From: Eledone cirrhosa
Taxonomy: Eukaryota
Direction of reading: 5' to 3'
NCBI GenBank assembly: GCA_964016885.1
Contig: OZ024740.1
Coordinates: 168,020,001-168,084,000 of the forward strand
Length of the DNA: 64,000 nucleotides
Shown here: piece by piece, positions 1-64,000 of the stretch
Layout of the letters: the number at the start of each line of letters is the position of its first letter
How positions within the stretch are numbered: the first letter of the stretch is position 1
Translations under genes and position numbers: made by a program
The notes under the pieces: generated by a model
Told to the model about the DNA's origin: nothing
What the model saw: the letters and a program-made list of their open reading frames with translations, nothing else
Database searches by the model: none

Positions 1-552
1 TGAATACTTTTCGCTACAATTATGCTGATCTACTCCTCCTGTATTCTGTTCTGCATTGCAGTATAGTATTAAAACAAAACAACTAATTTCTGAAATTGAT
101 TTCTATATATTTCCCCGTTGGAAGCACAATTCACCAGCTGTTCAATAAACAGAACAATGCTGGTCTCAGCTTCATTTCTGCACTATAACAGTAAGTTGTA
201 ACCGTGCTAAATACATTTAGTAACCATGTGCCCAGTAACCATACAATCGATCCTTTGCTTTGCGTCTAAGAAACAGATGTGTAACCGATATTTTGTCTCT
301 TCACGACTTAGATGTATGAGAGATAACGACAACTATATAATTGACAAGTTATGTCCCACTGCCTGCAAACGTAATATGGAAGCGTTAAATTATCAACGCA
401 ATATTCACTCTTCCTTTCTAGATCTCTCGTTTACTACATCTTACATCGCTATATATCAACGATTCTTCAAGAGCCATTGCTCAATTCATAGATCCACTTT
501 TAAATATGTAAGAGAAAAGCTAAGGGTTTTCTAGCTAAGATCGGAGCCAATT

Positions 553-641
553 TTTTTTATATCACGATTTTCACGTTTTTTATATCACGATTTTCACGTT
601 TTTTATATCACGATTTTCACGTTTTTTATATCACGATTTTC
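553..641. repeat. 23-bp tandem repeat, ~3.9 copies
   Basis: Unit TTTTTTATATCACGATTTTCACG repeated head-to-tail without spacers. Confidence 0.95.
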
Positions 642-949
642 GCTTCTAGAAATATTTGAAACTTCTACAATTTTTGTAATAAAAGATTTCAATTCCAAAC
701 TAAACACAAGGAATTTGGAATTTAAAAACAAATGAATTAATGAGCAAGAGCCATCACATGTTTTACTTTGACATCTTTAACAGAGTAGCCGAACCGAATT
801 GAGAATCAGAGCATGAAGCAGTCATAGCGGAAATTCCCTAAATCCTATCAGAGACAATGTAATCTCTTTTGGTTCTGACTTTGACTCTGACTATTAGTTT
901 CTGGAACGCTAACAATCAAATGGCCTGTAGTTTCTATAGAAGACAAATG

Positions 950-1200
950 TGAATATTGGGAACCGAACATTGGGTCACATCAACGTTGATAGTTTATGAG
1001 TGAGCTCTATCAACATGCCGCGATTGAGTGATCAGATAAGAAGCCACTGATCCAAGGGACAAGACAGAAATAGAATTCATTGCTGGGCATGTTTGAACGA
1101 AGATTTGTATGCCAGACACAGTTGAATGCTTTACTGACGTCAAGTGCAATAACGTTGTTTTAACAACGTTATTGAGGACGCATACTAATGAGTGAAATAA
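950..1200 (-). pseudogene. Old degraded non-LTR RT fragment (CR1/L2/Jockey-type)
   Basis: Minus-strand translation gives VIALDVSKAFNCVWHTNL...WISGFLSDHSI...INVDVTQCSV, matching RT motifs ALDxSKAFDxVWH, WIxxFLSxR and INxGVPQGSV; interrupted by stops and indels. Confidence 0.7.
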
Positions 1201-1744
1201 GTGAGTTGTTCTCTAGTAAGGAGTGAGAAGTATTCAAAGTGATAATGAATTGTGTTGTGAAAGGCTATACCCATCACTTTTGTAATACCGGATATTCGAT
1301 ATCCATTTAGATTTTACACTTATTTATGTCGTCAATTTAATTACGAAAGTGATATCCTGTTCTTATGTCCACTGTTTTATACATTAAATGATATCGAGAC
1401 AGATATCCATTGTAATATCTCATTGAACTGTCCTTATTTGTCCTTCGTGGAGGTTAGTATTCTCGTCCAGATTTGTGTCTAGCCTAAGAATAGCTATTTT
1501 ATTATCTACTCGTGTTTATATTGCCCACTCATAGAGCCAGCGTAATCCCCTATCAATTGACTGTTCATTTTATGATTAACCACAATATCAAATTTATATT
1601 CTTTAATGAAACCATGTTGTTGTTGAAGATGTTTAACTCCAGCTCATCCATAATCAAGTAAACCTATCTAAAAGGCATTTCAATTGTGACAATTACATAT
1701 TTTTTTCAGATATCTAAGATTTTATTATTCAATGTGTCATTCTT

Positions 1745-1802
<58 letters not shown>
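1745..1802. repeat. (ATTT)n microsatellite
   Basis: Direct reading. Confidence 0.95.
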
Positions 1803-1803
<1 letters not shown>

Positions 1804-2351
1804 TATGTAAAACAGTGGGCTGTGGTCTGAAAGGGATTTACCTATTATTTCTAGCATGTGGAAAGACTACAAAGAGTTTCCCTCGACAATTTAGAGTCAA
1901 GATGATGTCCAAGACGAAAATATTCATTATTTGGGCCGATTATAATTCCCTGTGTCATGATAGTCAGACAAGTCAGTTCTATTTTGCAAGCTGATAATCC
2001 CATCAAGCCCATAGCCTATACATATTCTGTCCAGATTCATTACATCAACGTTCCTCACAACTTTACAGTCAAGCCGTTACGAACCAACGACGAGGCTAGA
2101 CAAAAGAAACCATCAAAAATATTAAATATGAAATATTAACAAAATGGTGGTTTGGCGGAAAAAGGATGTTCAGATGCCATCAGGTGCAACTTCACGTTAT
2201 TGCACATATGGTTCGTATTTTCTATTTGCATTTACCCATAACATCTGCAAAGTAATTTTCTTTAGGTAAGGAATGCTACAATTCTGACACGCCCCTTTCT
2301 ATCTCTCTCTAACTCATTTTTTTTAATATTTATTATTTGGTTTCTCTCTAT

Positions 2352-2420
2352 ATTTTGTTGTTTTTTTTACTTGTTTTTGTCTATTTACTAGTGTGTGTAC
2401 GTATACGTATATGTATATAT

Positions 2421-2453
<33 letters not shown>

Positions 2454-2465
2454 TGTGTTTGTCTG

Positions 2466-2521
<56 letters not shown>

Positions 2522-2524
2522 TAA

Positions 2525-2560
<36 letters not shown>

Positions 2561-2591
2561 GTGTGTATATATATATACACATACAGACATG

Positions 2592-2631
<40 letters not shown>

Positions 2632-2634
2632 TAA

Positions 2635-2666
<32 letters not shown>

Positions 2667-2672
2667 GTGTGT

Positions 2673-2721
<49 letters not shown>

Positions 2722-2824
2722 CAGACACAGACACACACACTTATACGTATAAGTATATGTATGTACTTATACGTACACACACTAGTAAATAGACAAAAAC
2801 AAGTAAAAAAACCACAACAAAATT
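2352..2824. repeat. Imperfect inverted repeat enclosing compound (TG)n/(TA)n microsatellite
   Basis: TTTTTTTACTTGTTTTTGTCTATTTACTAGTGTGTGTACGTATA (~2363-2405) is reverse-complemented at ~2768-2811; the core has a ~110-bp internal duplication. Confidence 0.8.
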
Positions 2825-3439
2825 ATATATATGTATTATTGTGTGTGTGTATGTATGCATAGAGAAAAAGAGCACCTTTACTTTCAAATATGTTATATAG
2901 AAGATTCAACTGTGTTCGAGTTTAACCTTTTTTTAATGAAAGATATTTCATAGTTAAGGACAAAAACTTGCCACAATCCATTAACATTCCAATACGATCT
3001 CGGCCCTATCTTCTGAAAGAAAATATAATTAAAACATTTGTGCTCATAAATATATATATTGGATAAAAACATTCGTTCTTTATATTTATATATATATATG
3101 TATTTTGTGTGTGCGTGTGTGCGTGTGTGCGTGTGTGGATGTGTGTGTGTGTGATTGTGAGTGTGTGTGAATGTGTGTATGCGAGCGTGTATGTGCGTGT
3201 TTATGTGTGTGTGCGCGTGTGTGTGAGTGTGGGTGTATGCGTGCGTTATTAATGGCATATGATGTCGTAGTTTTGCTGTCATGACATACATGGGCATTTA
3301 AACCTGGCGGATTTAATCGATCTCCATGTCGAACAGCAGGATTCTGCCATAGAAATAGACGTACAGAGAGGGGGGGGCAGAGATGGATATATATATATAT
3401 ATAATAGTATTTATAAATATATATATATAGTATTTATAA

Positions 3440-3473
<34 letters not shown>

Positions 3474-3548
3474 TATGGTAGCTAAGATGCTTCCATAGGT
3501 GGTATGCCGGTTGAGCACTCTATGCTCTTGTAGTGCAGAGTATGATAG

Positions 3549-3844
3549 AGTAGAAAACGAAAAATCAGTGATGCGTCTGAACTCAATTTATTGTGTGTTA
3601 CAATTGTTTCGCCGGCGGACAGCTCGATACGCGATCATTGTGTGGATCTGTCTGATTCCGGACACGTCTAATGATTTCGGAGCGTATTCTCTCACTCTAA
3701 ATCATTAGACGTGTCCGTCGAACCTGCGGGTCCAGAATCAGACAGATCCACACAATGATCACATCTCGAGCTGTTTGCCGGCGAAACAATTGTAACACAC
3801 AATAAATTGAGTTCAGATGCATCACTGATTTTTCGTTTTCTACT
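3549..3844. mobile_element. Fold-back PLE-type terminal repeat with degenerate HHR
   Basis: Arms 3549-3677 and 3699-3844 are reverse complements. The right arm has GTGT-CCGTCGA-(long stem II)-GAAACAATTGTA-ACAC (3711-3798). Lies near TA/TG tracts. Confidence 0.75.
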
Positions 3845-3955
3845 ATATATAAGAGAGTATTGAAGTTTGCTTCAAGCATTGTGGGATAATAGGTAAATAT
3901 CTTTAAGTCGTTTGGAAGCCTCGACAATGCAAATGGGTAAATCTCCGGGTAACAG

Positions 3956-5578
3956 AGAGGCCTACAACACCCTGGCCTTCCAACACCTTGACGATGACAA
4001 CCTCTACTCCAAGGTCACGGGAATCACTCCCGCGCAGATAGAAGAGCACATCAACGCCGCCTGGACCAACATCTGCGACCGGCGCAAGCTCCCGAAGAAG
4101 CTGAGATACAACCTCCTCACGAGGAACAGCAGACTACCCGCCTTCTACCACCTCGTGAAAATACACAAACAGGGACCCGACCTGAAGATCAGGCCCATTG
4201 TATCGAGCGTGGAAGGACCACTCTACAAAATTTCATGGCTGCTAGCCAGAATACTCAAACCCATCTTAGACACCTTGCCGGGACACGTTAACAGCTCCGA
4301 GGAGGTGTTGAAGCCCCTGCATCAAATGGATCCCGACACCAGAAGGAATAACAGATATGCCTTCAGCCTTGATGTAGTCGCTCTCTACACCTAGGTCCCG
4401 GCACTCCCGGCCGTCAATATACTGATGGAACGCGCCCAATCCACCGACCTACACTGCTTCGGGCTCACCACCACTGACATCCACCAACTCCTATCCATCG
4501 TCGTCGACAACACCTACTTCCGATTCCTTGACCAAACATACCAACAAACCTCGGGATCGCCCATGGGATCAAGCCTATCAGGTGTGCTAGCGATCTCTTA
4601 CATGGACAACCTCGAGCGCAAGGCACTCAACGCCTGCCACCCCAACGCCGTCGCCTTTTTCTCAAGGTACGTGGACGATATCCTCATCCTCACATCTTCC
4701 CAAGACATGGCGAACAGAATCTATGAGACGTTCAACAACACGGACGAGAACATTGACTTCAGTGTTGAACACCCCAACGAAGACGGGTCACTTGCCCTCC
4801 TCGACTTCCGAATCAACATCACGGAACAGGGAGGGATCCACTGCAACTTCTACCGAAAGGCAGCCTGCAGGGACCTGTTTGTTCACTACAAGTCCGCCCT
4901 CCCTAACAGTGCCAAAAGAGGATACATCACGAACGAGATCGCGCGAATCAAAAACAGATGCAGCGATCCCGCGAGTGGTGTCACTCATACCAAGCAATTC
5001 CTCGAGGTGCTGGAGACGAACGGGTACCCTACCTCGCTCACAGACAGAGTGGGAGACGCCAGACTCAAGAGACAGAGAGGCACCTAAGGCAAGTACTTCC
5101 TTAAAATGCCACACCTGGGCGAGAATACCACCAACGCTATCCGCAAGGCTATAGGGAGGGAGGGCCTCGACATCCACCTGGCCCACTCGGCCCCTCCCTT
5201 CGAAGATGCCTCTCCAGGAAACCCGGGAAATCTACTGACGCGTGCTCCCTCAGAGACTGCCCGATACGCCATGCGAACTGTTGCCTACGCACATACATCG
5301 TGTATAAGATAGAATGTGACAGGTGCAACCATTAATATATAGGTAGCGCAATCCGACCTTTGCACATCCGGATCAAGGAACACACTAAAACTAGGGCCTC
5401 GTCTTTCCGGAAACACATAGACAAATGTGGAAACAAAGACGGAAGGCCCATTGTCACAATTCTAGCGACTGAAAGAAACGTCGGCACGTTACGTATCAAG
5501 GAAGCGCTTTTTATCAAACGCCTGGCACCGCAAATAAACAATCGATCCGAGAAAAGCGAAATTAGGTGGCTGGCTTAA
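3956..5578 (+). pseudogene. PLE RT + GIY-YIG endonuclease, disrupted
   Basis: Motifs LVKIHK, KIRPIVS, SLDVVALYT, QTSGSPMGSSLS, RYVDDIL, LLDF, FYRK; Cys-rich linker CSLRDCPIRHANCC (Neptune/Nematis-like); IVYKIECDRCNH*YIGS...RIKEH...KEALFI. Stops at ~4392, 5085, 5333 and a frameshift near 5200. Confidence 0.9.
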
Positions 5579-5596
5579 GTTAACAAACGATGCAGC

Positions 5597-5772
5597 AACA
5601 CACGCACACACACACACAAACGAGACAACTACACACGCACACGCACACACACACACAAACGAGACAACTACACACGCACACGCACACACACACACAAACG
5701 AGACAACTACACACGCACACGCACACACACACACAAACGAGACAACTACACACGCACACGCACACACACACA
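5597..5772. repeat. ~34-bp CA-rich minisatellite in PLE 3' region
   Basis: Unit ACACACGCACACGCACACACACACAAACGAGACAACT-like, about 5 copies. Confidence 0.9.
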
Positions 5773-6322
5773 GTAGCATTCCACCATACGAACATACTAC
5801 ACTGCCAATACAGAGGAACAAGGCAACAACACACGCACACACATACTCAAGCGAGACAACTACACGCACACACACACACACAGTAACATTTAACAAACAG
5901 GCAGAGAATGGACTGACAGCTAACGCCACCCCACGCCCACATTCGGCCGCTGACCTCTGCCCGACCGACCCCATTTCACGCGCACGCGCGCTCTGCTGAA
6001 TACCTCAGATATTCAAAACAACAAACAGCGGAGGACGCGTTTCGCACCTTTCCGACAGACAACCTTTCCCCCACCCCGGAAAAAAACCCCAGTTGATGGA
6101 TGTGAATCCGAAATATATAGGGACAATTAAATTTCTCTCAAGGTAACTCTCTCTCGTGTTGTTATTTTTATTTTTCCTTTATACTCTTTCCTTCAGTCCT
6201 CTACACGTATTATACACACTACGCATCTCAACGTACACCCACTTACATCTCTCTCTCCACCACCGGATCTTGTTACCCGGAGATTTACCCATTTGCATTG
6301 TCGAGGCTTCCAAACGACTTAA

Positions 6323-6367
<45 letters not shown>

Positions 6368-6421
6368 GTATTTATAAATATAGCAGTATATATAAAAACC
6401 ACAAATCCTCCACTCAATTCT

Positions 6422-6458
6422 ACTTTTGAAAAGCACAAGAACTGCGAAACCGGTAAAG
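6422..6458 (+). ncRNA. Minimal type I HHR-like motif, U3-A8 core variant
   Basis: CTT-TTGAAAA-GCA-caagaac-TGC-GAAACCGGTA-AAG; palindromic stem III ACCGGT. Confidence 0.6.
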
Positions 6459-7185
6459 GAACCAAATAAATATTCTTAAAAAGACTCCAGCTGCATTTTC
6501 TATTTCATCTTTTTTCCTTATACTTTCACTCGTGTAGGACATCTCGTTTTCTTTCATTTTGTAAAAAAAAAAAAAAACTCCACAAGTCTAACAATTAACC
6601 AGTTCATTTTTTTTAGATAATTCTATTAACTGATTAATTGCTTAAGTTTACTTTTAAAAACTACCCGCTCGAGAGCTTAATTCGATTTGTGCTGTTTTTG
6701 CAATTTTTACAGTGATTTACACATACTGAATTTATTTGCCAAAATCTGGGCTTTTCTCTCCTGTAGAGTTACACACGTGCTTTCACTACTACAAAACACA
6801 GTGTGATTCAAAATGCTTGCACAGAACAAAATACCTGTTGACAAAGTGACAGCCTTGTTCGATCATTATACCAAAAGCTTATTATTTTAAGCAGATAGTA
6901 TTATTGATTTAGGTATCGCAGAAACCCTCTACTGGATTATACCATCATTTCCGACTGGTCCGGGTGAATATTTCATTTACCCGTTTAGCTTGCCTCATTT
7001 TTTTTTGGCTTTGGTGGTTGATAGCTTCTTAACCGCCGTCTCAGTTTGTATGGCCTTTATAATCTATGTTTATTGCTCTGGTCTCTTTTGGTCCATGGAG
7101 CGTTTGCCAGCATAACTCGGAAATTGCGTTTCGCTTATTTCTACCCGCTGAAATACGATTCTCGCTAAATTTATATATATATATA

Positions 7186-8022
<837 letters not shown>

Positions 8023-8056
8023 TGCTATATTTATAAGTACTAATATTATATATATA

Positions 8057-8085
<29 letters not shown>

Positions 8086-8093
<8 letters not shown>

Positions 8094-9055
8094 ATACTTG
8101 GGGAGGGTCATATGTGTGTAATAATATTGACAGAATTAATAACAGAACACACTCACTGTTTGGTTGGTTTTCGCTTCTGTGTCTTTTATATCGGTTAATT
8201 TAATTTATTCGGTCCTCAATGTTACCATTGATTGAACAACGGTCAAAAATACAGATAATATACAGACACAAACACATATATATAGTCTATCAAAGTTCTT
8301 TCGTTGCACATCGGCAACATCGTCAGTGGTGCTATTATGTTTCCTCTCGTTGCATTGCATGCCTACGCCATCTTTATTTAGTCTGTTTATTTATTTGTTT
8401 ATTTTTCTGTCTTCTCTGCGCATGCGTTTGCATGTGTGTATAGTGTTTTGATGTGTGTTCTTGTTTGGGTGACTGTGTATTGGTTAATGTATTCTATTTT
8501 AGTTTACTAGTGTGTGTTTATGTATTTGTTGTTATTGTGCTTGTGTATGTGTTTATTTATTTATTTATTTATTTATTTATTTCAAGCACAATAACAACAA
8601 ACACATATAAACACACACTAGTAAACTAAAATAGAATACATTAACCAATACACAGTCACACAAACAATAACACACATCAAACAAAACACTATACACACAC
8701 GCAAACGCATGCGCAGAGAAGACAAAAAAATAAACAAATAAATAAATAAATAAACAGAGTAAATAAAGATGGCGTAGGCATACAATGCAACGGGAGGAAA
8801 CATAATAGCACCACTGACGATATTGGAGATGTGCAACGAAAGAACTTTGATAGACTATATATATGTGTTTGTGTCTATATTGTATCTGTATATTTGACCG
8901 TTGGTCAGTCAATGGTAACATTGAGGACCGAATAAATTAAATTAACCGATATAAAAGAAACAGAAGCGAAAACCAACCAAACAGAGACTGTGTTCTGTTA
9001 TTAATTCTGGCATTATTATTACACAAATATGACCCTCCCCAAGTATAACAATATT
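8086..9055. mobile_element. ~970-bp imperfect fold-back with HHR-like motif in each arm
   Basis: ~465-bp arms around a central (ATTT)n. CTGACGA-T-GTTGC-cgatgt-GCAAC-GAAAG on minus at ~8295-8326, with a diverged copy on plus at ~8814-8845. Confidence 0.8.
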
Positions 9056-9120
9056 TGTTTCGACACACGATTTCATATCAAAAACCTCGCGAAACTAATT
9101 CATCGCCATTATATATATAT

Positions 9121-9307
9121 AGGCGGTGAATTGGCAGTATCGGTAGAGGGTTGGACGCCATGTTTTCTAGCATAGTTACGTCCCTTTAGAGTCTGAGTTC
9201 AAATCCCGCCGAGGTTAACTTTGCCTTTCATCCTTACGGGGTCGATAAAATAAAGTACCAGTAATGTACTGGGTAATTTGCTGGCCTTGTGCCTAAAGTA
9301 GAAACAG

Positions 9308-9308
<1 letters not shown>
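9121..9308 (+). mobile_element. tRNA-derived SINE, full length
   Basis: A-box TGGCAGTATCGG, B-box GAGTTCAAATCC; core GCCTTTCATCCTTACGGGGTCGATAAAATAAAGTACCAG (resembles the Meta/MESC SINE core, from memory); tail GGCCTTGTGCCTAAAGTAGAAAC. Many copies in the window. Confidence 0.85.
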
Positions 9309-9377
<69 letters not shown>

Positions 9378-9565
9378 TGATATATTTATAGGTACTAATA
9401 TTATATATACATATTTATATGCATATATACATATATATATAACCCTTTTCTTACCAAACCACCCTAAACTGCCCATGGTTCTACAGTACAAAACTGTCTG
9501 TCAATAAATGTTAATATTTATCTCAAAACCTTCCATCATAATTCCATCATATATATATATATATA

Positions 9566-10779
9566 TTACAGGGGAAAATGCGGGCGCATGTAAAGAAATA
9601 TTCTTAAATTAATAAACCTAGAAAAGTAAAGGACAAGTTATTACACCTGGAAAAGTAAAGGACAAGAAAACTTCTTCTTAAAACTTCTTAAAATATCGCA
9701 GCTATAGTATAAATTTGAATAATAAAAAATATTTGATTTACATATACATAGAAAGTGATAAATTCTAATAATACAGTTGACTCTCTAATTGATAATAATA
9801 CTAATTTATGATCATTTATTTAATTTTGTGATCCTAATTACACATTAAATAAATATACTTTATTTTACTTTACTAAATGGGACTGAAAAAATGAGTGACA
9901 ATTATAAACATCAAATAAAACAAAATTTTGGCGTGTAAATGACACTAACAATTAATTAATAATTAATTAGGGAGCCAACTGTAATAATAAATAATAACAA
10001 ATTATAATTGTTTAATAATGAAATTTTAGACCTGTCAGAGATCAAAATAACCAATCTACATTTTTAGGTAGAGTAAAATTAGACTACAATTAAAAATTAA
10101 ACATTGTCTTATTCAACAGTTCATCTAATGAATTGATGAATTCACTATAATTGATTGATTCACTATAAATGAATAATTGATGAATTGACTTTTACCTAAT
10201 TTTGCCCCTTGAGATGTTGAATTTTACTATATTATAAAAAAAATCTGTAATACTCATAAAAAGTGCAATTATATGATGCACTGTTTTTGATTTATTTTAC
10301 TGCATTATTTTATAACTAAATTTTTAAAAATATAATTTGATTAAGAGTGAAAATTTTTAAATATCTTATAACATAAATTAATAAATTGTACATATTAATT
10401 ATTATTATTATTATTATTAATTAATTATTGTACAAATTATTGTATAAATTATTGTACAAATTTTATTTTAAAAAGATTAATTTGTATACACCAAGAAAAA
10501 AATTAAGTATACAGTAGTCAACTCTCCCTATAAGACAGTCATTTTTCCAGTCCTTTAAAGTGATATTTTTTTAACCATTAACTTATAATTATTTATTTTT
10601 AGTTTTATAATCTAAATTTTTTTTTTCAAATTTAGACTTTTGCTGCAATATTTTAAGAAGTTTTAAGAAGAAGTTTCCTTGTCCTTTACTTTTCCAGGTG
10701 TAATAACTTGTCCTTTACTTTTCTAGGTTTATTAATTTAAGAATATTTCTTTACATGCGCCCGCATTTTCCCCTGTAAT
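9566..10779. mobile_element. Element bounded by ~137-bp near-perfect inverted repeats, AT-rich interior
   Basis: 9566-9702 (ATTACAGGGGAAAATGCGGGCGCATGTAAAG...) is reverse-complemented at 10642-10779; each arm has an internal ~28-bp tandem duplication; left end abuts (TA)n. Confidence 0.8.
9774..9981. mobile_element. Tc1/pogo-type MITE (~208 bp)
   Basis: TA|CAGTTGACTCTCTAATT ... AATTAGGGAGCCAACTG|TA: imperfect TIRs starting with CAGT, TA target duplication. Confidence 0.65.
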
Positions 10780-10887
10780 CCACTTTTTTTCCAGGCAATG
10801 CAAGAATATTATATTAATTAATATTAAAAATATTTATCAACAAATAAGTTAAATAAATAATAATGAATAGGAAGGAGTGCAGATAGG

Positions 10888-10901
10888 AAAAAAAAAAAAA
10901 A
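10888..10901 (-). terminator. Putative Pol III terminator
   Basis: T14 run beginning 1-2 nt after the tRNA-like 3' end on the minus strand. Confidence 0.55.
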
Positions 10902-10902
10902 G

Positions 10903-10975
10903 TAATCAGGGTGGGAATCGAACCCACGACCTTCGGACTGCCGGTCCGCTGCTTTACCGACTGAGCTACCTGACC
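10903..10975 (-). tRNA. tRNA-like gene or pseudogene (nominal anticodon GGC) followed by oligo-T
   Basis: 73-nt cloverleaf GGTCAGG-TA-GCTCAGTCGGTAAAGC-A-GCGGA-CCGGCAG-TCCGA-AGGTC-GTGGG-TTCGATT-CCCAC-CCTGATT-A with intact A/B boxes. Has C33, stem mismatches and no G3-U70, so probably not a decoding tRNA. Confidence 0.65.
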
Positions 10976-11541
10976 ACAATTCGCTAGTGCACAATCTATC
11001 ACTATTTTAATGTATTAGAAATTAGAAACAAACTAAGCGTTACTTATGTATGTAGTTCCTTACACTCTTTTGGTCCTCACTTATTTTTATGTAACTTTTT
11101 TCTACTGAACCAAATTTCAATATTTTTATGTCAAAAAGTAGCTTATTTGTGGTCCTATAAAGTGCAAGAAACCGCATCCAATTCTATCAAAAATTGAATT
11201 AGTGACAAAGCTTTGAAGGTGTCGCGAGTGACCAAAATGGGACCTTAAGAATATTATACACCTACTACCGTAGGTGTATGATATATATATATAAAATTTC
11301 CTCTCCCAGTTATTTATCAAATATTTCTTCATAGGAGCCTTTATTCTTATAGCCTGGTCTAAATGATTTTTATATGGTTAATTATGCTAATTGGGAGAGG
11401 AAATTGTATATATTTTATCTAATAATTCTAAGGACATGATTTATGATATATTGCTCTGATTGTTTAATTTATTAATTCTTCATTGAGCTACATCGTGAAC
11501 GGTTGCCACATATATATCTGCGACTTTATGTATATGTAAAT

Positions 11542-11599
<58 letters not shown>

Positions 11600-11609
11600 G
11601 TATATATAT

Positions 11610-11651
<42 letters not shown>

Positions 11652-11777
11652 GTAATGTGAGTTTTTCGAATATTAATAATAACATTCGATTCGTTTGCAT
11701 TTATGCAAACAAGCTTCATTTTAAAGCCATGTCAATTGAATGAACCCTTCATTCTTGCTCTTGTGTTTATATATATG

Positions 11778-11819
<42 letters not shown>

Positions 11820-11823
<4 letters not shown>

Positions 11824-11978
11824 CGAGAGAATCGACTAAGTATTCAACTGGTACTTTATTTAGCAAATGAATAGCAAAGTAGACCTGATCGTGATTTGAA
11901 TTCAGAGTGCGAGAGCTGGAACAAATCCAGCAAAGTATTTTAACCATTTTTCTAAAGAATCTGCCATATTGCCACCTA
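11820..11978 (-). mobile_element. Degenerate tRNA-SINE
   Basis: ACTGGTACTTTATTT, GCAAAGT and GATTTGAATTCAGA match the reverse complement of the 9121 SINE. Confidence 0.55.
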
Positions 11979-12598
11979 GCAGACACATACACACATGTGT
12001 GTATGTGTATATGTATATATACATATATACACACGCACGCGCGGGCCCCAGACACACACACACATACATATAACAGCTTAGGCCGAACAAACGTCTTATG
12101 TTCCCTGTTGCTGCTCAGTTTTCTCGGTCTCACGCCTTATTTTTCGTTTAAATCGAAAGACGGTTGTATTCTCTGGTATTGCTTTGTCCCCTGTGTGCAG
12201 TAATATTCCAGATCGAGAGATTGGAAGACGGAGAGTGCGGGGAAGAGGAGTAGAGGGAGAGAAATAAGACATCAGCAGTGGGTGAATGAATTCTTACTGA
12301 TATAATAACAAGCGAGATGTGAAAGATAATATAAGTACGCTTTGTGGGAGAGAATGATAAAGTAAAGGATGAGAGGGAGAGGGAGAGAGAGAGAAAGAGG
12401 GGGTGAGAGAGAGAGTGAGGGAGAGAGGAGAAGAAGAGGGTTACATATTGTTGAGATAAAGAGAGAGATGGATAGAGTGTGTATGTTTTTGTAAAGTGTG
12501 CTAGAGATGGAAATGGAAATAAAGTAAAAGATATATGGATGATTAAGATGGAAATGACAAAGAATATAGGACATTTCATGAATCTCTGATTTTTTCTA

Positions 12599-13045
12599 CA
12601 AGAAGAAGAAGAAGAAGAAGAAGAAGAAGAAGAAGAAGAAGAAGAAGGAGGAGAATGTGGTGGTGGTAGTGGTGGTGGTTATGGTGGTGGTGGTGGATTT
12701 GGGTGTAGTGTTGGTGTTGGTGATGTTGGTGGTAGTGGTGGTGGTGGTGGTGGTGGTGGTCATGGTGGTGGTGGTGGTGGTGGTGATGGTGGTGGTGCTA
12801 GTGTTGGCGACTTTGGTGGTGGTAGTGACGGTGGTGGTGATGGTGGTGTTGGTGATTGTGGTAGTGGTTGCGGTGGTGGTGTTGGCGACATTGGTGGTGA
12901 TGGAGGTAGTGGTGTTGGAGACGTTGGTGGTGGTAGTGGTGGTAGTGGTGATGCTGGTGATAGTAGAGGTGGTGGCGGTGGTGGTTATCGTGGTAGTGGT
13001 TGTGGTGTTGGTGGTGCTGATGGTGATGATGCTGGTGATAGTAAT
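12599..13045. repeat. (GAA)n followed by degenerate (GGT)n
   Basis: Direct reading; explains the poly-Val ORF. Confidence 0.9.
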
Positions 13046-13462
13046 TGCTTAAAAGAAAAGATTTTTTGCTTAAAAGAAAATATCTTTTGTTCTATTTTGT
13101 ATTGTTTTATTTTAAGATCAAAACATTCTTCCATTATTCTCTTTTGCTGTGATCTTTCAAAGTATTTTGATCTACCAGCTGCAGCCTATATTTTTATTTT
13201 ATTTTTCATCAATTCAAAATACCACTTCATTTTGAAATCTTCAACATGTAACTACATGTATTTATTGTACTTATTGTGAGCTGGTTGTAACCGAATACTA
13301 GGATTGAAAGAAAGAAATGAGAAACACACAAAAGGAAATTAAATGAAACCATATATTACTATTTCATACACACGCATGAAAAATCAAATTGAAATTGTAA
13401 GCACGTGATTAAACTATCATCGCGCATAAGCATACATTCACACACACATTTTATATATATAT

Positions 13463-13493
<31 letters not shown>

Positions 13494-13497
13494 AATA

Positions 13498-13586
<89 letters not shown>

Positions 13587-13589
<3 letters not shown>

Positions 13590-14045
13590 TAGAACACTGG
13601 AAGGTAATATTCGTAGTGTTAGAGCACTCAGTCCATGGGACGAGTTAGGTATAAGTGGTTACACAAAAGTTAGTTCACCATACCGAGAACAATTGTTTCA
13701 CCTTAGCGGATCTTCAGCTCGTAATGGACATGGTTATACGGAACAAGAAGGACAACCGTACGAACGCGCATGCGCAGAAACCGGTCACTTCATACAGACA
13801 ATACTAAAATGCGTGCGAGAGGTGTAAGGGAGATAACTGCGAAAGTCTGAAAAGTTTTTACTTGATAAGAAAATTATGATGTTGTTGTAATGATTCAATC
13901 CGGAGCTTTGTAGTTATGCAAGAGGTCTTTCGAGACGTGTGGACAACGTGTGAAGAATTCATTTCTCGTGTTTAGGCAATCACTATTGCATAATCTCTTT
14001 AGAATATTTATTCGTTCATCAATACATAGTCTACACGACGGATTT

Positions 14046-14047
<2 letters not shown>
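13587..14047 (-). mobile_element. 5'-truncated PLE 3' fragment (GIY-YIG C-terminus + HHR tail) in (TA)n
   Basis: 14047->13895 translates to GNPSCRLCIDERINILKRLCNSDCLNTRNEFFTRCPHVSKDLLHNYKAPD* (CxLCxxE...LNxRxE...CxH); HHR downstream; (TA)n on both sides. Confidence 0.75.
13684..13721 (-). ncRNA. Minimal type I hammerhead ribozyme
   Basis: CGAG-CTGAAGA-T-CC-gctaa-GG-T-GAAACAATTGTT-CTCG; 4-bp stem I, palindromic stem III. Confidence 0.7.
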
Positions 14048-14129
<82 letters not shown>

Positions 14130-14283
14130 AGGGAGTGTGTCTTGGAGTTGCTGTAGGTTCACCCGGGTGACCACTCGATGTTTAGGTTAATTTCAGTGTC
14201 GAGGTGTAGGGCTAGACGGAGTGTATTGTAGTGAAATAAGATAACAAGGACGATTGGTTACTCCTTCATTACGTTTATTGGTC

Positions 14284-14368
14284 GGTGACGCGCGTTTCGC
14301 CACTGATCAGCTCAAGGTTCCATCTGTATCGATCTGACCTGACTCTGTAATCCGCGGCTCGTCAGACC
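14284..14368 (-). ncRNA. Type I hammerhead with extended stem II (mirror copy)
   Basis: GGT-CTGACGA-GCCGC-...-GTGGC-GAAACGCGCGTC-ACC. Confidence 0.75.
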
Positions 14369-14412
14369 CCATGTAATGTTAATGGAACATTTTTTCCATT
14401 AACATTACAAGG

Positions 14413-14497
14413 CGTCTGACGAGCCGCGGATTACAGAGTCGGGTCAGATCGATATAGATCGAACCTTGAGCTGATCAGTGGCGAAACGCGTGTCACG
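14413..14497 (+). ncRNA. Type I hammerhead with extended stem II
   Basis: CGT-CTGACGA-GCCGC-(50 nt)-GTGGC-GAAAC-GCGT-GTC-ACG; full core consensus. Confidence 0.75.
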
Positions 14498-14546
14498 AAC
14501 CAATAAACGTAATGAAGGAGTAACCAATCGTCCTTGTTATCTTATT

Positions 14547-14667
<121 letters not shown>

Positions 14668-15073
14668 TATAAAGTATGTCCATAGAATCATTTGATAATA
14701 TATATATACCATTTCCTCTCCCAATTAGCATAATTAAGCACACAAAAAATCAATTAGACCAGGCTATAAGATTAAAAGGCACCTATGGAGAAATAGTAGA
14801 TAAATAAACGACAGCAATCTGTTAGCGGCCAACCGCCATAGAATATCTACCCAACATTTCAACAGCACGTGGAAATCGATTAAATATACCGTCAACCTCA
14901 CACAATTAGGTATAAAATTAAAGTTAGAAGAAATGCATATACACATACTAGGATTATATTCCTACCCTCGGGTTTCATTCGCATTTTGAAAATATCCTAT
15001 TAAGGATAAAATCTCGAGCTTCGAACTCATCAGGAAACAAACTCGTTTGGACAGATTATATTCTTAAGTGATT

Positions 15074-15136
<63 letters not shown>

Positions 15137-15215
15137 ATGTATATATATATGTGTGTGTATATAAAAATATGTATATATATATGTATATATATATATATGT
15201 GTGCGTGTCTGTATA

Positions 15216-15412
<197 letters not shown>

Positions 15413-15467
15413 TTAATGAGAGTAACGCTAATTAATGAAGGTACCCCTCTTTTAATACTGAATATTA

Positions 15468-15804
15468 TTACATGAATTGGATATTCTAAAATATAAATAA
15501 TTAGGAAAATTAAATGAAGGGATTTCGCCGTAATTTTGACTGATTTAAATAGTCTAATAATAACGGGATGTATAAATCCAATGAATGGGAAATATGGGCA
15601 TTAGCACACGAGTGCTGATGCTCATCTTTTTCTGTTTAGTTGGCTTATACACCCCGTTATGAGTGTTGATGCCTATCTTTTTTCTGTTCAGTGGGCTTAC
15701 ACGCCCCGGTATCATTAGGCGATTTCATTTAGAGAAAGATACGGTCAAATGCTCTAATTCAATTTTCATATTAATTTATATTTTAGAATATCCAATTCAC
15801 GTAA
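15468..15804. repeat. Old degenerate fold-back with internal 50-bp tandem duplication
   Basis: TTACATGAATTGGATATTCTAAAATATAAAT is inverted at 15774-15804; central hairpin GGGCATTAGCAC/GTGCTGATGCTC; duplication 15611-15660/15661-15712. Confidence 0.65.
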
Positions 15805-16711
15805 AATCATTTTAATTTAATTTTGAAATTCTGCTCACCGCTTTCTAAATACGCGTGCTTTCTTTATAAATCAATATATTTTGTAATAGATTCTTCGTCG
15901 GTTTCGACGATGAAACATTTAGTTGTTCGATCAACTGAACGTCTTCCTTTTCAATAATACCCATGAATATTTCAGAATTCTATTTGTCATACAGCCAACG
16001 TTTTGGGGCTTTGGAGCTAAAGAGTAAGTAATAAAATTGCTATTAATCTCACACGAGGGAGATGTATAGACTCAACGTGTAATTTTTTTTATTAGAAATA
16101 TCTATTGCTGCATAATTTACGCATTTGAACTCCGAGATTATTACAACCATTTACTAAAGATTTTATAGCTAGATAAACTGACATTTTGAGAAATCAGTTT
16201 CTTCATATAAGAATCAATGCTTTTGAAAGAATTCGAAACGCCACACATTTTAGCAATGTCACATGCAGTTTAAAACAGCGATGTACAACTTGGTGCATGT
16301 GGATCACTAGTGGTCCATACCGATCTTTCGGAGATATGTGATGCTGTATATCGATATTCAGTGGTCCAAGAAGTTTTTCGAGAATTTTATGAACTACCTT
16401 CTGAAAAACGTGAAATACACTAATACACTAAAATCTGACTATTAAAGAGTCAATATATTGTGTTTGAAAATATCTATTAATTATCTTGTAACAACATCAA
16501 ATGAAGATTTATTAAGGAGATGTTAACATAGAAACATATATTTGATTCCTCTATTCACTAACAGATTTGCCTTTGAAGTCATTCAGTCAATAGTTATATA
16601 ACTAGCCAAATTATTTTCAGCGTGTATATCTTAATACGTATTACTAATGATAAACATAGGTCTATTAAGCCATCGAATTTCCAATTTTACAGAAGAGAGC
16701 CTGCTAGTCAG

Positions 16712-16805
<94 letters not shown>

Positions 16806-16922
16806 CTCTCTCATTATATAAATATATACATAAATAATTAGGTAAGTATGTGTGTTTGTATATATGATAGAGAAATGCGTTGGTGTTAGTGAAAATGATT
16901 CTACTTACAGGTCTCTCTAGAT

Positions 16923-16953
<31 letters not shown>

Positions 16954-17117
16954 GGACAAATAGATCCAAGTCATTGAGATTCGGAAATACTTAAAGGGGG
17001 AATAAATCTTTATATATTTCTATTAATGAAGAGAAGTACAGAAACAACATCTATTATATAGATATTAATATATATATAGACCCACACGCAGACACACAAA
17101 TAATATATATATATATT

Positions 17118-17234
<117 letters not shown>

Positions 17235-17619
17235 AAAAGGCAAACAGAAATAACAAAGCAAACGACACAGTACAATGAAGAAATATATTATTAGTATAGT
17301 GTTATGCTTCATCAGAAGATGGAATGAGAGATTAAAGAAAAAAAAGAAAGATTAAGGAGACGGGCAGGGCGGAATCGAAAGAAAATATTTTAGAGAAAAA
17401 TAACAGGTCCATTCATGTTTCCATTCATATATTTTTATCTAAAGACATTTTTTCCAATTCCATCCCGCCCATCCCCTCAAACTATTTTATTTCTCATTCT
17501 TTCTTCTGATGAAGGACTGGCGTCCGAAACGTTAAAACCCTCTTCCTGCTATATCAAGGGTTCACCTAATATATACCTTCCATATACTGTACCGATTGTG
17601 TTGTTATTTCTGTTTACCT

Positions 17620-17622
<3 letters not shown>
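17235..17622. mobile_element. Degenerate fold-back with HHR
   Basis: AAAAGGCAAACAGAAATAACAA / TTGTTATTTCTGTTTACCTTTT and CTTCATCAGAAGA / TCTTCTGATGAAG are inverted pairs. HHR CTGATGA-A-GGAC-tggc-GTCC-GAAACGTTA at ~17506-17534. Confidence 0.7.
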
Positions 17623-17698
<76 letters not shown>

Positions 17699-17701
<3 letters not shown>

Positions 17702-20700
17702 TTTCTTTATTAACCACAAGGGTTTACATAAAGTAGACATTAAGGAGAGTGCAGGACAATGCAGGACGGTACAAATGGGCATTTCTGCGTGTAAAAAAAA
17801 AAAAAAAACAGAGGATGTAACAAAAATAACATTGAAAATAACAATGAAAAATTCCCCAATAGGGGGGAGACTTCGGAGGGACATTTGTGGAGAAAGCCCA
17901 GTAAAAAGCCACAATGACCCTGACCACCAAGGCAAGTGCCCTCTCCCAGTTTTCCACCTTTAGTTTACAGATATATACTCAGACTCAGAGTCGGCCCATT
18001 CACTCGGGCCATTCTTGCTTCTCTCACCCATCTTTCAACAAAATGCTGGGAAGAGAGCACTTCCTTCTCTACTCTGATTTTCCTTTTCAAATGAAATTTG
18101 AAAAAGTCAATCAGAGCATCACCGAAGAGGTAAGTGCTCGTCTTCAGCCCTTTCAAACGTGTCCACCATACTATCTCTTTCGCCATGGCCACCAGACAGA
18201 TAAAAACTGCCTGCCCTTCCCGGCTAAAGGAGGAGGGCGGGGCAATCCTCACGATAGACTCAGATGATAGCTGGATCCGTCCTAAACGCGACAGCAGGTG
18301 TTCGACATAAACCCACAAGTCAGCAATTTTCGGACACTCGACGAGTGCGTGCAGGACGGTTTCGTCGCCCTGCGCGCATCTCGGACATGCCCGGCTGACG
18401 GCACCTCCATGCCTGTAGAGTTTATCCCGAACTGGCAAGGCTCCTCGGTAGCACTGCCAGGCCAGAGATTTCTGGAAGTTGTCCATAGGCCCTGGCCCGA
18501 AAGTTCTTCCGAAGAGATTGGCTAGTTGATTTTCGTCGACGCCTAGAGTTTCCCCAAGTACGTCGTCGCTCTTCCCCTCCACTAATCCTCTATAGAACGC
18601 CGAGGTGGAGTTTCCACCGATCACATTGCCCGATTGGTCGAGGGCTGTGAGCGCCTGAAGACATTCCAGTCTCCAGGCGCTCCCTCTCGGTCTTCGCTTG
18701 ACCCAGGACTGCAGCTCCGTCAAGGAAACGAGCTGGGGAAAAACGCGTCTAGCAAACGGCGACCACACCTGATCACCGTCGAGGAAGAGGTGGAGATGTC
18801 GTAGCCTGAGCGCGTGCCTGCGCATCATCAGCCACGGCATGCCCAGCCCTCCACGTAGCGGGTGTTGACAACAGATGGACCGCCTGACCATCGGAGCACG
18901 TCCCTTCCACAAAAAGCGAAAGAGCAAACGCTCCAGCGCAGTCAGGCCAGGCTTAGGACAAGGTACGACGGTTAGGCGGTAGCAGATGACAGACACGATG
19001 TACGCGTTAGCCACCTCCGCTCGACCTTTCAGGGATAGCTTCCTCTCCGCCCATTTCTGGGTGAGAGAAGCCACCCTGCTCGTCACCTCGTCCCAGTTTT
19101 TGTCCGTCTGGAGGTCCGGACCGAACCAGACCCCTAGCAATTTAACCGGTCCGTCCGTCCAGCGCCCGACGACGCTGTTGGACGGCATGGACCTGCCTCT
19201 CCAGGTGCCGAGCTGCAGGCCCACTGACTTTTCCTGGTTGATCATTGCTCCTGTCACCGCTTCGTATTCTCTTAGTGTAGTGCCGATCGCCTCGATGTGT
19301 TTGGCGTTCGACACCACTACGGTGACATCGTCCGCATATGCTGACACGGATCTTCCGCATCCTAGTTCGCGCGGGACTCCCCTCAACGTCTCCAGTTTGT
19401 GCAGTAATGGCTCGAGAGTCAATACGTACAAGAGGGACGAGAGGGGACATCCTTGGCGGACCGAGCGCATGATGTTGAACGGTTCCGACAGGTGACCGTT
19501 CACTCTCACCACAGAGCAGATGTCGCTGTGCATGGCAGCGATCCAGCCTCTGAAGACGGGCCCAAAGCCAGCCGCCCTCAGGACTGCCGCTAGGTAACGA
19601 TGGTCGACCCTATCGAAAGCTTTCGACTGATCTAAATTGATCAAGGACCCACCCGTGCCAGGTTCCCTAGCTACCCTCTCTACGATGTATCGCATGAGGT
19701 GGAAGTTGTCGTGGATGGATCTGTCGGGAATGGCGCATGTCTGTGCCTCTCCCACCAGACCACCAACGACAAGCGCCAACCTCTTTGCTAGCACCTTGGC
19801 CAAAATCTTGAACTCTGTGTTTAGCAGAGTTATGGGCCTAAAATTATCTATGTTATCCCCCTTGTTCGGATCCTTTCTCAGCAGTGCCACCGCTCCTCGG
19901 CTCACAGAACTGGGAATTCTCCCATTCTGTTGCCAGTTGCAGTAGACGTCCGCCAAGAGGCCTCCGAACAAGTCTGGCATCTGTACGTAAAGTTCATAGG
20001 GCAGACCATCCAAACCAGGCGATTTACCCCTTGTGCAGCCAGTCATTGCCTCCCGTACTTCAGCGGCTGTTATCGGCTTTTCGCAACACTTCGCCTCAGT
20101 GGCCGAGAGCCGCGGCAGTCCGTCGAGGTAGACACTAAAGTCCATCCCTCTACCCGGCCCCCCGCTGCCCCCGAACAGCTGAGCGAAGTGTCGCTGAAAA
20201 GCTTCACACATTTGCCCGGGATCGAGTAGCATGCGCCCGTCGTGGTCCACCAAAGACCGGATCGTGGCTTTGTTGCCACGACGCGCCTCCGCCACTCGGG
20301 CCCATTGAACGGCTTTCGTCCCCTCGTGTCTGAGAGCACGCACCCTAGCTCTGACAACGCAGCCTTCGTGCTTTGCATTGAAGAATTGGTCAAGGGCCAA
20401 TTTCGCCGCAAGCACGTCGGTCGCAATGCCTTTGCTAAGCGCCTCGTCTAATTTTCTAACTAGTTCTCCCTCTGCTCTATTTTTCTCTATTGCTAAAGCC
20501 TTACTAAACCTAATCGATTCTATTCTAATCGCTCTTTTCAGAGCAAACCACCACTTGTTGTTGACGATGGCCCCCGTCAACGCCCGCTTAACTAGTTCGC
20601 TAATCCGGTCTCTGTAGGCCTTGCGCGCTGGTAAGGACGCGTTTAGCTTCCAGTAGCCGAGTCCTCGTCTATGAAGTCTATCTAAGTCAAGCACACAGGT

Positions 20701-21297
20701 CACGAATTTGTGGTCCGTGTATCTGACTATCTTGAATTGTGGACAGCCTATGCTAGACCTATCTATTTCCCTACAAAATACTCTATCTAGATATGATCTG
20801 GATGAGCCTATGCGGTTTGTCCAAGTCCACATTGGCACATTCGGGAAATCCAATCGGTGCCTGTCAGACAGTTCAAAACGCCTGAGCAGGTTGGTGAGGC
20901 TCTTGCACCCTCCACCCCTATCCGCTAATCCCACACAGTCCCAGCGTGCATCTAAGATCCCGTTCCAGTCGCCCACTAACACTAAAGAGCGGGACGTTCC
21001 AAGAAAGGTCTCCAGACGCCGGAAGAAATCAGGCCACCCTGCTCCTGTCGGGGCATAGACGGCCACTAGCCTGAAAGCTTGCCCGTCTCCGCTGGTCACG
21101 TCCAGCACCACCAGCTTACCCTCTGGGTCCAGGAAGATGGCCCGTATGGCGAGATCCAAACCTCTCCGAAAAAGCACAGCAACTCCTCCACCCGATCCAG
21201 GACGGCTGGGAGATGCGTACACATCGTAGCCGCCGAAGATCGGTGCGAAGGCCCGTGCTTCGGAGATTCTGGTCTCGCTGATGGCCACTACATCTAT
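17699..21297 (-). mobile_element. Tx1/L1-clade LINE copy A (ORF2 + 3' UTR)
   Basis: 3' end ...GGTTAATAAAGAAATCA runs directly into (TTA)n; 5' side joins copy B's 3' UTR at 21297/21298. Confidence 0.92.
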
Positions 21298-21309
21298 CCA
21301 GTTTTCCAC
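17965..21309 (-). CDS. Tx1-like ORF2: APE endonuclease-RT-CCHC finger, open but missing ~30 N-terminal aa
   Basis: ISETR, GGGVAVLF, VYAP, GDWN, YLDRVF, TDH, YWKLN, KSPGLDG, FRPITLLN, LDQSKAFDRV, RQGCPLS, YADD, CPRC..ETVLHALVEC; 1114 aa with no stop. Confidence 0.9.
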   Translation of the reverse strand: MENWIDVVAISETRISEARAFAPIFGGYDVYASPSRPGSGGGVAVLFRRGLDLAIRAIFLDPEGKLVVLDVTSGDGQAFRLVAVYAPTGAGWPDFFRRLETFLGTSRSLVLVGDWNGILDARWDCVGLADRGGGCKSLTNLLRRFELSDRHRLDFPNVPMWTWTNRIGSSRSYLDRVFCREIDRSSIGCPQFKIVRYTDHKFVTCVLDLDRLHRRGLGYWKLNASLPARKAYRDRISELVKRALTGAIVNNKWWFALKRAIRIESIRFSKALAIEKNRAEGELVRKLDEALSKGIATDVLAAKLALDQFFNAKHEGCVVRARVRALRHEGTKAVQWARVAEARRGNKATIRSLVDHDGRMLLDPGQMCEAFQRHFAQLFGGSGGPGRGMDFSVYLDGLPRLSATEAKCCEKPITAAEVREAMTGCTRGKSPGLDGLPYELYVQMPDLFGGLLADVYCNWQQNGRIPSSVSRGAVALLRKDPNKGDNIDNFRPITLLNTEFKILAKVLAKRLALVVGGLVGEAQTCAIPDRSIHDNFHLMRYIVERVAREPGTGGSLINLDQSKAFDRVDHRYLAAVLRAAGFGPVFRGWIAAMHSDICSVVRVNGHLSEPFNIMRSVRQGCPLSSLLYVLTLEPLLHKLETLRGVPRELGCGRSVSAYADDVTVVVSNAKHIEAIGTTLREYEAVTGAMINQEKSVGLQLGTWRGRSMPSNSVVGRWTDGPVKLLGVWFGPDLQTDKNWDEVTSRVASLTQKWAERKLSLKGRAEVANAYIVSVICYRLTVVPCPKPGLTALERLLFRFLWKGRAPMVRRSICCQHPLRGGLGMPWLMMRRHALRLRHLHLFLDGDQVWSPFARRVFPQLVSLTELQSWVKRRPRGSAWRLECLQALTALDQSGNVIGGNSTSAFYRGLVEGKSDDVLGETLGVDENQLANLFGRTFGPGPMDNFQKSLAWQCYRGALPVRDKLYRHGGAVSRACPRCAQGDETVLHALVECPKIADLWVYVEHLLSRLGRIQLSSESIVRIAPPSSFSREGQAVFICLVAMAKEIVWWTRLKGLKTSTYLFGDALIDFFKFHLKRKIRVEKEVLSSQHFVERWVREARMARVNGPTLSLSIYL

Positions 21310-24300
21310 CTTTAATTTACAGATATATACTCAGAGTAGGCCCATTCACTCGGGCCATTCTTGCTTCTCTCACCCATCTTTCAACAAAATGCTGGGAAGA
21401 GAGCACTTCCCTCTCTACTCTGATTTTCCTTTTCAAATGAAATTTGAAAAAGTCAGTCAGAGCATCACCGAAGAGGTAAGTGCTCGTCTTCAGCCCTTTC
21501 AAACGTGTCCACCATACTATCTCTTTCGCCATGGCCACCAGACAGATAAAAACTGCCTGCCCTTCCCGGCTAAAGGAGGAGGGCGGGGCAATCCTCACGA
21601 TGGACTCAGATGATAGCCGGATCCGTCCTAAACGCGACAGCAGGTGTTCGACATAAACCAACAAGTCAGCAATTTTCGGACACTGGACGAGTGCGTGCTG
21701 GACGGTTTCGTCGCCCTGCGCGCATCTCGGACATACCCGGCTGACGGCACCTCCATGTCTGTAGAGTTTATCCCGAACTGGCAAGGCTCCTCGGTAGCAC
21801 TGCCAGGCCAGAGATTTCTGGAAGTTGTCCATAGGCCCCGGCCCGAAAGTTCTTCCGAAGAGATTGGCTAGTTGATTTTCGTCGACGCCTAGAGTTTCCC
21901 CAATTACGTCGTCGCTCTTCCCCTCCACTAATCCTCTATAGAACGCCGAGGTGGAGTTTCCACCGATCACATTGCCCGATTGGTCGAGGGCTGTGAGCGC
22001 CTGAAGACATTCCAGTCTCCAGGCGCTCCCTCTCGGTCTTCGCTTGACCCAGGACTGCAGCTCCGTCAAGGAAACGAGCTGGGGAAATATGTGTCTAGCA
22101 AACGGCGCCCACACCTGATCAACGTCGAGGAAGAGGTGGAGATGTCGTAGCATGAGCGCGTGCCTGCGCATCATCAGCCACGGCATGCCCAGCCCTCCAC
22201 GTAGCGGGTGTTGACAACAGATGGACCGCCTGACCATCGGAGCGCGTCCCTTCCACAAAAAGCGAAAGAGCAAACGCTCCAGCGCAGTCAGGCGAGGCTT
22301 AGGACAAGGTACGACGGTCAGGCGGTAGCAGATGACAGACGCGATGTACGCGTTAGCCACCTCCACTCGACCTTTCAGGGATAGCTTCCTCTCCGCCCAT
22401 TTCTGGGTGAGAGAAGCCACCCTGCTCGTCACCTCGTCCCAGTTTTTGTCCGTCTGGAGGTCCGGACCGAACCAGACCCCTAGCAATTTAACCGGTCCGT
22501 CCAGCGTCCGACGACGCTGTTGGACGGCATGGACCTGCCTCTCCAGGTGCCGAGCTGCAGGCCCACTGACTTTTCCTGGTTGATCATTGCTCCGGTCACC
22601 GCTTCGTATTCTCTTAGTGTAGTGCCGATCACCTAGATGTGTTTGGCGTTCGACACCACTACGGTGACATCGTCCGCGTATGCTGACACGGATCTTCCGC
22701 ATCCCAGTTCGCGCGGGACGCCCCTCAACGTCTCCAGTTTGTGCAGTAATGATATCTATGTTATCCCCCTTGTTCGGATCCTTTCTCAGCAGTGCCACCG
22801 CTCCTCGGCTCACAGAACTGGGAATTCTCCCGTTCTGTTGCCAGTTGCAGTAGACATCCGCAAAGAGGCCTCCGAACAAGCCTGGCATCTGTACGTAAAG
22901 TTCATAGGGCAGACCATCCAAACCAGGCGATTTACCCCTTGTGCAGCCAGTCATTGCCTCCCTTACTTCAGCGGCTGTTATCGGCTTTTCGCAACACTCG
23001 GTCTCAGTGGCCGAGAGCTGCGGCAGTCCGTCGAGGTAGACACTAAAGTCCATCCCTCGATCTGGCCCACCGCTGCCCCCAAACAGCTGAGCGAAGTGTC
23101 GCTGAAAAGCTTCACACATTTTCCAGGGATCGAGTAGCATGCGCCCGTCGTGGTTCACCAAAGACCGGATCGTGGCTTTGTTGCCACGACGCGCCTCCGC
23201 CACTCGGGCCCATTGAACGGCTTTCGACCCCTCGTGTCTGAGAGCACGCACCCTTGCTCTGACAACGCAGCCTTCGTGCTTTGCATTGAAGAATTGGTCA
23301 AGGGCCAATTTCGCCGCAAGCACGTCGGACGCAATGCCTTTGCTAAGCGCCTCGTCTAATTTTCTAACTAGTTCTCCCTCTGCTCTATTTTTCTCTATTG
23401 CTAAAGCCTCACTAAACCTAATGGATTCTATTCTAATCGCTCTTTTCAGAGCAAACCACCACTTGTTGTTGACGATGGCCCCCGTCAACGCCCGCTTAAC
23501 TAGTTCGCTAATCCGGTCTCTGTAGGCCTTGCGCGCTGGTAAGGACGCGTTTAGCTTCCAGTAGCCGGGTCCTCGTCTATGAAGCCTATCTAAGTCAAGC
23601 ACACAGATCACGAATTTGTGGTCCGTGTATCTGACTATCTTGAATTGTGGACAGCCTATGCTAGACCTATCTATTTCCCTACAAAATACTCTATCTAGAT
23701 ATGATCTGGATGACCCTATGCGATTTCTCCAAGTCCACATTGGCACATTCGGAAATCCAATCGGTGCCTGTCAGACAGTTCAAAACGCCTGAGCAGGTTG
23801 GTGAGGCTCTTGCACCCTCCACCCCTATCCGCTAATCCCACACAGTCCCAGCGTGCATCTAAGATCCCGTTCCAGTCGCCCACTAACACTAAAGAGCGGG
23901 ACGTTCCAAGAAAGGTCTCCAGACGCCGGAAGAAATCAGGCCGCCTGGTCCTGTCGGGGCATAGACGGCCACTAGTCTGAAAGCTTGCCCGTCTCCGCTG
24001 GTCACGTCCAACACCACCAGCTTACCCTCTGGGTCCAGGAAGATGGCCCGTATGGCGAGATCCAAACCTCTCCGAAAAAGCACAGCAACTCCTCCCCCCG
24101 ATCCAGGACGGCTGGGAGATGCGTACACATCGTAGCCGCCGAAGATCGGTGCGAAGGCCCATGCTTCGGAGATTCTGGTCTCGCTGATGGCCACTACATC
24201 TATGTTTAGTGACCTGAGGTCGTTGAGCAGCTGGCCCTGCTTCCATGACGACCCCAAGCCACGCGCATTTATGCTGCCTATTCTGAGTGAGGTCATGTTT

Positions 24301-26650
24301 AAAATAGAGTGGAAAAGATGGGAAAGACCACTTACCGTACTTTTCGTAGAGGAGGGATGGTTTTTACATCCCTTTTCACTTGATCGTCTGGTGAAGGGAC
24401 CGTTGAATCGTCCCTTCGGCTGGTCGTCGGCTCTTCTATGAGTATGTCTGAATATACTCTTCGATTGATAGTTCCTCCTAGGTCCCTGAAATCACCAACT
24501 GCGTTGGGGAATTTCGTTTTAATGTTTGTGTATTGTTTCTGTACTATTTTTAGCAGTCTTATGTTAGTTGGCGTTTTGATTGGTGCTGGTATTATGTAGT
24601 CGTGTTGTGAAATGTCTGTGTGTTCAATTATGTAAGTCATTAGTTTCTTGTTGTGTGTATTTATTGCCGTGCATTTGTTTTTCTGGGGGTGGAGTGTGGT
24701 TCTGCTATTTTCTTGTCGTTGTTGCTGGGTGTGTGTGTTTTGTTGTTGTGTTTGCGATGTTGGTGCTTGTGGTGGTGGTGTTGAAGGTGTTGTTGGCGGT
24801 GGGGTTTTTGCCGGTGGTGATGGTGGTGCTAGTGTGGATGGTGATGGTGTTGGTGGTGTTGCTGCTGTGAGTCTCTTTGCAGTAGACTTTACCCTTTTCT
24901 CATTTCTTTCCTCCCTTTTCAAAGGCGACGATGCGCTGCTTCTGCGTTTGTGCCTTCTTACGACCTTTTGCCATCCCTCTCCCACCTCACACTCCATGTC
25001 TGATTCTGTGAGGTCGGGGAGGGGTACCAGCTCCACTCTTTCACTTGTTGTTGTTGGTGATGTTTGCACTGGAGTCTCTGTTGCAGCTGCATTTGGTATT
25101 GCTGTTGTTGTTGTTAATATTTCCACTGCTGCTGCTGTTTTTGATTTCCGTGGCGTGGGTATAGGTGCGACGGACCTATCGGTCATGGTTGCCGCTTGTC
25201 CTGTTGCTGGTAGCCGTGGAGCCGGTTTCGGAAGGAGGGGGGTTTTCTCCTTTCTCAGGGTCTTCTCGTTGCAGAAGGCCCTGAGGTGAGTCTTCGATCC
25301 ACAGCGAAAGCATTTCGGGCGTTTGCCCTCAACACTTATGGGCAGTTGAGTGCCGTTATCGAAGTCTATCACATCCGGGATAGCTTCGATGCACTCCTGG
25401 TTGGTTTGGATTAGCATCTCAATGGAGGTGCCGACCCAATCTTCTCTTACTTTTTTCTGTACTTGCAGTACAGTTGTTTTGTCCTCGATTCCGACGAGGA
25501 CAGACGCGGCCAGCCAAGAAGGGGTCATCCCGGGGGGGACGTGGGTCAGTTTGACCCTCACAATTTTTTGCCCGCAGTAGGAGGGCACCAACACCATCTC
25601 CTCGCTCCTTAGGGTCACTACGGATTGAGCCTTTGCCTCCTGGGGTGTGGCAAAAAGTACGTCTACGGTGGCATATTTTTTGCCTCGGGTGATGTGCGTT
25701 TTCCGCTGCCACACAGACCGCAAGGCTTTTTGTATTTGAGCCTCTGTGGCTCTTTCAACCCTACGGGATTTTGTACTTACTGTACGGTACGTGACCGTAC
25801 AGTGCTGTTGGGTTTCGAAAAATGTTTCCGCTGCCTTGCAGATTGCTCGGTGTCCAGTCTTTGTCACCATCTTCTTCGCTTCCTCTAATTCCTCATTTGT
25901 TATGAGGATTGTTTCCAGGTTTTTCGCAATACCTGCAAATGAGATTATTTTTTCTTTGCTGCTGTTGTTGTTGTTGTCGTCAGAGCTGCTGTTACTTTTG
26001 TTGTTGCTGCAGGTACTACGACTACTGCCTCCGCCGCTGTTGCTGTGGTTGTTGTTGGTGTTGCTGCTGCTAATACTGTTGTTGTTTATGCTGCTGGTGA
26101 TGCTGTTGCGGCTGCTACTGTTGTTTTCATTGTCACTGTTGCTGTTGTTATTACGGCTGCTACTGCTATTATTCCTGACGTCAGACGAATGAAATGGGTT
26201 TTCGTATTTCCCGCACACCTGTTTCGTCGTTGTCGTCGTCGTCGTGGAGAAATCTTGCACGCTTTGCACGAGACTTTTCTTTTTTGTCGTCGCTTGCGAA
26301 AGAGAAGGGAGGGAGAGAGACACATTTAAAGAAGGGAGGGAGAGAGACAATCTTCTCTCTGCTGTAGTGATGATTGAGGAAGAAGAAGACGGAATGAGTG
26401 GGAGTGACCTATGAAAATTCTTTTTCGTAGCCATGTTGTTTTTTTTGTTTAAAATAAATAGTGGGCACAAAACCCCAATAAGCAGTTATTTAACCCCGAA
26501 GGGCCAAATAACGGGCAGAAAGACCCCTCTCACGAGGAGGAGGGTGTTTTTGTCTACAAGTTCGTTAAAGTTTTAAACAATTTACAATTGTTATAGCGTT
26601 CAAAATTTACAATACCTTACAGAGCCGAGCCTCCGTCAACCATAGCATTC
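21298..26650 (-). mobile_element. Tx1-like LINE copy B (5' UTR, ORF1, disrupted ORF2)
   Basis: 5' end abuts (AAT)n at ~26651. ORF2 starts at 24296 (MTSLRIGSINARGL), has frameshifts near 23945 and 23750, and a ~435-bp RT deletion at ~22751. Confidence 0.92.
24332..26433 (-). CDS. Tx1-like ORF1 (gag-like, CCHC knuckle), intact
   Basis: Open frame, likely start MATKKNF at 26433; Asn/Ser-rich N-terminus, globular core, CFRCGSKTHLRAFC knuckle, Pro/Thr linker, conserved C-terminal block. Confidence 0.85.
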
Positions 26651-26680
26651 AATAATAATAATTAATAATAATAATAATAA

Positions 26681-26866
26681 TGTTTCCAGGGATGGTTAAA
26701 GAAAATTGGCCCCTTCACGCTTTTTGGAACGCTTCAAATGGCATGCTTGCTGGGAACAGCAAGAACCCTCCGATACGTCCTGAATATCTGAGGCTGCAGG
26801 TCGTAGCTTGATATTCATTTCAACAAACTTTCCAGTTAACTAACATCAATGACTGAGACTCAAAGA
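26681..26866 (+). mobile_element. R4/Dong-like LINE family a, short 3' fragment
   Basis: Matches 28883-29067 (LGTARTLRYVLNI* plus 3' UTR); (AAT)n on both sides. Confidence 0.9.
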
Positions 26867-26901
26867 GTAATAACAATAATAATAATAATAATAATAAATA
26901 T

Positions 26902-29067
26902 AACATCCCTCCACCCGAAACTGACAACCATGTTCAATGACTGCTTGATATCAGGTGAGGTACCAGAGTGGTTGACAAAAGGTACCACAGTTCTGGTAAT
27001 GAAAGGCCGAATCAAGGGTAATGATGTTACTAACTATAGACCTATCACATGTCTGTCCGTAATGTGGAAACTGTTGACAAGCATTATGTCTGAGGAAATC
27101 TACCATCACCTCCACACAAACAACTTGTTACCGGACGAACAGAAAGGATGCCGAAAGAAGTCCCGTGGTACAAAGCACCAGTTACTTATTGATAAGATAG
27201 TAATGAGGAATTGCAAGAGGAGACACACTGGTCTTGACATGGCATGGATAGACTACAAAAAGGCATTTGACATGGTGCCTCATTCTTGGATCACCAAAAG
27301 CCTAGAGATCTTCAAGGTGGCAGATAACATCAGACAGTTGTTGGGCAAAAGTGTGAAGTCCTGGAAAACAGAGCTAACATCAGCTGGAGAATCCTTGGGA
27401 GGCGTGAAGATCAAGAGAGGTATCTTCCAGGGAGATAGTCTGTCCCCTCTGTTGTTTGTCCTTGCCCTGATGCCCCTGACCATTATACTGCGAAAAGTGA
27501 GAGCAGGATACAAGTTGGAAAAGGGAGAGCTTACGATCAATCACCTCCTCTTCATGGACGATCTTAAGCTCTTCGGGAAGAGTGAGAAGGAGTTGGATGT
27601 GCTTGTTGACACTGTCCGTATTTTCAGCAATGATATATGTATACAATTTGGTATTAGTAAGTGTGGAGTCCTTGTGATGAAGAGGGGTAAATTGAGCAGA
27701 AGCAACGGATTTCAGGTACCAACAGGTGAGATGATAAAGGAAATTGACACTGAAGAAGGATACAAGTATTTGGGTGTTCTGGAGGCTGATGACATCAAGA
27801 ACAAAAAAAATGAAGGAATTGATAAGATCTGAATACATTCGGAGAGTAAGGAGCGTATTAAAGTCACATCTGAACAGTAGGAATGCCATAAGTGCAGTAA
27901 ATTCCCGAGCTGTGTCTATTATTAGGTACAGTGCGGGAATTCTGAGATGGAATGTTGCTGAACAAAAAGAAATGGAGAGGAAGTCTAGGAAGCTATTGAC
28001 TATCTACAACATGTTCCACAAGAGGAGTGATGTCGATAGACTCTACTTAAGGAGATCTGAAGGTGGAAGGGGTCTTATCATCATAGAGGACTGTGTTCAG
28101 ATGGAGAAAAACAACCTCCACAAATACGTGACTGATAGTAAGGAGCCAATGCTCAGAATTGTACTGAAGGAGAGGACAATAGACCAGGGGATGTCCAAGG
28201 AGGAAATAACAACAAGGAGAAAGAGCAGCCTTCATGATAAATCTCTTCATAGTACCTTCTTTGAGAAAACTGAATTCAGAGATCCACAGACATGGAACTG
28301 GTTGAAAAGAGGAGACCTTAAAAAGGCTACAGAAGGAATGCTAATGGCTGCGCAAGAGCAGGCCCTCAAAACGAAGTGGTTGAAATACCATATTTACAAG
28401 GAGGAGGCTAGCCCACTGTGCAGGATCTGTGGAGAGAGAGAGGAGACTGTGGCTCACCTTTTATCCGAGTGTAAACACCTAGCTCAGACTCACTATAAGG
28501 GCTGGAGACATGATGTGATGGGCAGGGTGATCCACTGGCACCTATGCAAAGTAAACAATTTACCACATTCTGAGAAGTGGTATGAGTATAAGCCAGAGTC
28601 GGTGATAGAAAACGATCAGGTGAAGGTGCTGTGGGATTTTAGGATACAGACGGACAAGAAACTGGAACACAATAGACCTGACCACGTGGTTTTGGACAAG
28701 GAAAGAAGATCGTGCCTGATTGTGGATGTGACCTGACCATTCGACACGAGCGTGCAAGAGAAGAAGAGGGAGAAAATTAACCGATAACAGGACTTAAAGT
28801 GGGAGGTAAAAAGGATTTGGAACTGCCATGAAGTCAAAGTGGTCCCGATTGTCATAGGCGCAATAGGTACTATCTCAAAGAGTTTCCAAGGATAGTTAAA
28901 GAAGATTAGTCCAATCCCGCTTTTTGGAACACTTCAAAAGGCATGCTTGCAGGGAACAGCAAGAACACTCCGATACGTCCTGAATATCTGAGGCTGCAGG
29001 TAGCGACTTGATATTCATTTCAACAAACTTTCCAGTTAAATAACACCAATGACTGAGTCTCAAAGAA
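26902..29067 (+). mobile_element. R4/Dong-like LINE family a, 5'-truncated RT-ZnF-RLE pseudogene
   Basis: NYRPITCL, WIDYKKAFDMVPH, RGIFQGDSLSP, HLLFMDD, YKYLG, GGRGL, CRIC..ETVAHLLSEC, RHD, RPD..V..VDV; frameshift at ~27810 and stops; (AAT)n both sides. Confidence 0.92.
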
Positions 29068-29086
29068 AATAATAATAATAATAATT

Positions 29087-32000
29087 AAGAAACGGGAAGG
29101 TGGCGGTATCACTAGACAAGGGAGAGGCTAGCAAAAGATATATATAGACCGACTTAGTGACTCGGTCAAACGTCAGCGATTATGGCACTGCTGGGTCCCC
29201 CCTTCTCCACCAACAATAGAAAAAGCCCCAGCACCACCACCGACATAGCCAACAACAATAACAGGCAACTTCAGCAAGAAGTATATTATATTATTAATAA
29301 TAATTTCATTCTTAAGCCACGCAATGCTCACATTAAGGAACCACTCATGATAATAACAATTTAAAAAGCAACAAAACAGAAAACCCCGTGACCAAGAAAT
29401 ACCGGGATGGCAGCCGGCGGGGAATAGCCGTGTCTCTAGGGGAGGACGACCCCTCTAGTCTTGGTTGACACTCGTCCTAGAAATGGTAACACGAAATGAT
29501 TACCCCTTGGCGGTTAAGGATAAAACGCGACAAAATAAAGTAAATGTCAAATGATAAAATCTCATACCGGATCGGCCGTCACCCGGGTCAAAAAGTGCCG
29601 CGTTCCCCAGAGAGGAACCAGACTGGGGTCGAAAAATCAGCTAATGGTTCAAACCTCCCCATCACTTCGGAGCTGGAGACCTCCCATAACCGGAATACTC
29701 CTACTGTTGGCCTTCCATGCTCACCACCAAGAAATCCAAAGAAAAAGAGAGAAAAATGGTCAAGGGAAGACAATAAAGAAGTCCTTGAGGATTTCTACAC
29801 TGCCATGTACTACCCATCAAATATATCGAATACAGAACAGACATATATCAACTGGAAAAAGGGAACATCCCGAAAACAGAGGCTATATTGACAGTAACAA
29901 ACTAGCCAATATACGAAGAAATATTGTTAAAAAAAAGTTACTAACTGATATAGAAATTGATCAGATCAAGCTATTAGCACAGAGTCAGCGAAGGGAAAAT
30001 GAAACATGTGTCAGTGAAAACGAGGTAAATTGTAACACTTCGAATCCCAGGGTTGGGGCGGAATCACTGACAACAGAACAAATTAAAGAAAGGATCTAAA
30101 AAGTGGAGGGAGTGCATGCTCAAGATGAAACTCAAAATGAAAACAATGAGATCGTAAATGATAAAGAAATGAATGAGAATGAACTTGCCAACTTGAAGGA
30201 TGAAATTATGATCGAATGGATGAAAATGAAAGAATCTGACATGGGGGAACGAGACACCCTCCCTAAGATCCAGAACTCCAAACAGAACCAAAAGATAATA
30301 CGCAAGACTAACATAATTCTCAAAAACATTATCATCACAAACAAACGAAACATTACTGATTTAAATCCTCTCTAGTATGCATCGGCTAAAGTCACCACTC
30401 ACTTATGTGGAGTGAAAATGAAAAAACAAAGGAATTCCTACAAGAAATCTACTTGGCAAGAGAACATCAATCGCCAAATAAACCTTCTCCGGTCTGACAT
30501 AGAAATGTTAACAAACTACAAAGTAGGTGAACATGTTAAACAAACTAAACTTAGAAAATACAGTATAAAATCAACAAGTGACATAGATATGCTGATAGAA
30601 ATAATCAAGCAAAAAGTGTCGGCCAAAGCTGCTCGTATAAGGCGCTTTGAAAAACGATCTAGATTCTATAAGGACAATAATATGTTCAAAAACAACCAAA
30701 GAAACTTCTACAGAAAAATTGGCAAGTCAACAATAACTGCTAAATCAATACCACCCAAGGAGGAAATGCAAGAATTCTGGGAAAAGATCTGGGCAGAAGA
30801 AAAAGTTCATAAAGTTCATTCCATGGATAGACAGACAAATGAAAGATACAGCTCACCTTGAGGAACAAATATGGGACAATATAACAGTTGAACTGTTGCG
30901 TTTGGCTCTTAGAAAAACCAGCAAATGGAAATCCCCAGGAAAAGACAACATACAAAATTTTTGGATAAATGCCTTCACAGAGTCTCATGAGCTGTTAGCC
31001 CAACTTTACAATGAAATAGTTAAGGAGCCAGAAAAGATACCATCATGGCTAGTTAACGACATTACATTCCTGCTTCCGAAGAATGATGAGACAAACAATC
31101 CCAAAAATTACAGACCGATAACTTGCTTGACCACAATGTATAACATTTTAACATCAGTCCTAACTGAATATACATATGACCACCTGATAACAAATGACCT
31201 ATTTCCCAATGAGCAGAAAGTGTGTAAACGAGTCTCATATGGCTGTAAGGATCAGCTTTTGGTTAACAAAATGATACTGGAAGATTGTCATAATAGACAC
31301 AAAAATCTATCAATTGCTTGGATAGATTATAAAAAAGCATTCGATAGTTTGCCACACAGTTGGATTGAAAAATGTTTAGAGATTTTCAAAATATCTCCCG
31401 TTGTCAGGAGGTTCTTCTCATTCAGTATGAAGACATGGAAAACGACACTCCTTTTGAATAGTGAAACAAAATTAATTGTGGAATTTTTCAGGGTGACTCT
31501 TTATCGCCGCTTTTATTCTGCATCGCATTTATACCATTAAGTAAAATGCTCAATGAAACAAAACATGGATATAAAGTCTATGACAAAACCATTAATCACT
31601 TGTTCTACATGGATGACCTGAAACTATTTGCAAAAAATGATGAACAATTACAAGGGCTATTATCCACTGTGGATCAGTTCAGTAATGACATTAAAATGGA
31701 GTTTGGACTAGATAAATGCGCCAAAGCAACGTTCACCAGAGGAAAGCTGCTGAAAAGTTCAGACATTAATCTTGATCGGGGGAATGTGATAAGAGAAGTT
31801 GATCAAGAGGAAACTTACAAATATCTAGGTGTTTATGAAGGAGACGGAATCAAGCACTCGACAATGAGGGAAAGGATAAGGAAGGAATGTTACCGCAGAG
31901 TAAGAGCAATCCTAAGAAAGGAATTGAATGCAAAAAATAGGATCGATGCCATAAACACGCTTGCCATACCAGTAGTAACCTACAGTTACAATGTCATCAA

Positions 32001-33240
32001 CTGGTCAAGCACAGAGATCCGTACGCTCGATACAAAAATTCGAAAATTCTTAACCATGCACAGAATGCATCACCCTAAGGTAGATACAGATAGAATATAT
32101 CTCCCTAGGAAAGAAGGAGGACGTGGGTTAATCCAGTTAGATATTGCGTTGAAAACTGCAACAATTGAATTATCTACATATCTAAGGGAATCACATGATT
32201 GGATGATCAAACTCGTTTTGAAACACAAAAGCATCAAAAGATCATACTCCATTACAAAAGATGCACAAAGATACAGTAATGGACTACAAATTTCAGAAGT
32301 CCCATTTACTGCTGAAATTGAAAACACAGAAAAAGCAAAGCAGTAAAAGTAACTGCAAAGAAAGAACTGCTACAGAAACTGACTAAGAAATGGCAAGAAA
32401 AGCCTCTGTATGGAAAATACCCAGAAAGAGCTAACAATCCTGATGTTGACAAAACTTTAACCCATCAGTGGTTGGCATCCTCTGGACTGAAATCGGAGAC
32501 TGAAGGACTGATTATATCAGCACAAGATCAGTGTCTGCCAACAAAAAATTACCAAGCCAACATAATAAAAAATGGATGCAGCCCATTATGCCGTGTATGT
32601 AAAAAACAACCAGAGACCATTGATCATATAATTTCAATGTGCAGTCCTATAGCTCCAACCGAATACCTAAACAGGCATGACAGAGCTGCACAATAAATAC
32701 ATTGGATAATGTGTAAGCATTTTGACCTGCCCCATCAAAAGAATTGGTGGGAGCATCAACCACCTCCCATACTTGAAAAAGATCACATCTCAATCTTGTG
32801 GAACTTTAGCATCCAAACAGACCGAAAACTAGATGCAAATAGACCTGATATAACACTGAAGGACTTTAAAAAGAGGGTATGCCTGCTAATTGATATGTCT
32901 GTTCCAACAGACAAGAATGTATCTATAAAAACATTTGAAAAATTGAGCAAGTATAAGGACCTGGAGATAGAAATTGGAAAAATGTGGAAATTGAGAACTA
33001 AAACAATACCAGTGGTTGTAGGCGCTCTAGGAATGATACCTAAGGGGTCTAATGATTACTTATCGCAAATCCCAGGAAACGCGCGTATAGGAGAAATACA
33101 AAAGATAGTACTAATGGGAACTGCCCATATACTAAGGAAAATTCTGTCAATATAAGTACATCACAAGTCTAAACACCTAAAGATGCATGCGTGTGTATGT
33201 ATGTTCTTTCCTGAACATGGCGGACCTTGTCTCTTGAGGT
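29087..33240 (+). mobile_element. R4/Dong-like LINE family b, near full length, decayed
   Basis: ~450-bp 5' UTR; N-terminal KWSREDNKEVLEDFY; RT (KSPGKD, NYRPITCL, WIDYKKAFDS, HLFYMDD); CRVC..H..C finger; RHD; RPDI..LIDMSVP..EKLSKY. Split over ORFs 29544-33155. Confidence 0.9.
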
Positions 33241-34183
33241 CACAAATACGTGACTGATAGTAAGGAGCCAATGCTCAGAATTGTACTGAAGGAGAGGACA
33301 ATAGGCCAGGGGATGTCCAAGGAGGAAATAACAACGAGGAGAAAGAGCAGCCTTCATTAAAAATCCCTTCATAGTACCTTCTTTGAGAAAACTGAGATCC
33401 ACAGACATGGAACTGGTTGAAAAGAGGAGACCTTAAAAAGGCTACAGAAGGAATGCTAATGGCTGCGCAAGAGCAGGCCATCAAAATGAAGTGGCTGAAA
33501 CACCATATTTACAAGGAGGAGGCTAGCCCACTGTGCAGGATCTGTGGAGAGAGAGAGGAGACTGTGGCTCACATTGTATGTGAGTGTAAACACCTAGCCC
33601 AGACTCACTATAAAGGCTGGAGACATGATGTGATGGGCAGGGTGATCCACTGGGACCTATGCAAAGTAAACAATTTACCACATTCTGAGAAGTGGTATGA
33701 GCAAAAGCCAAAGTCGGTGATAGAAAACGATCAGGTGAAGGTGCTGTGGGATTTTAGGATACAGACGGACAAGAAACTGGAACACAATAGACCTGACCTG
33801 GTGGTTTTGGACAAGGAAAAGAGATCGTGCTTGATTGTGGATGTGGCCTGCCCATTCGACACGAGAGTGCAAGAGAAGGAGAGGGAGAAAATTAACCGAT
33901 ACCAGGACTTAAAGTGGGAGTTAAAAAGGATTTGGAATTGCCTTGAAGTCAAATTGGTCCCGATTGTCATAGGTGCATTAGGTACTGTCTCAAAAAGTTT
34001 CCAGGGATGGTTAAAGAAAACTGGCCCCGTCCCACTTTTTGGAACACTTCAAAAGGCATGGTTGCTGGGAACAGCAAGAACCCTCCGATACGTCCTGAAT
34101 ATCTGAGGCTGCAGGTAGTGGCTTGATATTCATTTCAACAAACTTTCCAGTTAACTAACATCAATGACTGAGACTCAAAGAAC
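33241..34183 (+). mobile_element. R4/Dong-like family a 3' segment (ZnF + RLE open, 33417-34106) fused to family b 3' UTR
   Basis: Similarity to the 26902 copy begins abruptly at 33241 (equivalent to 28119); ends in (AAT)n. Confidence 0.9.
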
Positions 34184-34276
<93 letters not shown>

Positions 34277-34320
34277 AAGAAGAAGAAGAAGAAGAAGAAG
34301 AAGAAGAAGAAGAAGAAGAA
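34184..34320. repeat. Compound (AAT)n(GAA)n between tail-to-tail Dong-like and Tx1-like elements
   Basis: Direct reading. Confidence 0.95.
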
Positions 34321-36604
34321 TGTTTTCTTTATTAACCACAAGGGTTCACATAAAGTAGATATTAAGGACAGTACAGGACAATACAGGACGGTACAAATGG
34401 GCATTTCTGCGTGTAAAAAAACAGAGGTTGAAATAAAATAACAAAGAAAAATTCCCCAATAGGGGGGAGACTTCCGAGGGACATTTGTGGAGAAAGCCCA
34501 TTAAAAGACCACAGTGGCCCTGACCACCAGGGCAAGTGCCCTCTCCCAGTTTTCCACCTTTAATTTACAGACACATACTCAGAGAAGGCCCATTCATTCG
34601 GGCCATACTTGCTTCTCTCGCCCATCTTTCAACAAAATGCTGGGAAGAGAGCACTTCCCTCTCTACCCTGATTTTCCTTTTCAAATAAAATTTGAAAAAG
34701 TTAATCAGGGCATCACCAAAGAGGTAAGTGCTCGTCTTCAGCCCTTTCAAACGTGTCCACCATACTATCTCTTTCGCCATGGCCACCAGACAGATAAAAA
34801 CTGCCTGCCCTTCCAGGCTAAAGGAAGGGGGCGGGGCAATCCTCACGATGGACTCAGCTGATAGCTGGATAGGTCCTACACGTGACAGCAGGTGTTCGAC
34901 ATAAACCCACAAGTCAGCAATGCTCGGACACTGGACGAGTGCGTGCAGGACGGTTTCGTCGCCCTGCACGCATCTCGGACATGCCCGGCTGACGGCACCT
35001 CCATGCCTGTAGAGTTTATCCCGAACTGGCAAAGCTCCTCGGTTGCACTGCCAGGCCAGGGATTTCTGGAAGTTGTCCATAGGCCCCGGCCCGAAAGTCA
35101 TTCCGAAGAGATTGGCTAGTTGATTTTCGTCGACGCCTAGAGTTTCTCCAAGTACGTCGTCGCTCTTCCCCTCCACTAATCCCCTATAGAACGCCAAGGT
35201 GGAGTTTCCACCGATCACATTGCCCGATTGGTCGAGGGCTGTGAGCGCCTGAAGACATTCAAGTCTCCAAGCGCTCCCTCTCGGTCTTCGCTTGACCCAG
35301 GACTGCAGCTCCGTCACGGAGACGAGCTGGGGAAAAACGCGTCTAGCAAACGGCGACCACACCTGATCACCGTCGAGGAAGAGGTGGAGATGTCGTAGCC
35401 TGAGCGCGTGTCTGCGCATCATCAGCCACGGCATGCCCAGCCCTCCACGTAGCGGGTGTTGACAGCAGATGGACCGCCTGATCATCGGAGCGCGTCCCTT
35501 CCACAAGAAGCGAAAGAGCAAACGCTCCAGCGCAGTCAGGCGGGGCTTAGGACAAGGTACGACGGTCAGGCGGTAGTAGATGACGGATGCGATGTACGCA
35601 TTCGCCACCTCCGCTCGACCTTTCAGGGATAGCTTCCTCTCGGCCCATTTCTGGGTGAGAGAAGCCACCCTGCTCGTCACCTCGTCCCAGTTTTTGTCCG
35701 TCTGGAGGTCTGGACCGAACCAGACCCCTAGCAATTTAACCGGTCCGTCCGTCCAGCGCCCGACGACGCTGTTGGACGGCATGGACCTGCCTCTCCAGGT
35801 GCCGAGCTGCAGGCCCACTGACTTTTCCTGGTTGATCATTGCTCCTGTCACCGCTTCGTATTCTCTTAGTGTAGTGCCGATCGCCTCGATGTGTTTGGCG
35901 TTCGACACCACTACGGTGACATCGTCGGCATATGCTGACACGGATCTTCCGCATCCTAGTTCGCGCGGGACCCCCCTCAACGTCTCCAGTTTGTGCAGTA
36001 ATGGCTCGAGAGTCAATACGTACAAGAGGGACGAGAGGGGACATCCTTGGCGGACCGAGCGCATGATGTTGAACGGTTCCGAAAGGTGACCGTTCACTCT
36101 CACTACAGAGCAGATGTCGCTGTGCATGGCAGCGATCCAGCCTCTGAAGACGGGCCCAAAGCCAGCCGCCCTCAGGACTGCCGCTAGGTAACGATGGTCG
36201 ACCCTATCGAAGGCTTTCGACTGATCTAAATTGATCAAAGACCCACCCGTGCCAGGTTCCCTAGCTACCCTCTCTACGATGTATCGCATGAGGTGGAAGT
36301 TGTCGTGGATGGATCTGTCGGGAATGGCGCATGTCTGTGCCTCTCCCACCAGACCACCAACGACAAGCGCCAACCTCTTTGCTAGCACCTTGGCCAAAAT
36401 CTTGAACTCTGTGTTTAGCAGAGTTATGGGCCTAAAATTATCTATGTTATCCCCCTTGTTCGGATCCTTTCTCAGCAGCGCCACCGCTCCTCGGCTCACA
36501 GAGCTGGGAAATCTCCCGTTCTGTTGCCAGTTGCAGTAGACGTCCGCCAAGAGGCCTCCGAACAAGTTTGGCATTTGTACGTAAAGTTCATAGGGCAGAC
36601 CACC
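34321..36604 (-). mobile_element. Tx1-like LINE copy C, 5'-truncated, RT-to-end frame open (34565-36600)
   Basis: Near-identical to copy A from GLPYELY onward; 5' end in (AAT)n, 3' end in (TTC)n/(TTA)n. Confidence 0.92.
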
Positions 36605-36651
36605 AAATAATAATAATAATAATGATGTCAAATCAAAACTATAATAATAAT

Positions 36652-36845
36652 AATTGTTTCTAATTTTGGCACAAGGCCAGCAATTAACCAGTGCATTACT
36701 GGTACTTTATTTTATCGACCCCGTGAGGACGTGAGGATGAAAAGTAAAGTTAACCTCGGCGGGATTTGAACTCAGAATGGCTAGTGCCGCAACTCTATGC
36801 GTCAAAGCATGGCGTCCGACCCTCTACCGATACTGTCAATCCACT
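36652..36845 (-). mobile_element. tRNA-SINE with (ATT)n tail
   Basis: Reverse complement of the 9121 family. Confidence 0.85.
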
Positions 36846-37144
36846 AATAATAATGATAAGCAACAAGTTGAAAAAATTATAGAACAGAACACAGACAAAA
36901 ACAAATGCAACAACAAAAACAAATTTCAAAAGTTTTGAACGCAACAACCCCTACTTCCGTCGTAGCTAAAATCAAAAACAGCAGCAACAACAACACTAGG
37001 AACCGATGTTACTGGCCTTGAAAAACGAAAAACGTAAAGGAAAAAAAACATACAAAAAAACTAAGTCAGACATTCCAACATTACAATGAAACTTATGTTT
37101 ATTTTTTTAGTTTTTATCTATTTATTTGTTTATTTATTATTATT

Positions 37145-38511
37145 CGTCTACAGCGTGATGGTGCCACCGGGGTGATGAAATCACCGGTGGTTATGTAACC
37201 ATACATTCACCGATCCTCGATAAAAGTGTTTAAATGTCGAACCTAAACAGTTCGAATAACGGTGAAGAGGAGACTGGAACGTCATGTGACAGACTCTCAC
37301 CCAGCAAGTGCTCCCTGGCCCAGCAGCAGGGACCTGGCTGTCATCCAAATACTGCTGGTGTTGGAGGAAGGAGAAGAAGGAAAGGGATAAGAACCAACTG
37401 GACGAAAGAATTGAATAGAACTGTCATGGAATGTTACCTGAAGAGTAACCCCAAGGAAAAAGGCTATAGGAAACGGATGCATAACATCTGGAACGAGATT
37501 GGTCTATTTAAATTAGATGAACAAAAATTGGCCGAGCAGGCTCGAGTAATAAGAACTAATGGATGGATATGTGATTGACAGTAGGGAGCTAATGCTCAAA
37601 ATTGTACTGAAGGAGAAGACAATAGACCAGGGGATGTCCAAGGAGGAAATAACAACAAGGAGGAAGAGCAACCTTCATAAAAAATCCCTTCATAGTACCT
37701 TCTTTGAGAAAACTGAATTTAGAGATCCACAGACATGGAATTGATTAAAAAGAGGAGAGCTTTAAAAGGCTGCAGAAGGAATGCTAATGGCTGCGCAAGA
37801 GCAAGCCCTCAGAACGAAGTGGGTGAAACACCATATTGACAAGGAGGAGGCTAGCTCACTGTGTAGGATCTGTGGAGAGAGAGAGGAGACTGTGGCTCAC
37901 ATTGTATCCGAGTGTAAACACCTAGCCTAGACTCACTATAAAGGCTGGAGACATGATGTGATGGGCAGGGTGATCCACTGGCACCTATGCAAAGTAAACA
38001 ATGTACCGCATTCTGAGAAGTGGTATGAGCATAAGCCTGAGTCGGTGATAGAAAACGATCAGGTGAAGGTGCTATGAGATTTTAGGATACAGGCGGACAA
38101 GAAATTAGAACACAATAGGCCTGACCTGGTAGTTTTGGACAAGGAAAAAAGATCGTGCCTGATTATAGATGTAGCCTGCCCATTTGAAACGAGAGTGCAA
38201 TAAAGGGAGAGGGAGAAAATTAACCGATACCAGGACTTAAAGTGGGAGGTAAAAAGGATTTGGAACTGCCATGAAGTCAGAGTCGTCCCGATTGTCATAG
38301 GCGCACTAGGTACTATCTCAAAGAGTTTCCAAGGATGGTTAAAGAAAATTGGTCCCGCCCCACTTTTTGGAACACTTCAAAAGGCATGCTTGCTGGGAAC
38401 AGCAAGAACCCTCCGATACGTCCTGAACATCTGAGGTTGCAGGTAGCGGCTTGATATTCATTTCAACAAACTTTCCAGTTAAATAACATCAATGTCTGAA
38501 ACTCAAAGAGC
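37145..38511 (+). mobile_element. R4/Dong-like copy lacking RT: N-terminus joined to family a 3' segment
   Basis: ORF 37234-37578 has the Dong-like N-terminal motif RTNWTKELNRTVMECY...GYRKRMHNIW. From 37567 the sequence matches family a position 28124 onward, with stops. 5' hairpin CCACCGG..TGAT/ATCACCGGTGG. Confidence 0.85.
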
Positions 38512-38753
38512 AATAATGGTTTCTTTATTTAATTTATTATTGTTTATTATTCATTCATTTATTTATCTATTTATTATTTATCTATTTATTTATTTTATTT
38601 ATTTTAATGATAATACAAGGACGATTTGTTGTGCCTTCATTAAGTTTATTGATTGGTAAGTTGACGGGCGTTTCGCTATTAATTAGCTGAAGTTTCGATC
38701 TGTATCATTATGGCTCGACTCTCTGGATATAGATATATATACGTATGTGTGTG

Positions 38754-38794
<41 letters not shown>

Positions 38795-38795
38795 C

Positions 38796-38883
38796 TATAT
38801 CTTATATACTGAGATAGCTGATGATTTCTATATAATATATATATTATATGGAAATCATCAGCTATCTCGGTATATAAGATATA
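38796..38883. repeat. Near-perfect ~88-bp palindrome
   Basis: CTATATCTTATATACTGAGATAGCTGATGATTTCTATATAATAT mirrored with about 2 mismatches. Confidence 0.85.
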
Positions 38884-39159
38884 GCTTATTTCAATCTCAG
38901 TAGTGAATGAGGTAATGTTACGGATGATCACTAAATATCCTGAAACTATAGTGTCTGCCGTCTCACGTTGCTACAGAAATAGCTGTATTATGCTCACACC
39001 TTAACTCACTTATAGCGAGATTTATATGTTTATTATACATAAACATATTGTATATGCTTCCATATTGTGAATTTCGCTATATTTGTGCTACTGCTAATAT
39101 TTTGGAAACTTATTTAAATGTAGTCCTCTTCAGTTCCTCTTTGGAAAACCATTCTGAAT

Positions 39160-39250
39160 TATATATATATATATATATATATACATATGCGTGTGTGTGT
39201 ATCTTTGTGGTGTGTTTGTGTATGTATGTGTGTGTGTTTATGTACGTAGT

Positions 39251-39347
<97 letters not shown>

Positions 39348-39473
39348 GTATATATATACATTTATACACATATATATATTCATATACATATATATGTGTG
39401 GGTGAGTGTATGTGTTGTGTGTGTGATGTATGTTATGTATGTGTGTGTGTTTGTGTGCGTACGTCCAGACATC

Positions 39474-39539
<66 letters not shown>

Positions 39540-39683
39540 CATATACGTACATATGTATGAATAAATATATATAGATACGTACATACATACATACACATAC
39601 ACATTCACACACATGCATATATATATATATATATATACACACATACGCACGTACGTACATATATACATACACGCACACACACA

Positions 39684-39768
<85 letters not shown>

Positions 39769-40071
39769 ACACATCAGAACGAGAGGCGGGTCAAATAGCG
39801 TGTTGAGCCAGGTGCATAAATGTTTATATAAGCTTTCATTAAACATACTGAAACCCTTAATTCAATTATTGGTGAATGGAACGGGGGCTCTTATCGTTCA
39901 AGTATATATGTGTAGATAAGTAGAAGTGTACGTATATGTGTGTATGGATATGCATGTCTATATATATATGTATATGTGAGCGTGTGTCTGTATATGTGTG
40001 TAAATTCGTGCGCGTGCATTCTAGTATGTTCGTAGTTATAGAAAGATTGACAGAGATGCAGATAGATAGAC

Positions 40072-40114
<43 letters not shown>

Positions 40115-40121
40115 CAGATAA

Positions 40122-40184
<63 letters not shown>

Positions 40185-40334
40185 GATGTGTGTGTGAGCA
40201 TTCTTGTATATGGGTATATATATATATATATATATATTCATATACAAGACAAACAGATAGGCAGATAGACAGACAGACAGACAGACAGGCAGATAGACAG
40301 ACATATATATACATATATACATACATATATATAA

Positions 40335-40371
<37 letters not shown>

Positions 40372-40440
40372 CATATATAGAGAGAGAGGGGAGGGGGAAG
40401 AGGGGAAAATGAGAGTCCTCTTGAACTAGTGATAAATGAA

Positions 40441-40508
<68 letters not shown>

Positions 40509-40510
40509 TT
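39160..40510. repeat. Compound microsatellite field (TA, TG/CA, GATA, GACA)
   Basis: Direct reading. Confidence 0.95.
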
Positions 40511-40901
40511 CTGTAGCTAACGATAAGCCCTCACAAATATTGAGGGATACAAAGAGAAATAGAGAGATAAGGTGTATGTTTATATATGTATATATAAAAC
40601 AAGTAAAATATGCGAAAAGATAGAGTGTGTATTTGGAAAGAGAAAAGTGAAGTGACGGCAGTTCAAGTAAAACATTTCTAAAAGACATGAACATTCAAAG
40701 AAGTAAAGAGCTTATCAGATGTTGATATGTGTTGAAAGCGTTAAACGTACACAGATCACTCTAAAGCCTTTCAACTAAATTCAACACAAAGTGTTTGATA
40801 TTCGTGTCGACCAGCCATTACTAAAGGACAACTTTTTAACACCATCAAAAATAGGAGTTCCTACAATATTTTTTGTTTACTATTTTGTTTCTTTTGTGGG
40901 T

Positions 40902-40943
<42 letters not shown>

Positions 40944-41459
40944 TAGTGGCTTATAGAGGTAGATTAACTAATAAGTAGAGCAATATTTTTCAACACGGCC
41001 ACATGGGTAAGAAATTTGCTTCATATTAATAAGGTACGGAGTTCGAATCCACTGCGAAGAAGGTTGGGGCAACTGTCATTTACCATAAGCTATAGTCGAC
41101 ACATGTCATGTGAATGAATTCGGGTTGAGGAAAATTGTTCGAAAGCCTACCCGATGGACTATACCTGTAATACAAAGGACCGGGTTTGGGAACGTATGTC
41201 GGTGTTTATATTATAGCAGCTGTTTTGGACTCCACAGTCTTCGCTTTTTATCACTTCTTACTATCCAATTTTATATTTTTATATATCTTTCTCTTATTTT
41301 TTTATTGTCTCCAAATCTCAATTGATTTACCTATTCTATAACATCCCTCCTCTATTTTCTCCAGAACCCTTTTTCGCCTACTTCCTCTGGCCTACTTTCA
41401 TATACAATCCTTAGAATTTGCTGTATAGATTTCACTTTCATAGAATATATATATATATA

Positions 41460-41827
41460 TACGATATTAAATAAATGGAAACTATATTTATAAAACCATA
41501 TTTATTTCATTATATATATTTCAGGGATATCATATTAAAAATATGTTATGCCTTCTTCAGACAAAATACAATATAAACAGTCTTATAAATAGATAGATTC
41601 GACATATATATCTATTTATAAGACTGTTTATATTGTATTTTGTCTGAAGAAGGCATAACATATTTTTAATATGATATCCCTGAAATATATATAATGAAAT
41701 AAATATGGTTTTATAAATATAGTTTCCATTTATTTAATATCGTAAATATACTCCAAATACTTGTTGAGTGCTTTTATATCAGTTATAAATATTTACTCGT
41801 TGTAACCCAACAATTTAAATAAAACTT

Positions 41828-41830
<3 letters not shown>
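41460..41830. mobile_element. Near-perfect fold-back (~135-bp arms) with HHR-like motif, in (TA)n
   Basis: 41460-41594 is inverted at ~41608-41744. CTGAAGA-AGG-(AT hairpin)-CCT-GAAATATAT at 41644-41690 and its mirror. Right side extends to (TA)n. Confidence 0.8.
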
Positions 41831-41870
<40 letters not shown>

Positions 41871-41902
41871 TTTTTAAATATAGGTGTGACATACGAGTTG
41901 TG

Positions 41903-42506
41903 ATATATTAGTAAAAAGGAAAAGAAAATGCTGGCAAATTTTTCCCAGTGAAAAATAGTTTAATTAGGAATAAGTATAAATTAGTAATAAGTATTGGTTC
42001 GTATTCAATTTTAGTTTTAAGTTTTTACCGGTTGCGCATTTCTAATGCTTTTCAAAAATAATTTTGAGATAGAGCGCTCGTGATGTTTGCTCTAATCTAG
42101 TTTAATTAGGAATAAGTATAAATTAGTAATAAGTATTGGTTCGTATTCAGTTTTAGTTTTAAGTTTTTACCGGTTGCGCATTTCTAATGCTTTTCAAAAA
42201 TAATTTTGAGATAGAGCGCTCGTGATGTTTGCTCTAATCTAACAGATTAGAGCAAACATCACGAGCGCTCTATCTCAAAATTATTTTTGAAAAGCATTAG
42301 AAATGCGCAACCGGTAAAAACTTTAGAGCAAACATCACGAGCGCTCTATCTCAAAATTATTTTTGAAAAGCATTAGAAATGCGCAACCGGTAAAAACTTA
42401 AAACTAAAACTGAATACGAACCAATACTTATTACTAATTTATACTTATTCCTAATTAAACTATTTTTCACTGGGAAAAATTTGCCAGCATTTTCTTTTCC
42501 TTTTTA

Positions 42507-42515
<9 letters not shown>
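41903..42515. mobile_element. Complex fold-back with tandem duplications and four HHR-like motifs
   Basis: Centre CTAATCT-aac-AGATTAG at 42234-42250; ~141-bp duplication in the left arm and ~77-bp in the right. Motif TTGAAAA-GCA-ttagaaa-TGC-GCAACCGGTA resembles 6422-6458. Confidence 0.8.
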
Positions 42516-42566
<51 letters not shown>

Positions 42567-42569
<3 letters not shown>

Positions 42570-43306
42570 CAAATTATCCCCTGTGATTGTTTCATGTGTT
42601 TATTTTAAATATATATATATATCAATCAATTTCTAGTTGATATAAAATGCTCGGATCTATTCATTGGAATCTTTAAGCTCATTCTACAGTCGATATGGCG
42701 CATTTCTCGGACATGACTCCTTTAATTTAATTTAATTTAATTTATTTCGGATATATAAACGGCTCCTTAATTGTAGAGCTAAATCGGTTGGAAGGACTGT
42801 ACTGCTATTTGTAGCTGTCGGCCACCCTATTCACGCCAATGAGAGGACGCTAGCATGTTGTTAGTAGTTTTAGAATTGCAGCACGTGCGACGGATCACTC
42901 GCAGATTTGCATTTGATGTGTAAAGACAGACAGTTATTTCTTCCTCCTTGCTGATGATCTAAGATTTGACTACTGTGACTTTACAGATTTTTAGTGAAAT
43001 ATATTTCTTTAACGAAATATATACAAGGAGGATTAATCATTTTTTAAAAGATAATATTTGAAGCTCTAGTTAAACTTTAATTAGTTACCTACATAACTAT
43101 GTGTGATTACACACTTTACAAATTATCCCCTGTGATTGTTTCATGTGTTTATTTTAAATATATATATATATGTCAATCAATTTCTATTGATATAAAATGC
43201 TCGGATCTATTCATTGGAATCTTTGAGCCTATTCTACGGTGGATATGGCGCCTGTCTCGGACATGACTCCCTTAATTTAATTTAATTTAATTTATTTCGG
43301 GTATAT
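42567..43306 (+). mobile_element. Partial-tandem non-coding element (~190-bp direct repeats, ~549-bp period) with HHR
   Basis: 42567-42757 repeats at 43116-43306. TCCTCCTTG-CTGATGA...GAAATATATA-CAAGGAGGA (42942-43032) gives a 9-bp stem I. (TA)n flanks. Confidence 0.75.
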
Positions 43307-43325
43307 ATATATATATATATATATA

Positions 43326-43781
43326 AATGTATATATAGTGTATTTTGCAATACACTGTATGCTTAATTAAAAGCATTTTGAAGACTATACGCTTTTGTTT
43401 TAAAATAGGGACAATGTCACTTATTTAAATTTTCAGCAAACAGGAGGAGATAAACTGACAGAGGTCTGTTTCGTACTTTTTGGTACTTATCAAAGTTCAC
43501 TACTCCCCTTGTTTGCTGAAAATTATGTGTGTTGGATTCTAATAGAATTCCAGTAATAATCTGGAACTGATTATACAGAGCGGTTGCCGGTCAAGCAGAA
43601 ATTGAAAATTAGAATTGGTGCTCTGAAATAGCGATATATATATGAATGTATATATAGTGTATTATGTAATACACTGTATGCTTAATTAAAAGCATTTTGA
43701 AGACCATACGCTATTGTTTTAAAATAGTGACAATGTCGCATTCATATATATATCGCTATTTCAGAGCACCAATTCTAATTT
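43326..43781 (-). mobile_element. Partial-tandem non-coding element (~93-bp direct repeats, ~319-bp period) with HHR and short inverted end
   Basis: 43326-43418 repeats at 43645-43737; 43739-43781 inverts 43606-43648; HHR on minus at 43428-43524. Confidence 0.75.
43428..43524 (-). ncRNA. Type I hammerhead, U3-A8 core, ~30-bp stem I
   Basis: AATTTTCAGCAAACAAGGGGAGTAGTGAACT-TTGATAA-GTAC-caaaaa-GTAC-GAAACAGACCTCTGTC-AGTTTATCTCCTCCTGTTTGCTGAAAATT. Confidence 0.75.
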
Positions 43782-43933
43782 TTATATATATGTATACATA
43801 TATATGTGAGTGTGTGTGCGTATGTACATAAGTGTACACTTATGTACATATATATATATGTATGTGTACATATGTGTGTGTATATATGTGTGTGTGTGTG
43901 TATGTGTTTGTGTGTGTGTGTGTGTATGTGTGT

Positions 43934-44010
<77 letters not shown>

Positions 44011-44491
44011 GCGTGGGAATATGGATATACATCCAGATTTCACTTTTCTCACAATTGTTCCGTTGCTACTTATTTCCTTCATATCCACTCTAACCAAATG
44101 TCTATCTATCTATCACTTTCCCCATCTCTGTATAACTCTCTCTATCTCTATCTCCTTACCTATATTTTTCCAGCGTTATATTTCTATCTATATTTCTCAT
44201 TCCCCTTCTAGTTTTTGTTTTCCCTTAAACAATCCCCAACACAGCCCACTCAATATTGAATTGACTGTGACAGATATAGTCAAGCACCTCTTCATGAAAA
44301 CCTATCATCGGATAACGCTATCCATAAGTATAGTAAATATTATTGGCACAAATTTTCGCAGAGAATAAAAAACAGCAAGTGTTTACGAAGACTTATTCAA
44401 ACAATGCGAAGCATTAGTGTCTTTGGGATTGTTTTGATTCTGTTACATCGAATGTGATTTTCTCTTCTCTGTCTCTCCCGTTCTTTTCTCA

Positions 44492-44548
<57 letters not shown>

Positions 44549-44723
44549 GTGTATGTATGTATATATAGAGATATATAAAGAAGTATAGATATAGATGTCT
44601 GTCTTTCTATTAATATACCTCTTGTCTGTCTATCAATGCATAAATCCGTCTGTTTATCAATCTACAGATTTACGATCTTTCTCTCTTTCACACTCATTGT
44701 ATACACACACACACACATGTATG

Positions 44724-44794
<71 letters not shown>

Positions 44795-45374
44795 ATATGT
44801 GTGTGTACATGTTATATATCCTTTTGTTTGAATGTTTATGTATCTTTTCTTATATATCTGTATATCTCTCTATTTGTTTAACTCTTTATATATCTCTATT
44901 TGTTTATTTGTTTATCGATGTATTTGGTTATATCGCCATTATATCCTACTCAGGCGCATGGACACAATCTCACACACACATATATTAACAGTGACATACG
45001 TCTTTTACATACACGTTAAAAGTAAATCAAAGCGAAGAAAGGAAAAAGAAAATTACGGTCACCATTTTCAATGCAATTTTAGTTAACAACGTTAACTAGT
45101 GCCCAGATGAATGGGTGCAGAGATTGACTTGCTGATTTGCCGTCCTGGGTTCTATTTCATCTTGTAAGAAATTGACTTGTAATAAACCAGATTCCTATCC
45201 ATGGAAAACTTTGGTAGATAGACGTGTGGGATATATTTCTTATAGTATAATCAGCCTGTATGTTGCTTTCTTAAGTAAACGTTTGTTAAATACATTTATT
45301 TGTAAATTTATATCAATAGATGATTATAAATACATTTATTATTTATTTTATTAAGTGATAATATTGTGTTCTTA

Positions 45375-45870
45375 CATGTACAAGGCCACCCGTTTTGAGG
45401 AGGCAACCGTTATTTATATCTACCCGAGAATTTGACTGGTACTTAATTCGTTAAATCACAGGAGGATGAAGAGTAAAGTTGACCCAGAAAGAATTCGAAT
45501 TCAGAAATGCAAAGGAATGTAACTATATACCGCAAGGCATTTTGTCTGATGCCTTTTTCCTTTAGTGATATTGATTATGAACAATGACACTTTTAGTGAA
45601 GTTATAGTCGATTAATTGATCTCACTACTTGGTTATTAATGTGACGAAGTGGCAGAGTTGTTAGAACATCGGACTACATCCTTTGCGGTATTTGTTCCGG
45701 CTCTCTGAACTATGAATTTAAATCATGAATTTAAATCCTGAAAAAAAAAATAAATAAAAGGCAAAGTTGACATGGGCAGAATTAGAACTCAGAACATAAA
45801 GACCAAAACAAAGTACTGCCAGGCATATGCCCAACGCTCTAATGACACTTCTAATTCACCGCCTTTGACA
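45375..45870. mobile_element. Cluster of degenerate SINE fragments
   Basis: ACAAGGCC, ACTGGTACTT, AGGATGAAG..AAAGTTGAC (minus); A-box head at ~45650 (plus); AAAGGCAAAGTTGAC..GAACTCAGA (minus). Confidence 0.55.
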
Positions 45871-46796
45871 TAAATATTAATAAAGTTACGCTTTCTAATC
45901 ATAAATATTATTCGTTATCCTATCAGATACATTCTCAATGTATAAATTCAATATTCGTTTACACGTTTCGCCGTTCAGACTTCAGCAATGCATGGAGTGT
46001 TGCTAAAATGGAATATTCATATTTTATTGTAATCATTGATAAATGGTAAAACAATTCTGTTTGAGCATCATGGAACAAAGTTATCAAGGCTTATCCTACT
46101 ATTAATAATGATATTGTTCTAAGAGCGATTCTTTGTTGGCACACCTCCCGTCGTCAATTCCCAAGTTAACGAATAAAACAACACAATATCTTCTTTCATT
46201 GTTCTAAGCATTCTCAGATTAGATGTCGATGCAAGAAACAAGTATTATTTATTTTCTTTCGAAGAATCGCTTTATTATAATAAAGCCTGTTGTAGGGATG
46301 CTAAAATGAATCAACCAATCTCATACACTTATAGTTTTCTTTCTTTGGCAAATATTTCAGAGATAGAGAGGAAAAAGGTTATTGAAGCGGAAACAAAATA
46401 CAAGATAAAAGAGAGTCAAAGAAAGAGAAAAATAATGATTGATCTTTCGTGGTAACCACACATTTCCTTATATTTGAGTAGAATAGATAAGATTCACTTG
46501 AACTGCTATTTATTTACCTGCTGTTGACCGTGTTGTGATCTTGAATCAGTCACTTCAATCTATTTCCATTATACAGTTAGGTTGTTTCTACAACTATAAA
46601 GTATTCTCTTGCTTTCTTCTCCATTACGGTAGGAAGGACACAGAGCTGAAAATCCGGGATCTTGGCTAGGCAGGGTTTCATTTGCTCACACTTGTAGCAT
46701 GATTGTGTACATTGCTATCTCAATTAGAAAGTATAGGAACCTTTATATATTCTCTTGGCCTGCTACCCATTTAAGAAGGAAGGACGATACATTAAA

Positions 46797-46985
46797 TAAT
46801 TGTCTCTACTATTGGCACAAGGCCAGAAATTATCCCAGTGCATTATTGGTACTTTATTTTATCGACCCCGTAAGGATGAAAGGCAAAGTTAACCTCGGCA
46901 GGATTTGAACTCAGACCGTAAAAGGGCGTAACTCTATGGTACAAAGCATGGCGTCCGACCTTCCACCGATACTGCCAATCCACCG
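46797..46985 (-). mobile_element. tRNA-SINE
   Basis: Reverse complement of the 9121 family, including short ATT tail. Confidence 0.85.
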
Positions 46986-47469
46986 GTCGTAAATATACTG
47001 GGACTGTAAGAGGGTATGGTCATGAGTGGAATGTCTTAGGTCTGCTTAATCGGGACTGACCTGACTAAAGAACTACAATAAAAACAATAATTGTTCTATA
47101 TTTGTTGTAATGCAAGAGTAAAGAAACACGTATGAATGTTATCGCCGTCGTCATTGTTGTTGTTATATAGCCTCAAGACAAACTTGATCAAACTGATTTA
47201 TGATCAAAGACATTTCAACTGATATGTAATCTATCTTTTTTTTTTATATATAGAGAGAGAGAAATAGCGTATAATCAAAACAATAACATCAACAATAAAA
47301 TAAAATGATAAACTGCTGTCATATTTACAAAAATGATACGCGATGGGGCCCCCCACAGCCCCGGCGGACAGAATGGAGAAGGCGTTTCCCCGGAGGACGG
47401 CAAGGGAATCTCACCTTTTTAGATATGTGACACTATGTCATCCAAAGTCTGCTTTCTTGTATTAAGGAC

Positions 47470-47625
47470 ACTAAGGTGTGCCATGGACTAGTACTTCATT
47501 TATCGCCCCTGAAATTATGAGCAGCAAAGCTAATCTCGGGATTCGAACTCTAAATGCAGAGACCCAAAATGAATACCTCAACGTATTTCATTCGATGTTC
47601 GAAAGACACTGCCAATTCAATACCT
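47470..47625 (-). mobile_element. Degenerate tRNA-SINE
   Basis: GTACTTCATTTATCG, GCAAAGCTAATCTCGGGATTCGAACTC, ACTGCCAATTCA. Confidence 0.5.
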
Positions 47626-47739
47626 ATGATGTACAAAATTACGGGGAGATATAAAAAAATACATATAGTCAAGGATGGAACGCTTTGGTTATAGACCTTC
47701 AATTCAGAGCTGGACTGTAGTTAAATAACAATAATATAT

Positions 47740-47965
47740 ACTTACTTGCATACATGGTGGCTGCCAACTCGTTTTCGAGTACGGCCACTACTTTATATCC
47801 ATGTAGGAGAACCCCTACCGATGCGCTGAACGAGTGTGACTTTTTAGTCCAGCCAGCGACTTGAAAACTCTGGTACAAACACTACACTTGCGACAATTAT
47901 TGACACATAGTGCTGGGCCCATGGTACCATGTGACGACAAGTGCAGAGAGATCTCCAGATATAAA
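47740..47965 (-). mobile_element. Probable RTE-type LINE 3' end with terminal C2H2 finger
   Basis: CSVCTRVFKSLAGLKSHTRSAHR* resembles the C-terminal finger of RTE/BovB-like ORF2; short UTR; adjacent (TATG)n. Confidence 0.5.
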
Positions 47966-47967
47966 GC

Positions 47968-48335
47968 ATACATACATACATACATACATACATACATACA
48001 TACATACATACATACATACATACATACGTACATATGTACATATGCACATGCATGCATACATAGATATATACATACATACATACATACATACATACAGATA
48101 TACATACATACGCACATACATTCATGCATGCATACATACATACGTACATACATATATACAAATATGCATACATTAATACATACATACACACGCATATACA
48201 TACATTCATACATACGTGCATGCATATATATGCATACATACATGCATGCATATATATATTCATACATACATACATATATACATACAGCCATGCATGCATA
48301 CATACATTAATGCATACATATATACATACATACAA
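47968..48335. repeat. Degenerate (CATA)n
   Basis: Direct reading. Confidence 0.95.
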
Positions 48336-48645
48336 ACGTTTAATAATTGATGTATCTGGTTAGCAAAAGCCAATAAAATGGTCTATTCAACATATTTGGT
48401 TCAGATAAATATAGATTGAATTATTGATTGATTTACTCACTCGTTAACTGACTGACTAATTGTCTGATTGTTTCTATATACACCAGAAAATAATTATGGT
48501 GATCCCGGGCCTGACCCTTAGAATCTTGTTGTTTTAATCGAGACACGTCGGCCCGGATTGAGCAAACTCTGAACAAAGATTTTTCTGCAATAACGATCGC
48601 ATTTTATTTTTCTGACATAGTATATCTAGAATTAATCATTTCATT

Positions 48646-48728
<83 letters not shown>

Positions 48729-49821
48729 GTCCCTGCGAAGAACGTTAGGCACTTCATATCTAGATAGCCTCACAAATGTGAAATGAAACAAAATTAAAGT
48801 TATTGACCAATATCAATAAAGCAGAAACAAAATTTCTATGGGAATGAAATGAGAAGAGAGTCCGTGGAACATCTGGTATCAACAAGAAAGATAATAGGGA
48901 AAAAGAGGAGATGCGAACAAAGATCAAAACAAATAGATTGGTGAGTGGCAAAGGAGGCTAACCACAATCCACAGATGGTTAGGGACCGTACGAAATTGAA
49001 ACATGAACGCCTACTCCGAATGTCATGGCATCTGTTTGGTTGATTTCTTAAGACAGTAATGTGTGATGTGAAGTATATCTAGCTGCTATTTCAACCACAT
49101 AGAGCTTAGCTTCACAGACACACACATGCACATACTCAAACAAACACGCGCGTACGCACAGGCACGCATAAATAGACATCTAAATCCTATAAACCAGTGT
49201 GCCATGAAATCGATCGTTCGATAAAAGAGAATAGGAACTAAAATATCCCATGATGCCATGTACCAGAAAATTATTAGCCTTTATTGAAAGTATCACGAAA
49301 TCACTAGCGAATACTTTCAATTTACTTAACATCTTAACAATCTTTTCATCGTAAGATTTATTGCACGTCTAGTCATCCGTAAATAAAGAGATATTTCCGA
49401 GAACAATTTACATGACCCCGACCCCTACCTTGCTCCATACTCACACATGTGTAAACATATACACACATTACAACACTGTAGATTACGAAAATGAATTTCT
49501 TCACTTTTCCACGGATTATTGCTATGAACACATCATGTAACTTAACAGTCGAATCAGCATTCCAACCAAGGATTTTTTTTTTTATACCAGTGATTAATCT
49601 TATCGAGCTCAATTTCCTGTGATTGGGTATTTCAAATGGAAAGACGTCCAACTTCCATCGAAGACGTATCATATTCGATTCATTAAACACTAAAGGTTAA
49701 GAATAGAAGCTAAACAAATATAATCGAAAAGAAAATCAACCTATCCTTATTGATTTGATTTGATTTGATTTGTGTTCAATCGGTTAAATAACAGTAATAA
49801 TAATAATAATAATAATAATAA

Positions 49822-49954
49822 TTGTTTCTACTTTAGGCACAAGGCCAGCAATTACCCAGTGCATTACTGGTACTTTATTTTATCGACCTCGTAAGGATGA
49901 AAGGCAAAGTAAACCTCGGCGGGATTTACTTTGCCTTTCATCCTTACGAGGTCG

Positions 49955-49958
<4 letters not shown>
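49822..49958 (-). mobile_element. 5'-truncated SINE with perfect 34-bp snap-back inversion, in (AAT)n
   Basis: Arms 49880-49913 and 49925-49958, 11-nt loop. Confidence 0.85.
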
Positions 49959-49988
<30 letters not shown>

Positions 49989-49991
<3 letters not shown>

Positions 49992-52900
49992 TTTCATTTA
50001 TTGGCCACAAGGGCCGACATATAGGGGACAATACAAAAGACTGGGACAGTGGGGTTTTACAGAAAAATCGAGTAAACAATATGAATAAACAAAGTAACAA
50101 TAACAAAATAACAATAAAGTAACAAGAAAATTACAAGAAAACATTCCTCAATAGGGGGGATGACCACCTAGGGTTCGCTCAGGTACCCCACCAGTCCTGA
50201 ACGACCCGACGCTTCGAGAGAACCCTGGAAGAGCACACCTCTCCTCTTCAAATTTACCTACCTACAGCTGCATGACCAGAGTAGGCCCACTCACACGGGC
50301 CATTCTCGCCACATTCACCCACCTTTCAGCAATGTACTAGGAGGCAGCACTTCTCTCTCCACCCTCACCTTCCTTTCCAAGTGAAACTTGAAAAAGTTGA
50401 TGAGGGATTGGCCGAAGAGAAAAATGTCTGTCTTCAGTCCTTTCAATCTCGTCCACCATACAACCTCTTTCGCTACTGCCACCAGACAGAGGAAAATTGC
50501 CTACCCTTCCTGGCCAAAAGAAGGCGGCGGGTCGATCTTCACTATGGACTCGGCCGATAGCCGAATCCGTTCTACACGCGACAACAGCTGTTCAACATAA
50601 CTCCACAAGTCAGTAATGCACGGACACTGGACGAGTGCGTGCAGAACGGTTTCGTCGCTCTGCGCGCATCTCGGGCAGGTCCGTCTGACAGCACTTCCGT
50701 GCCTGTAGAGTTTATCTCGATCCGGTAGTGCCCCCGGGTAGCGCTGCCAAGCGAGGGATTTTTGGAAATTATCCATCGTCCACGGCTCGAAAGTCCTCCG
50801 GTACAGACTGGTTAGTTCGACTTCGTTGACTCCCAGAGCCTCTCTGAGTGCGTCGTCGCACTTGCCCACCACTAATCCTCTATAGAACTCGAGAGTGGAA
50901 GTTCCACTGACCGCATTGCCCGCCTGGTAGAGGGCAGTGAGTGCCTGGCAACATTCCAGATGCCAGTCACCCAGTCTCGGTCTCTTCTTGACCCAGGACT
51001 GCAACTCAGTCAAAGAAACGAGCTGCGGAAAGGCCCGTCTGACAAACGGCGACCACACCTGTTCACCGTTTAGGCAGAATATCTGGAGATGCCGCAGCCT
51101 CAGCGCGTGCCTGCTCATCATTAGCCACGGCATGCCCAGCCCTCCACGTAGAGGGTGCTGGCAGCAGATGGACCGCCTCACCAGCGGAACCTGACCCCTC
51201 CACAAGAATTTGAAGAGGAGCCGCTCCAAGATAGCGAGGCGCGAACGGGGGCAAGGGACGACAGTCAGACGGTAGTAGATGACGGACGCGATGTACGCGT
51301 TCGCCACCACCGCCCGACCTTTCAGTGATAGCTTCATCCCAGCCCATTTCTGGGTGAGACTGACTACCCTGCCCGTCACCTCAACTGACTACCCTGCCCT
51401 GCAACAGCTCCAGCTTCCGCAGTAAAGGCTCGAGAGTCAATACGTACAGAAGGGAGGAGAGAGGGCACCCTTGACGGACAGATCGGGAGACCTGAAACGG
51501 TTCTGAAAGGTGGCCATTAATTTTGAGCATCGAGCAGGTGCCACTGTGCATTGCAGCGATCCAGCTTCTGAAGACGGGGCCGAAGCCAGCCGCCTTGAGG
51601 ACAGCCTCCAGGTACCGATGGTCGACCCTATCGAATGCTTTCGATTGATCTGAATTGATCAGAGCCCCACCGAAGCCAGGTTTACACCCTACCCTCTCTA
51701 TGATGTATCGCATTAGGTGGAGGTTGTCGTGTATGGACCTGGTTGGGATTGCACAAGTTTGCGCCTCCCCAACCAAATTCCCGACGACAAGCGCCAACCT
51801 CTTCGCTAATACCCTGGCCAAAATCTTAAACTCTGTGTTGAGTAGAGTTATGGGCCTGAAATTGTCTAATGTATCCCTCTTGGTCTCGTCTTTCCTTATC
51901 AGCGTCACTACGCCCCGGCTCACAGAACTGGGAATACTCCCGTTTTGCTGCCAGTTGCAGTAGAGCGCTTCGAGGAAATTGGAGAACAAGTCAGGCATAT
52001 TTACGTAAAGCTCGTAGGGCAGACTATCCAAACCGGGTGACTTGCGCCTCATGCAGCCTACAAGGGCATCCTGAATCTCGGCTGAAGTAATTGGCCTTTC
52101 GCAGCGCCCAGCGTCAGCCGTCGAGAGTTGCGGCAAGCCATCGAGGTAGGGACTGAAGTCGGCCACCATCTCTGACCCGCCATTTCCCCCGAACAACCGA
52201 GCAAAATGTTGGCGAAAGGCCTCACACATCCTCTTGGAATCGCTCAGCTCGAGCCCGTCTCGGTCCGTCAAAGACCGAATCGTGGTTTTATTATCACGCT
52301 GCGCCTCTGCCACGCGGGCCCATCGAACAGCTTTGGTTCCCTCGTTTCTCAGAGCGCGCGCCTTAGCTCTGACAATGCAACCTTCGTGTTTCGCATTGAA
52401 GAAATGGTCTAATGCCATTCTCGCCGCTAGCACATCAGTTGCAATGCCACTACCAATAGCCTCGTCTAACTTATTTACCAGCTCTCCCTCCTTTCTATTT
52501 TTCTCTAATGCTACTTCTTTGCTAAACTCTATCGACATTACTCTAATCTCTCTTTTGAGAGCCCCCCACCATCTATTGTTGACGACTCCCCCTGTCAACT
52601 TTTTCTTAACTAAATTGTTGACCTGGTCCCTGTAAGCCTTACGTGCCGGAAATGACATGTTTAGCTTCCAGTAACCAGGTCCTAACCTACGCGTCTTATC
52701 TAGGTCGACCATACAGATCACAAACTTGTGATCTGAATAGGCGACCGTTTTAAAACGTGGACAGCTTACACTATTTCTGTCTATTTTCCTAATGAATATC
52801 CTGTCTATATACGATCTAGATGACCCTATGCGGTTAGCCCAGGTCCACACTGGCGCATTAGGGAAATCTAGTCGGTACCTGTCAGACAGTTGGAACTGCT

Positions 52901-55610
52901 GATCAGGTTCTTGAGGCTTTTGCACCCCCCACTCCTATCGGATATTCCCACACAGTCCCAGCGTGCGTCTAAGATGCCGTTCCAGTCCCCCGCTAACAGT
53001 AAAGGGCGAGACGTACCCAGAAAGGCTTCCAGCCGTTTAAAGAAGTCCGGCCGTCCTGCCCCAGCAGGAACATAGACGGCCACCAGTCTAAAGGCACCAC
53101 CTTCATTATTGTTCACGTCCAGGACCACCAACTTCCCGTCCGGGTCCCGGAAGATCGACCTTACCTCGAGATCCAGGCCTTTCCTAAACAGCCCTGCCAC
53201 CCCGCCTCCCATTCCCGGCTGGCTAACAGATGCAAAGATCTGATAGTCGTCGAAAATGGGGGCTAGTGCGCGCGTGTCGGAAATCCTGGTCTCGCTGACT
53301 TCAATTACATCCATTTCTATAGGCCTGAGGTCGTTGAGCAGGTGACCCTGCTTCCAGGACGATCCCAGGCCTCGAACATTTAAACATCCTACTCTTAATA
53401 CGGCCATGTTGGAAGGTTAAACAAAGAGAGAGGAAGGTTTACTTACCTTCCGGGCTCTTGTGAAGGTCGGGTTGTTCGACCTCCATAGTTAATGGGGTTT
53501 CTTTTGGGAACCCCTTTAAAAGTCTTGAAGTGGGTTTTACTTTCGGGGTTCCCACGTCCCGAGGAAAGCTGTCTCGTATTTCTTTGAATATGTCGAGCGA
53601 TATTCGCACCAGAACCAAATCTTCCGGCACGCGAAATGTGCTCGATTTAAACATTTCCCCCTCTTTTTGTATATTTTCACTTCGTGCTACGAGGGCCATC
53701 AGTTCCTTGTTGACCCTCCTGACGAGCACGAAGTTTTGTATGTTTTGTTGGTGTGATTTTATTTGTTTGCGTGGCTGTGGTGGTGATGGTTTTTGGTGGT
53801 GTTGTTTCGGTTGTATCTGTGTTTATTGTGAGTGCGATGTCTGTGGTTTCAGATGTTTGTGTGTATATTTGTTCTTGCGTCTGTTTCGGTTGTTTTCATT
53901 TGGGGGATTCTGGTGATGGTGATGGTGGTGTTGATGTTGGTGTTATTGGAGAGATGTTTGCGTGGGTGGTGTCTGCGTTTTTTATTGTGGGTGCTTTTGT
54001 GCTTTGTTGAGTTTTTTTATTTTCTTTTTGTGTTTCCTTTTTTGTATTTTGGGGGATTTTGGATTTCCCTCATCTCCACTACTGGTAGATGAGGGGTCTG
54101 TGTCTGTAAGTGTGTATGTATGTATGTTTAAGGTTTTATTGGTGTGTGTATTTTGGGGGGGAGGGGGAATTTGACAGCTTTCCTCGTTTCCCCCCTGGGT
54201 GGTCAATGTTGGTGGTGGTCTTTCTATTGGTGTTGTTGTTGGTGGTTTTGCCGGTGCAGGTGTTGGTTGTGGTCCTCGCCCCGGCGTCGGCAGCAGTGGA
54301 GCCTTTCGACCCCTTGCCTCTTTCAACAGTTGAGGGCAGAAGACTCACAAATGGGTTTTTTCCCCACAAACAAAACACTGCGGCCTTTTGACTTCGGTCA
54401 TAATGTGAATGACAGTCCCATTCTGAAGGCGGGTGTGGTCTGGGATTGTCTTCACATTCTCGGGCCTGATCTGGAGAAGAATCTCCAGGTCAACCCCGGA
54501 CCAGTCCTCTCTGGCCGTTCTGGTCACTTCTATAGGGACTGTATCCGTCCCCTCCACAATCACACACCCCAGAAGCCACCACATGTCAAGTCCTGGTTGG
54601 ATTCTGGGAATGCGGAGACGGGCCATTCTTTTTCCCATGTGGGAGGGATACATTATGACCTTGCTGGTTTTTCAAGGAGTCATGGCGTGTTTCATCGCGA
54701 GGGCTTCTGACTTGAACAACACCGAAATGGTGCCGTACTGTCTGCCCCTCTGGTGTCTTCTCTGATGCACCTCAGCGCGACTTCGATATCTTCTTGTGGG
54801 ATTAACGCTGCCCTTTTGGTTTGTGCTGAGATGCATCTATAATGCACCGTTTTGCGCTCCACTGCCTCAATAGCTTCTACCGGGACAGTTAAGTTGGCCC
54901 AAGTTTGCTCTTGCTTGATGAGCTTCCATGCCTGGGCCAACTTTTCATCTTTGTTTGAGAGGTCCATGCTGAAGCATCGCCTCTTTTCTGCTGCTGCCGC
55001 AGCGAAAGTGGTCTTGTTGGGGGTGTTGTTGACGTTGTTCTTGTTGGTGTTGTTGTTAGGACTGTCGCTGTTATCATTGGTGTCTTTGTTGCCACCGTTG
55101 TTCTCGGTGCAGTTGGTATTGTTGCTGTTGGTGTTGTCGCTATTTGTTTTCATGTTAGTGGTGTTGATATTGTTGTTGTATTTTTTTTTTTTTTTTTGTT
55201 ATCTGTATTTTCGTTGTCGCTGTTACTGTCATTTTTTTCAAAATTAGATTTCTTATTGGTATCATTGGTGTCTTTGTTTACCTTGTTTGTGGTGGTGTTT
55301 GTGTTATCAATGTGTTACTTTCGCTGTAGCGCTCCTCTCAACTTCTACATCGTTGTCGCACGACAGCCGACATATCGCGGGGGGGGGGGGGGGGGGCTCA
55401 GCCATGTTTTTTTTTCTTCGTAAATGTTTTAACATGTAAAACAAAGTTCAAATATTTGGGCCAAAAGGCCCAAATGTTATACTTTCCCCTTCACGGGGCA
55501 AAGTCTAAGGGCTTATATCCCTTACACAACAAGAAATATTTAACAACAAATAATTTAAACAGGCAAATAAAGCGACTTACTGTGAGCGAGCAAAATACGT
55601 CGCTTAGACC
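49989..55610 (-). mobile_element. Tx1-like LINE family 2, full span, decayed
   Basis: (AAT)n at both ends. ORF1 (ATG ~55405 to stop 53439) is frameshifted, with knuckle CFVCGEKTHL. ORF2 starts at 53407 (CLNVRGL) and is split; the YADD region is deleted at ~51385. Confidence 0.92.
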
Positions 55611-55672
<62 letters not shown>

Positions 55673-55674
<2 letters not shown>

Positions 55675-58600
55675 CTTTCTTTATTAACCACAAGGGTTTA
55701 CATAAAGTAGACATTAAGTACAGTACAGGACAATACAGGACGGTACAAATGGGCATTTCTGCGTGTAAAAAAAACAAAAACAGGATGTAACAAAAATAAC
55801 AATGAAAAATTCCCCCAAGGGGGGAGACTTCCGAGGGACATTTGTGGAGAAAGCCCATTAAAAGGCCACAGTGACCCTGACCACTAGGGCAAGTGCCCTC
55901 TCCCAGTTTTCCACCTTTAATTTACAGACACATACTCAGAGTAGGCCTATTCACTCGGGCCATACTTGCTTCTTTCACATATCTTTCAACAAAATGCTGG
56001 GAAGAGAGCACTTCCCTCTCTACCCTGATTTTCCTTTTCAAATGAAATTTGAAAAAGTTAATCAGGGCATCACCGAAGAGGTAAGTGCTCGTCTTCAGCC
56101 CTTTCAAACGTGTTCACCATACTATCTCTTTCGCCATGGCCACCAGACAGATAAAAACTGCCTGCCCTTCCCGGCTAAAGTAAGAAGGCGGGGCTTCCTC
56201 ACGATGGACTCAGCTGATAGCTGGATCCGTCCTACACGTGACAGCAGGTGTTCGAATAACCCACAAGTCAGCAATGCTCGGACACTGGACGAGTGCGTGC
56301 AGGACTGTTTCGTCGCCCTGCGCGCATCTCGGACATGCCCAGCTGACGGCACCTCCATGCCTGTAGAGTTTATCCCGAACTGGCAGAGCTCCTCGGTAGC
56401 ACTGCCAGGCCAGGGATTTCTTGAAGTTGTCCATAGGCCCCGGCCCGAAAGTCCTTCCGAAGAGATTGGCTAGTTGATTTTCGTCGACGCCTAGATTTGC
56501 TCCAAGTACGTTGTCGATCTTCCCCTCCACTAATCCTCTATAGAACGCCAAGGTGGAGTTTCCACCGATCACATAGCCCGATTGGTCGAGGGCTGTGAGC
56601 GCCTGAAGACATTCCAGTCTCCAAGCGCTCCCTCTCGGTCTTCGCTTGACCCAGGACTGCAGCTCGGTCAAGTAGACGAGCTGGGGAAAGACGTGTCTAG
56701 CAAACGGCGACCATACCTGATCACCGACGAAGAAGAGGTGGAGATGTCTTAGCCTGAGCGCGTGTCTGCACATCATCAGCCACGGCATGCCCAGCCCTCC
56801 ACGTAGCGGGTGCTGACAGCATATGGACCCCCTGACCATCGGAGCGCGTCCCTTCCACAAAGAGAGAAAGAGCAAACGCTCCAGCGCAGTCAGGCGGGGC
56901 TTAGGACAAGGTACGACGGTCAGGCGGTAGTAGATGACGGACGCGATGTATGCGTTAGCCACCTCTGCTCGACCTTTCAGGTATAGCTTCCTCTCCGCCC
57001 ATTTCTGGGTGAGAGAAGCCTCCCTGCTCGTCACCTCGTCCCAGTTTTTGTCCGTCTGGAGGTCTGGACCGAACCAGACCCTAGCAATTTAACCGGTCCG
57101 TCCGTCCAGCGCCCGACGACGCTGTTGGACGGCATGGACCTGCCTCTCCACGTGCCGAGCTGCAGGCCCACTGACTTTTCCTGGTTGATCATTGCTCCTG
57201 TCACCGCTTCGTATTCTCTTAGTGTAGTGCCGATCGCCTCGATGTGTTTGGCATTCGACACCACTACGGTGACATCGTTCGCATATACTGACACGGATCT
57301 TCCGCATCCTAGTTCGCGCGGGACCCCCCCCCCCCCCCTCAACGTCTTCAGTTTGTGCAGTAATGGCTCGAGAGTCAATACGTACAAGAGGGACGAGAGG
57401 GGACATCCTTGGCGGACCGAGCGCATGATGTTGAACGGTTCCGAAAGGTGACCGTTCACTCTCACCACAGAGCAGATGTCGCTGTGCATAGCAGCGATCC
57501 AGCCTCTGAAGACGGGCCCAAAGCCAGCCGCCCTTAGGACTGCTGCTAGGTAACGATGGTCGACCCTATCAAAAGCTTTCGACTGATCTAAATTGATCCA
57601 GGACCCACCCGTGAAAGGTTCCCTAGCTACCCTCTCTACGATGTATCGCATGAGGTGGAGGTTGTCGTGGATGGATCTGTCGGGAATGGCGCATGTCTGC
57701 GACTCTCCCATCAGACCACCAACGACAAGCGCCAACCTCTTTGCTAACACCTTGGCCAAAATCTTGAACTCTGTGTTTAGCAGAGTTATGGGCCTGAAAT
57801 TATCTATGTTATCCCCCTTGTTCGGATCCTTTCTCAGCAGCGCTACAGCTCCTCGGCTCACAGAACTGGGAATTCTCCCGTTCTATTGCCAGTTGCATCT
57901 GTACGTAAAGTTCATAGGGCAGACCATCCAAACCAGGCGATTTACCCCTTGTGCAGCCAGTCATTGCCTCCCGTACTTCAGCGGCTGTTATCGGCTTTTC
58001 GCAACACTCGGCCTCAGTGGCCGAGAGCTGCGGCAGTCCGTCGAGGTAGACACTAAAGTCCATCCCTCGATCTGGCCCACCGCTGCCCCCGAACAGCTGT
58101 GCGAAGTGTCGCTGAAAAGCTTCACACATTTGCCCGGGATCGAGTAGCATGGCCCGTTGTGGTCCACCAAAGACCGGATCGTGGCTTTGTTGCCACGACG
58201 CGCCTCCGCCACTCGGGCCCATTGAACGGCTTTCGTCCCCTCGTGTCTGAGAGCACCCACCCTAGCTCTGACAACGCAGCCTTCGTGCTTTGCATTGAAG
58301 AATTGGTCAAGGGCCAATTTCGCCGCAAGTACGTCGGTCGCGATGCCTTTGCTAAGCGCCTCGTCTAATTTTCTAACTAGTTCTCCCTCTGCTCTATTTT
58401 TCTCTATTGCTAACGCCTTACTAAACCTAATGGACTCTATTCTAATCGCTATTTTAAGAGCAAACCACCAGTTGTTGTTGACGATGGCCCCCGTCAAAGC
58501 CCGCTTAACTAGTTCGCTAATCCGGTCTCTGTAGGCCTTGCGCGCTGGTAAGGACGCGTTTAGTTTCCAGTAGCCGTGTCCTCGTCTATGAAGCCTATCT

Positions 58601-61568
58601 AAGTCAAGCACACAGATCACGAATTTGTGGTCCGTGTAGCTGACTATCTTGAATTGTGGACAGCCTATGCTAGACCTATCTATTTCCCTACAAAATACTC
58701 TATCTAGATCTGATCTGGATGACCCTATGCGATTTCTCCAAGTCCACATTGGCACATTCGGGAAATCCAATCGGTACCTGTCAGACAGTTCAAAACGCCT
58801 GAGCAGGTTGGTGAGGCTCTTGCACCCTCCTCCCCTATCCGCTAATCCCACACAGTCCCAGCGTGCATCTAAGATCCCCTTCCAGTCGCCCACTAACACT
58901 AAAGAGCGGGACGTTCCAAGAAAGGTCTCCAGACGCCGGAAGAAATCAGGCCGCCCTGCTCCTGTCGGGGCATAGACGGCCACTAGCCTGAAAGCTTTCC
59001 CGTCTCCGCTGGTCACGTCCAACACCACTAACTTACCTTCTGGGTCCAGGAAAATGGCCCGTATGGCGAGATCCAAACCTCTCCGAAAAAGCACAGCAAC
59101 TCCTCCCCCCGATCCCGGACGGCTGGAGATGCGTACACATCGTAGCCGCCGAAGATCGGTGCGAAGGCCCGTGCTTCGGAGATTCTGGTCTCGCTGATGG
59201 CCACTACATCTATGTTTAGTGACCTGAGGTCGTTGAGCAGGTGGCCCTGCTTCCATGACGACCCCAAGCCATGCGCATTTATGCTGCCTATTCTGAGTGA
59301 GGTCATGTTGAAATGGAGTGGAAAAGATGGGAAAGACCACTTACCTTACTTCTCGTAGAAGAAGGATGGTTTCTCCATCCTTTTCACTGCTTGTGGCCTC
59401 CTCCGGAAGGATGTCCTTATAAATCCTCCTGGAGAGTGCTTGTCGGAAGTCTCCGATGTCTTTGGGGAATTTTTGTTTTTGTGTCGTGTACGTTTTCTGT
59501 GTGATGCGAGTGATTTGTATGTGTGGAGGTGGTGTGAAATTTTGGGTTGTTGTGTAGTCATTTTCTGTGATGCTGGTGTTGTGTTTGATGTAGTGTAATA
59601 ATTGGTTGTTGTTCAAATTTAATTGTTTCTACTTTTGGCACAAGGCCAGCAATTACCCAGTGTATTACTGGTACTTTATTTTTGTTGTTGTTCAAATTTA
59701 ATGCTGTGTAGTGTGTATCGTTTTGGTTGTTTTGTTTTGTTTGCGTTTGTTGTGGGTTTGTTTCTGTTTCGCTTTTTGGTGACTTTTGTGGTGTTGAGGA
59801 TGGTAGTGTTGGGGTTAATGATGGTGATGGTGTTGGTGTTTGTGGTGATGTGGTTGGTGATGCTGGTGTGGATGGTGGCATAGCTGTCCTAACTTTTTTG
59901 TTTGATAGTTTATTTGTTTCCCACTGTATTTTGTTTTTGGAGGGGGAGGGAAAGGAATTTTTTCTTTTTTGGTTTCTTTTACTTTTTTCTTTTTTTCTTT
60001 TTTCCTGATACCGTTTCCCACTCCTCGTCGTCACAATATGTCTCCAGTTGCGATAGGTCGGGGAGTGGAAAATCCTCCACAGGCGTTCGTTTTGTTTGTG
60101 GCGTGGTGGATGGTGTAGGCGCTCGTGCTAGTTCTGGTGCGTTGGGTGGTGGTGGTGGTGGTGGTTTGCTACTGTTGCTGGGGTTGTTGCTCTTACAGTT
60201 CCTTCTGTTGTTGCTGCTACAGTTGTTGCTGCCATTTCTGCTGCTGGTCGTGTTGATGGTTGAGTCACTGGGGTGGGTAAAAGAGGTGGCCTCAACCTTT
60301 TAGCCTGAGGGCAGAAAGCCCTTAGGTGGGTTCCTTCACCACAAACGACACACCTAGGCCTTCTGCCCTCGACGATTACGGTGAGGTGGCTGCCGTCAAT
60401 GAGGTCTATTACCTCTGAGATCTCCTCAATTCTTTTTTGGTCCGCTTGGATCAGGAGCTCCATCCCAGATCCGGACCAGTTCTCCTGCTTTTCTTTCGCT
60501 ATTTCGATTATCTTGGTGTTGGCTTCGATGCCGGCGAGGACGGCAGCCATTAGCCAGGGAATTTCGATGGCCGGTGGTACGTGGGTCACCCTGATCTTTA
60601 CGAGTCTCTGGCCACAATAGCTTGGGACGAGTGTGAAGTTGTCACTTCTTAATGGGGCCATGGAGTGTTCTCTGGCCTCCTGTGTTGTTTCAAAGAACAC
60701 ATCCACGGCTCTATATTTCTGCCCACGTCTGATGTGGGGTTTTTTTGCCCACACATGTCCCAAAGCTTTTTGGATTTGGGACTCGGATGCCCGTTCCACT
60801 CGGCGCGATTTTATGTTAATCGTCCGATAAGACACGGTGCATAGGCGCCGATGCTCCATTTTATTAGGTGGTGGGGTGGCCCTGTACCCATTTTTCTTTA
60901 CCATTCTTTTGGCTTCTTCTAATCCCTCCTGAGTTACCTGGAATGCTTCGCACTTTTTTGCTACTCTGGCAAAAGACAGGGTGGTTTTCTTAATTTCATT
61001 GTTGCTGTTGTTGTTATCGTTATTTTTGTTATTGCTAATTTTAGTTTCAGTTGTGGTGGTGGTGGCGTCAGTGGTGTTCGGTGTGGAAGAGTTCATTTTG
61101 GGTGAATTCATTTCGATATCACGAGATCATTTATTTTTTTATTTTGTTTCTGTTGTCGCTGTGGTGGTGGTGGGGGTGGCGGCTTCAACACCTGCAGTCA
61201 TTGGTAATGGCGGGAAATGAATATCTGCCTGAAACAAGTTTAAAATATTGCTACTGCTTATATTTTTAGTGTTGGCAAACGTAGTAATATTTACAATGGT
61301 GGTGTCGGTGTGAGGTGCTAGTTTGTGAGGAAGCTGTGACTCTGAGTCGTCCATGATTTTTTCAAATAAAAATTTTTTGTTTGATAATTATAAAAGTTTA
61401 AATTTTGGGCTCAAGGCCCCAATCTTTTTGAGTGTCCTTTTCAGATAACAATGTATGTGCACTTATATACAGTTACAATAAAAATTGTCCATAAATCGCA
61501 ATTTTAAACAGCGAAAATAACAAACCTTTGCGGAGCTCACGATAATACGCTTTACTACGTAGGTCGCC
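55673..61568 (-). mobile_element. Tx1-like LINE copy D, full span, decayed
   Basis: (AAT)n at both ends. ORF1 from ~61354 (knuckle CVVCGEGTHLRAFC) to 59341. ORF2 59306-55922 is near-identical to copies A-C but frameshifted. Confidence 0.92.
59624..59683 (-). mobile_element. 60-bp SINE 3' fragment inserted in copy D ORF1, 19-bp TSD
   Basis: GTTGTTGTTCAAATTTAAT at 59605-59623 and 59684-59702. Confidence 0.9.
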
Positions 61569-61597
61569 AATAATAATAATAATAATAATAATAATAA

Positions 61598-61787
61598 TTG
61601 TTTCTACTTTAGGCACAAGGCCAGGAATTTGAAGGGAAGGGGAAAGTTGATTAAATCGACCCCAGTGCATTACTGGTACTTTATTTTATCGACCTCGTAG
61701 GGATGAAAGGTAAAGTTAACCTCGGCGGGATATGAACTCAGAACGCAAAGGGCCGTAACTCTCTGCCACGTTGAATGGTGTCCGACG
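61598..61787 (-). mobile_element. tRNA-SINE (longer variant) whose (ATT)n tail abuts the Tx1 copy D 5' end
   Basis: Same core and tail as 9121, plus an extra GAAGGGAAGGGGAAAGTTGATTAAATCGACC segment. Confidence 0.85.
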
Positions 61788-61804
61788 ATAATAATAACAA
61801 CAAT

Positions 61805-61975
61805 AATTTCTATATTGGCCACTCGGGCAGAAAACGTCAAGGACAATACAATAAGCAGAGACAGTGATGATTTACATATAAACGTGTAAAGAGAGAACGA
61901 AACAAATTACAAATACGAACAAAATTCTCCAATAAAGAGGAACACCACACAGGTATAGTTAAGGAATCCCCACAG
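61805..61975 (-). mobile_element. Degenerate 3' UTR of a further Tx1-like family
   Basis: After an AAT tract: TATTGGCCAC..GGGC...GGACAATACAA...GACAGTG...TTCTCCAATA, collinear with 49997-50155. Confidence 0.55.
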
Positions 61976-61984
61976 ATGTTCAAG

Positions 61985-63075
61985 CTAGCTGACGAACAGT
62001 GTGATTTCTACACCGGGCGCAGCACAGCCGACCGAATAGTCACACTGCGGCAGCTCTTTGAAAAATCTAGGAAGTATTGCCAGGAGTGTATGCTTGTTTC
62101 GTAGACCACGAAAAAGCTTATAAACGCATTCCACAGTACCTGTTGAGGAAGGTTGTATAGAAGAATGGGTTCGATAAACAGCTTCTTATTGCCCTGATGT
62201 CTCTATATGAATGTCCTAGTATTTGTGTTCGGATAAATGGCGCTAAATAAAAATTTTTCAACAATGTGTATTGTAACCTCTTCTGTTCATAATCTTCATG
62301 AATAGGATTTATATGCGCAGCCGGATTGGAAGTGATATCAGGACTGGCAGGTGTAAGATAAGTCGGCTGGAATTTTCAGACGACATAGTATTACTTAACA
62401 CGTCAGAGGTGATCTTCGATAGGCACTTTACAGGTTAGCTGCCGATTGCTGTACGGCAGGAATGAAAATCAGTGCTGCGAGGACAAAGTCACTCATTCTC
62501 TCAAGGAAGCCTTCACAGGGCACTCTACATGTAAGTTCCACTGAAGTAGATGGAGATGTTCTAGTATCTCGGGGCCATTTTCAAGAGTGATAGAAGGTGG
62601 AAGGCTGAATTAAGTGCAAGAATTGCAGAAGCTGGTGTATTACTGCATTCAATAATCAGAGGGGAGGTAGGTATAAAAGCCAAACTTGCAATCTTCTATT
62701 CGGTATTCGTGCCAACCTTTGGTCATGAATCTTGGGTAATGACTGAAATAATACGATTGTATCGCGAATACAAGCGGCTGAAATGGAATTCCTATGAAAG
62801 GTCTTTTCTTGATAGAATGCGTAGCTCGGAGAGCAGGAAATCGCTGCATGTAGAGCCGCCACTATTCAGAATTGAGAGATCACAGGTCCGATATCACGGT
62901 CAGGATGCCTCAAGAAAGAATCGCTGGACAGATTTTACGGGCAAATCCAACTGGCAACAGACCCGATCGGTAGACTGGAGCAAAATGGACCAATAACATC
63001 CATGAGCTCGGCTGATCTCGCTTGTGGATCCAGCCGAATTAGTCGCTTCTGACAGGACAAGAAGAAGAAGAAGAA
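61985..63075 (+). pseudogene. Degraded RTE-clade (Rex3/Expander-like) LINE, 5'-truncated
   Basis: EQCDFYTGRSTADRIVTLRQLFEKS, ACFVDHEKAYKRIP, LEFSDDIVL, GMKIS, YLG, VPTFGHESWVMT, LFRIERSQ; ends in (GAA)n. Confidence 0.75.
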
Positions 63076-63453
63076 ATTAATTAATTAATTATAACCATAT
63101 TAGGTATGAATTACTTCAATACTATTGCCAATATTAAATAATATACTTTTGTGCGACGTTCGAAGCACTCAATGCTGTTACGAGGTCCTTTTTACTTTCT
63201 TTACCTTTTATATTTTTTATCTTTTATTATTTATCCTTCACCCTTTAAATTTACACCTACTGTTACTCCGTCCCAGAAGAGGGTGAGGTAATGTAAATTT
63301 GCGTAAGTTTCCACTCAGTGGGATCGAAACAGCGACCTTATAATTGCGATTTGAACCTCTTTACCATTCGGCCATGCCGTTTCCACATGCATACAGGATT
63401 ACAACAGAAGAAGCACTAGTATAAAACCTGAACCAACAAACCAAACACTACAA

Positions 63454-63620
63454 CAGGCGTGGGCAACCTTTTTCGAGCAGTGGGCGGCATAGGATGTGGA
63501 TTATCATATGGCGGGTCGCACTACAAAAAGATTCAAGGCAATTTTAAAATTAGGTGAGCCATTCAGAAATCCAAACAGGCCACATGCAGCTCGCGGGTCC
63601 CAGTTTATCCATGACTTCCC
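63454..63620. mobile_element. Possible hAT-type MITE
   Basis: Starts CAGGCGTGGGCAAC; ends with a degenerate GGCCACATGCAGCTCGCGGGTCCCAGTTTATCCATG subterminal pattern. No TSD confirmed. Confidence 0.4.
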
Positions 63621-63740
63621 TACAATAATCCCAAAATAGTATAATGTACTGACAAAATCCTCCATCGCCAAATATACAACGCTGTTCAGATTCCTGGAAT
63701 ACAGACGTGTAACTGGATGATGATGATTATCATCGTGATG

Positions 63741-63777
<37 letters not shown>

Positions 63778-64000
63778 GGAAGAGGAACTAAATCACTTTT
63801 GACTTTCTAACTAAGAAGTAACATCAAAAGTTACCGAAATAAACTGTCGTTGCCATAATTTCCTACCGTTCTATTTATGTTGTTTTTATCGATTTTACTG
63901 TCAATAAGTTGGAGAAACTTTCCGTTTCCTCTATCCGCTGTGTCGCTATATATATATGCACATTAGTGTCTCTATATTTTTGTCTGTGTCTGTATATGCA

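Follow-up and report, generated by a model that had tools for sequence, protein, structure and literature searches.

The element arrays in a 64-kb stretch of the Eledone cirrhosa genome (the window) are very probably piles of two kinds of LINE, with Tx1-type APE elements occupying the (ATT)n strand and Dong-like RLE elements the (AAT)n strand, joined by a SINE that likely uses the Tx1 enzymes. Target-primed reverse transcription (TPRT) into AAT microsatellites likely builds these arrays. The Tx1 clade is already known; what is new is its (ATT)n target repeat and, likely, a SINE that shares its tail. Overall, the system is a variation on known microsatellite-targeting LINEs.

Array structure and strand preference

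The original prediction described arrays of about 21 kb and about 12 kb, with AAT linkers, in which two LINE clades stack. The arrays are real (Table 1), but SINEs had been overlooked, and four joints contain no AAT: 21297/8 and 22751/5, both within 17700-26650, and the fusions at 33240/2 and about 37570. All four are fusions produced by deletion or duplication. The AAT at 29296-29304 is not an inter-element linker but part of the D2 5' region. The stretch at 17700-26650 is either a recombinant or a single full-length element that carries an internal duplication. The 5' piece within 36855-38509 appears to belong to D1. The array at 49.8-61.8 kb is composed of Tx1-type elements and SINEs only.

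Table 1. Elements and repeat runs in the window. A slash in a junction marks the element boundary.
Positions	Strand	Feature	Details
17649..17699		(AAT)17 target/tail run	Adjoins the Tx1-type family A 3' end
17700..26650	-	Tx1-type LINE family A	Complete 5' end; internally duplicated, 21298-24203 being a repeat of 17946-21297 that has a deletion; 98% to the natural L201 copy
17965..21330	-	Family A ORF2 frame	Pfam matches: APE (PF03372), RT (PF00078), zf-RVT
24332..26485	-	Family A ORF1	717 aa stop to stop; CX2CX4HX4C knuckle
26651..26681		AAT linker	At the family A ATT/G 5' junction
26679..29067	+	RT-RLE (Dong-like) D1	Two 5'-truncated copies (26679-26866, 26898-29067), AAT-joined; AAT tail at 29068-29085
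29088..33240	+	Dong-like D2	Near full-length, decayed; last ~60 bp and tail missing, fused to D1 without AAT
33242..34182	+	D1 3' part	CCHC and RLE motifs
34184..34320		(AAT)21, then ~24 AAG units	Tail to tail: D1 tail and Tx1-type 3' end
34321..36605	-	5'-truncated Tx1-type copy	Truncation point within (ATT)6
36655..36845	-	SINE	A/B-box-like head; 3' GGC-CTTGT-GCC hairpin; ATT either side
36855..38509	+	D1 5' piece and D1 3' part	Fused by internal deletion
49823..49927	-	SINE 3' part	Lies between the AAT runs at 49796-49822 and 49957-49989
49990..55610	-	Tx1-type family B	Both ends kept; ~76% to family A in ORF2
55674..61568	-	Tx1-type family C	Both ends kept; 95% to family A in the ORF2 region, 5' part different; flanked by (AAT)21 (55611-55673) and (AAT)10 (61569-61598)
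59624..59682	-	SINE 3' fragment	Inside family C at a ATTAAATT site; ~19 nt duplication
61599..61787	-	SINE	A short Tx1-like 3' end comes next (~61805-61937)

The three element types keep to their strands. Around 555 ATT runs of at least four units, in fetched loci that were selected for these elements and are thus a non-random set, neighbors on the ATT strand and the other strand numbered 347:6 for Tx1-type LINEs, 12:186 for Dong-like LINEs and 128:4 for the SINE. In the window, Tx1-like copies had been noted always on the (ATT)n strand, and in these selected loci they nearly always are. The matching observation for Dong-like copies on the (AAT)n strand also stands where such copies occur, with truncations at AAT in 65 of 89 cases and at ATT in none, but the 49.8-61.8 kb array has no Dong-like copy.

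The RLE LINEs have an RT followed by CCHC and a C-terminal RLE, with no APE, and we class them as putatively Dong-like by this domain order and their AAT target. D1 and D2 carry RT, CCHC, RHD and PD..D..E.K motifs and AAT tails. None of the 120 D1 homologs listed has a clade label by which to tell Dong/R4 from HERO or NeSL. Dong, of the R4 clade, inserts into TAA repeats, with examples in silkworm, mosquito and a snail (DongBg). The domain motifs, AAT tails and AAT truncations of D1 and D2 are expected and offer nothing new. Among the recently active LINE groups of O. vulgaris, Dong-R4 has the most members, according to the available part of PMC13282606.

Insertions were predicted to leave targets for the next, and two results support this. 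First, 3' ends cluster on one strand: neighbors were separated by 15 kb or less in 38 of 99 gaps, against 3.4 expected, and 35 of those 38 pairs were on the same strand. Second, within 400 kb of evenly spaced genome, 16 of 21 AAT runs of at least five units abut elements of the kinds seen in the arrays.

Ends of the Tx1-type LINEs

The APE-RT LINEs of the window share a fixed register on the (ATT)n strand. Their 5' ends read ...ATT/G at 26650, 55610 and 61568, and their 3' ends read AATAAA(G/TG)AAA.C/ATT at 17700, 34321, 49990 and 55674, with no poly-A. The register had been predicted from these copies, and it extends genome-wide. Exact ATTATTATT precedes 775 of 818 exact family-A 5' ends, in register (94.7%), compared with no more than 0.09% across 798,800 background positions. 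ATTATT follows 8,080 of 9,314 3' ends, again with no poly-A; only 28 of the 9,314 run into ATTCTTCTT, and a Koshi-like CTT target was rejected.

Non-repeat 5' flanks in most copies would have made ATT no more than a tail. Instead, 94 of 98 sampled full-length ends from families A, B and C were ATT-flanked. Most sampled loci were picked by similarity to window copies. When 40 systematically picked 3' ends were read by eye, all 27 full-length copies were ATT-flanked and 7 of 11 truncated copies had an ATT junction, with 2 more unresolved. In raw reads of three other samples, (ATT)10 precedes the family-B 5' end (agreement 0.85-0.92). In an empty-site comparison at the L222 locus, four read runs gave no depth on unique flanks and no element-skipping joint, and no empty site was recovered.

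Truncated copies bear on whether ATT is a target, as they cannot carry a 5' leader. Were ATT encoded by the element at both ends, insertion could be near-random, with arrays arising via later insertions, recombination or selective retention. We regard this as very improbable. Fourteen of 27 truncated Tx1-type copies with both ends start at ATT, against a background of 0.47%, indicating that the ATT repeat is a target and not a tail alone. The other 13, about half, lack a clear ATT run, as element-encoded ATT would allow; in 6 of these the truncated end directly abuts another LINE in a fusion, and at least three others (L113, L155 and L312) have neither an ATT run nor an obvious fusion. Truncated sets were limited to uninterrupted copies with at least 84% identity and a 3' end present; they replaced a first tally of 8/53, in which internal deletions and alignment ends had been counted together with divergent families.

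Where the 3' flank leaves ATT within 15 nt, the departure is duplicated at the 5' end in only 1 of 15 full-length copies, so the 5' ATT run is not a faithful duplication. It may be partly element-carried, and the 95% figure therefore overstates targeting. Both this and the frequent recombination and deletion seen in AAT-free fusions and internal duplications fit element-encoded ATT. That alternative does not account for the target duplications that begin with ATT, in truncated copy L330 (16-17 nt, ATTATTGTTGTTGGTG(T)) and in L280, nor for the absence of opposite-phase ends among 69 full-length Tx1-type ends. AT and AC repeats are also far commoner than AAT runs in the 400-kb sample (239 and 51 vs 21), yet none of 98 full-length ends starts in one. 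Because the G with which the elements begin confounded an automated LINE duplication score (mispaired controls reached 0.42 in full-length and 0.12 in truncated copies), the score was dropped and only individual cases are cited.

Clade placement and the tail-sharing SINE

The predicted Tx1-clade membership of the ATT-targeting lineage is supported by its proteins. ORF2 has Pfam matches to an N-terminal APE, an RT and a C-terminal zinc motif, its best PDB match is L1 ORF2p, and the APE motifs of the L201 copy, which has an uninterrupted 1,204-aa ORF2 frame, align to L1 EN. Tx1-clade elements have a separate ORF1 with a zinc knuckle and an RNA-binding region. In the octopod ORF1 a CCHC motif is visible, although the knuckle has no Pfam match, and Atlas leads (0.88-0.93) hint at similarity of the ORF1 core to CCHC and ZCCHC3-RBD clusters. 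In a quick RT tree with no bootstrap, whose labels are proxies (U2 via Rfam) rather than curated references, the octopod APE elements join U2-associated, 5S-flanked and TX1-named proteins in a 42-row clade (SH-aLRT 98); another RT tree gave 92 for the Tx1 grouping. Putatively tRNA-flanked elements are also among these relatives. Judged by this grouping, the APE elements probably belong to the Tx1 clade.

Within the RT tree, the octopod families make up a separate branch (99), and their sister group, which has no name, is about 40% identical to them. Their 42-row clade includes U2-associated metagenomic elements, recalling Keno, a Tx1 element targeting U2 snRNA, but the octopod families differ from Keno in target and in having their own branch. 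No (ATT)n-flanked copy was found among 80 distant metagenomic relatives (24-42% identity), none of which belongs to the octopod branch. Microsatellite targets are known in the Tx1 clade, as the available text of PMC4494074 and PMC3812793 gives (TTC)n for Koshi, (TC)n for Kibi and (TTCC/TTTC)n for crocodilian Tx1. The octopod elements likewise sit in microsatellites, and they differ from the described elements in their (ATT)n target and their likely mollusc host.

The SINE shares its 3' end with the Tx1-type LINEs. A CTTGT loop is closed by GGC/GCC stems in 157 of 194 SINE ends and by ACC/GGT (72) or GCC/GGC (35) stems in LINE and other ends, so that the stems are compensated, and both kinds of end finish in GAAA-NN-ATT on the same strand. 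Tx1-type sequence lies upstream of 118 of 138 non-SINE hairpin ends, and the printed 3' ends of D1 and D2 have no hairpin. Target duplications flank 34 of 117 SINEs, 27 of them starting with ATTAT, compared with 2 of 1,162 mispaired controls. The SINE occupies about 1.9% of the 400-kb sample. The head of a tRNA-derived SINE carries an A box and a B box, and the tRNA-like head of this SINE shows similar motifs when read by eye, with no Rfam match. MetaSINEs have a 66-bp Meta domain after the head, and this SINE may resemble them.

These features make it likely that the SINE is a Tx1-dependent partner. It is unlikely, though not negligibly so, that another LINE clade (CR1, L2, RTE or I-type) drives it and that the likeness of tails reflects chance or old template switching. 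In favor of this, the two tails have no more than about 25 nt in common, the mollusc SINE partners in the literature surveyed are CR1 and L2, 11 of 138 hairpin ends have no reference match, and the SINE target is looser than that of the LINEs, with bare ATTAT or ATTAA accepted. Against it stand the one loop with three compensated stems, the common end, the strand bias, SINE duplication lengths that overlap those of L330 and L339, and the hairpin-free D1 and D2 ends.

There are precedents for parts of this partnership. Mobilization of crocodilian SINEU by Tx1-Mar was inferred from shared targets, and its tandem insertions sandwich a duplication. However, SINEU ends in poly-A, and a LINE with the SINEU-1 3' end was not found, whereas the octopod SINE has both hairpin and ATT end in common with the LINE. 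In its 3' stem-loop, compensatory changes and short-repeat end, the pair resembles stringent SINE/LINE pairs of L2, CR1 and the plant/algal L1 clade. The portion of PMC3472496 available lists L1-clade tails in only 3 of 58 surveyed SINE/LINE pairs, with examples from plants and a green alga.

A proposed model for self-renewing AAT arrays

In our model, the APE domain would nick the AAT strand where a stretch of ATT begins or immediately ahead of it. ORF2 would recognize the RNA 3' hairpin (loop CUUGU), after which the (AUU)n end would pair with the freed primer, and a second nick would fall about 15-18 nt downstream. Full-length copies likely end by pairing of ATT repeats, which would produce the fixed ATT/G register. 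For the RLE elements, the reaction would run in mirror image, using (AAU)n tails. As each insertion would leave repeat on both sides, it would supply a fresh target for all three element types.

Specificity could instead reside in the RNA, with the APE nicking A+T-rich DNA loosely and (AUU)n tail-primer pairing plus a 5' AUU leader selecting the site. This is a real possibility, if not the favored one, and it is compatible with our model, differing only in the seat of specificity. It would suit the short SINE targets and the perfect 5' ATT runs found even beside imperfect 3' flanks, and the opposite-strand rule would follow directly from two tail sequences. Alone, it leaves unexplained why LINE copies so frequently sit by long pre-existing tails, and the available part of PMC1950540 describes the EN of Xenopus Tx1L as sequence-specific in vitro.

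A broader reading, to which we give an even chance, is that an animal Tx1/L1-group lineage, stringent via its 3' hairpin, shifted to (ATT)n, drives an abundant SINE and, together with Dong-like elements, makes most long AAT microsatellites, which would then be a shared, self-renewing niche. Neither an ATT-targeting Tx1 nor a Tx1 tail-sharing SINE was found in the literature surveyed, although Repbase may already record the target.

(ATT)n joins the Tx1 targets of the surveyed literature. A natural APE and RLE pair on opposite strands of one repeat makes endonuclease and RNA-tail specificity directly testable, and the L201 copy offers an uninterrupted ORF2 frame for that question. If the tail-sharing SINE is indeed a Tx1 partner, it would be a rarity in the L1 group, and its LINE would be what mobilizes part of the octopod SINE load, for which the surveyed literature names no partners. 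The same process is a possible mechanism for transposable element hotspots and for the origin of AAT microsatellites in octopod genomes.

Elements, strands and arrays

The window holds two G+C-rich blocks with AAT runs at their borders. Its minus-strand ORFs encode APE, RT and zf-RVT domains and its plus-strand ORFs encode RT without APE (Pfam). Elements were delimited by mapping against natural copies at other loci: families A, B and C of Tx1-type APE-RT LINEs, the Dong-like RT-RLE LINEs D1 and D2, and a tRNA-like SINE. Among named proteins, ORF2 is most similar to a homolog from Argonauta hians (68%), which makes an octopod host likely. At L201:1501-7532, outside the window, a family A copy has an uninterrupted ORF2 frame of 1,204 aa. 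Families A and C (55674-61568) have a common ORF2 region (95%) and different 5′ parts, and L349 joins a B-like head (5′ end) to an A/C body; 5′ module swapping among families A and C and in L349 is likely.

Features of the window, with positions in nucleotides or by block
Feature	Position	Strand	Remark	Basis
RT fragment	3897-5154		broken; presumably Penelope-like	by eye
MITE-like elements	8086-9054, 14229-14552, 41454-41750, 42098-42462		long inverted repeats; several adjoin (AT)n runs	
Family A	17700-26650	minus	internal duplication	natural-copy mapping
D1, D1, D2, D1, in that order	17.6-38.5 kb block, after family A	plus		natural-copy mapping
Truncated Tx1-type copy	34321-36605	minus		natural-copy mapping
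SINE, then deleted D1	end of 17.6-38.5 kb block			natural-copy mapping
SINE, family B, family C with SINE fragment inside, SINE	49.8-61.8 kb block			natural-copy mapping

D1 and D2 carry RT, CCHC, RHD and PD..D..E.K motifs and AAT tails. Their homologs gave no clade name; we infer that they are Dong-like from their structure, their target and the Dong-R4 activity reported in O. vulgaris (PMC13282606). The original prediction placed Dong-like copies on the (AAT)n strand, and they do lie there: 65 of 89 D truncation points follow AAT and none follows ATT. Across 555 ATT runs, drawn from loci selected for these elements, Tx1-type elements split 347:6 between the ATT strand and the other strand, D elements 12:186 and SINE copies 128:4.

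Arrays separated by AAT linkers had also been proposed. The AAT-bounded blocks agree with this. The 3′ ends also cluster: among the first 100 A/C 3′ ends on C1, 38 of 99 gaps were at most 15 kb, where 3.4 were expected and none of 2,000 simulations exceeded 10. A strand was shared by 35 of these 38 close pairs, vs 31 of 52 distant ones. However, four joints in the window are AAT-free fusions. In a 400-kb sample (40 evenly spaced 10-kb stretches), 16 of 21 runs of at least five AAT units adjoin a D, Tx1-type or SINE match, and two stretches contain Dong-like arrays. Taken together, these counts make the window typical of the genome. A second short repeat family, ending ...ACACAATAATTTC(ATT)n, also provides ATT targets (L078, L086, L119, L276).

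Target or tail

Searches for 5′ ends used element sequence only, without flank, and yielded 30 family A loci and 30 family B loci. At almost all of them the 5′ junction is (ATT)n|G, and their outer flanks differ. The fixed ATT|G register first noticed in the window extends genome-wide. Exact ATTATTATT precedes 775 of 818 family A heads in a whole-genome pattern count, and ATTATT comes next after 8,080 of 9,314 exact A/C 3′ ends; in the 400-kb sample, 0.09% of 798,800 positions have at least three in-frame ATT in the five preceding triplets. Another 28 of the 9,314 ends run into ATTCTTCTT; 3′ ends of this kind, with one ATT followed by (CTT)n, lie at window 34247-34320, L153, L210 and L338 and lack an explanation. 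In RAD reads from three other samples, possibly of another species, the consensus sequence just upstream of the B head is (ATT)10 (193, 177 and 223 reads, possibly including duplicates).

Mostly non-repeat 5′ flanks would mark ATT as only an element-encoded tail. Instead, 94 of 98 pooled full-length A/B/C junctions are ATT-flanked, the remaining four being ATT-adjacent variants. We also read by eye the junctions of 40 of the 100 C1 3′ ends, picked by a fixed index rule: all 27 full-length copies have ATT flanks, 11 copies are truncated and 2 are not assignable. The truncated copies show an ATT junction (7), fusion to D1 (2), telomere-like repeats (1) or an unexplained start (1). At L333, telomere-like TAACCC repeats precede a truncated copy instead of ATT. 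Filtered truncated copies from all loci start at ATT in 12/25 and 14/27 cases (overlapping sets; background 0.47%). The full-length share at the sampled 3′-end loci (27/40, G000 loci) is unusually high; these loci also show many internal deletions and many fusions of one LINE to another.

At locus L330 a 16-17 nt duplication begins ATTATT and includes non-repeat letters. An imperfect 3′ flank was copied at the 5′ side in only 1 of 15 such full-length copies. This counts against a simple duplication model, and the perfect 5′ ATT run may therefore be partly element-carried or reshaped afterwards. The junctions, the strand rule, the clustering, the hairpin in common and the SINE duplications are direct observations. 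In our proposed mechanism, the nick would be positioned at the target, the tail would pair with the target repeat and 5′ pairing would finish the copy. It is conceivable, if somewhat doubtful, that insertion specificity resides in the tail pairing and not in the endonuclease.

Clade of the APE-encoding elements

A quick tree built from 61 RT rows groups A, B and the Argonauta protein on one branch (99), nested in a 42-row clade (SH-aLRT 98) that also holds metagenomic relatives and a TX1-named protein, with plant L1 outside; another tree was similar. A metagenome scan for these distant relatives found U2 snRNA sequence in six of 20 and 5S rRNA in one, and two look tRNA-flanked by eye. The flanks of L356, L358, L364, L362, L370 and L374 are U2 snRNA, 5S rRNA or tRNA-like sequence, and U2 matches also lie within or near the 5′ region of L356, L357, L359 and L365. 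Since insertion in U2 defines Keno (PMC4494074), the shared clade supports, by proxy, the Tx1 label first given to the A and B elements.

Known microsatellite-targeting Tx1 LINEs use TC, TTC, TTCC and TTTC, whereas the octopod families use (ATT)n; TAA is on record for Dong, a snail element included (PMC4494074 and PMC3812793). Passages of octopus repeat papers, PMC13282606 among them, count L1-Tx1 and Dong-R4 elements and name no targets. No ATT-targeting Tx1 appeared in the literature searched, which included portions of PMC4494074, PMC3812793, PMC13282606, PMC4640811, PMC8967140, PMC3747384, PMC3472496, PMC5753468, PMC1950540, PMC4824008 and PMC4758252, nor were there matches in the supplement portions searched of the last two.

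A SINE with a shared tail

The SINE is about 190 bp long and occupies 7,600 of 400,000 sampled bases. It ends in GGC-CTTGT-GCC followed by an A-rich segment, then GAAA, two further bases and ATT; the LINE counterparts of its hairpin are ACC-CTTGT-GGT in A/C ends and GCC-CTTGT-GGC in B-like ends. Upstream of 138 non-SINE hairpin ends lay Tx1-type sequence in 118, a SINE match in 9 and no match in 11. Shared tails with compensated stems make SINE/LINE partners recognisable (PMC3472496), so the SINE is likely a tail-sharing partner of the Tx1-type LINEs.

Informative duplications, mostly 13-21 nt, were observed in 34 of 117 non-tandem full SINE copies, 27 of them beginning ATTAT (mispaired controls, 2/1,162). 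A looser rule gave 38/126 vs 6/622. At two loci, window 59624-59682 and L340:2362-2541 (element-sense), a SINE occupies an identical ATTAAATT position within the ORF1 of family C, truncated at one locus and full at the other; either this position is a hot spot or the two copies have a common ancestor. The hairpin would be recognised in the RNA tail, and the SINE would be mobilised in trans.

The (ATT)n families are real and genome-wide, and are a variant of the known microsatellite-targeting Tx1 LINEs. The likely tail-sharing SINE is the more surprising part of these results.

What the first reader, a model, noticed from the sequence alone, without database searches (positions are those of the whole stretch)
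55673..59350. Tx1-like LINEs appear to carry ORF2 as one big intron (candidate spliced ORF1-only mRNA)
Seen, donors: a G|GTAAGT consensus sits at the ORF1 stop in all three copies with ORF1 (minus strand 24335-24330, 53446-53441, 59344-59339). Family 2 is divergent and has the motif in a different codon phase (GAA G|GT AAG TAA vs CG|G TAA), so protein coding does not explain it. Seen, acceptors: each intact 3' UTR has a long AG-free U-rich tract ending in CAG (17787-17785, 34409-34407, 55761-55759; family 2 at 50043-50041), about 35-75 nt before AATAAA. Joining donor to acceptor removes all of ORF2 (~3.4-3.6 kb). In family 1 this extends ORF1 with RNAHLYRP(A/V)LSCT(L/V)LN(V/I)YFM*; copies differ by conservative or synonymous changes and a TAA/TGA stop swap. 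Family 2 gives an unrelated tail (VFCIVPYMSALVANK*). Established: Drosophila copia makes a spliced gag subgenomic RNA. Inference: a LINE analogue that sets the ORF1p:ORF2p ratio and could yield ORF2-less retrocopies. I do not know of this being described for Tx1, but could not search.
Basis: partly seen in the sequence, partly recalled or inferred. Interest (0 to 1): 0.85.

Follow-up and report, generated by a model that had tools for sequence, protein, structure and literature searches.

The report
Octopus LINE keeps mid-element splice donor
A large, young family of jumping genes in an octopus-like genome keeps a textbook splice-donor signal exactly where its first protein gene ends, which likely lets the cell's splicing machinery protect the full-length RNA and would allow a short first-protein-only message, but the matching acceptor is not conserved and no spliced product has been seen.

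Summary
The donor half got stronger. Their ORF2 DNA is 68-82% identical among the four aligned, only 33% of four-fold sites are shared, and two codon phases occur. It is missing in 26 of 26 distant relatives. The acceptor half got weaker. The family-1 CAG is absent at the homologous site in family 3. Families 2 and 3 have YAGs elsewhere, and family 4 has none in 7 of 8 ends. No ORF1-to-3'UTR retrocopy was found among at least 7,002 3' ends. No RNA run was on record, so splicing is untested. Best reading: a selected U1-binding 5' splice site used as in Ty1/copia, mostly unspliced and guarding full-length RNA, with a minor ORF1-only isoform in some lineages (0.45). 'ORF2 is one conserved intron' is not established.

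The parts
55671..61568 (-). Family-1 (subfamily 1b) Tx1-like LINE, full length but degenerate, flanked by (ATT)n
   Evidence: Pfam Exo_endo_phos on 57991-59340
59341..61354 (-). ORF1 of this copy (broken by frameshifts and a short insert near 59620-59690); ends Arg-TAA inside the donor
   Evidence: intact sister P0001 has C-X2-C-X4-H-X4-C
59339..59347 (-). Conserved 5' splice-donor / U1-complementary site AAG|GTAAGT overlapping the ORF1 stop (phase 2)
59307..59338 (-). Pyrimidine-rich ORF1-ORF2 spacer ending in CAAC before the ORF2 ATG
55922..59306 (-). ORF2 (APE endonuclease, RT, C-terminal zinc finger), frameshifted in this copy
   Evidence: intact 1139-aa sister in L107
55759..55810 (-). 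U-rich tract and candidate acceptor CAG, 73 nt before AATAAA; best-scoring of about 120 YAGs in 8 of 8 family-1 copies, but not conserved in families 3 and 4
55671..55758 (-). Candidate terminal exon with an in-frame stop after 20 codons and AATAAA (55685-55680); its last ~30 nt are shared by all families
49987..55610 (-). Family-2 copy, head-to-tail behind the family-1 copy; donor AAG|GTAAGT with GT at 53446 (phase 1), candidate CAG at 50043-50041; about 1.1-kb internal deletion in ORF2
17697..26650 (-). Family-1a copy with intact 700-aa ORF1, donor ACG|GTAAGT with GT at 24335, a duplicated ORF2 and CAG at 17787-17785
34319..36607 (-). 5'-truncated family-1 copy with CAG at 34409-34407, ending in (TTC)n

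Best explanation
This octopod Tx1-like LINE clade keeps a perfect 5' splice-donor sequence at the ORF1 stop, which likely binds U1 snRNP and is predicted to work as in Ty1/copia elements: mostly unspliced and guarding the full-length RNA, with a minor fraction that would splice to a YAG near the 3' end to give an ORF1-only mRNA. Shown: the site, its retention in five lineages and two codon phases, ORF1 staying open up to it, and a strong acceptor-like CAG plus short terminal exon in families 1 and 5 (weaker in family 2). Inferred: U1 binding; suppression of the AATAAA/ATTAAA hexamers in the A-rich end of ORF1; splicing; a higher ORF1p:ORF2p ratio; exclusion of the ORF2-less RNA from retrotransposition by cis-preference.
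For: The donor was defined from families 1 and 2 and then found in lineages pulled by an independent ORF2 motif: family 3 AAG|GTAAGT, family 4 GAG|GTAAGT, 4c GAG|GTAGGT, family 5 CAG|GTAATT (15 of 20 scorable copies; 10 of 30 not scorable). These variants remain donor-type. It is the only strong donor-like column kept in all six aligned groups; the one other is a coding GGTGGG. Four-fold identity across families 1a/2/3/4 is 0.33. The site is absent in 0 of 26 distant relatives, so it is not a generic stop-codon effect. The stop always lies inside the would-be intron. The family-1 CAG ranks first of about 120 YAGs in 8 of 8 copies and sits at -73 in 37 of 51 ends, giving a stop after 20 codons in 36. 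Family 5, also phase 2, carries the same 3' end in 6 of 7 copies with an end found. The majority acceptors at -73, -38 and -11 all land in one register (1 in 9 by chance). Seven of 8 representatives have AATAAA/ATTAAA within 700 nt upstream of the donor (expected in A-rich DNA). Precedent: conserved Ty1/copia donor with a dual U1 role (PMC5580714, passages).
Against: The acceptor is not homologous between families. Family 3 has no AG at the family-1 site, its commonest YAG (-11; 14 of 16 ends) mostly gives no stop, and family 4 has no YAG after the hairpin in 7 of 8 ends. The family-2 CAG is in the top three of its element in only 2 of 7 copies and is lost in sister copy L102. AG depletion is not significant. 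There is no coding signal in the tail. No spliced retrocopy was found, although the junction would lie about 85 nt from the 3' end and so survive truncation: 0 exact hits, 0 of 99 non-G and 0 of 45 G-N-nonA continuations in family 1, 0 of 17 in family 2, 0 of 18 in family 3, 0 of 2 in family 5. Perfect donor look-alikes also occur unselected in family-1 ORF2: sense at 59036, antisense at 18130, 21476, 34724 and 56081.
Confidence: 0.45

Rival explanations
1. The site binds U1 but is not productively spliced. It only suppresses premature polyadenylation or supports elongation and stability of the 6-kb RNA, and the 3'UTR AGs are incidental.
For: The donor is kept in all lineages while the acceptor turns over or is absent. 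No retrocopies. Poly(A) hexamers lie 140-690 nt upstream in 7 of 8 representatives. The spacer is the only non-coding spot mid-element. Human L1 keeps a 5'UTR donor that is mostly unused (PMC5860796, Discussion part 1).
Against: It does not explain why ORF1 stays open right up to the site in every lineage, or why the family-1 CAG is the best acceptor of the element and gives a stop in the last exon. The hexamer count is not above what A-rich DNA gives (not tested formally).
Confidence: 0.3
2. The motif is part of a translational signal (stop, hairpin and pyrimidine spacer for re-initiation at ORF2) that resembles a donor by coincidence.
For: It overlaps the ORF1 stop and lies 28-53 nt before a CAAC-ATG in all lineages. 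The core G|G is predicted paired in 9 of 10 representatives. The motif with its next bases supplies a stop in two frames.
Against: The hairpin beats a shuffled spacer only in family 3 (0.007) and family 2 (0.047), not in 6 others. A structure alone should tolerate compensatory change, yet the sequence is fixed while its partner arm differs. The variants seen follow donor rules.
Confidence: 0.15
3. Shared ancestry and chance: a stop-containing heptamer simply persisted, perhaps helped by 5'/3' module swapping between families.
For: Families are still 68-82% identical in ORF2. Family 5 is a different ORF1 on a family-1 3' end, so lineages are not fully independent. Unselected perfect donors exist in ORF2.
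Against: Four-fold sites are only 33% shared, the spacers next to the motif have diverged and vary from 28 to 53 nt, and the codon phase changed.
Confidence: 0.1

Closest known systems
Ty1/copia subgenomic GAG mRNA (Drosophila copia ~3-kb intron; Arabidopsis EVD shGAG; PMC5580714, passages seen)
   Same: Conserved U1-type donor near the end of the structural-protein ORF. Splicing would delete the polymerase ORF. In copia the spliced RNA ends at the element's own 3' signal. U1 also blocks premature termination.
   Different: Those are LTR elements with a single GAG-POL frame and shown junctions. Here the element is a bicistronic non-LTR element whose unspliced RNA already has an ORF1 stop, the acceptor is not conserved, and no junction is shown.
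Human L1 splicing and SpIREs (PMC5860796: abstract and first part of Discussion seen)
   Same: A LINE that retains a conserved, mostly unused splice donor, possibly hidden by structure.
   Different: The L1 donor is in the 5'UTR, is explained by a RUNX3 site, and leaves retrocopies (about 2% of full-length insertions). Here the donor is at the ORF1 stop, would remove ORF2, and leaves no retrocopy.
HAL1 (half-L1) ORF1-only elements (recalled; only search listings seen)
   Same: Would be the DNA product of retrotransposing an ORF1-only RNA.
   Different: No such copy with a precise junction was found in G000.
Tx1-clade microsatellite-targeting LINEs Kibi/Koshi (PMC4494074 passages); L1-Tx1 families of Octopus vulgaris (PMC13282606 passages)
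   Same: Two ORFs, APE+RT+zinc finger, CCHC in ORF1, insertion into microsatellites; 13 recently active L1-Tx1 families are listed for O. vulgaris.
   Different: The target here is mainly (ATT)n, with head-to-tail arrays. The O. vulgaris paper has no occurrence of 'splic' or 'ORF1'.

Membership tests
Tx1 clade LINE | ORF2 with APE endonuclease, RT and C-terminal zinc finger | tested here: met
   Pfam Exo_endo_phos, RVT_1 and zf-RVT above cut-off on window 17968-21330
Tx1 clade LINE | ORF1 with RRM-like domains and a CCHC knuckle (feature recalled) | tested here: met
   C-X2-C-X4-H-X4-C in P0001. Atlas look-alikes zf-CCHC and ZCCHC3 RNA-binding domains at 0.90-0.93 (a lead). No Pfam hit at E<0.01.
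Tx1 clade LINE | Target-sequence preference such as microsatellites | tested here: met
   Most of the 30 3' ends run into (ATT)n, others into (ACT)n or (GTT)n, and the window copy at 34319 into (TTC)n; 5' ends of tandem copies start in (ATT)n
Tx1 clade LINE | RT phylogeny inside the Tx1 clade (RTclass1/Repbase references) | not testable with these tools
   No named Tx1 reference set was available, so I say Tx1-like
Copia-type spliced subgenomic RNA | Conserved U1-complementary 5' splice site at the end of the structural ORF | tested here: met
Copia-type spliced subgenomic RNA | Conserved 3' splice site | tested here: not met
   -73 (families 1, 5), -38 (family 2), -11 or -105 (family 3), none in 7 of 8 family-4 ends
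Copia-type spliced subgenomic RNA | Spliced product has a stop and ends at the element's poly(A) signal | tested here: inconclusive
   Stop after 20 codons in 36 of 51 family-1-type ends and after 15 in 8 of 11 family-2 ends; mostly no stop from the family-3 -11 site
Copia-type spliced subgenomic RNA | Junction present in RNA | not testable with these tools
   No RNA holder listed; only contigs of runs of unrecorded kind could be laid
SpIRE / HAL1-like spliced retrocopy | Genomic copies with the precise exon-exon junction | tested here: not met

The most novel reading that the evidence does not exclude
These octopod LINEs treat their whole ORF2 as a facultative intron. A donor fixed at the ORF1 stop splices to lineage-specific acceptors that re-evolved near the 3' end (3'UTR CAG in families 1, 5 and 2; possibly the ORF2 TAG stop itself in family 4). 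The product is a dedicated ORF1-only mRNA with a new hydrophobic C-terminal tail that is never retrotransposed: a copia-style stoichiometry switch in a non-LTR element, for which my seven literature searches found no report.
Probability: 0.35. Interest if true: 0.78.

Novelty: new variant of a known kind. Interest (0 to 1): 0.55.

Why it matters
LINEs need much more ORF1p than ORF2p and are thought to get this from inefficient ORF2 translation; splicing is regarded as a dead end for L1 (PMC5860796). A donor under selection at the ORF1 stop would mean a LINE lineage uses U1 or the spliceosome as part of its life cycle, converging on the Ty1/copia solution. It also means more than 4,400 strong donors, many in young intact copies and tandem arrays, are scattered through this genome, where they could splice into host exons. 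One RNA-seq junction count would settle the main question.

Tried and rejected
RNA evidence: no RNA holder listed (six runs of unrecorded kind). I laid 4 of the 6 runs (X1, X4, X5, X6) on an intact copy: no donor-to-acceptor joint among the 15 joints shown, 1,079 not shown. I laid X4 alone on a tandem stretch holding a 3' end and the next ORF1: none among the 9 joints listed; only 6 of 141 loose ends were shown. X4 contigs of depth 78 and 22 run through the donor unspliced. These are contigs of unknown kind that drop rare variants, so this counts neither way. X4 depth is about 20-fold higher over the last 200-400 nt and equal on both sides of the CAG; contig depth cannot rank parts, so I do not use it.

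ORF1 C-terminus searches for proteins with the spliced tail found no homologue at all. Earlier scan notes: none.

My idea that a selected hairpin hides the donor: pairing is predicted but is explained by spacer composition in 6 of 8 representatives; kept only for families 2 and 3. A conserved acceptor inside ORF2: 69 AG sites are kept in all six groups, none with a convincing tract (top 12 inspected). A 47-51-nt GT-AG mini-intron in the family-5 spacer: removal would not put ORF1 in frame with ORF2 (phase 2) and no spliced copy was seen (low power).

Limits of the retrocopy searches: exact matches only; continuations starting G-x-A were not covered; one search excluded the exact family-1 exon by its last letter, which searches cover; about 20 of the 99 non-G rows are chance matches or deletions. 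Of 71 metagenome loci I used the 28 whose match starts within 8 residues of the ORF2 start; 2 had no ORF1. The acceptor score and U1 score are my own crude counts.
Full report
Context. The window lies on C1 of a 3.0-Gb animal assembly. The best named ORF2 hit is a fragment in an Octopus sinensis gene model (64% over 12% of the query), so I treat the host as an octopod (inference). The elements are two-ORF non-LTR retrotransposons with APE, RT and zf-RVT in ORF2 and a CCHC knuckle in ORF1. They sit in (ATT)n and often form 6-kb head-to-tail arrays. Fully intact copies exist (L091, L094, L107), so family 1 is young. The copy named in the finding is degenerate.

Observation. All donors, CAGs and AATAAAs are at the stated places. 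Family 1 has at least 4,412 donors and 7,002 3' ends, and family 2 has 324 donors. Two different family-1 ORF1s end ACG|GTAAGT and AAG|GTAAGT. The phase is 2 in 30 of 30 family-1 copies and 1 in 19 of 30 family-2 copies. The 24336^17784 junction would span 6.55 kb because ORF2 is duplicated there.

Donor test. A degenerate ORF2 motif chosen to exclude families 1 and 2 gave 523 hits. The 30 loci read included three new lineages, each with a donor at the ORF1 stop: family 3 AAG|GTAAGT (phase 1, TGA), family 4 GAG|GTAAGT with variant GAG|GTAGGT, and family 5 CAG|GTAATT. Family-5 phase is 2 by homology of the ORF1 C-terminus, although the longest-open count was split 11 to 9. Family-4 phase rests on one locus, and the 4c copies lack ORF1 upstream. 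ORF2 DNA identity among families 1-4 is 68-82%. Only 93 of 283 four-fold sites are identical across 1a, 2, 3 and 4, while the seven donor bases are all identical; because the phase differs, no base is stop-constrained in all four. Family 1a differs from family 3 by an apparent 43-nt insertion just upstream (my reading), which moved the phase and left the motif intact. None of 26 distant relatives (about 24-33% identity) has such a site at its ORF1 stop. The donor is real, clade-specific and probably selected.

Acceptor test. Among 89 distinct 3' ends: the family-1/5 type has CAG at -73 in 37 of 51 (3 have no YAG); family 2 has CAG at -38 in 9 of 11; family 3 types have YAG at -11 in 14 of 16 and TAG near -105 in 4 of 10; family 4 has none in 7 of 8; 3 ends were unclassified. 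At the family-1 site, family 3 keeps the flanks but not the AG. AG scarcity in the U-rich tract is within shuffle expectation. In favour: the family-1 CAG is the best of about 120 YAGs in 8 of 8 copies, and the ORF2 TAG stop is in the top three in 5 of 7 family-4 copies (post hoc). The -73, -38 and -11 sites share one reading register (1 in 9 by chance), so the family-2 tail is in register with family 1 rather than unrelated. Against: the -11 site mostly gives a non-stop message, and the tail shows no frame-specific silent bias.

Retrocopies. The junction would lie about 85 nt from the 3' end, so nearly any retrocopy of a spliced RNA would show it. None was found in families 1, 2, 3 or 5. Spliced RNA therefore supplied roughly under 0.1% of family-1 insertions (my estimate from 0 in at least 7,002 ends, allowing for exact matching). 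Cis-preference would predict few such copies (PMC5860796 Discussion), so this limits the model without refuting it.

RNA. No run on record as RNA holds the element. The contig lays are reported under Tried and rejected only.

Structure. The G|G core is predicted paired in 9 of 10 representatives, but only families 3 and 2 beat a shuffled spacer. AATAAA/ATTAAA lies within 700 nt upstream in 7 of 8.

Mechanism. A fixed U1-complementary sequence with a labile acceptor resembles what was reported for Arabidopsis Ty1/copia, where donor quality correlates best with splicing and U1 also blocks premature termination (PMC5580714 passages). I commit to that dual-use model at 0.45. U1 without productive splicing gets 0.30, a translational signal 0.15 and chance 0.10. 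Everything after the sequence conservation is inferred.

Novelty. Seven full-text searches listed human L1 splicing, TART splicing and copia subgenomic RNAs, but no paper whose title or abstract start reports an ORF1-stop donor or ORF2-as-intron in a Tx1-like LINE. Most hits were seen as listings only, and the library lacks most subscription journals and Repbase Reports. Papers opened: PMC5860796 (abstract, outline, Discussion part 1 of 2), PMC5580714, PMC13282606 and PMC4494074 (keyword passages). HAL1 and the Tx1 ORF1 architecture are recalled. Verdict: observation confirmed, interpretation partly supported, new variant of a known kind, interest 0.55.

Noticed in passing
L233-L261 (family 5 spacer): The spacer reads GT...TAG over 47-51 nt in most copies, with the AG five bases before the ORF2 ATG. 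It could be a mini-intron, or an acceptor for an upstream donor that would give an ORF2-only RNA. The first option was checked (no fusion frame, no retrocopy); the second was not.
   Followed up: partly
window 26617-26609 (-); L091, L092, L105 5'UTRs: The family-1a 5'UTR has a weaker donor-like AAG|GTATTG or AAG|GTATAG about 35 nt from the element's 5' end.
   Followed up: no
window 18130, 21476, 34724, 56081 (+): A perfect antisense donor AG|GTAAGT lies near the end of family-1 ORF2; it is absent from the family-2 window copy. It could exonise into host genes.
   Followed up: no
G000 C1:55.42-55.45 Mb, 56.16-56.18 Mb, 57.09-57.10 Mb and others: Head-to-tail arrays of 3-5 full-length copies at about 6-kb spacing, apparently from insertion into the element's own (ATT)n tail; the share of full-length copies is unusually high (4,412 donors to 7,002 3' ends).
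   Followed up: partly
window 17697-26650 (-): One ORF1 is followed by an ORF2 with an internal deletion of about 435 nt and then a second, nearly complete ORF2 joined at 21298/21297 (possible template jump).
   Followed up: partly
L262-L293; families 1a, 1b, 5: Three different 5'UTR-ORF1 modules share the family-1 ORF2/3' end, i.e. repeated 5' module replacement.
   Followed up: partly
window 26679-29085, 33241-34218, 37567-38517 (+); 30737-32346 (+): Other retroelement pieces on the plus strand (RVT_1 and zf-RVT hits). Their end recurs next to (ATT)n tails of the Tx1-like copies, suggesting a shared microsatellite target.
   Followed up: no
window 9114-9314, 36641-36844, 46795-46997, 49792-49927, 59620-59690, 61568-61786: A recurrent short interspersed repeat with an (ATT)n tail; a fragment of it interrupts ORF1 of the copy in the finding.
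   Followed up: no
family-1 ORF1 end and spacer (L039, L045): The last ~45 nt of family-1 ORF1 are largely the reverse complement of the spacer and can form a long stem around the donor; they look like an inserted inverted duplication relative to family 3.
   Followed up: partly
runs X5, X6: Runs labelled as two other organisms hold contigs about 99% identical to family-1 ORF2 over 0.8-1.2 kb at depth about 10: close relatives, contamination or diet; not resolved.
   Followed up: no
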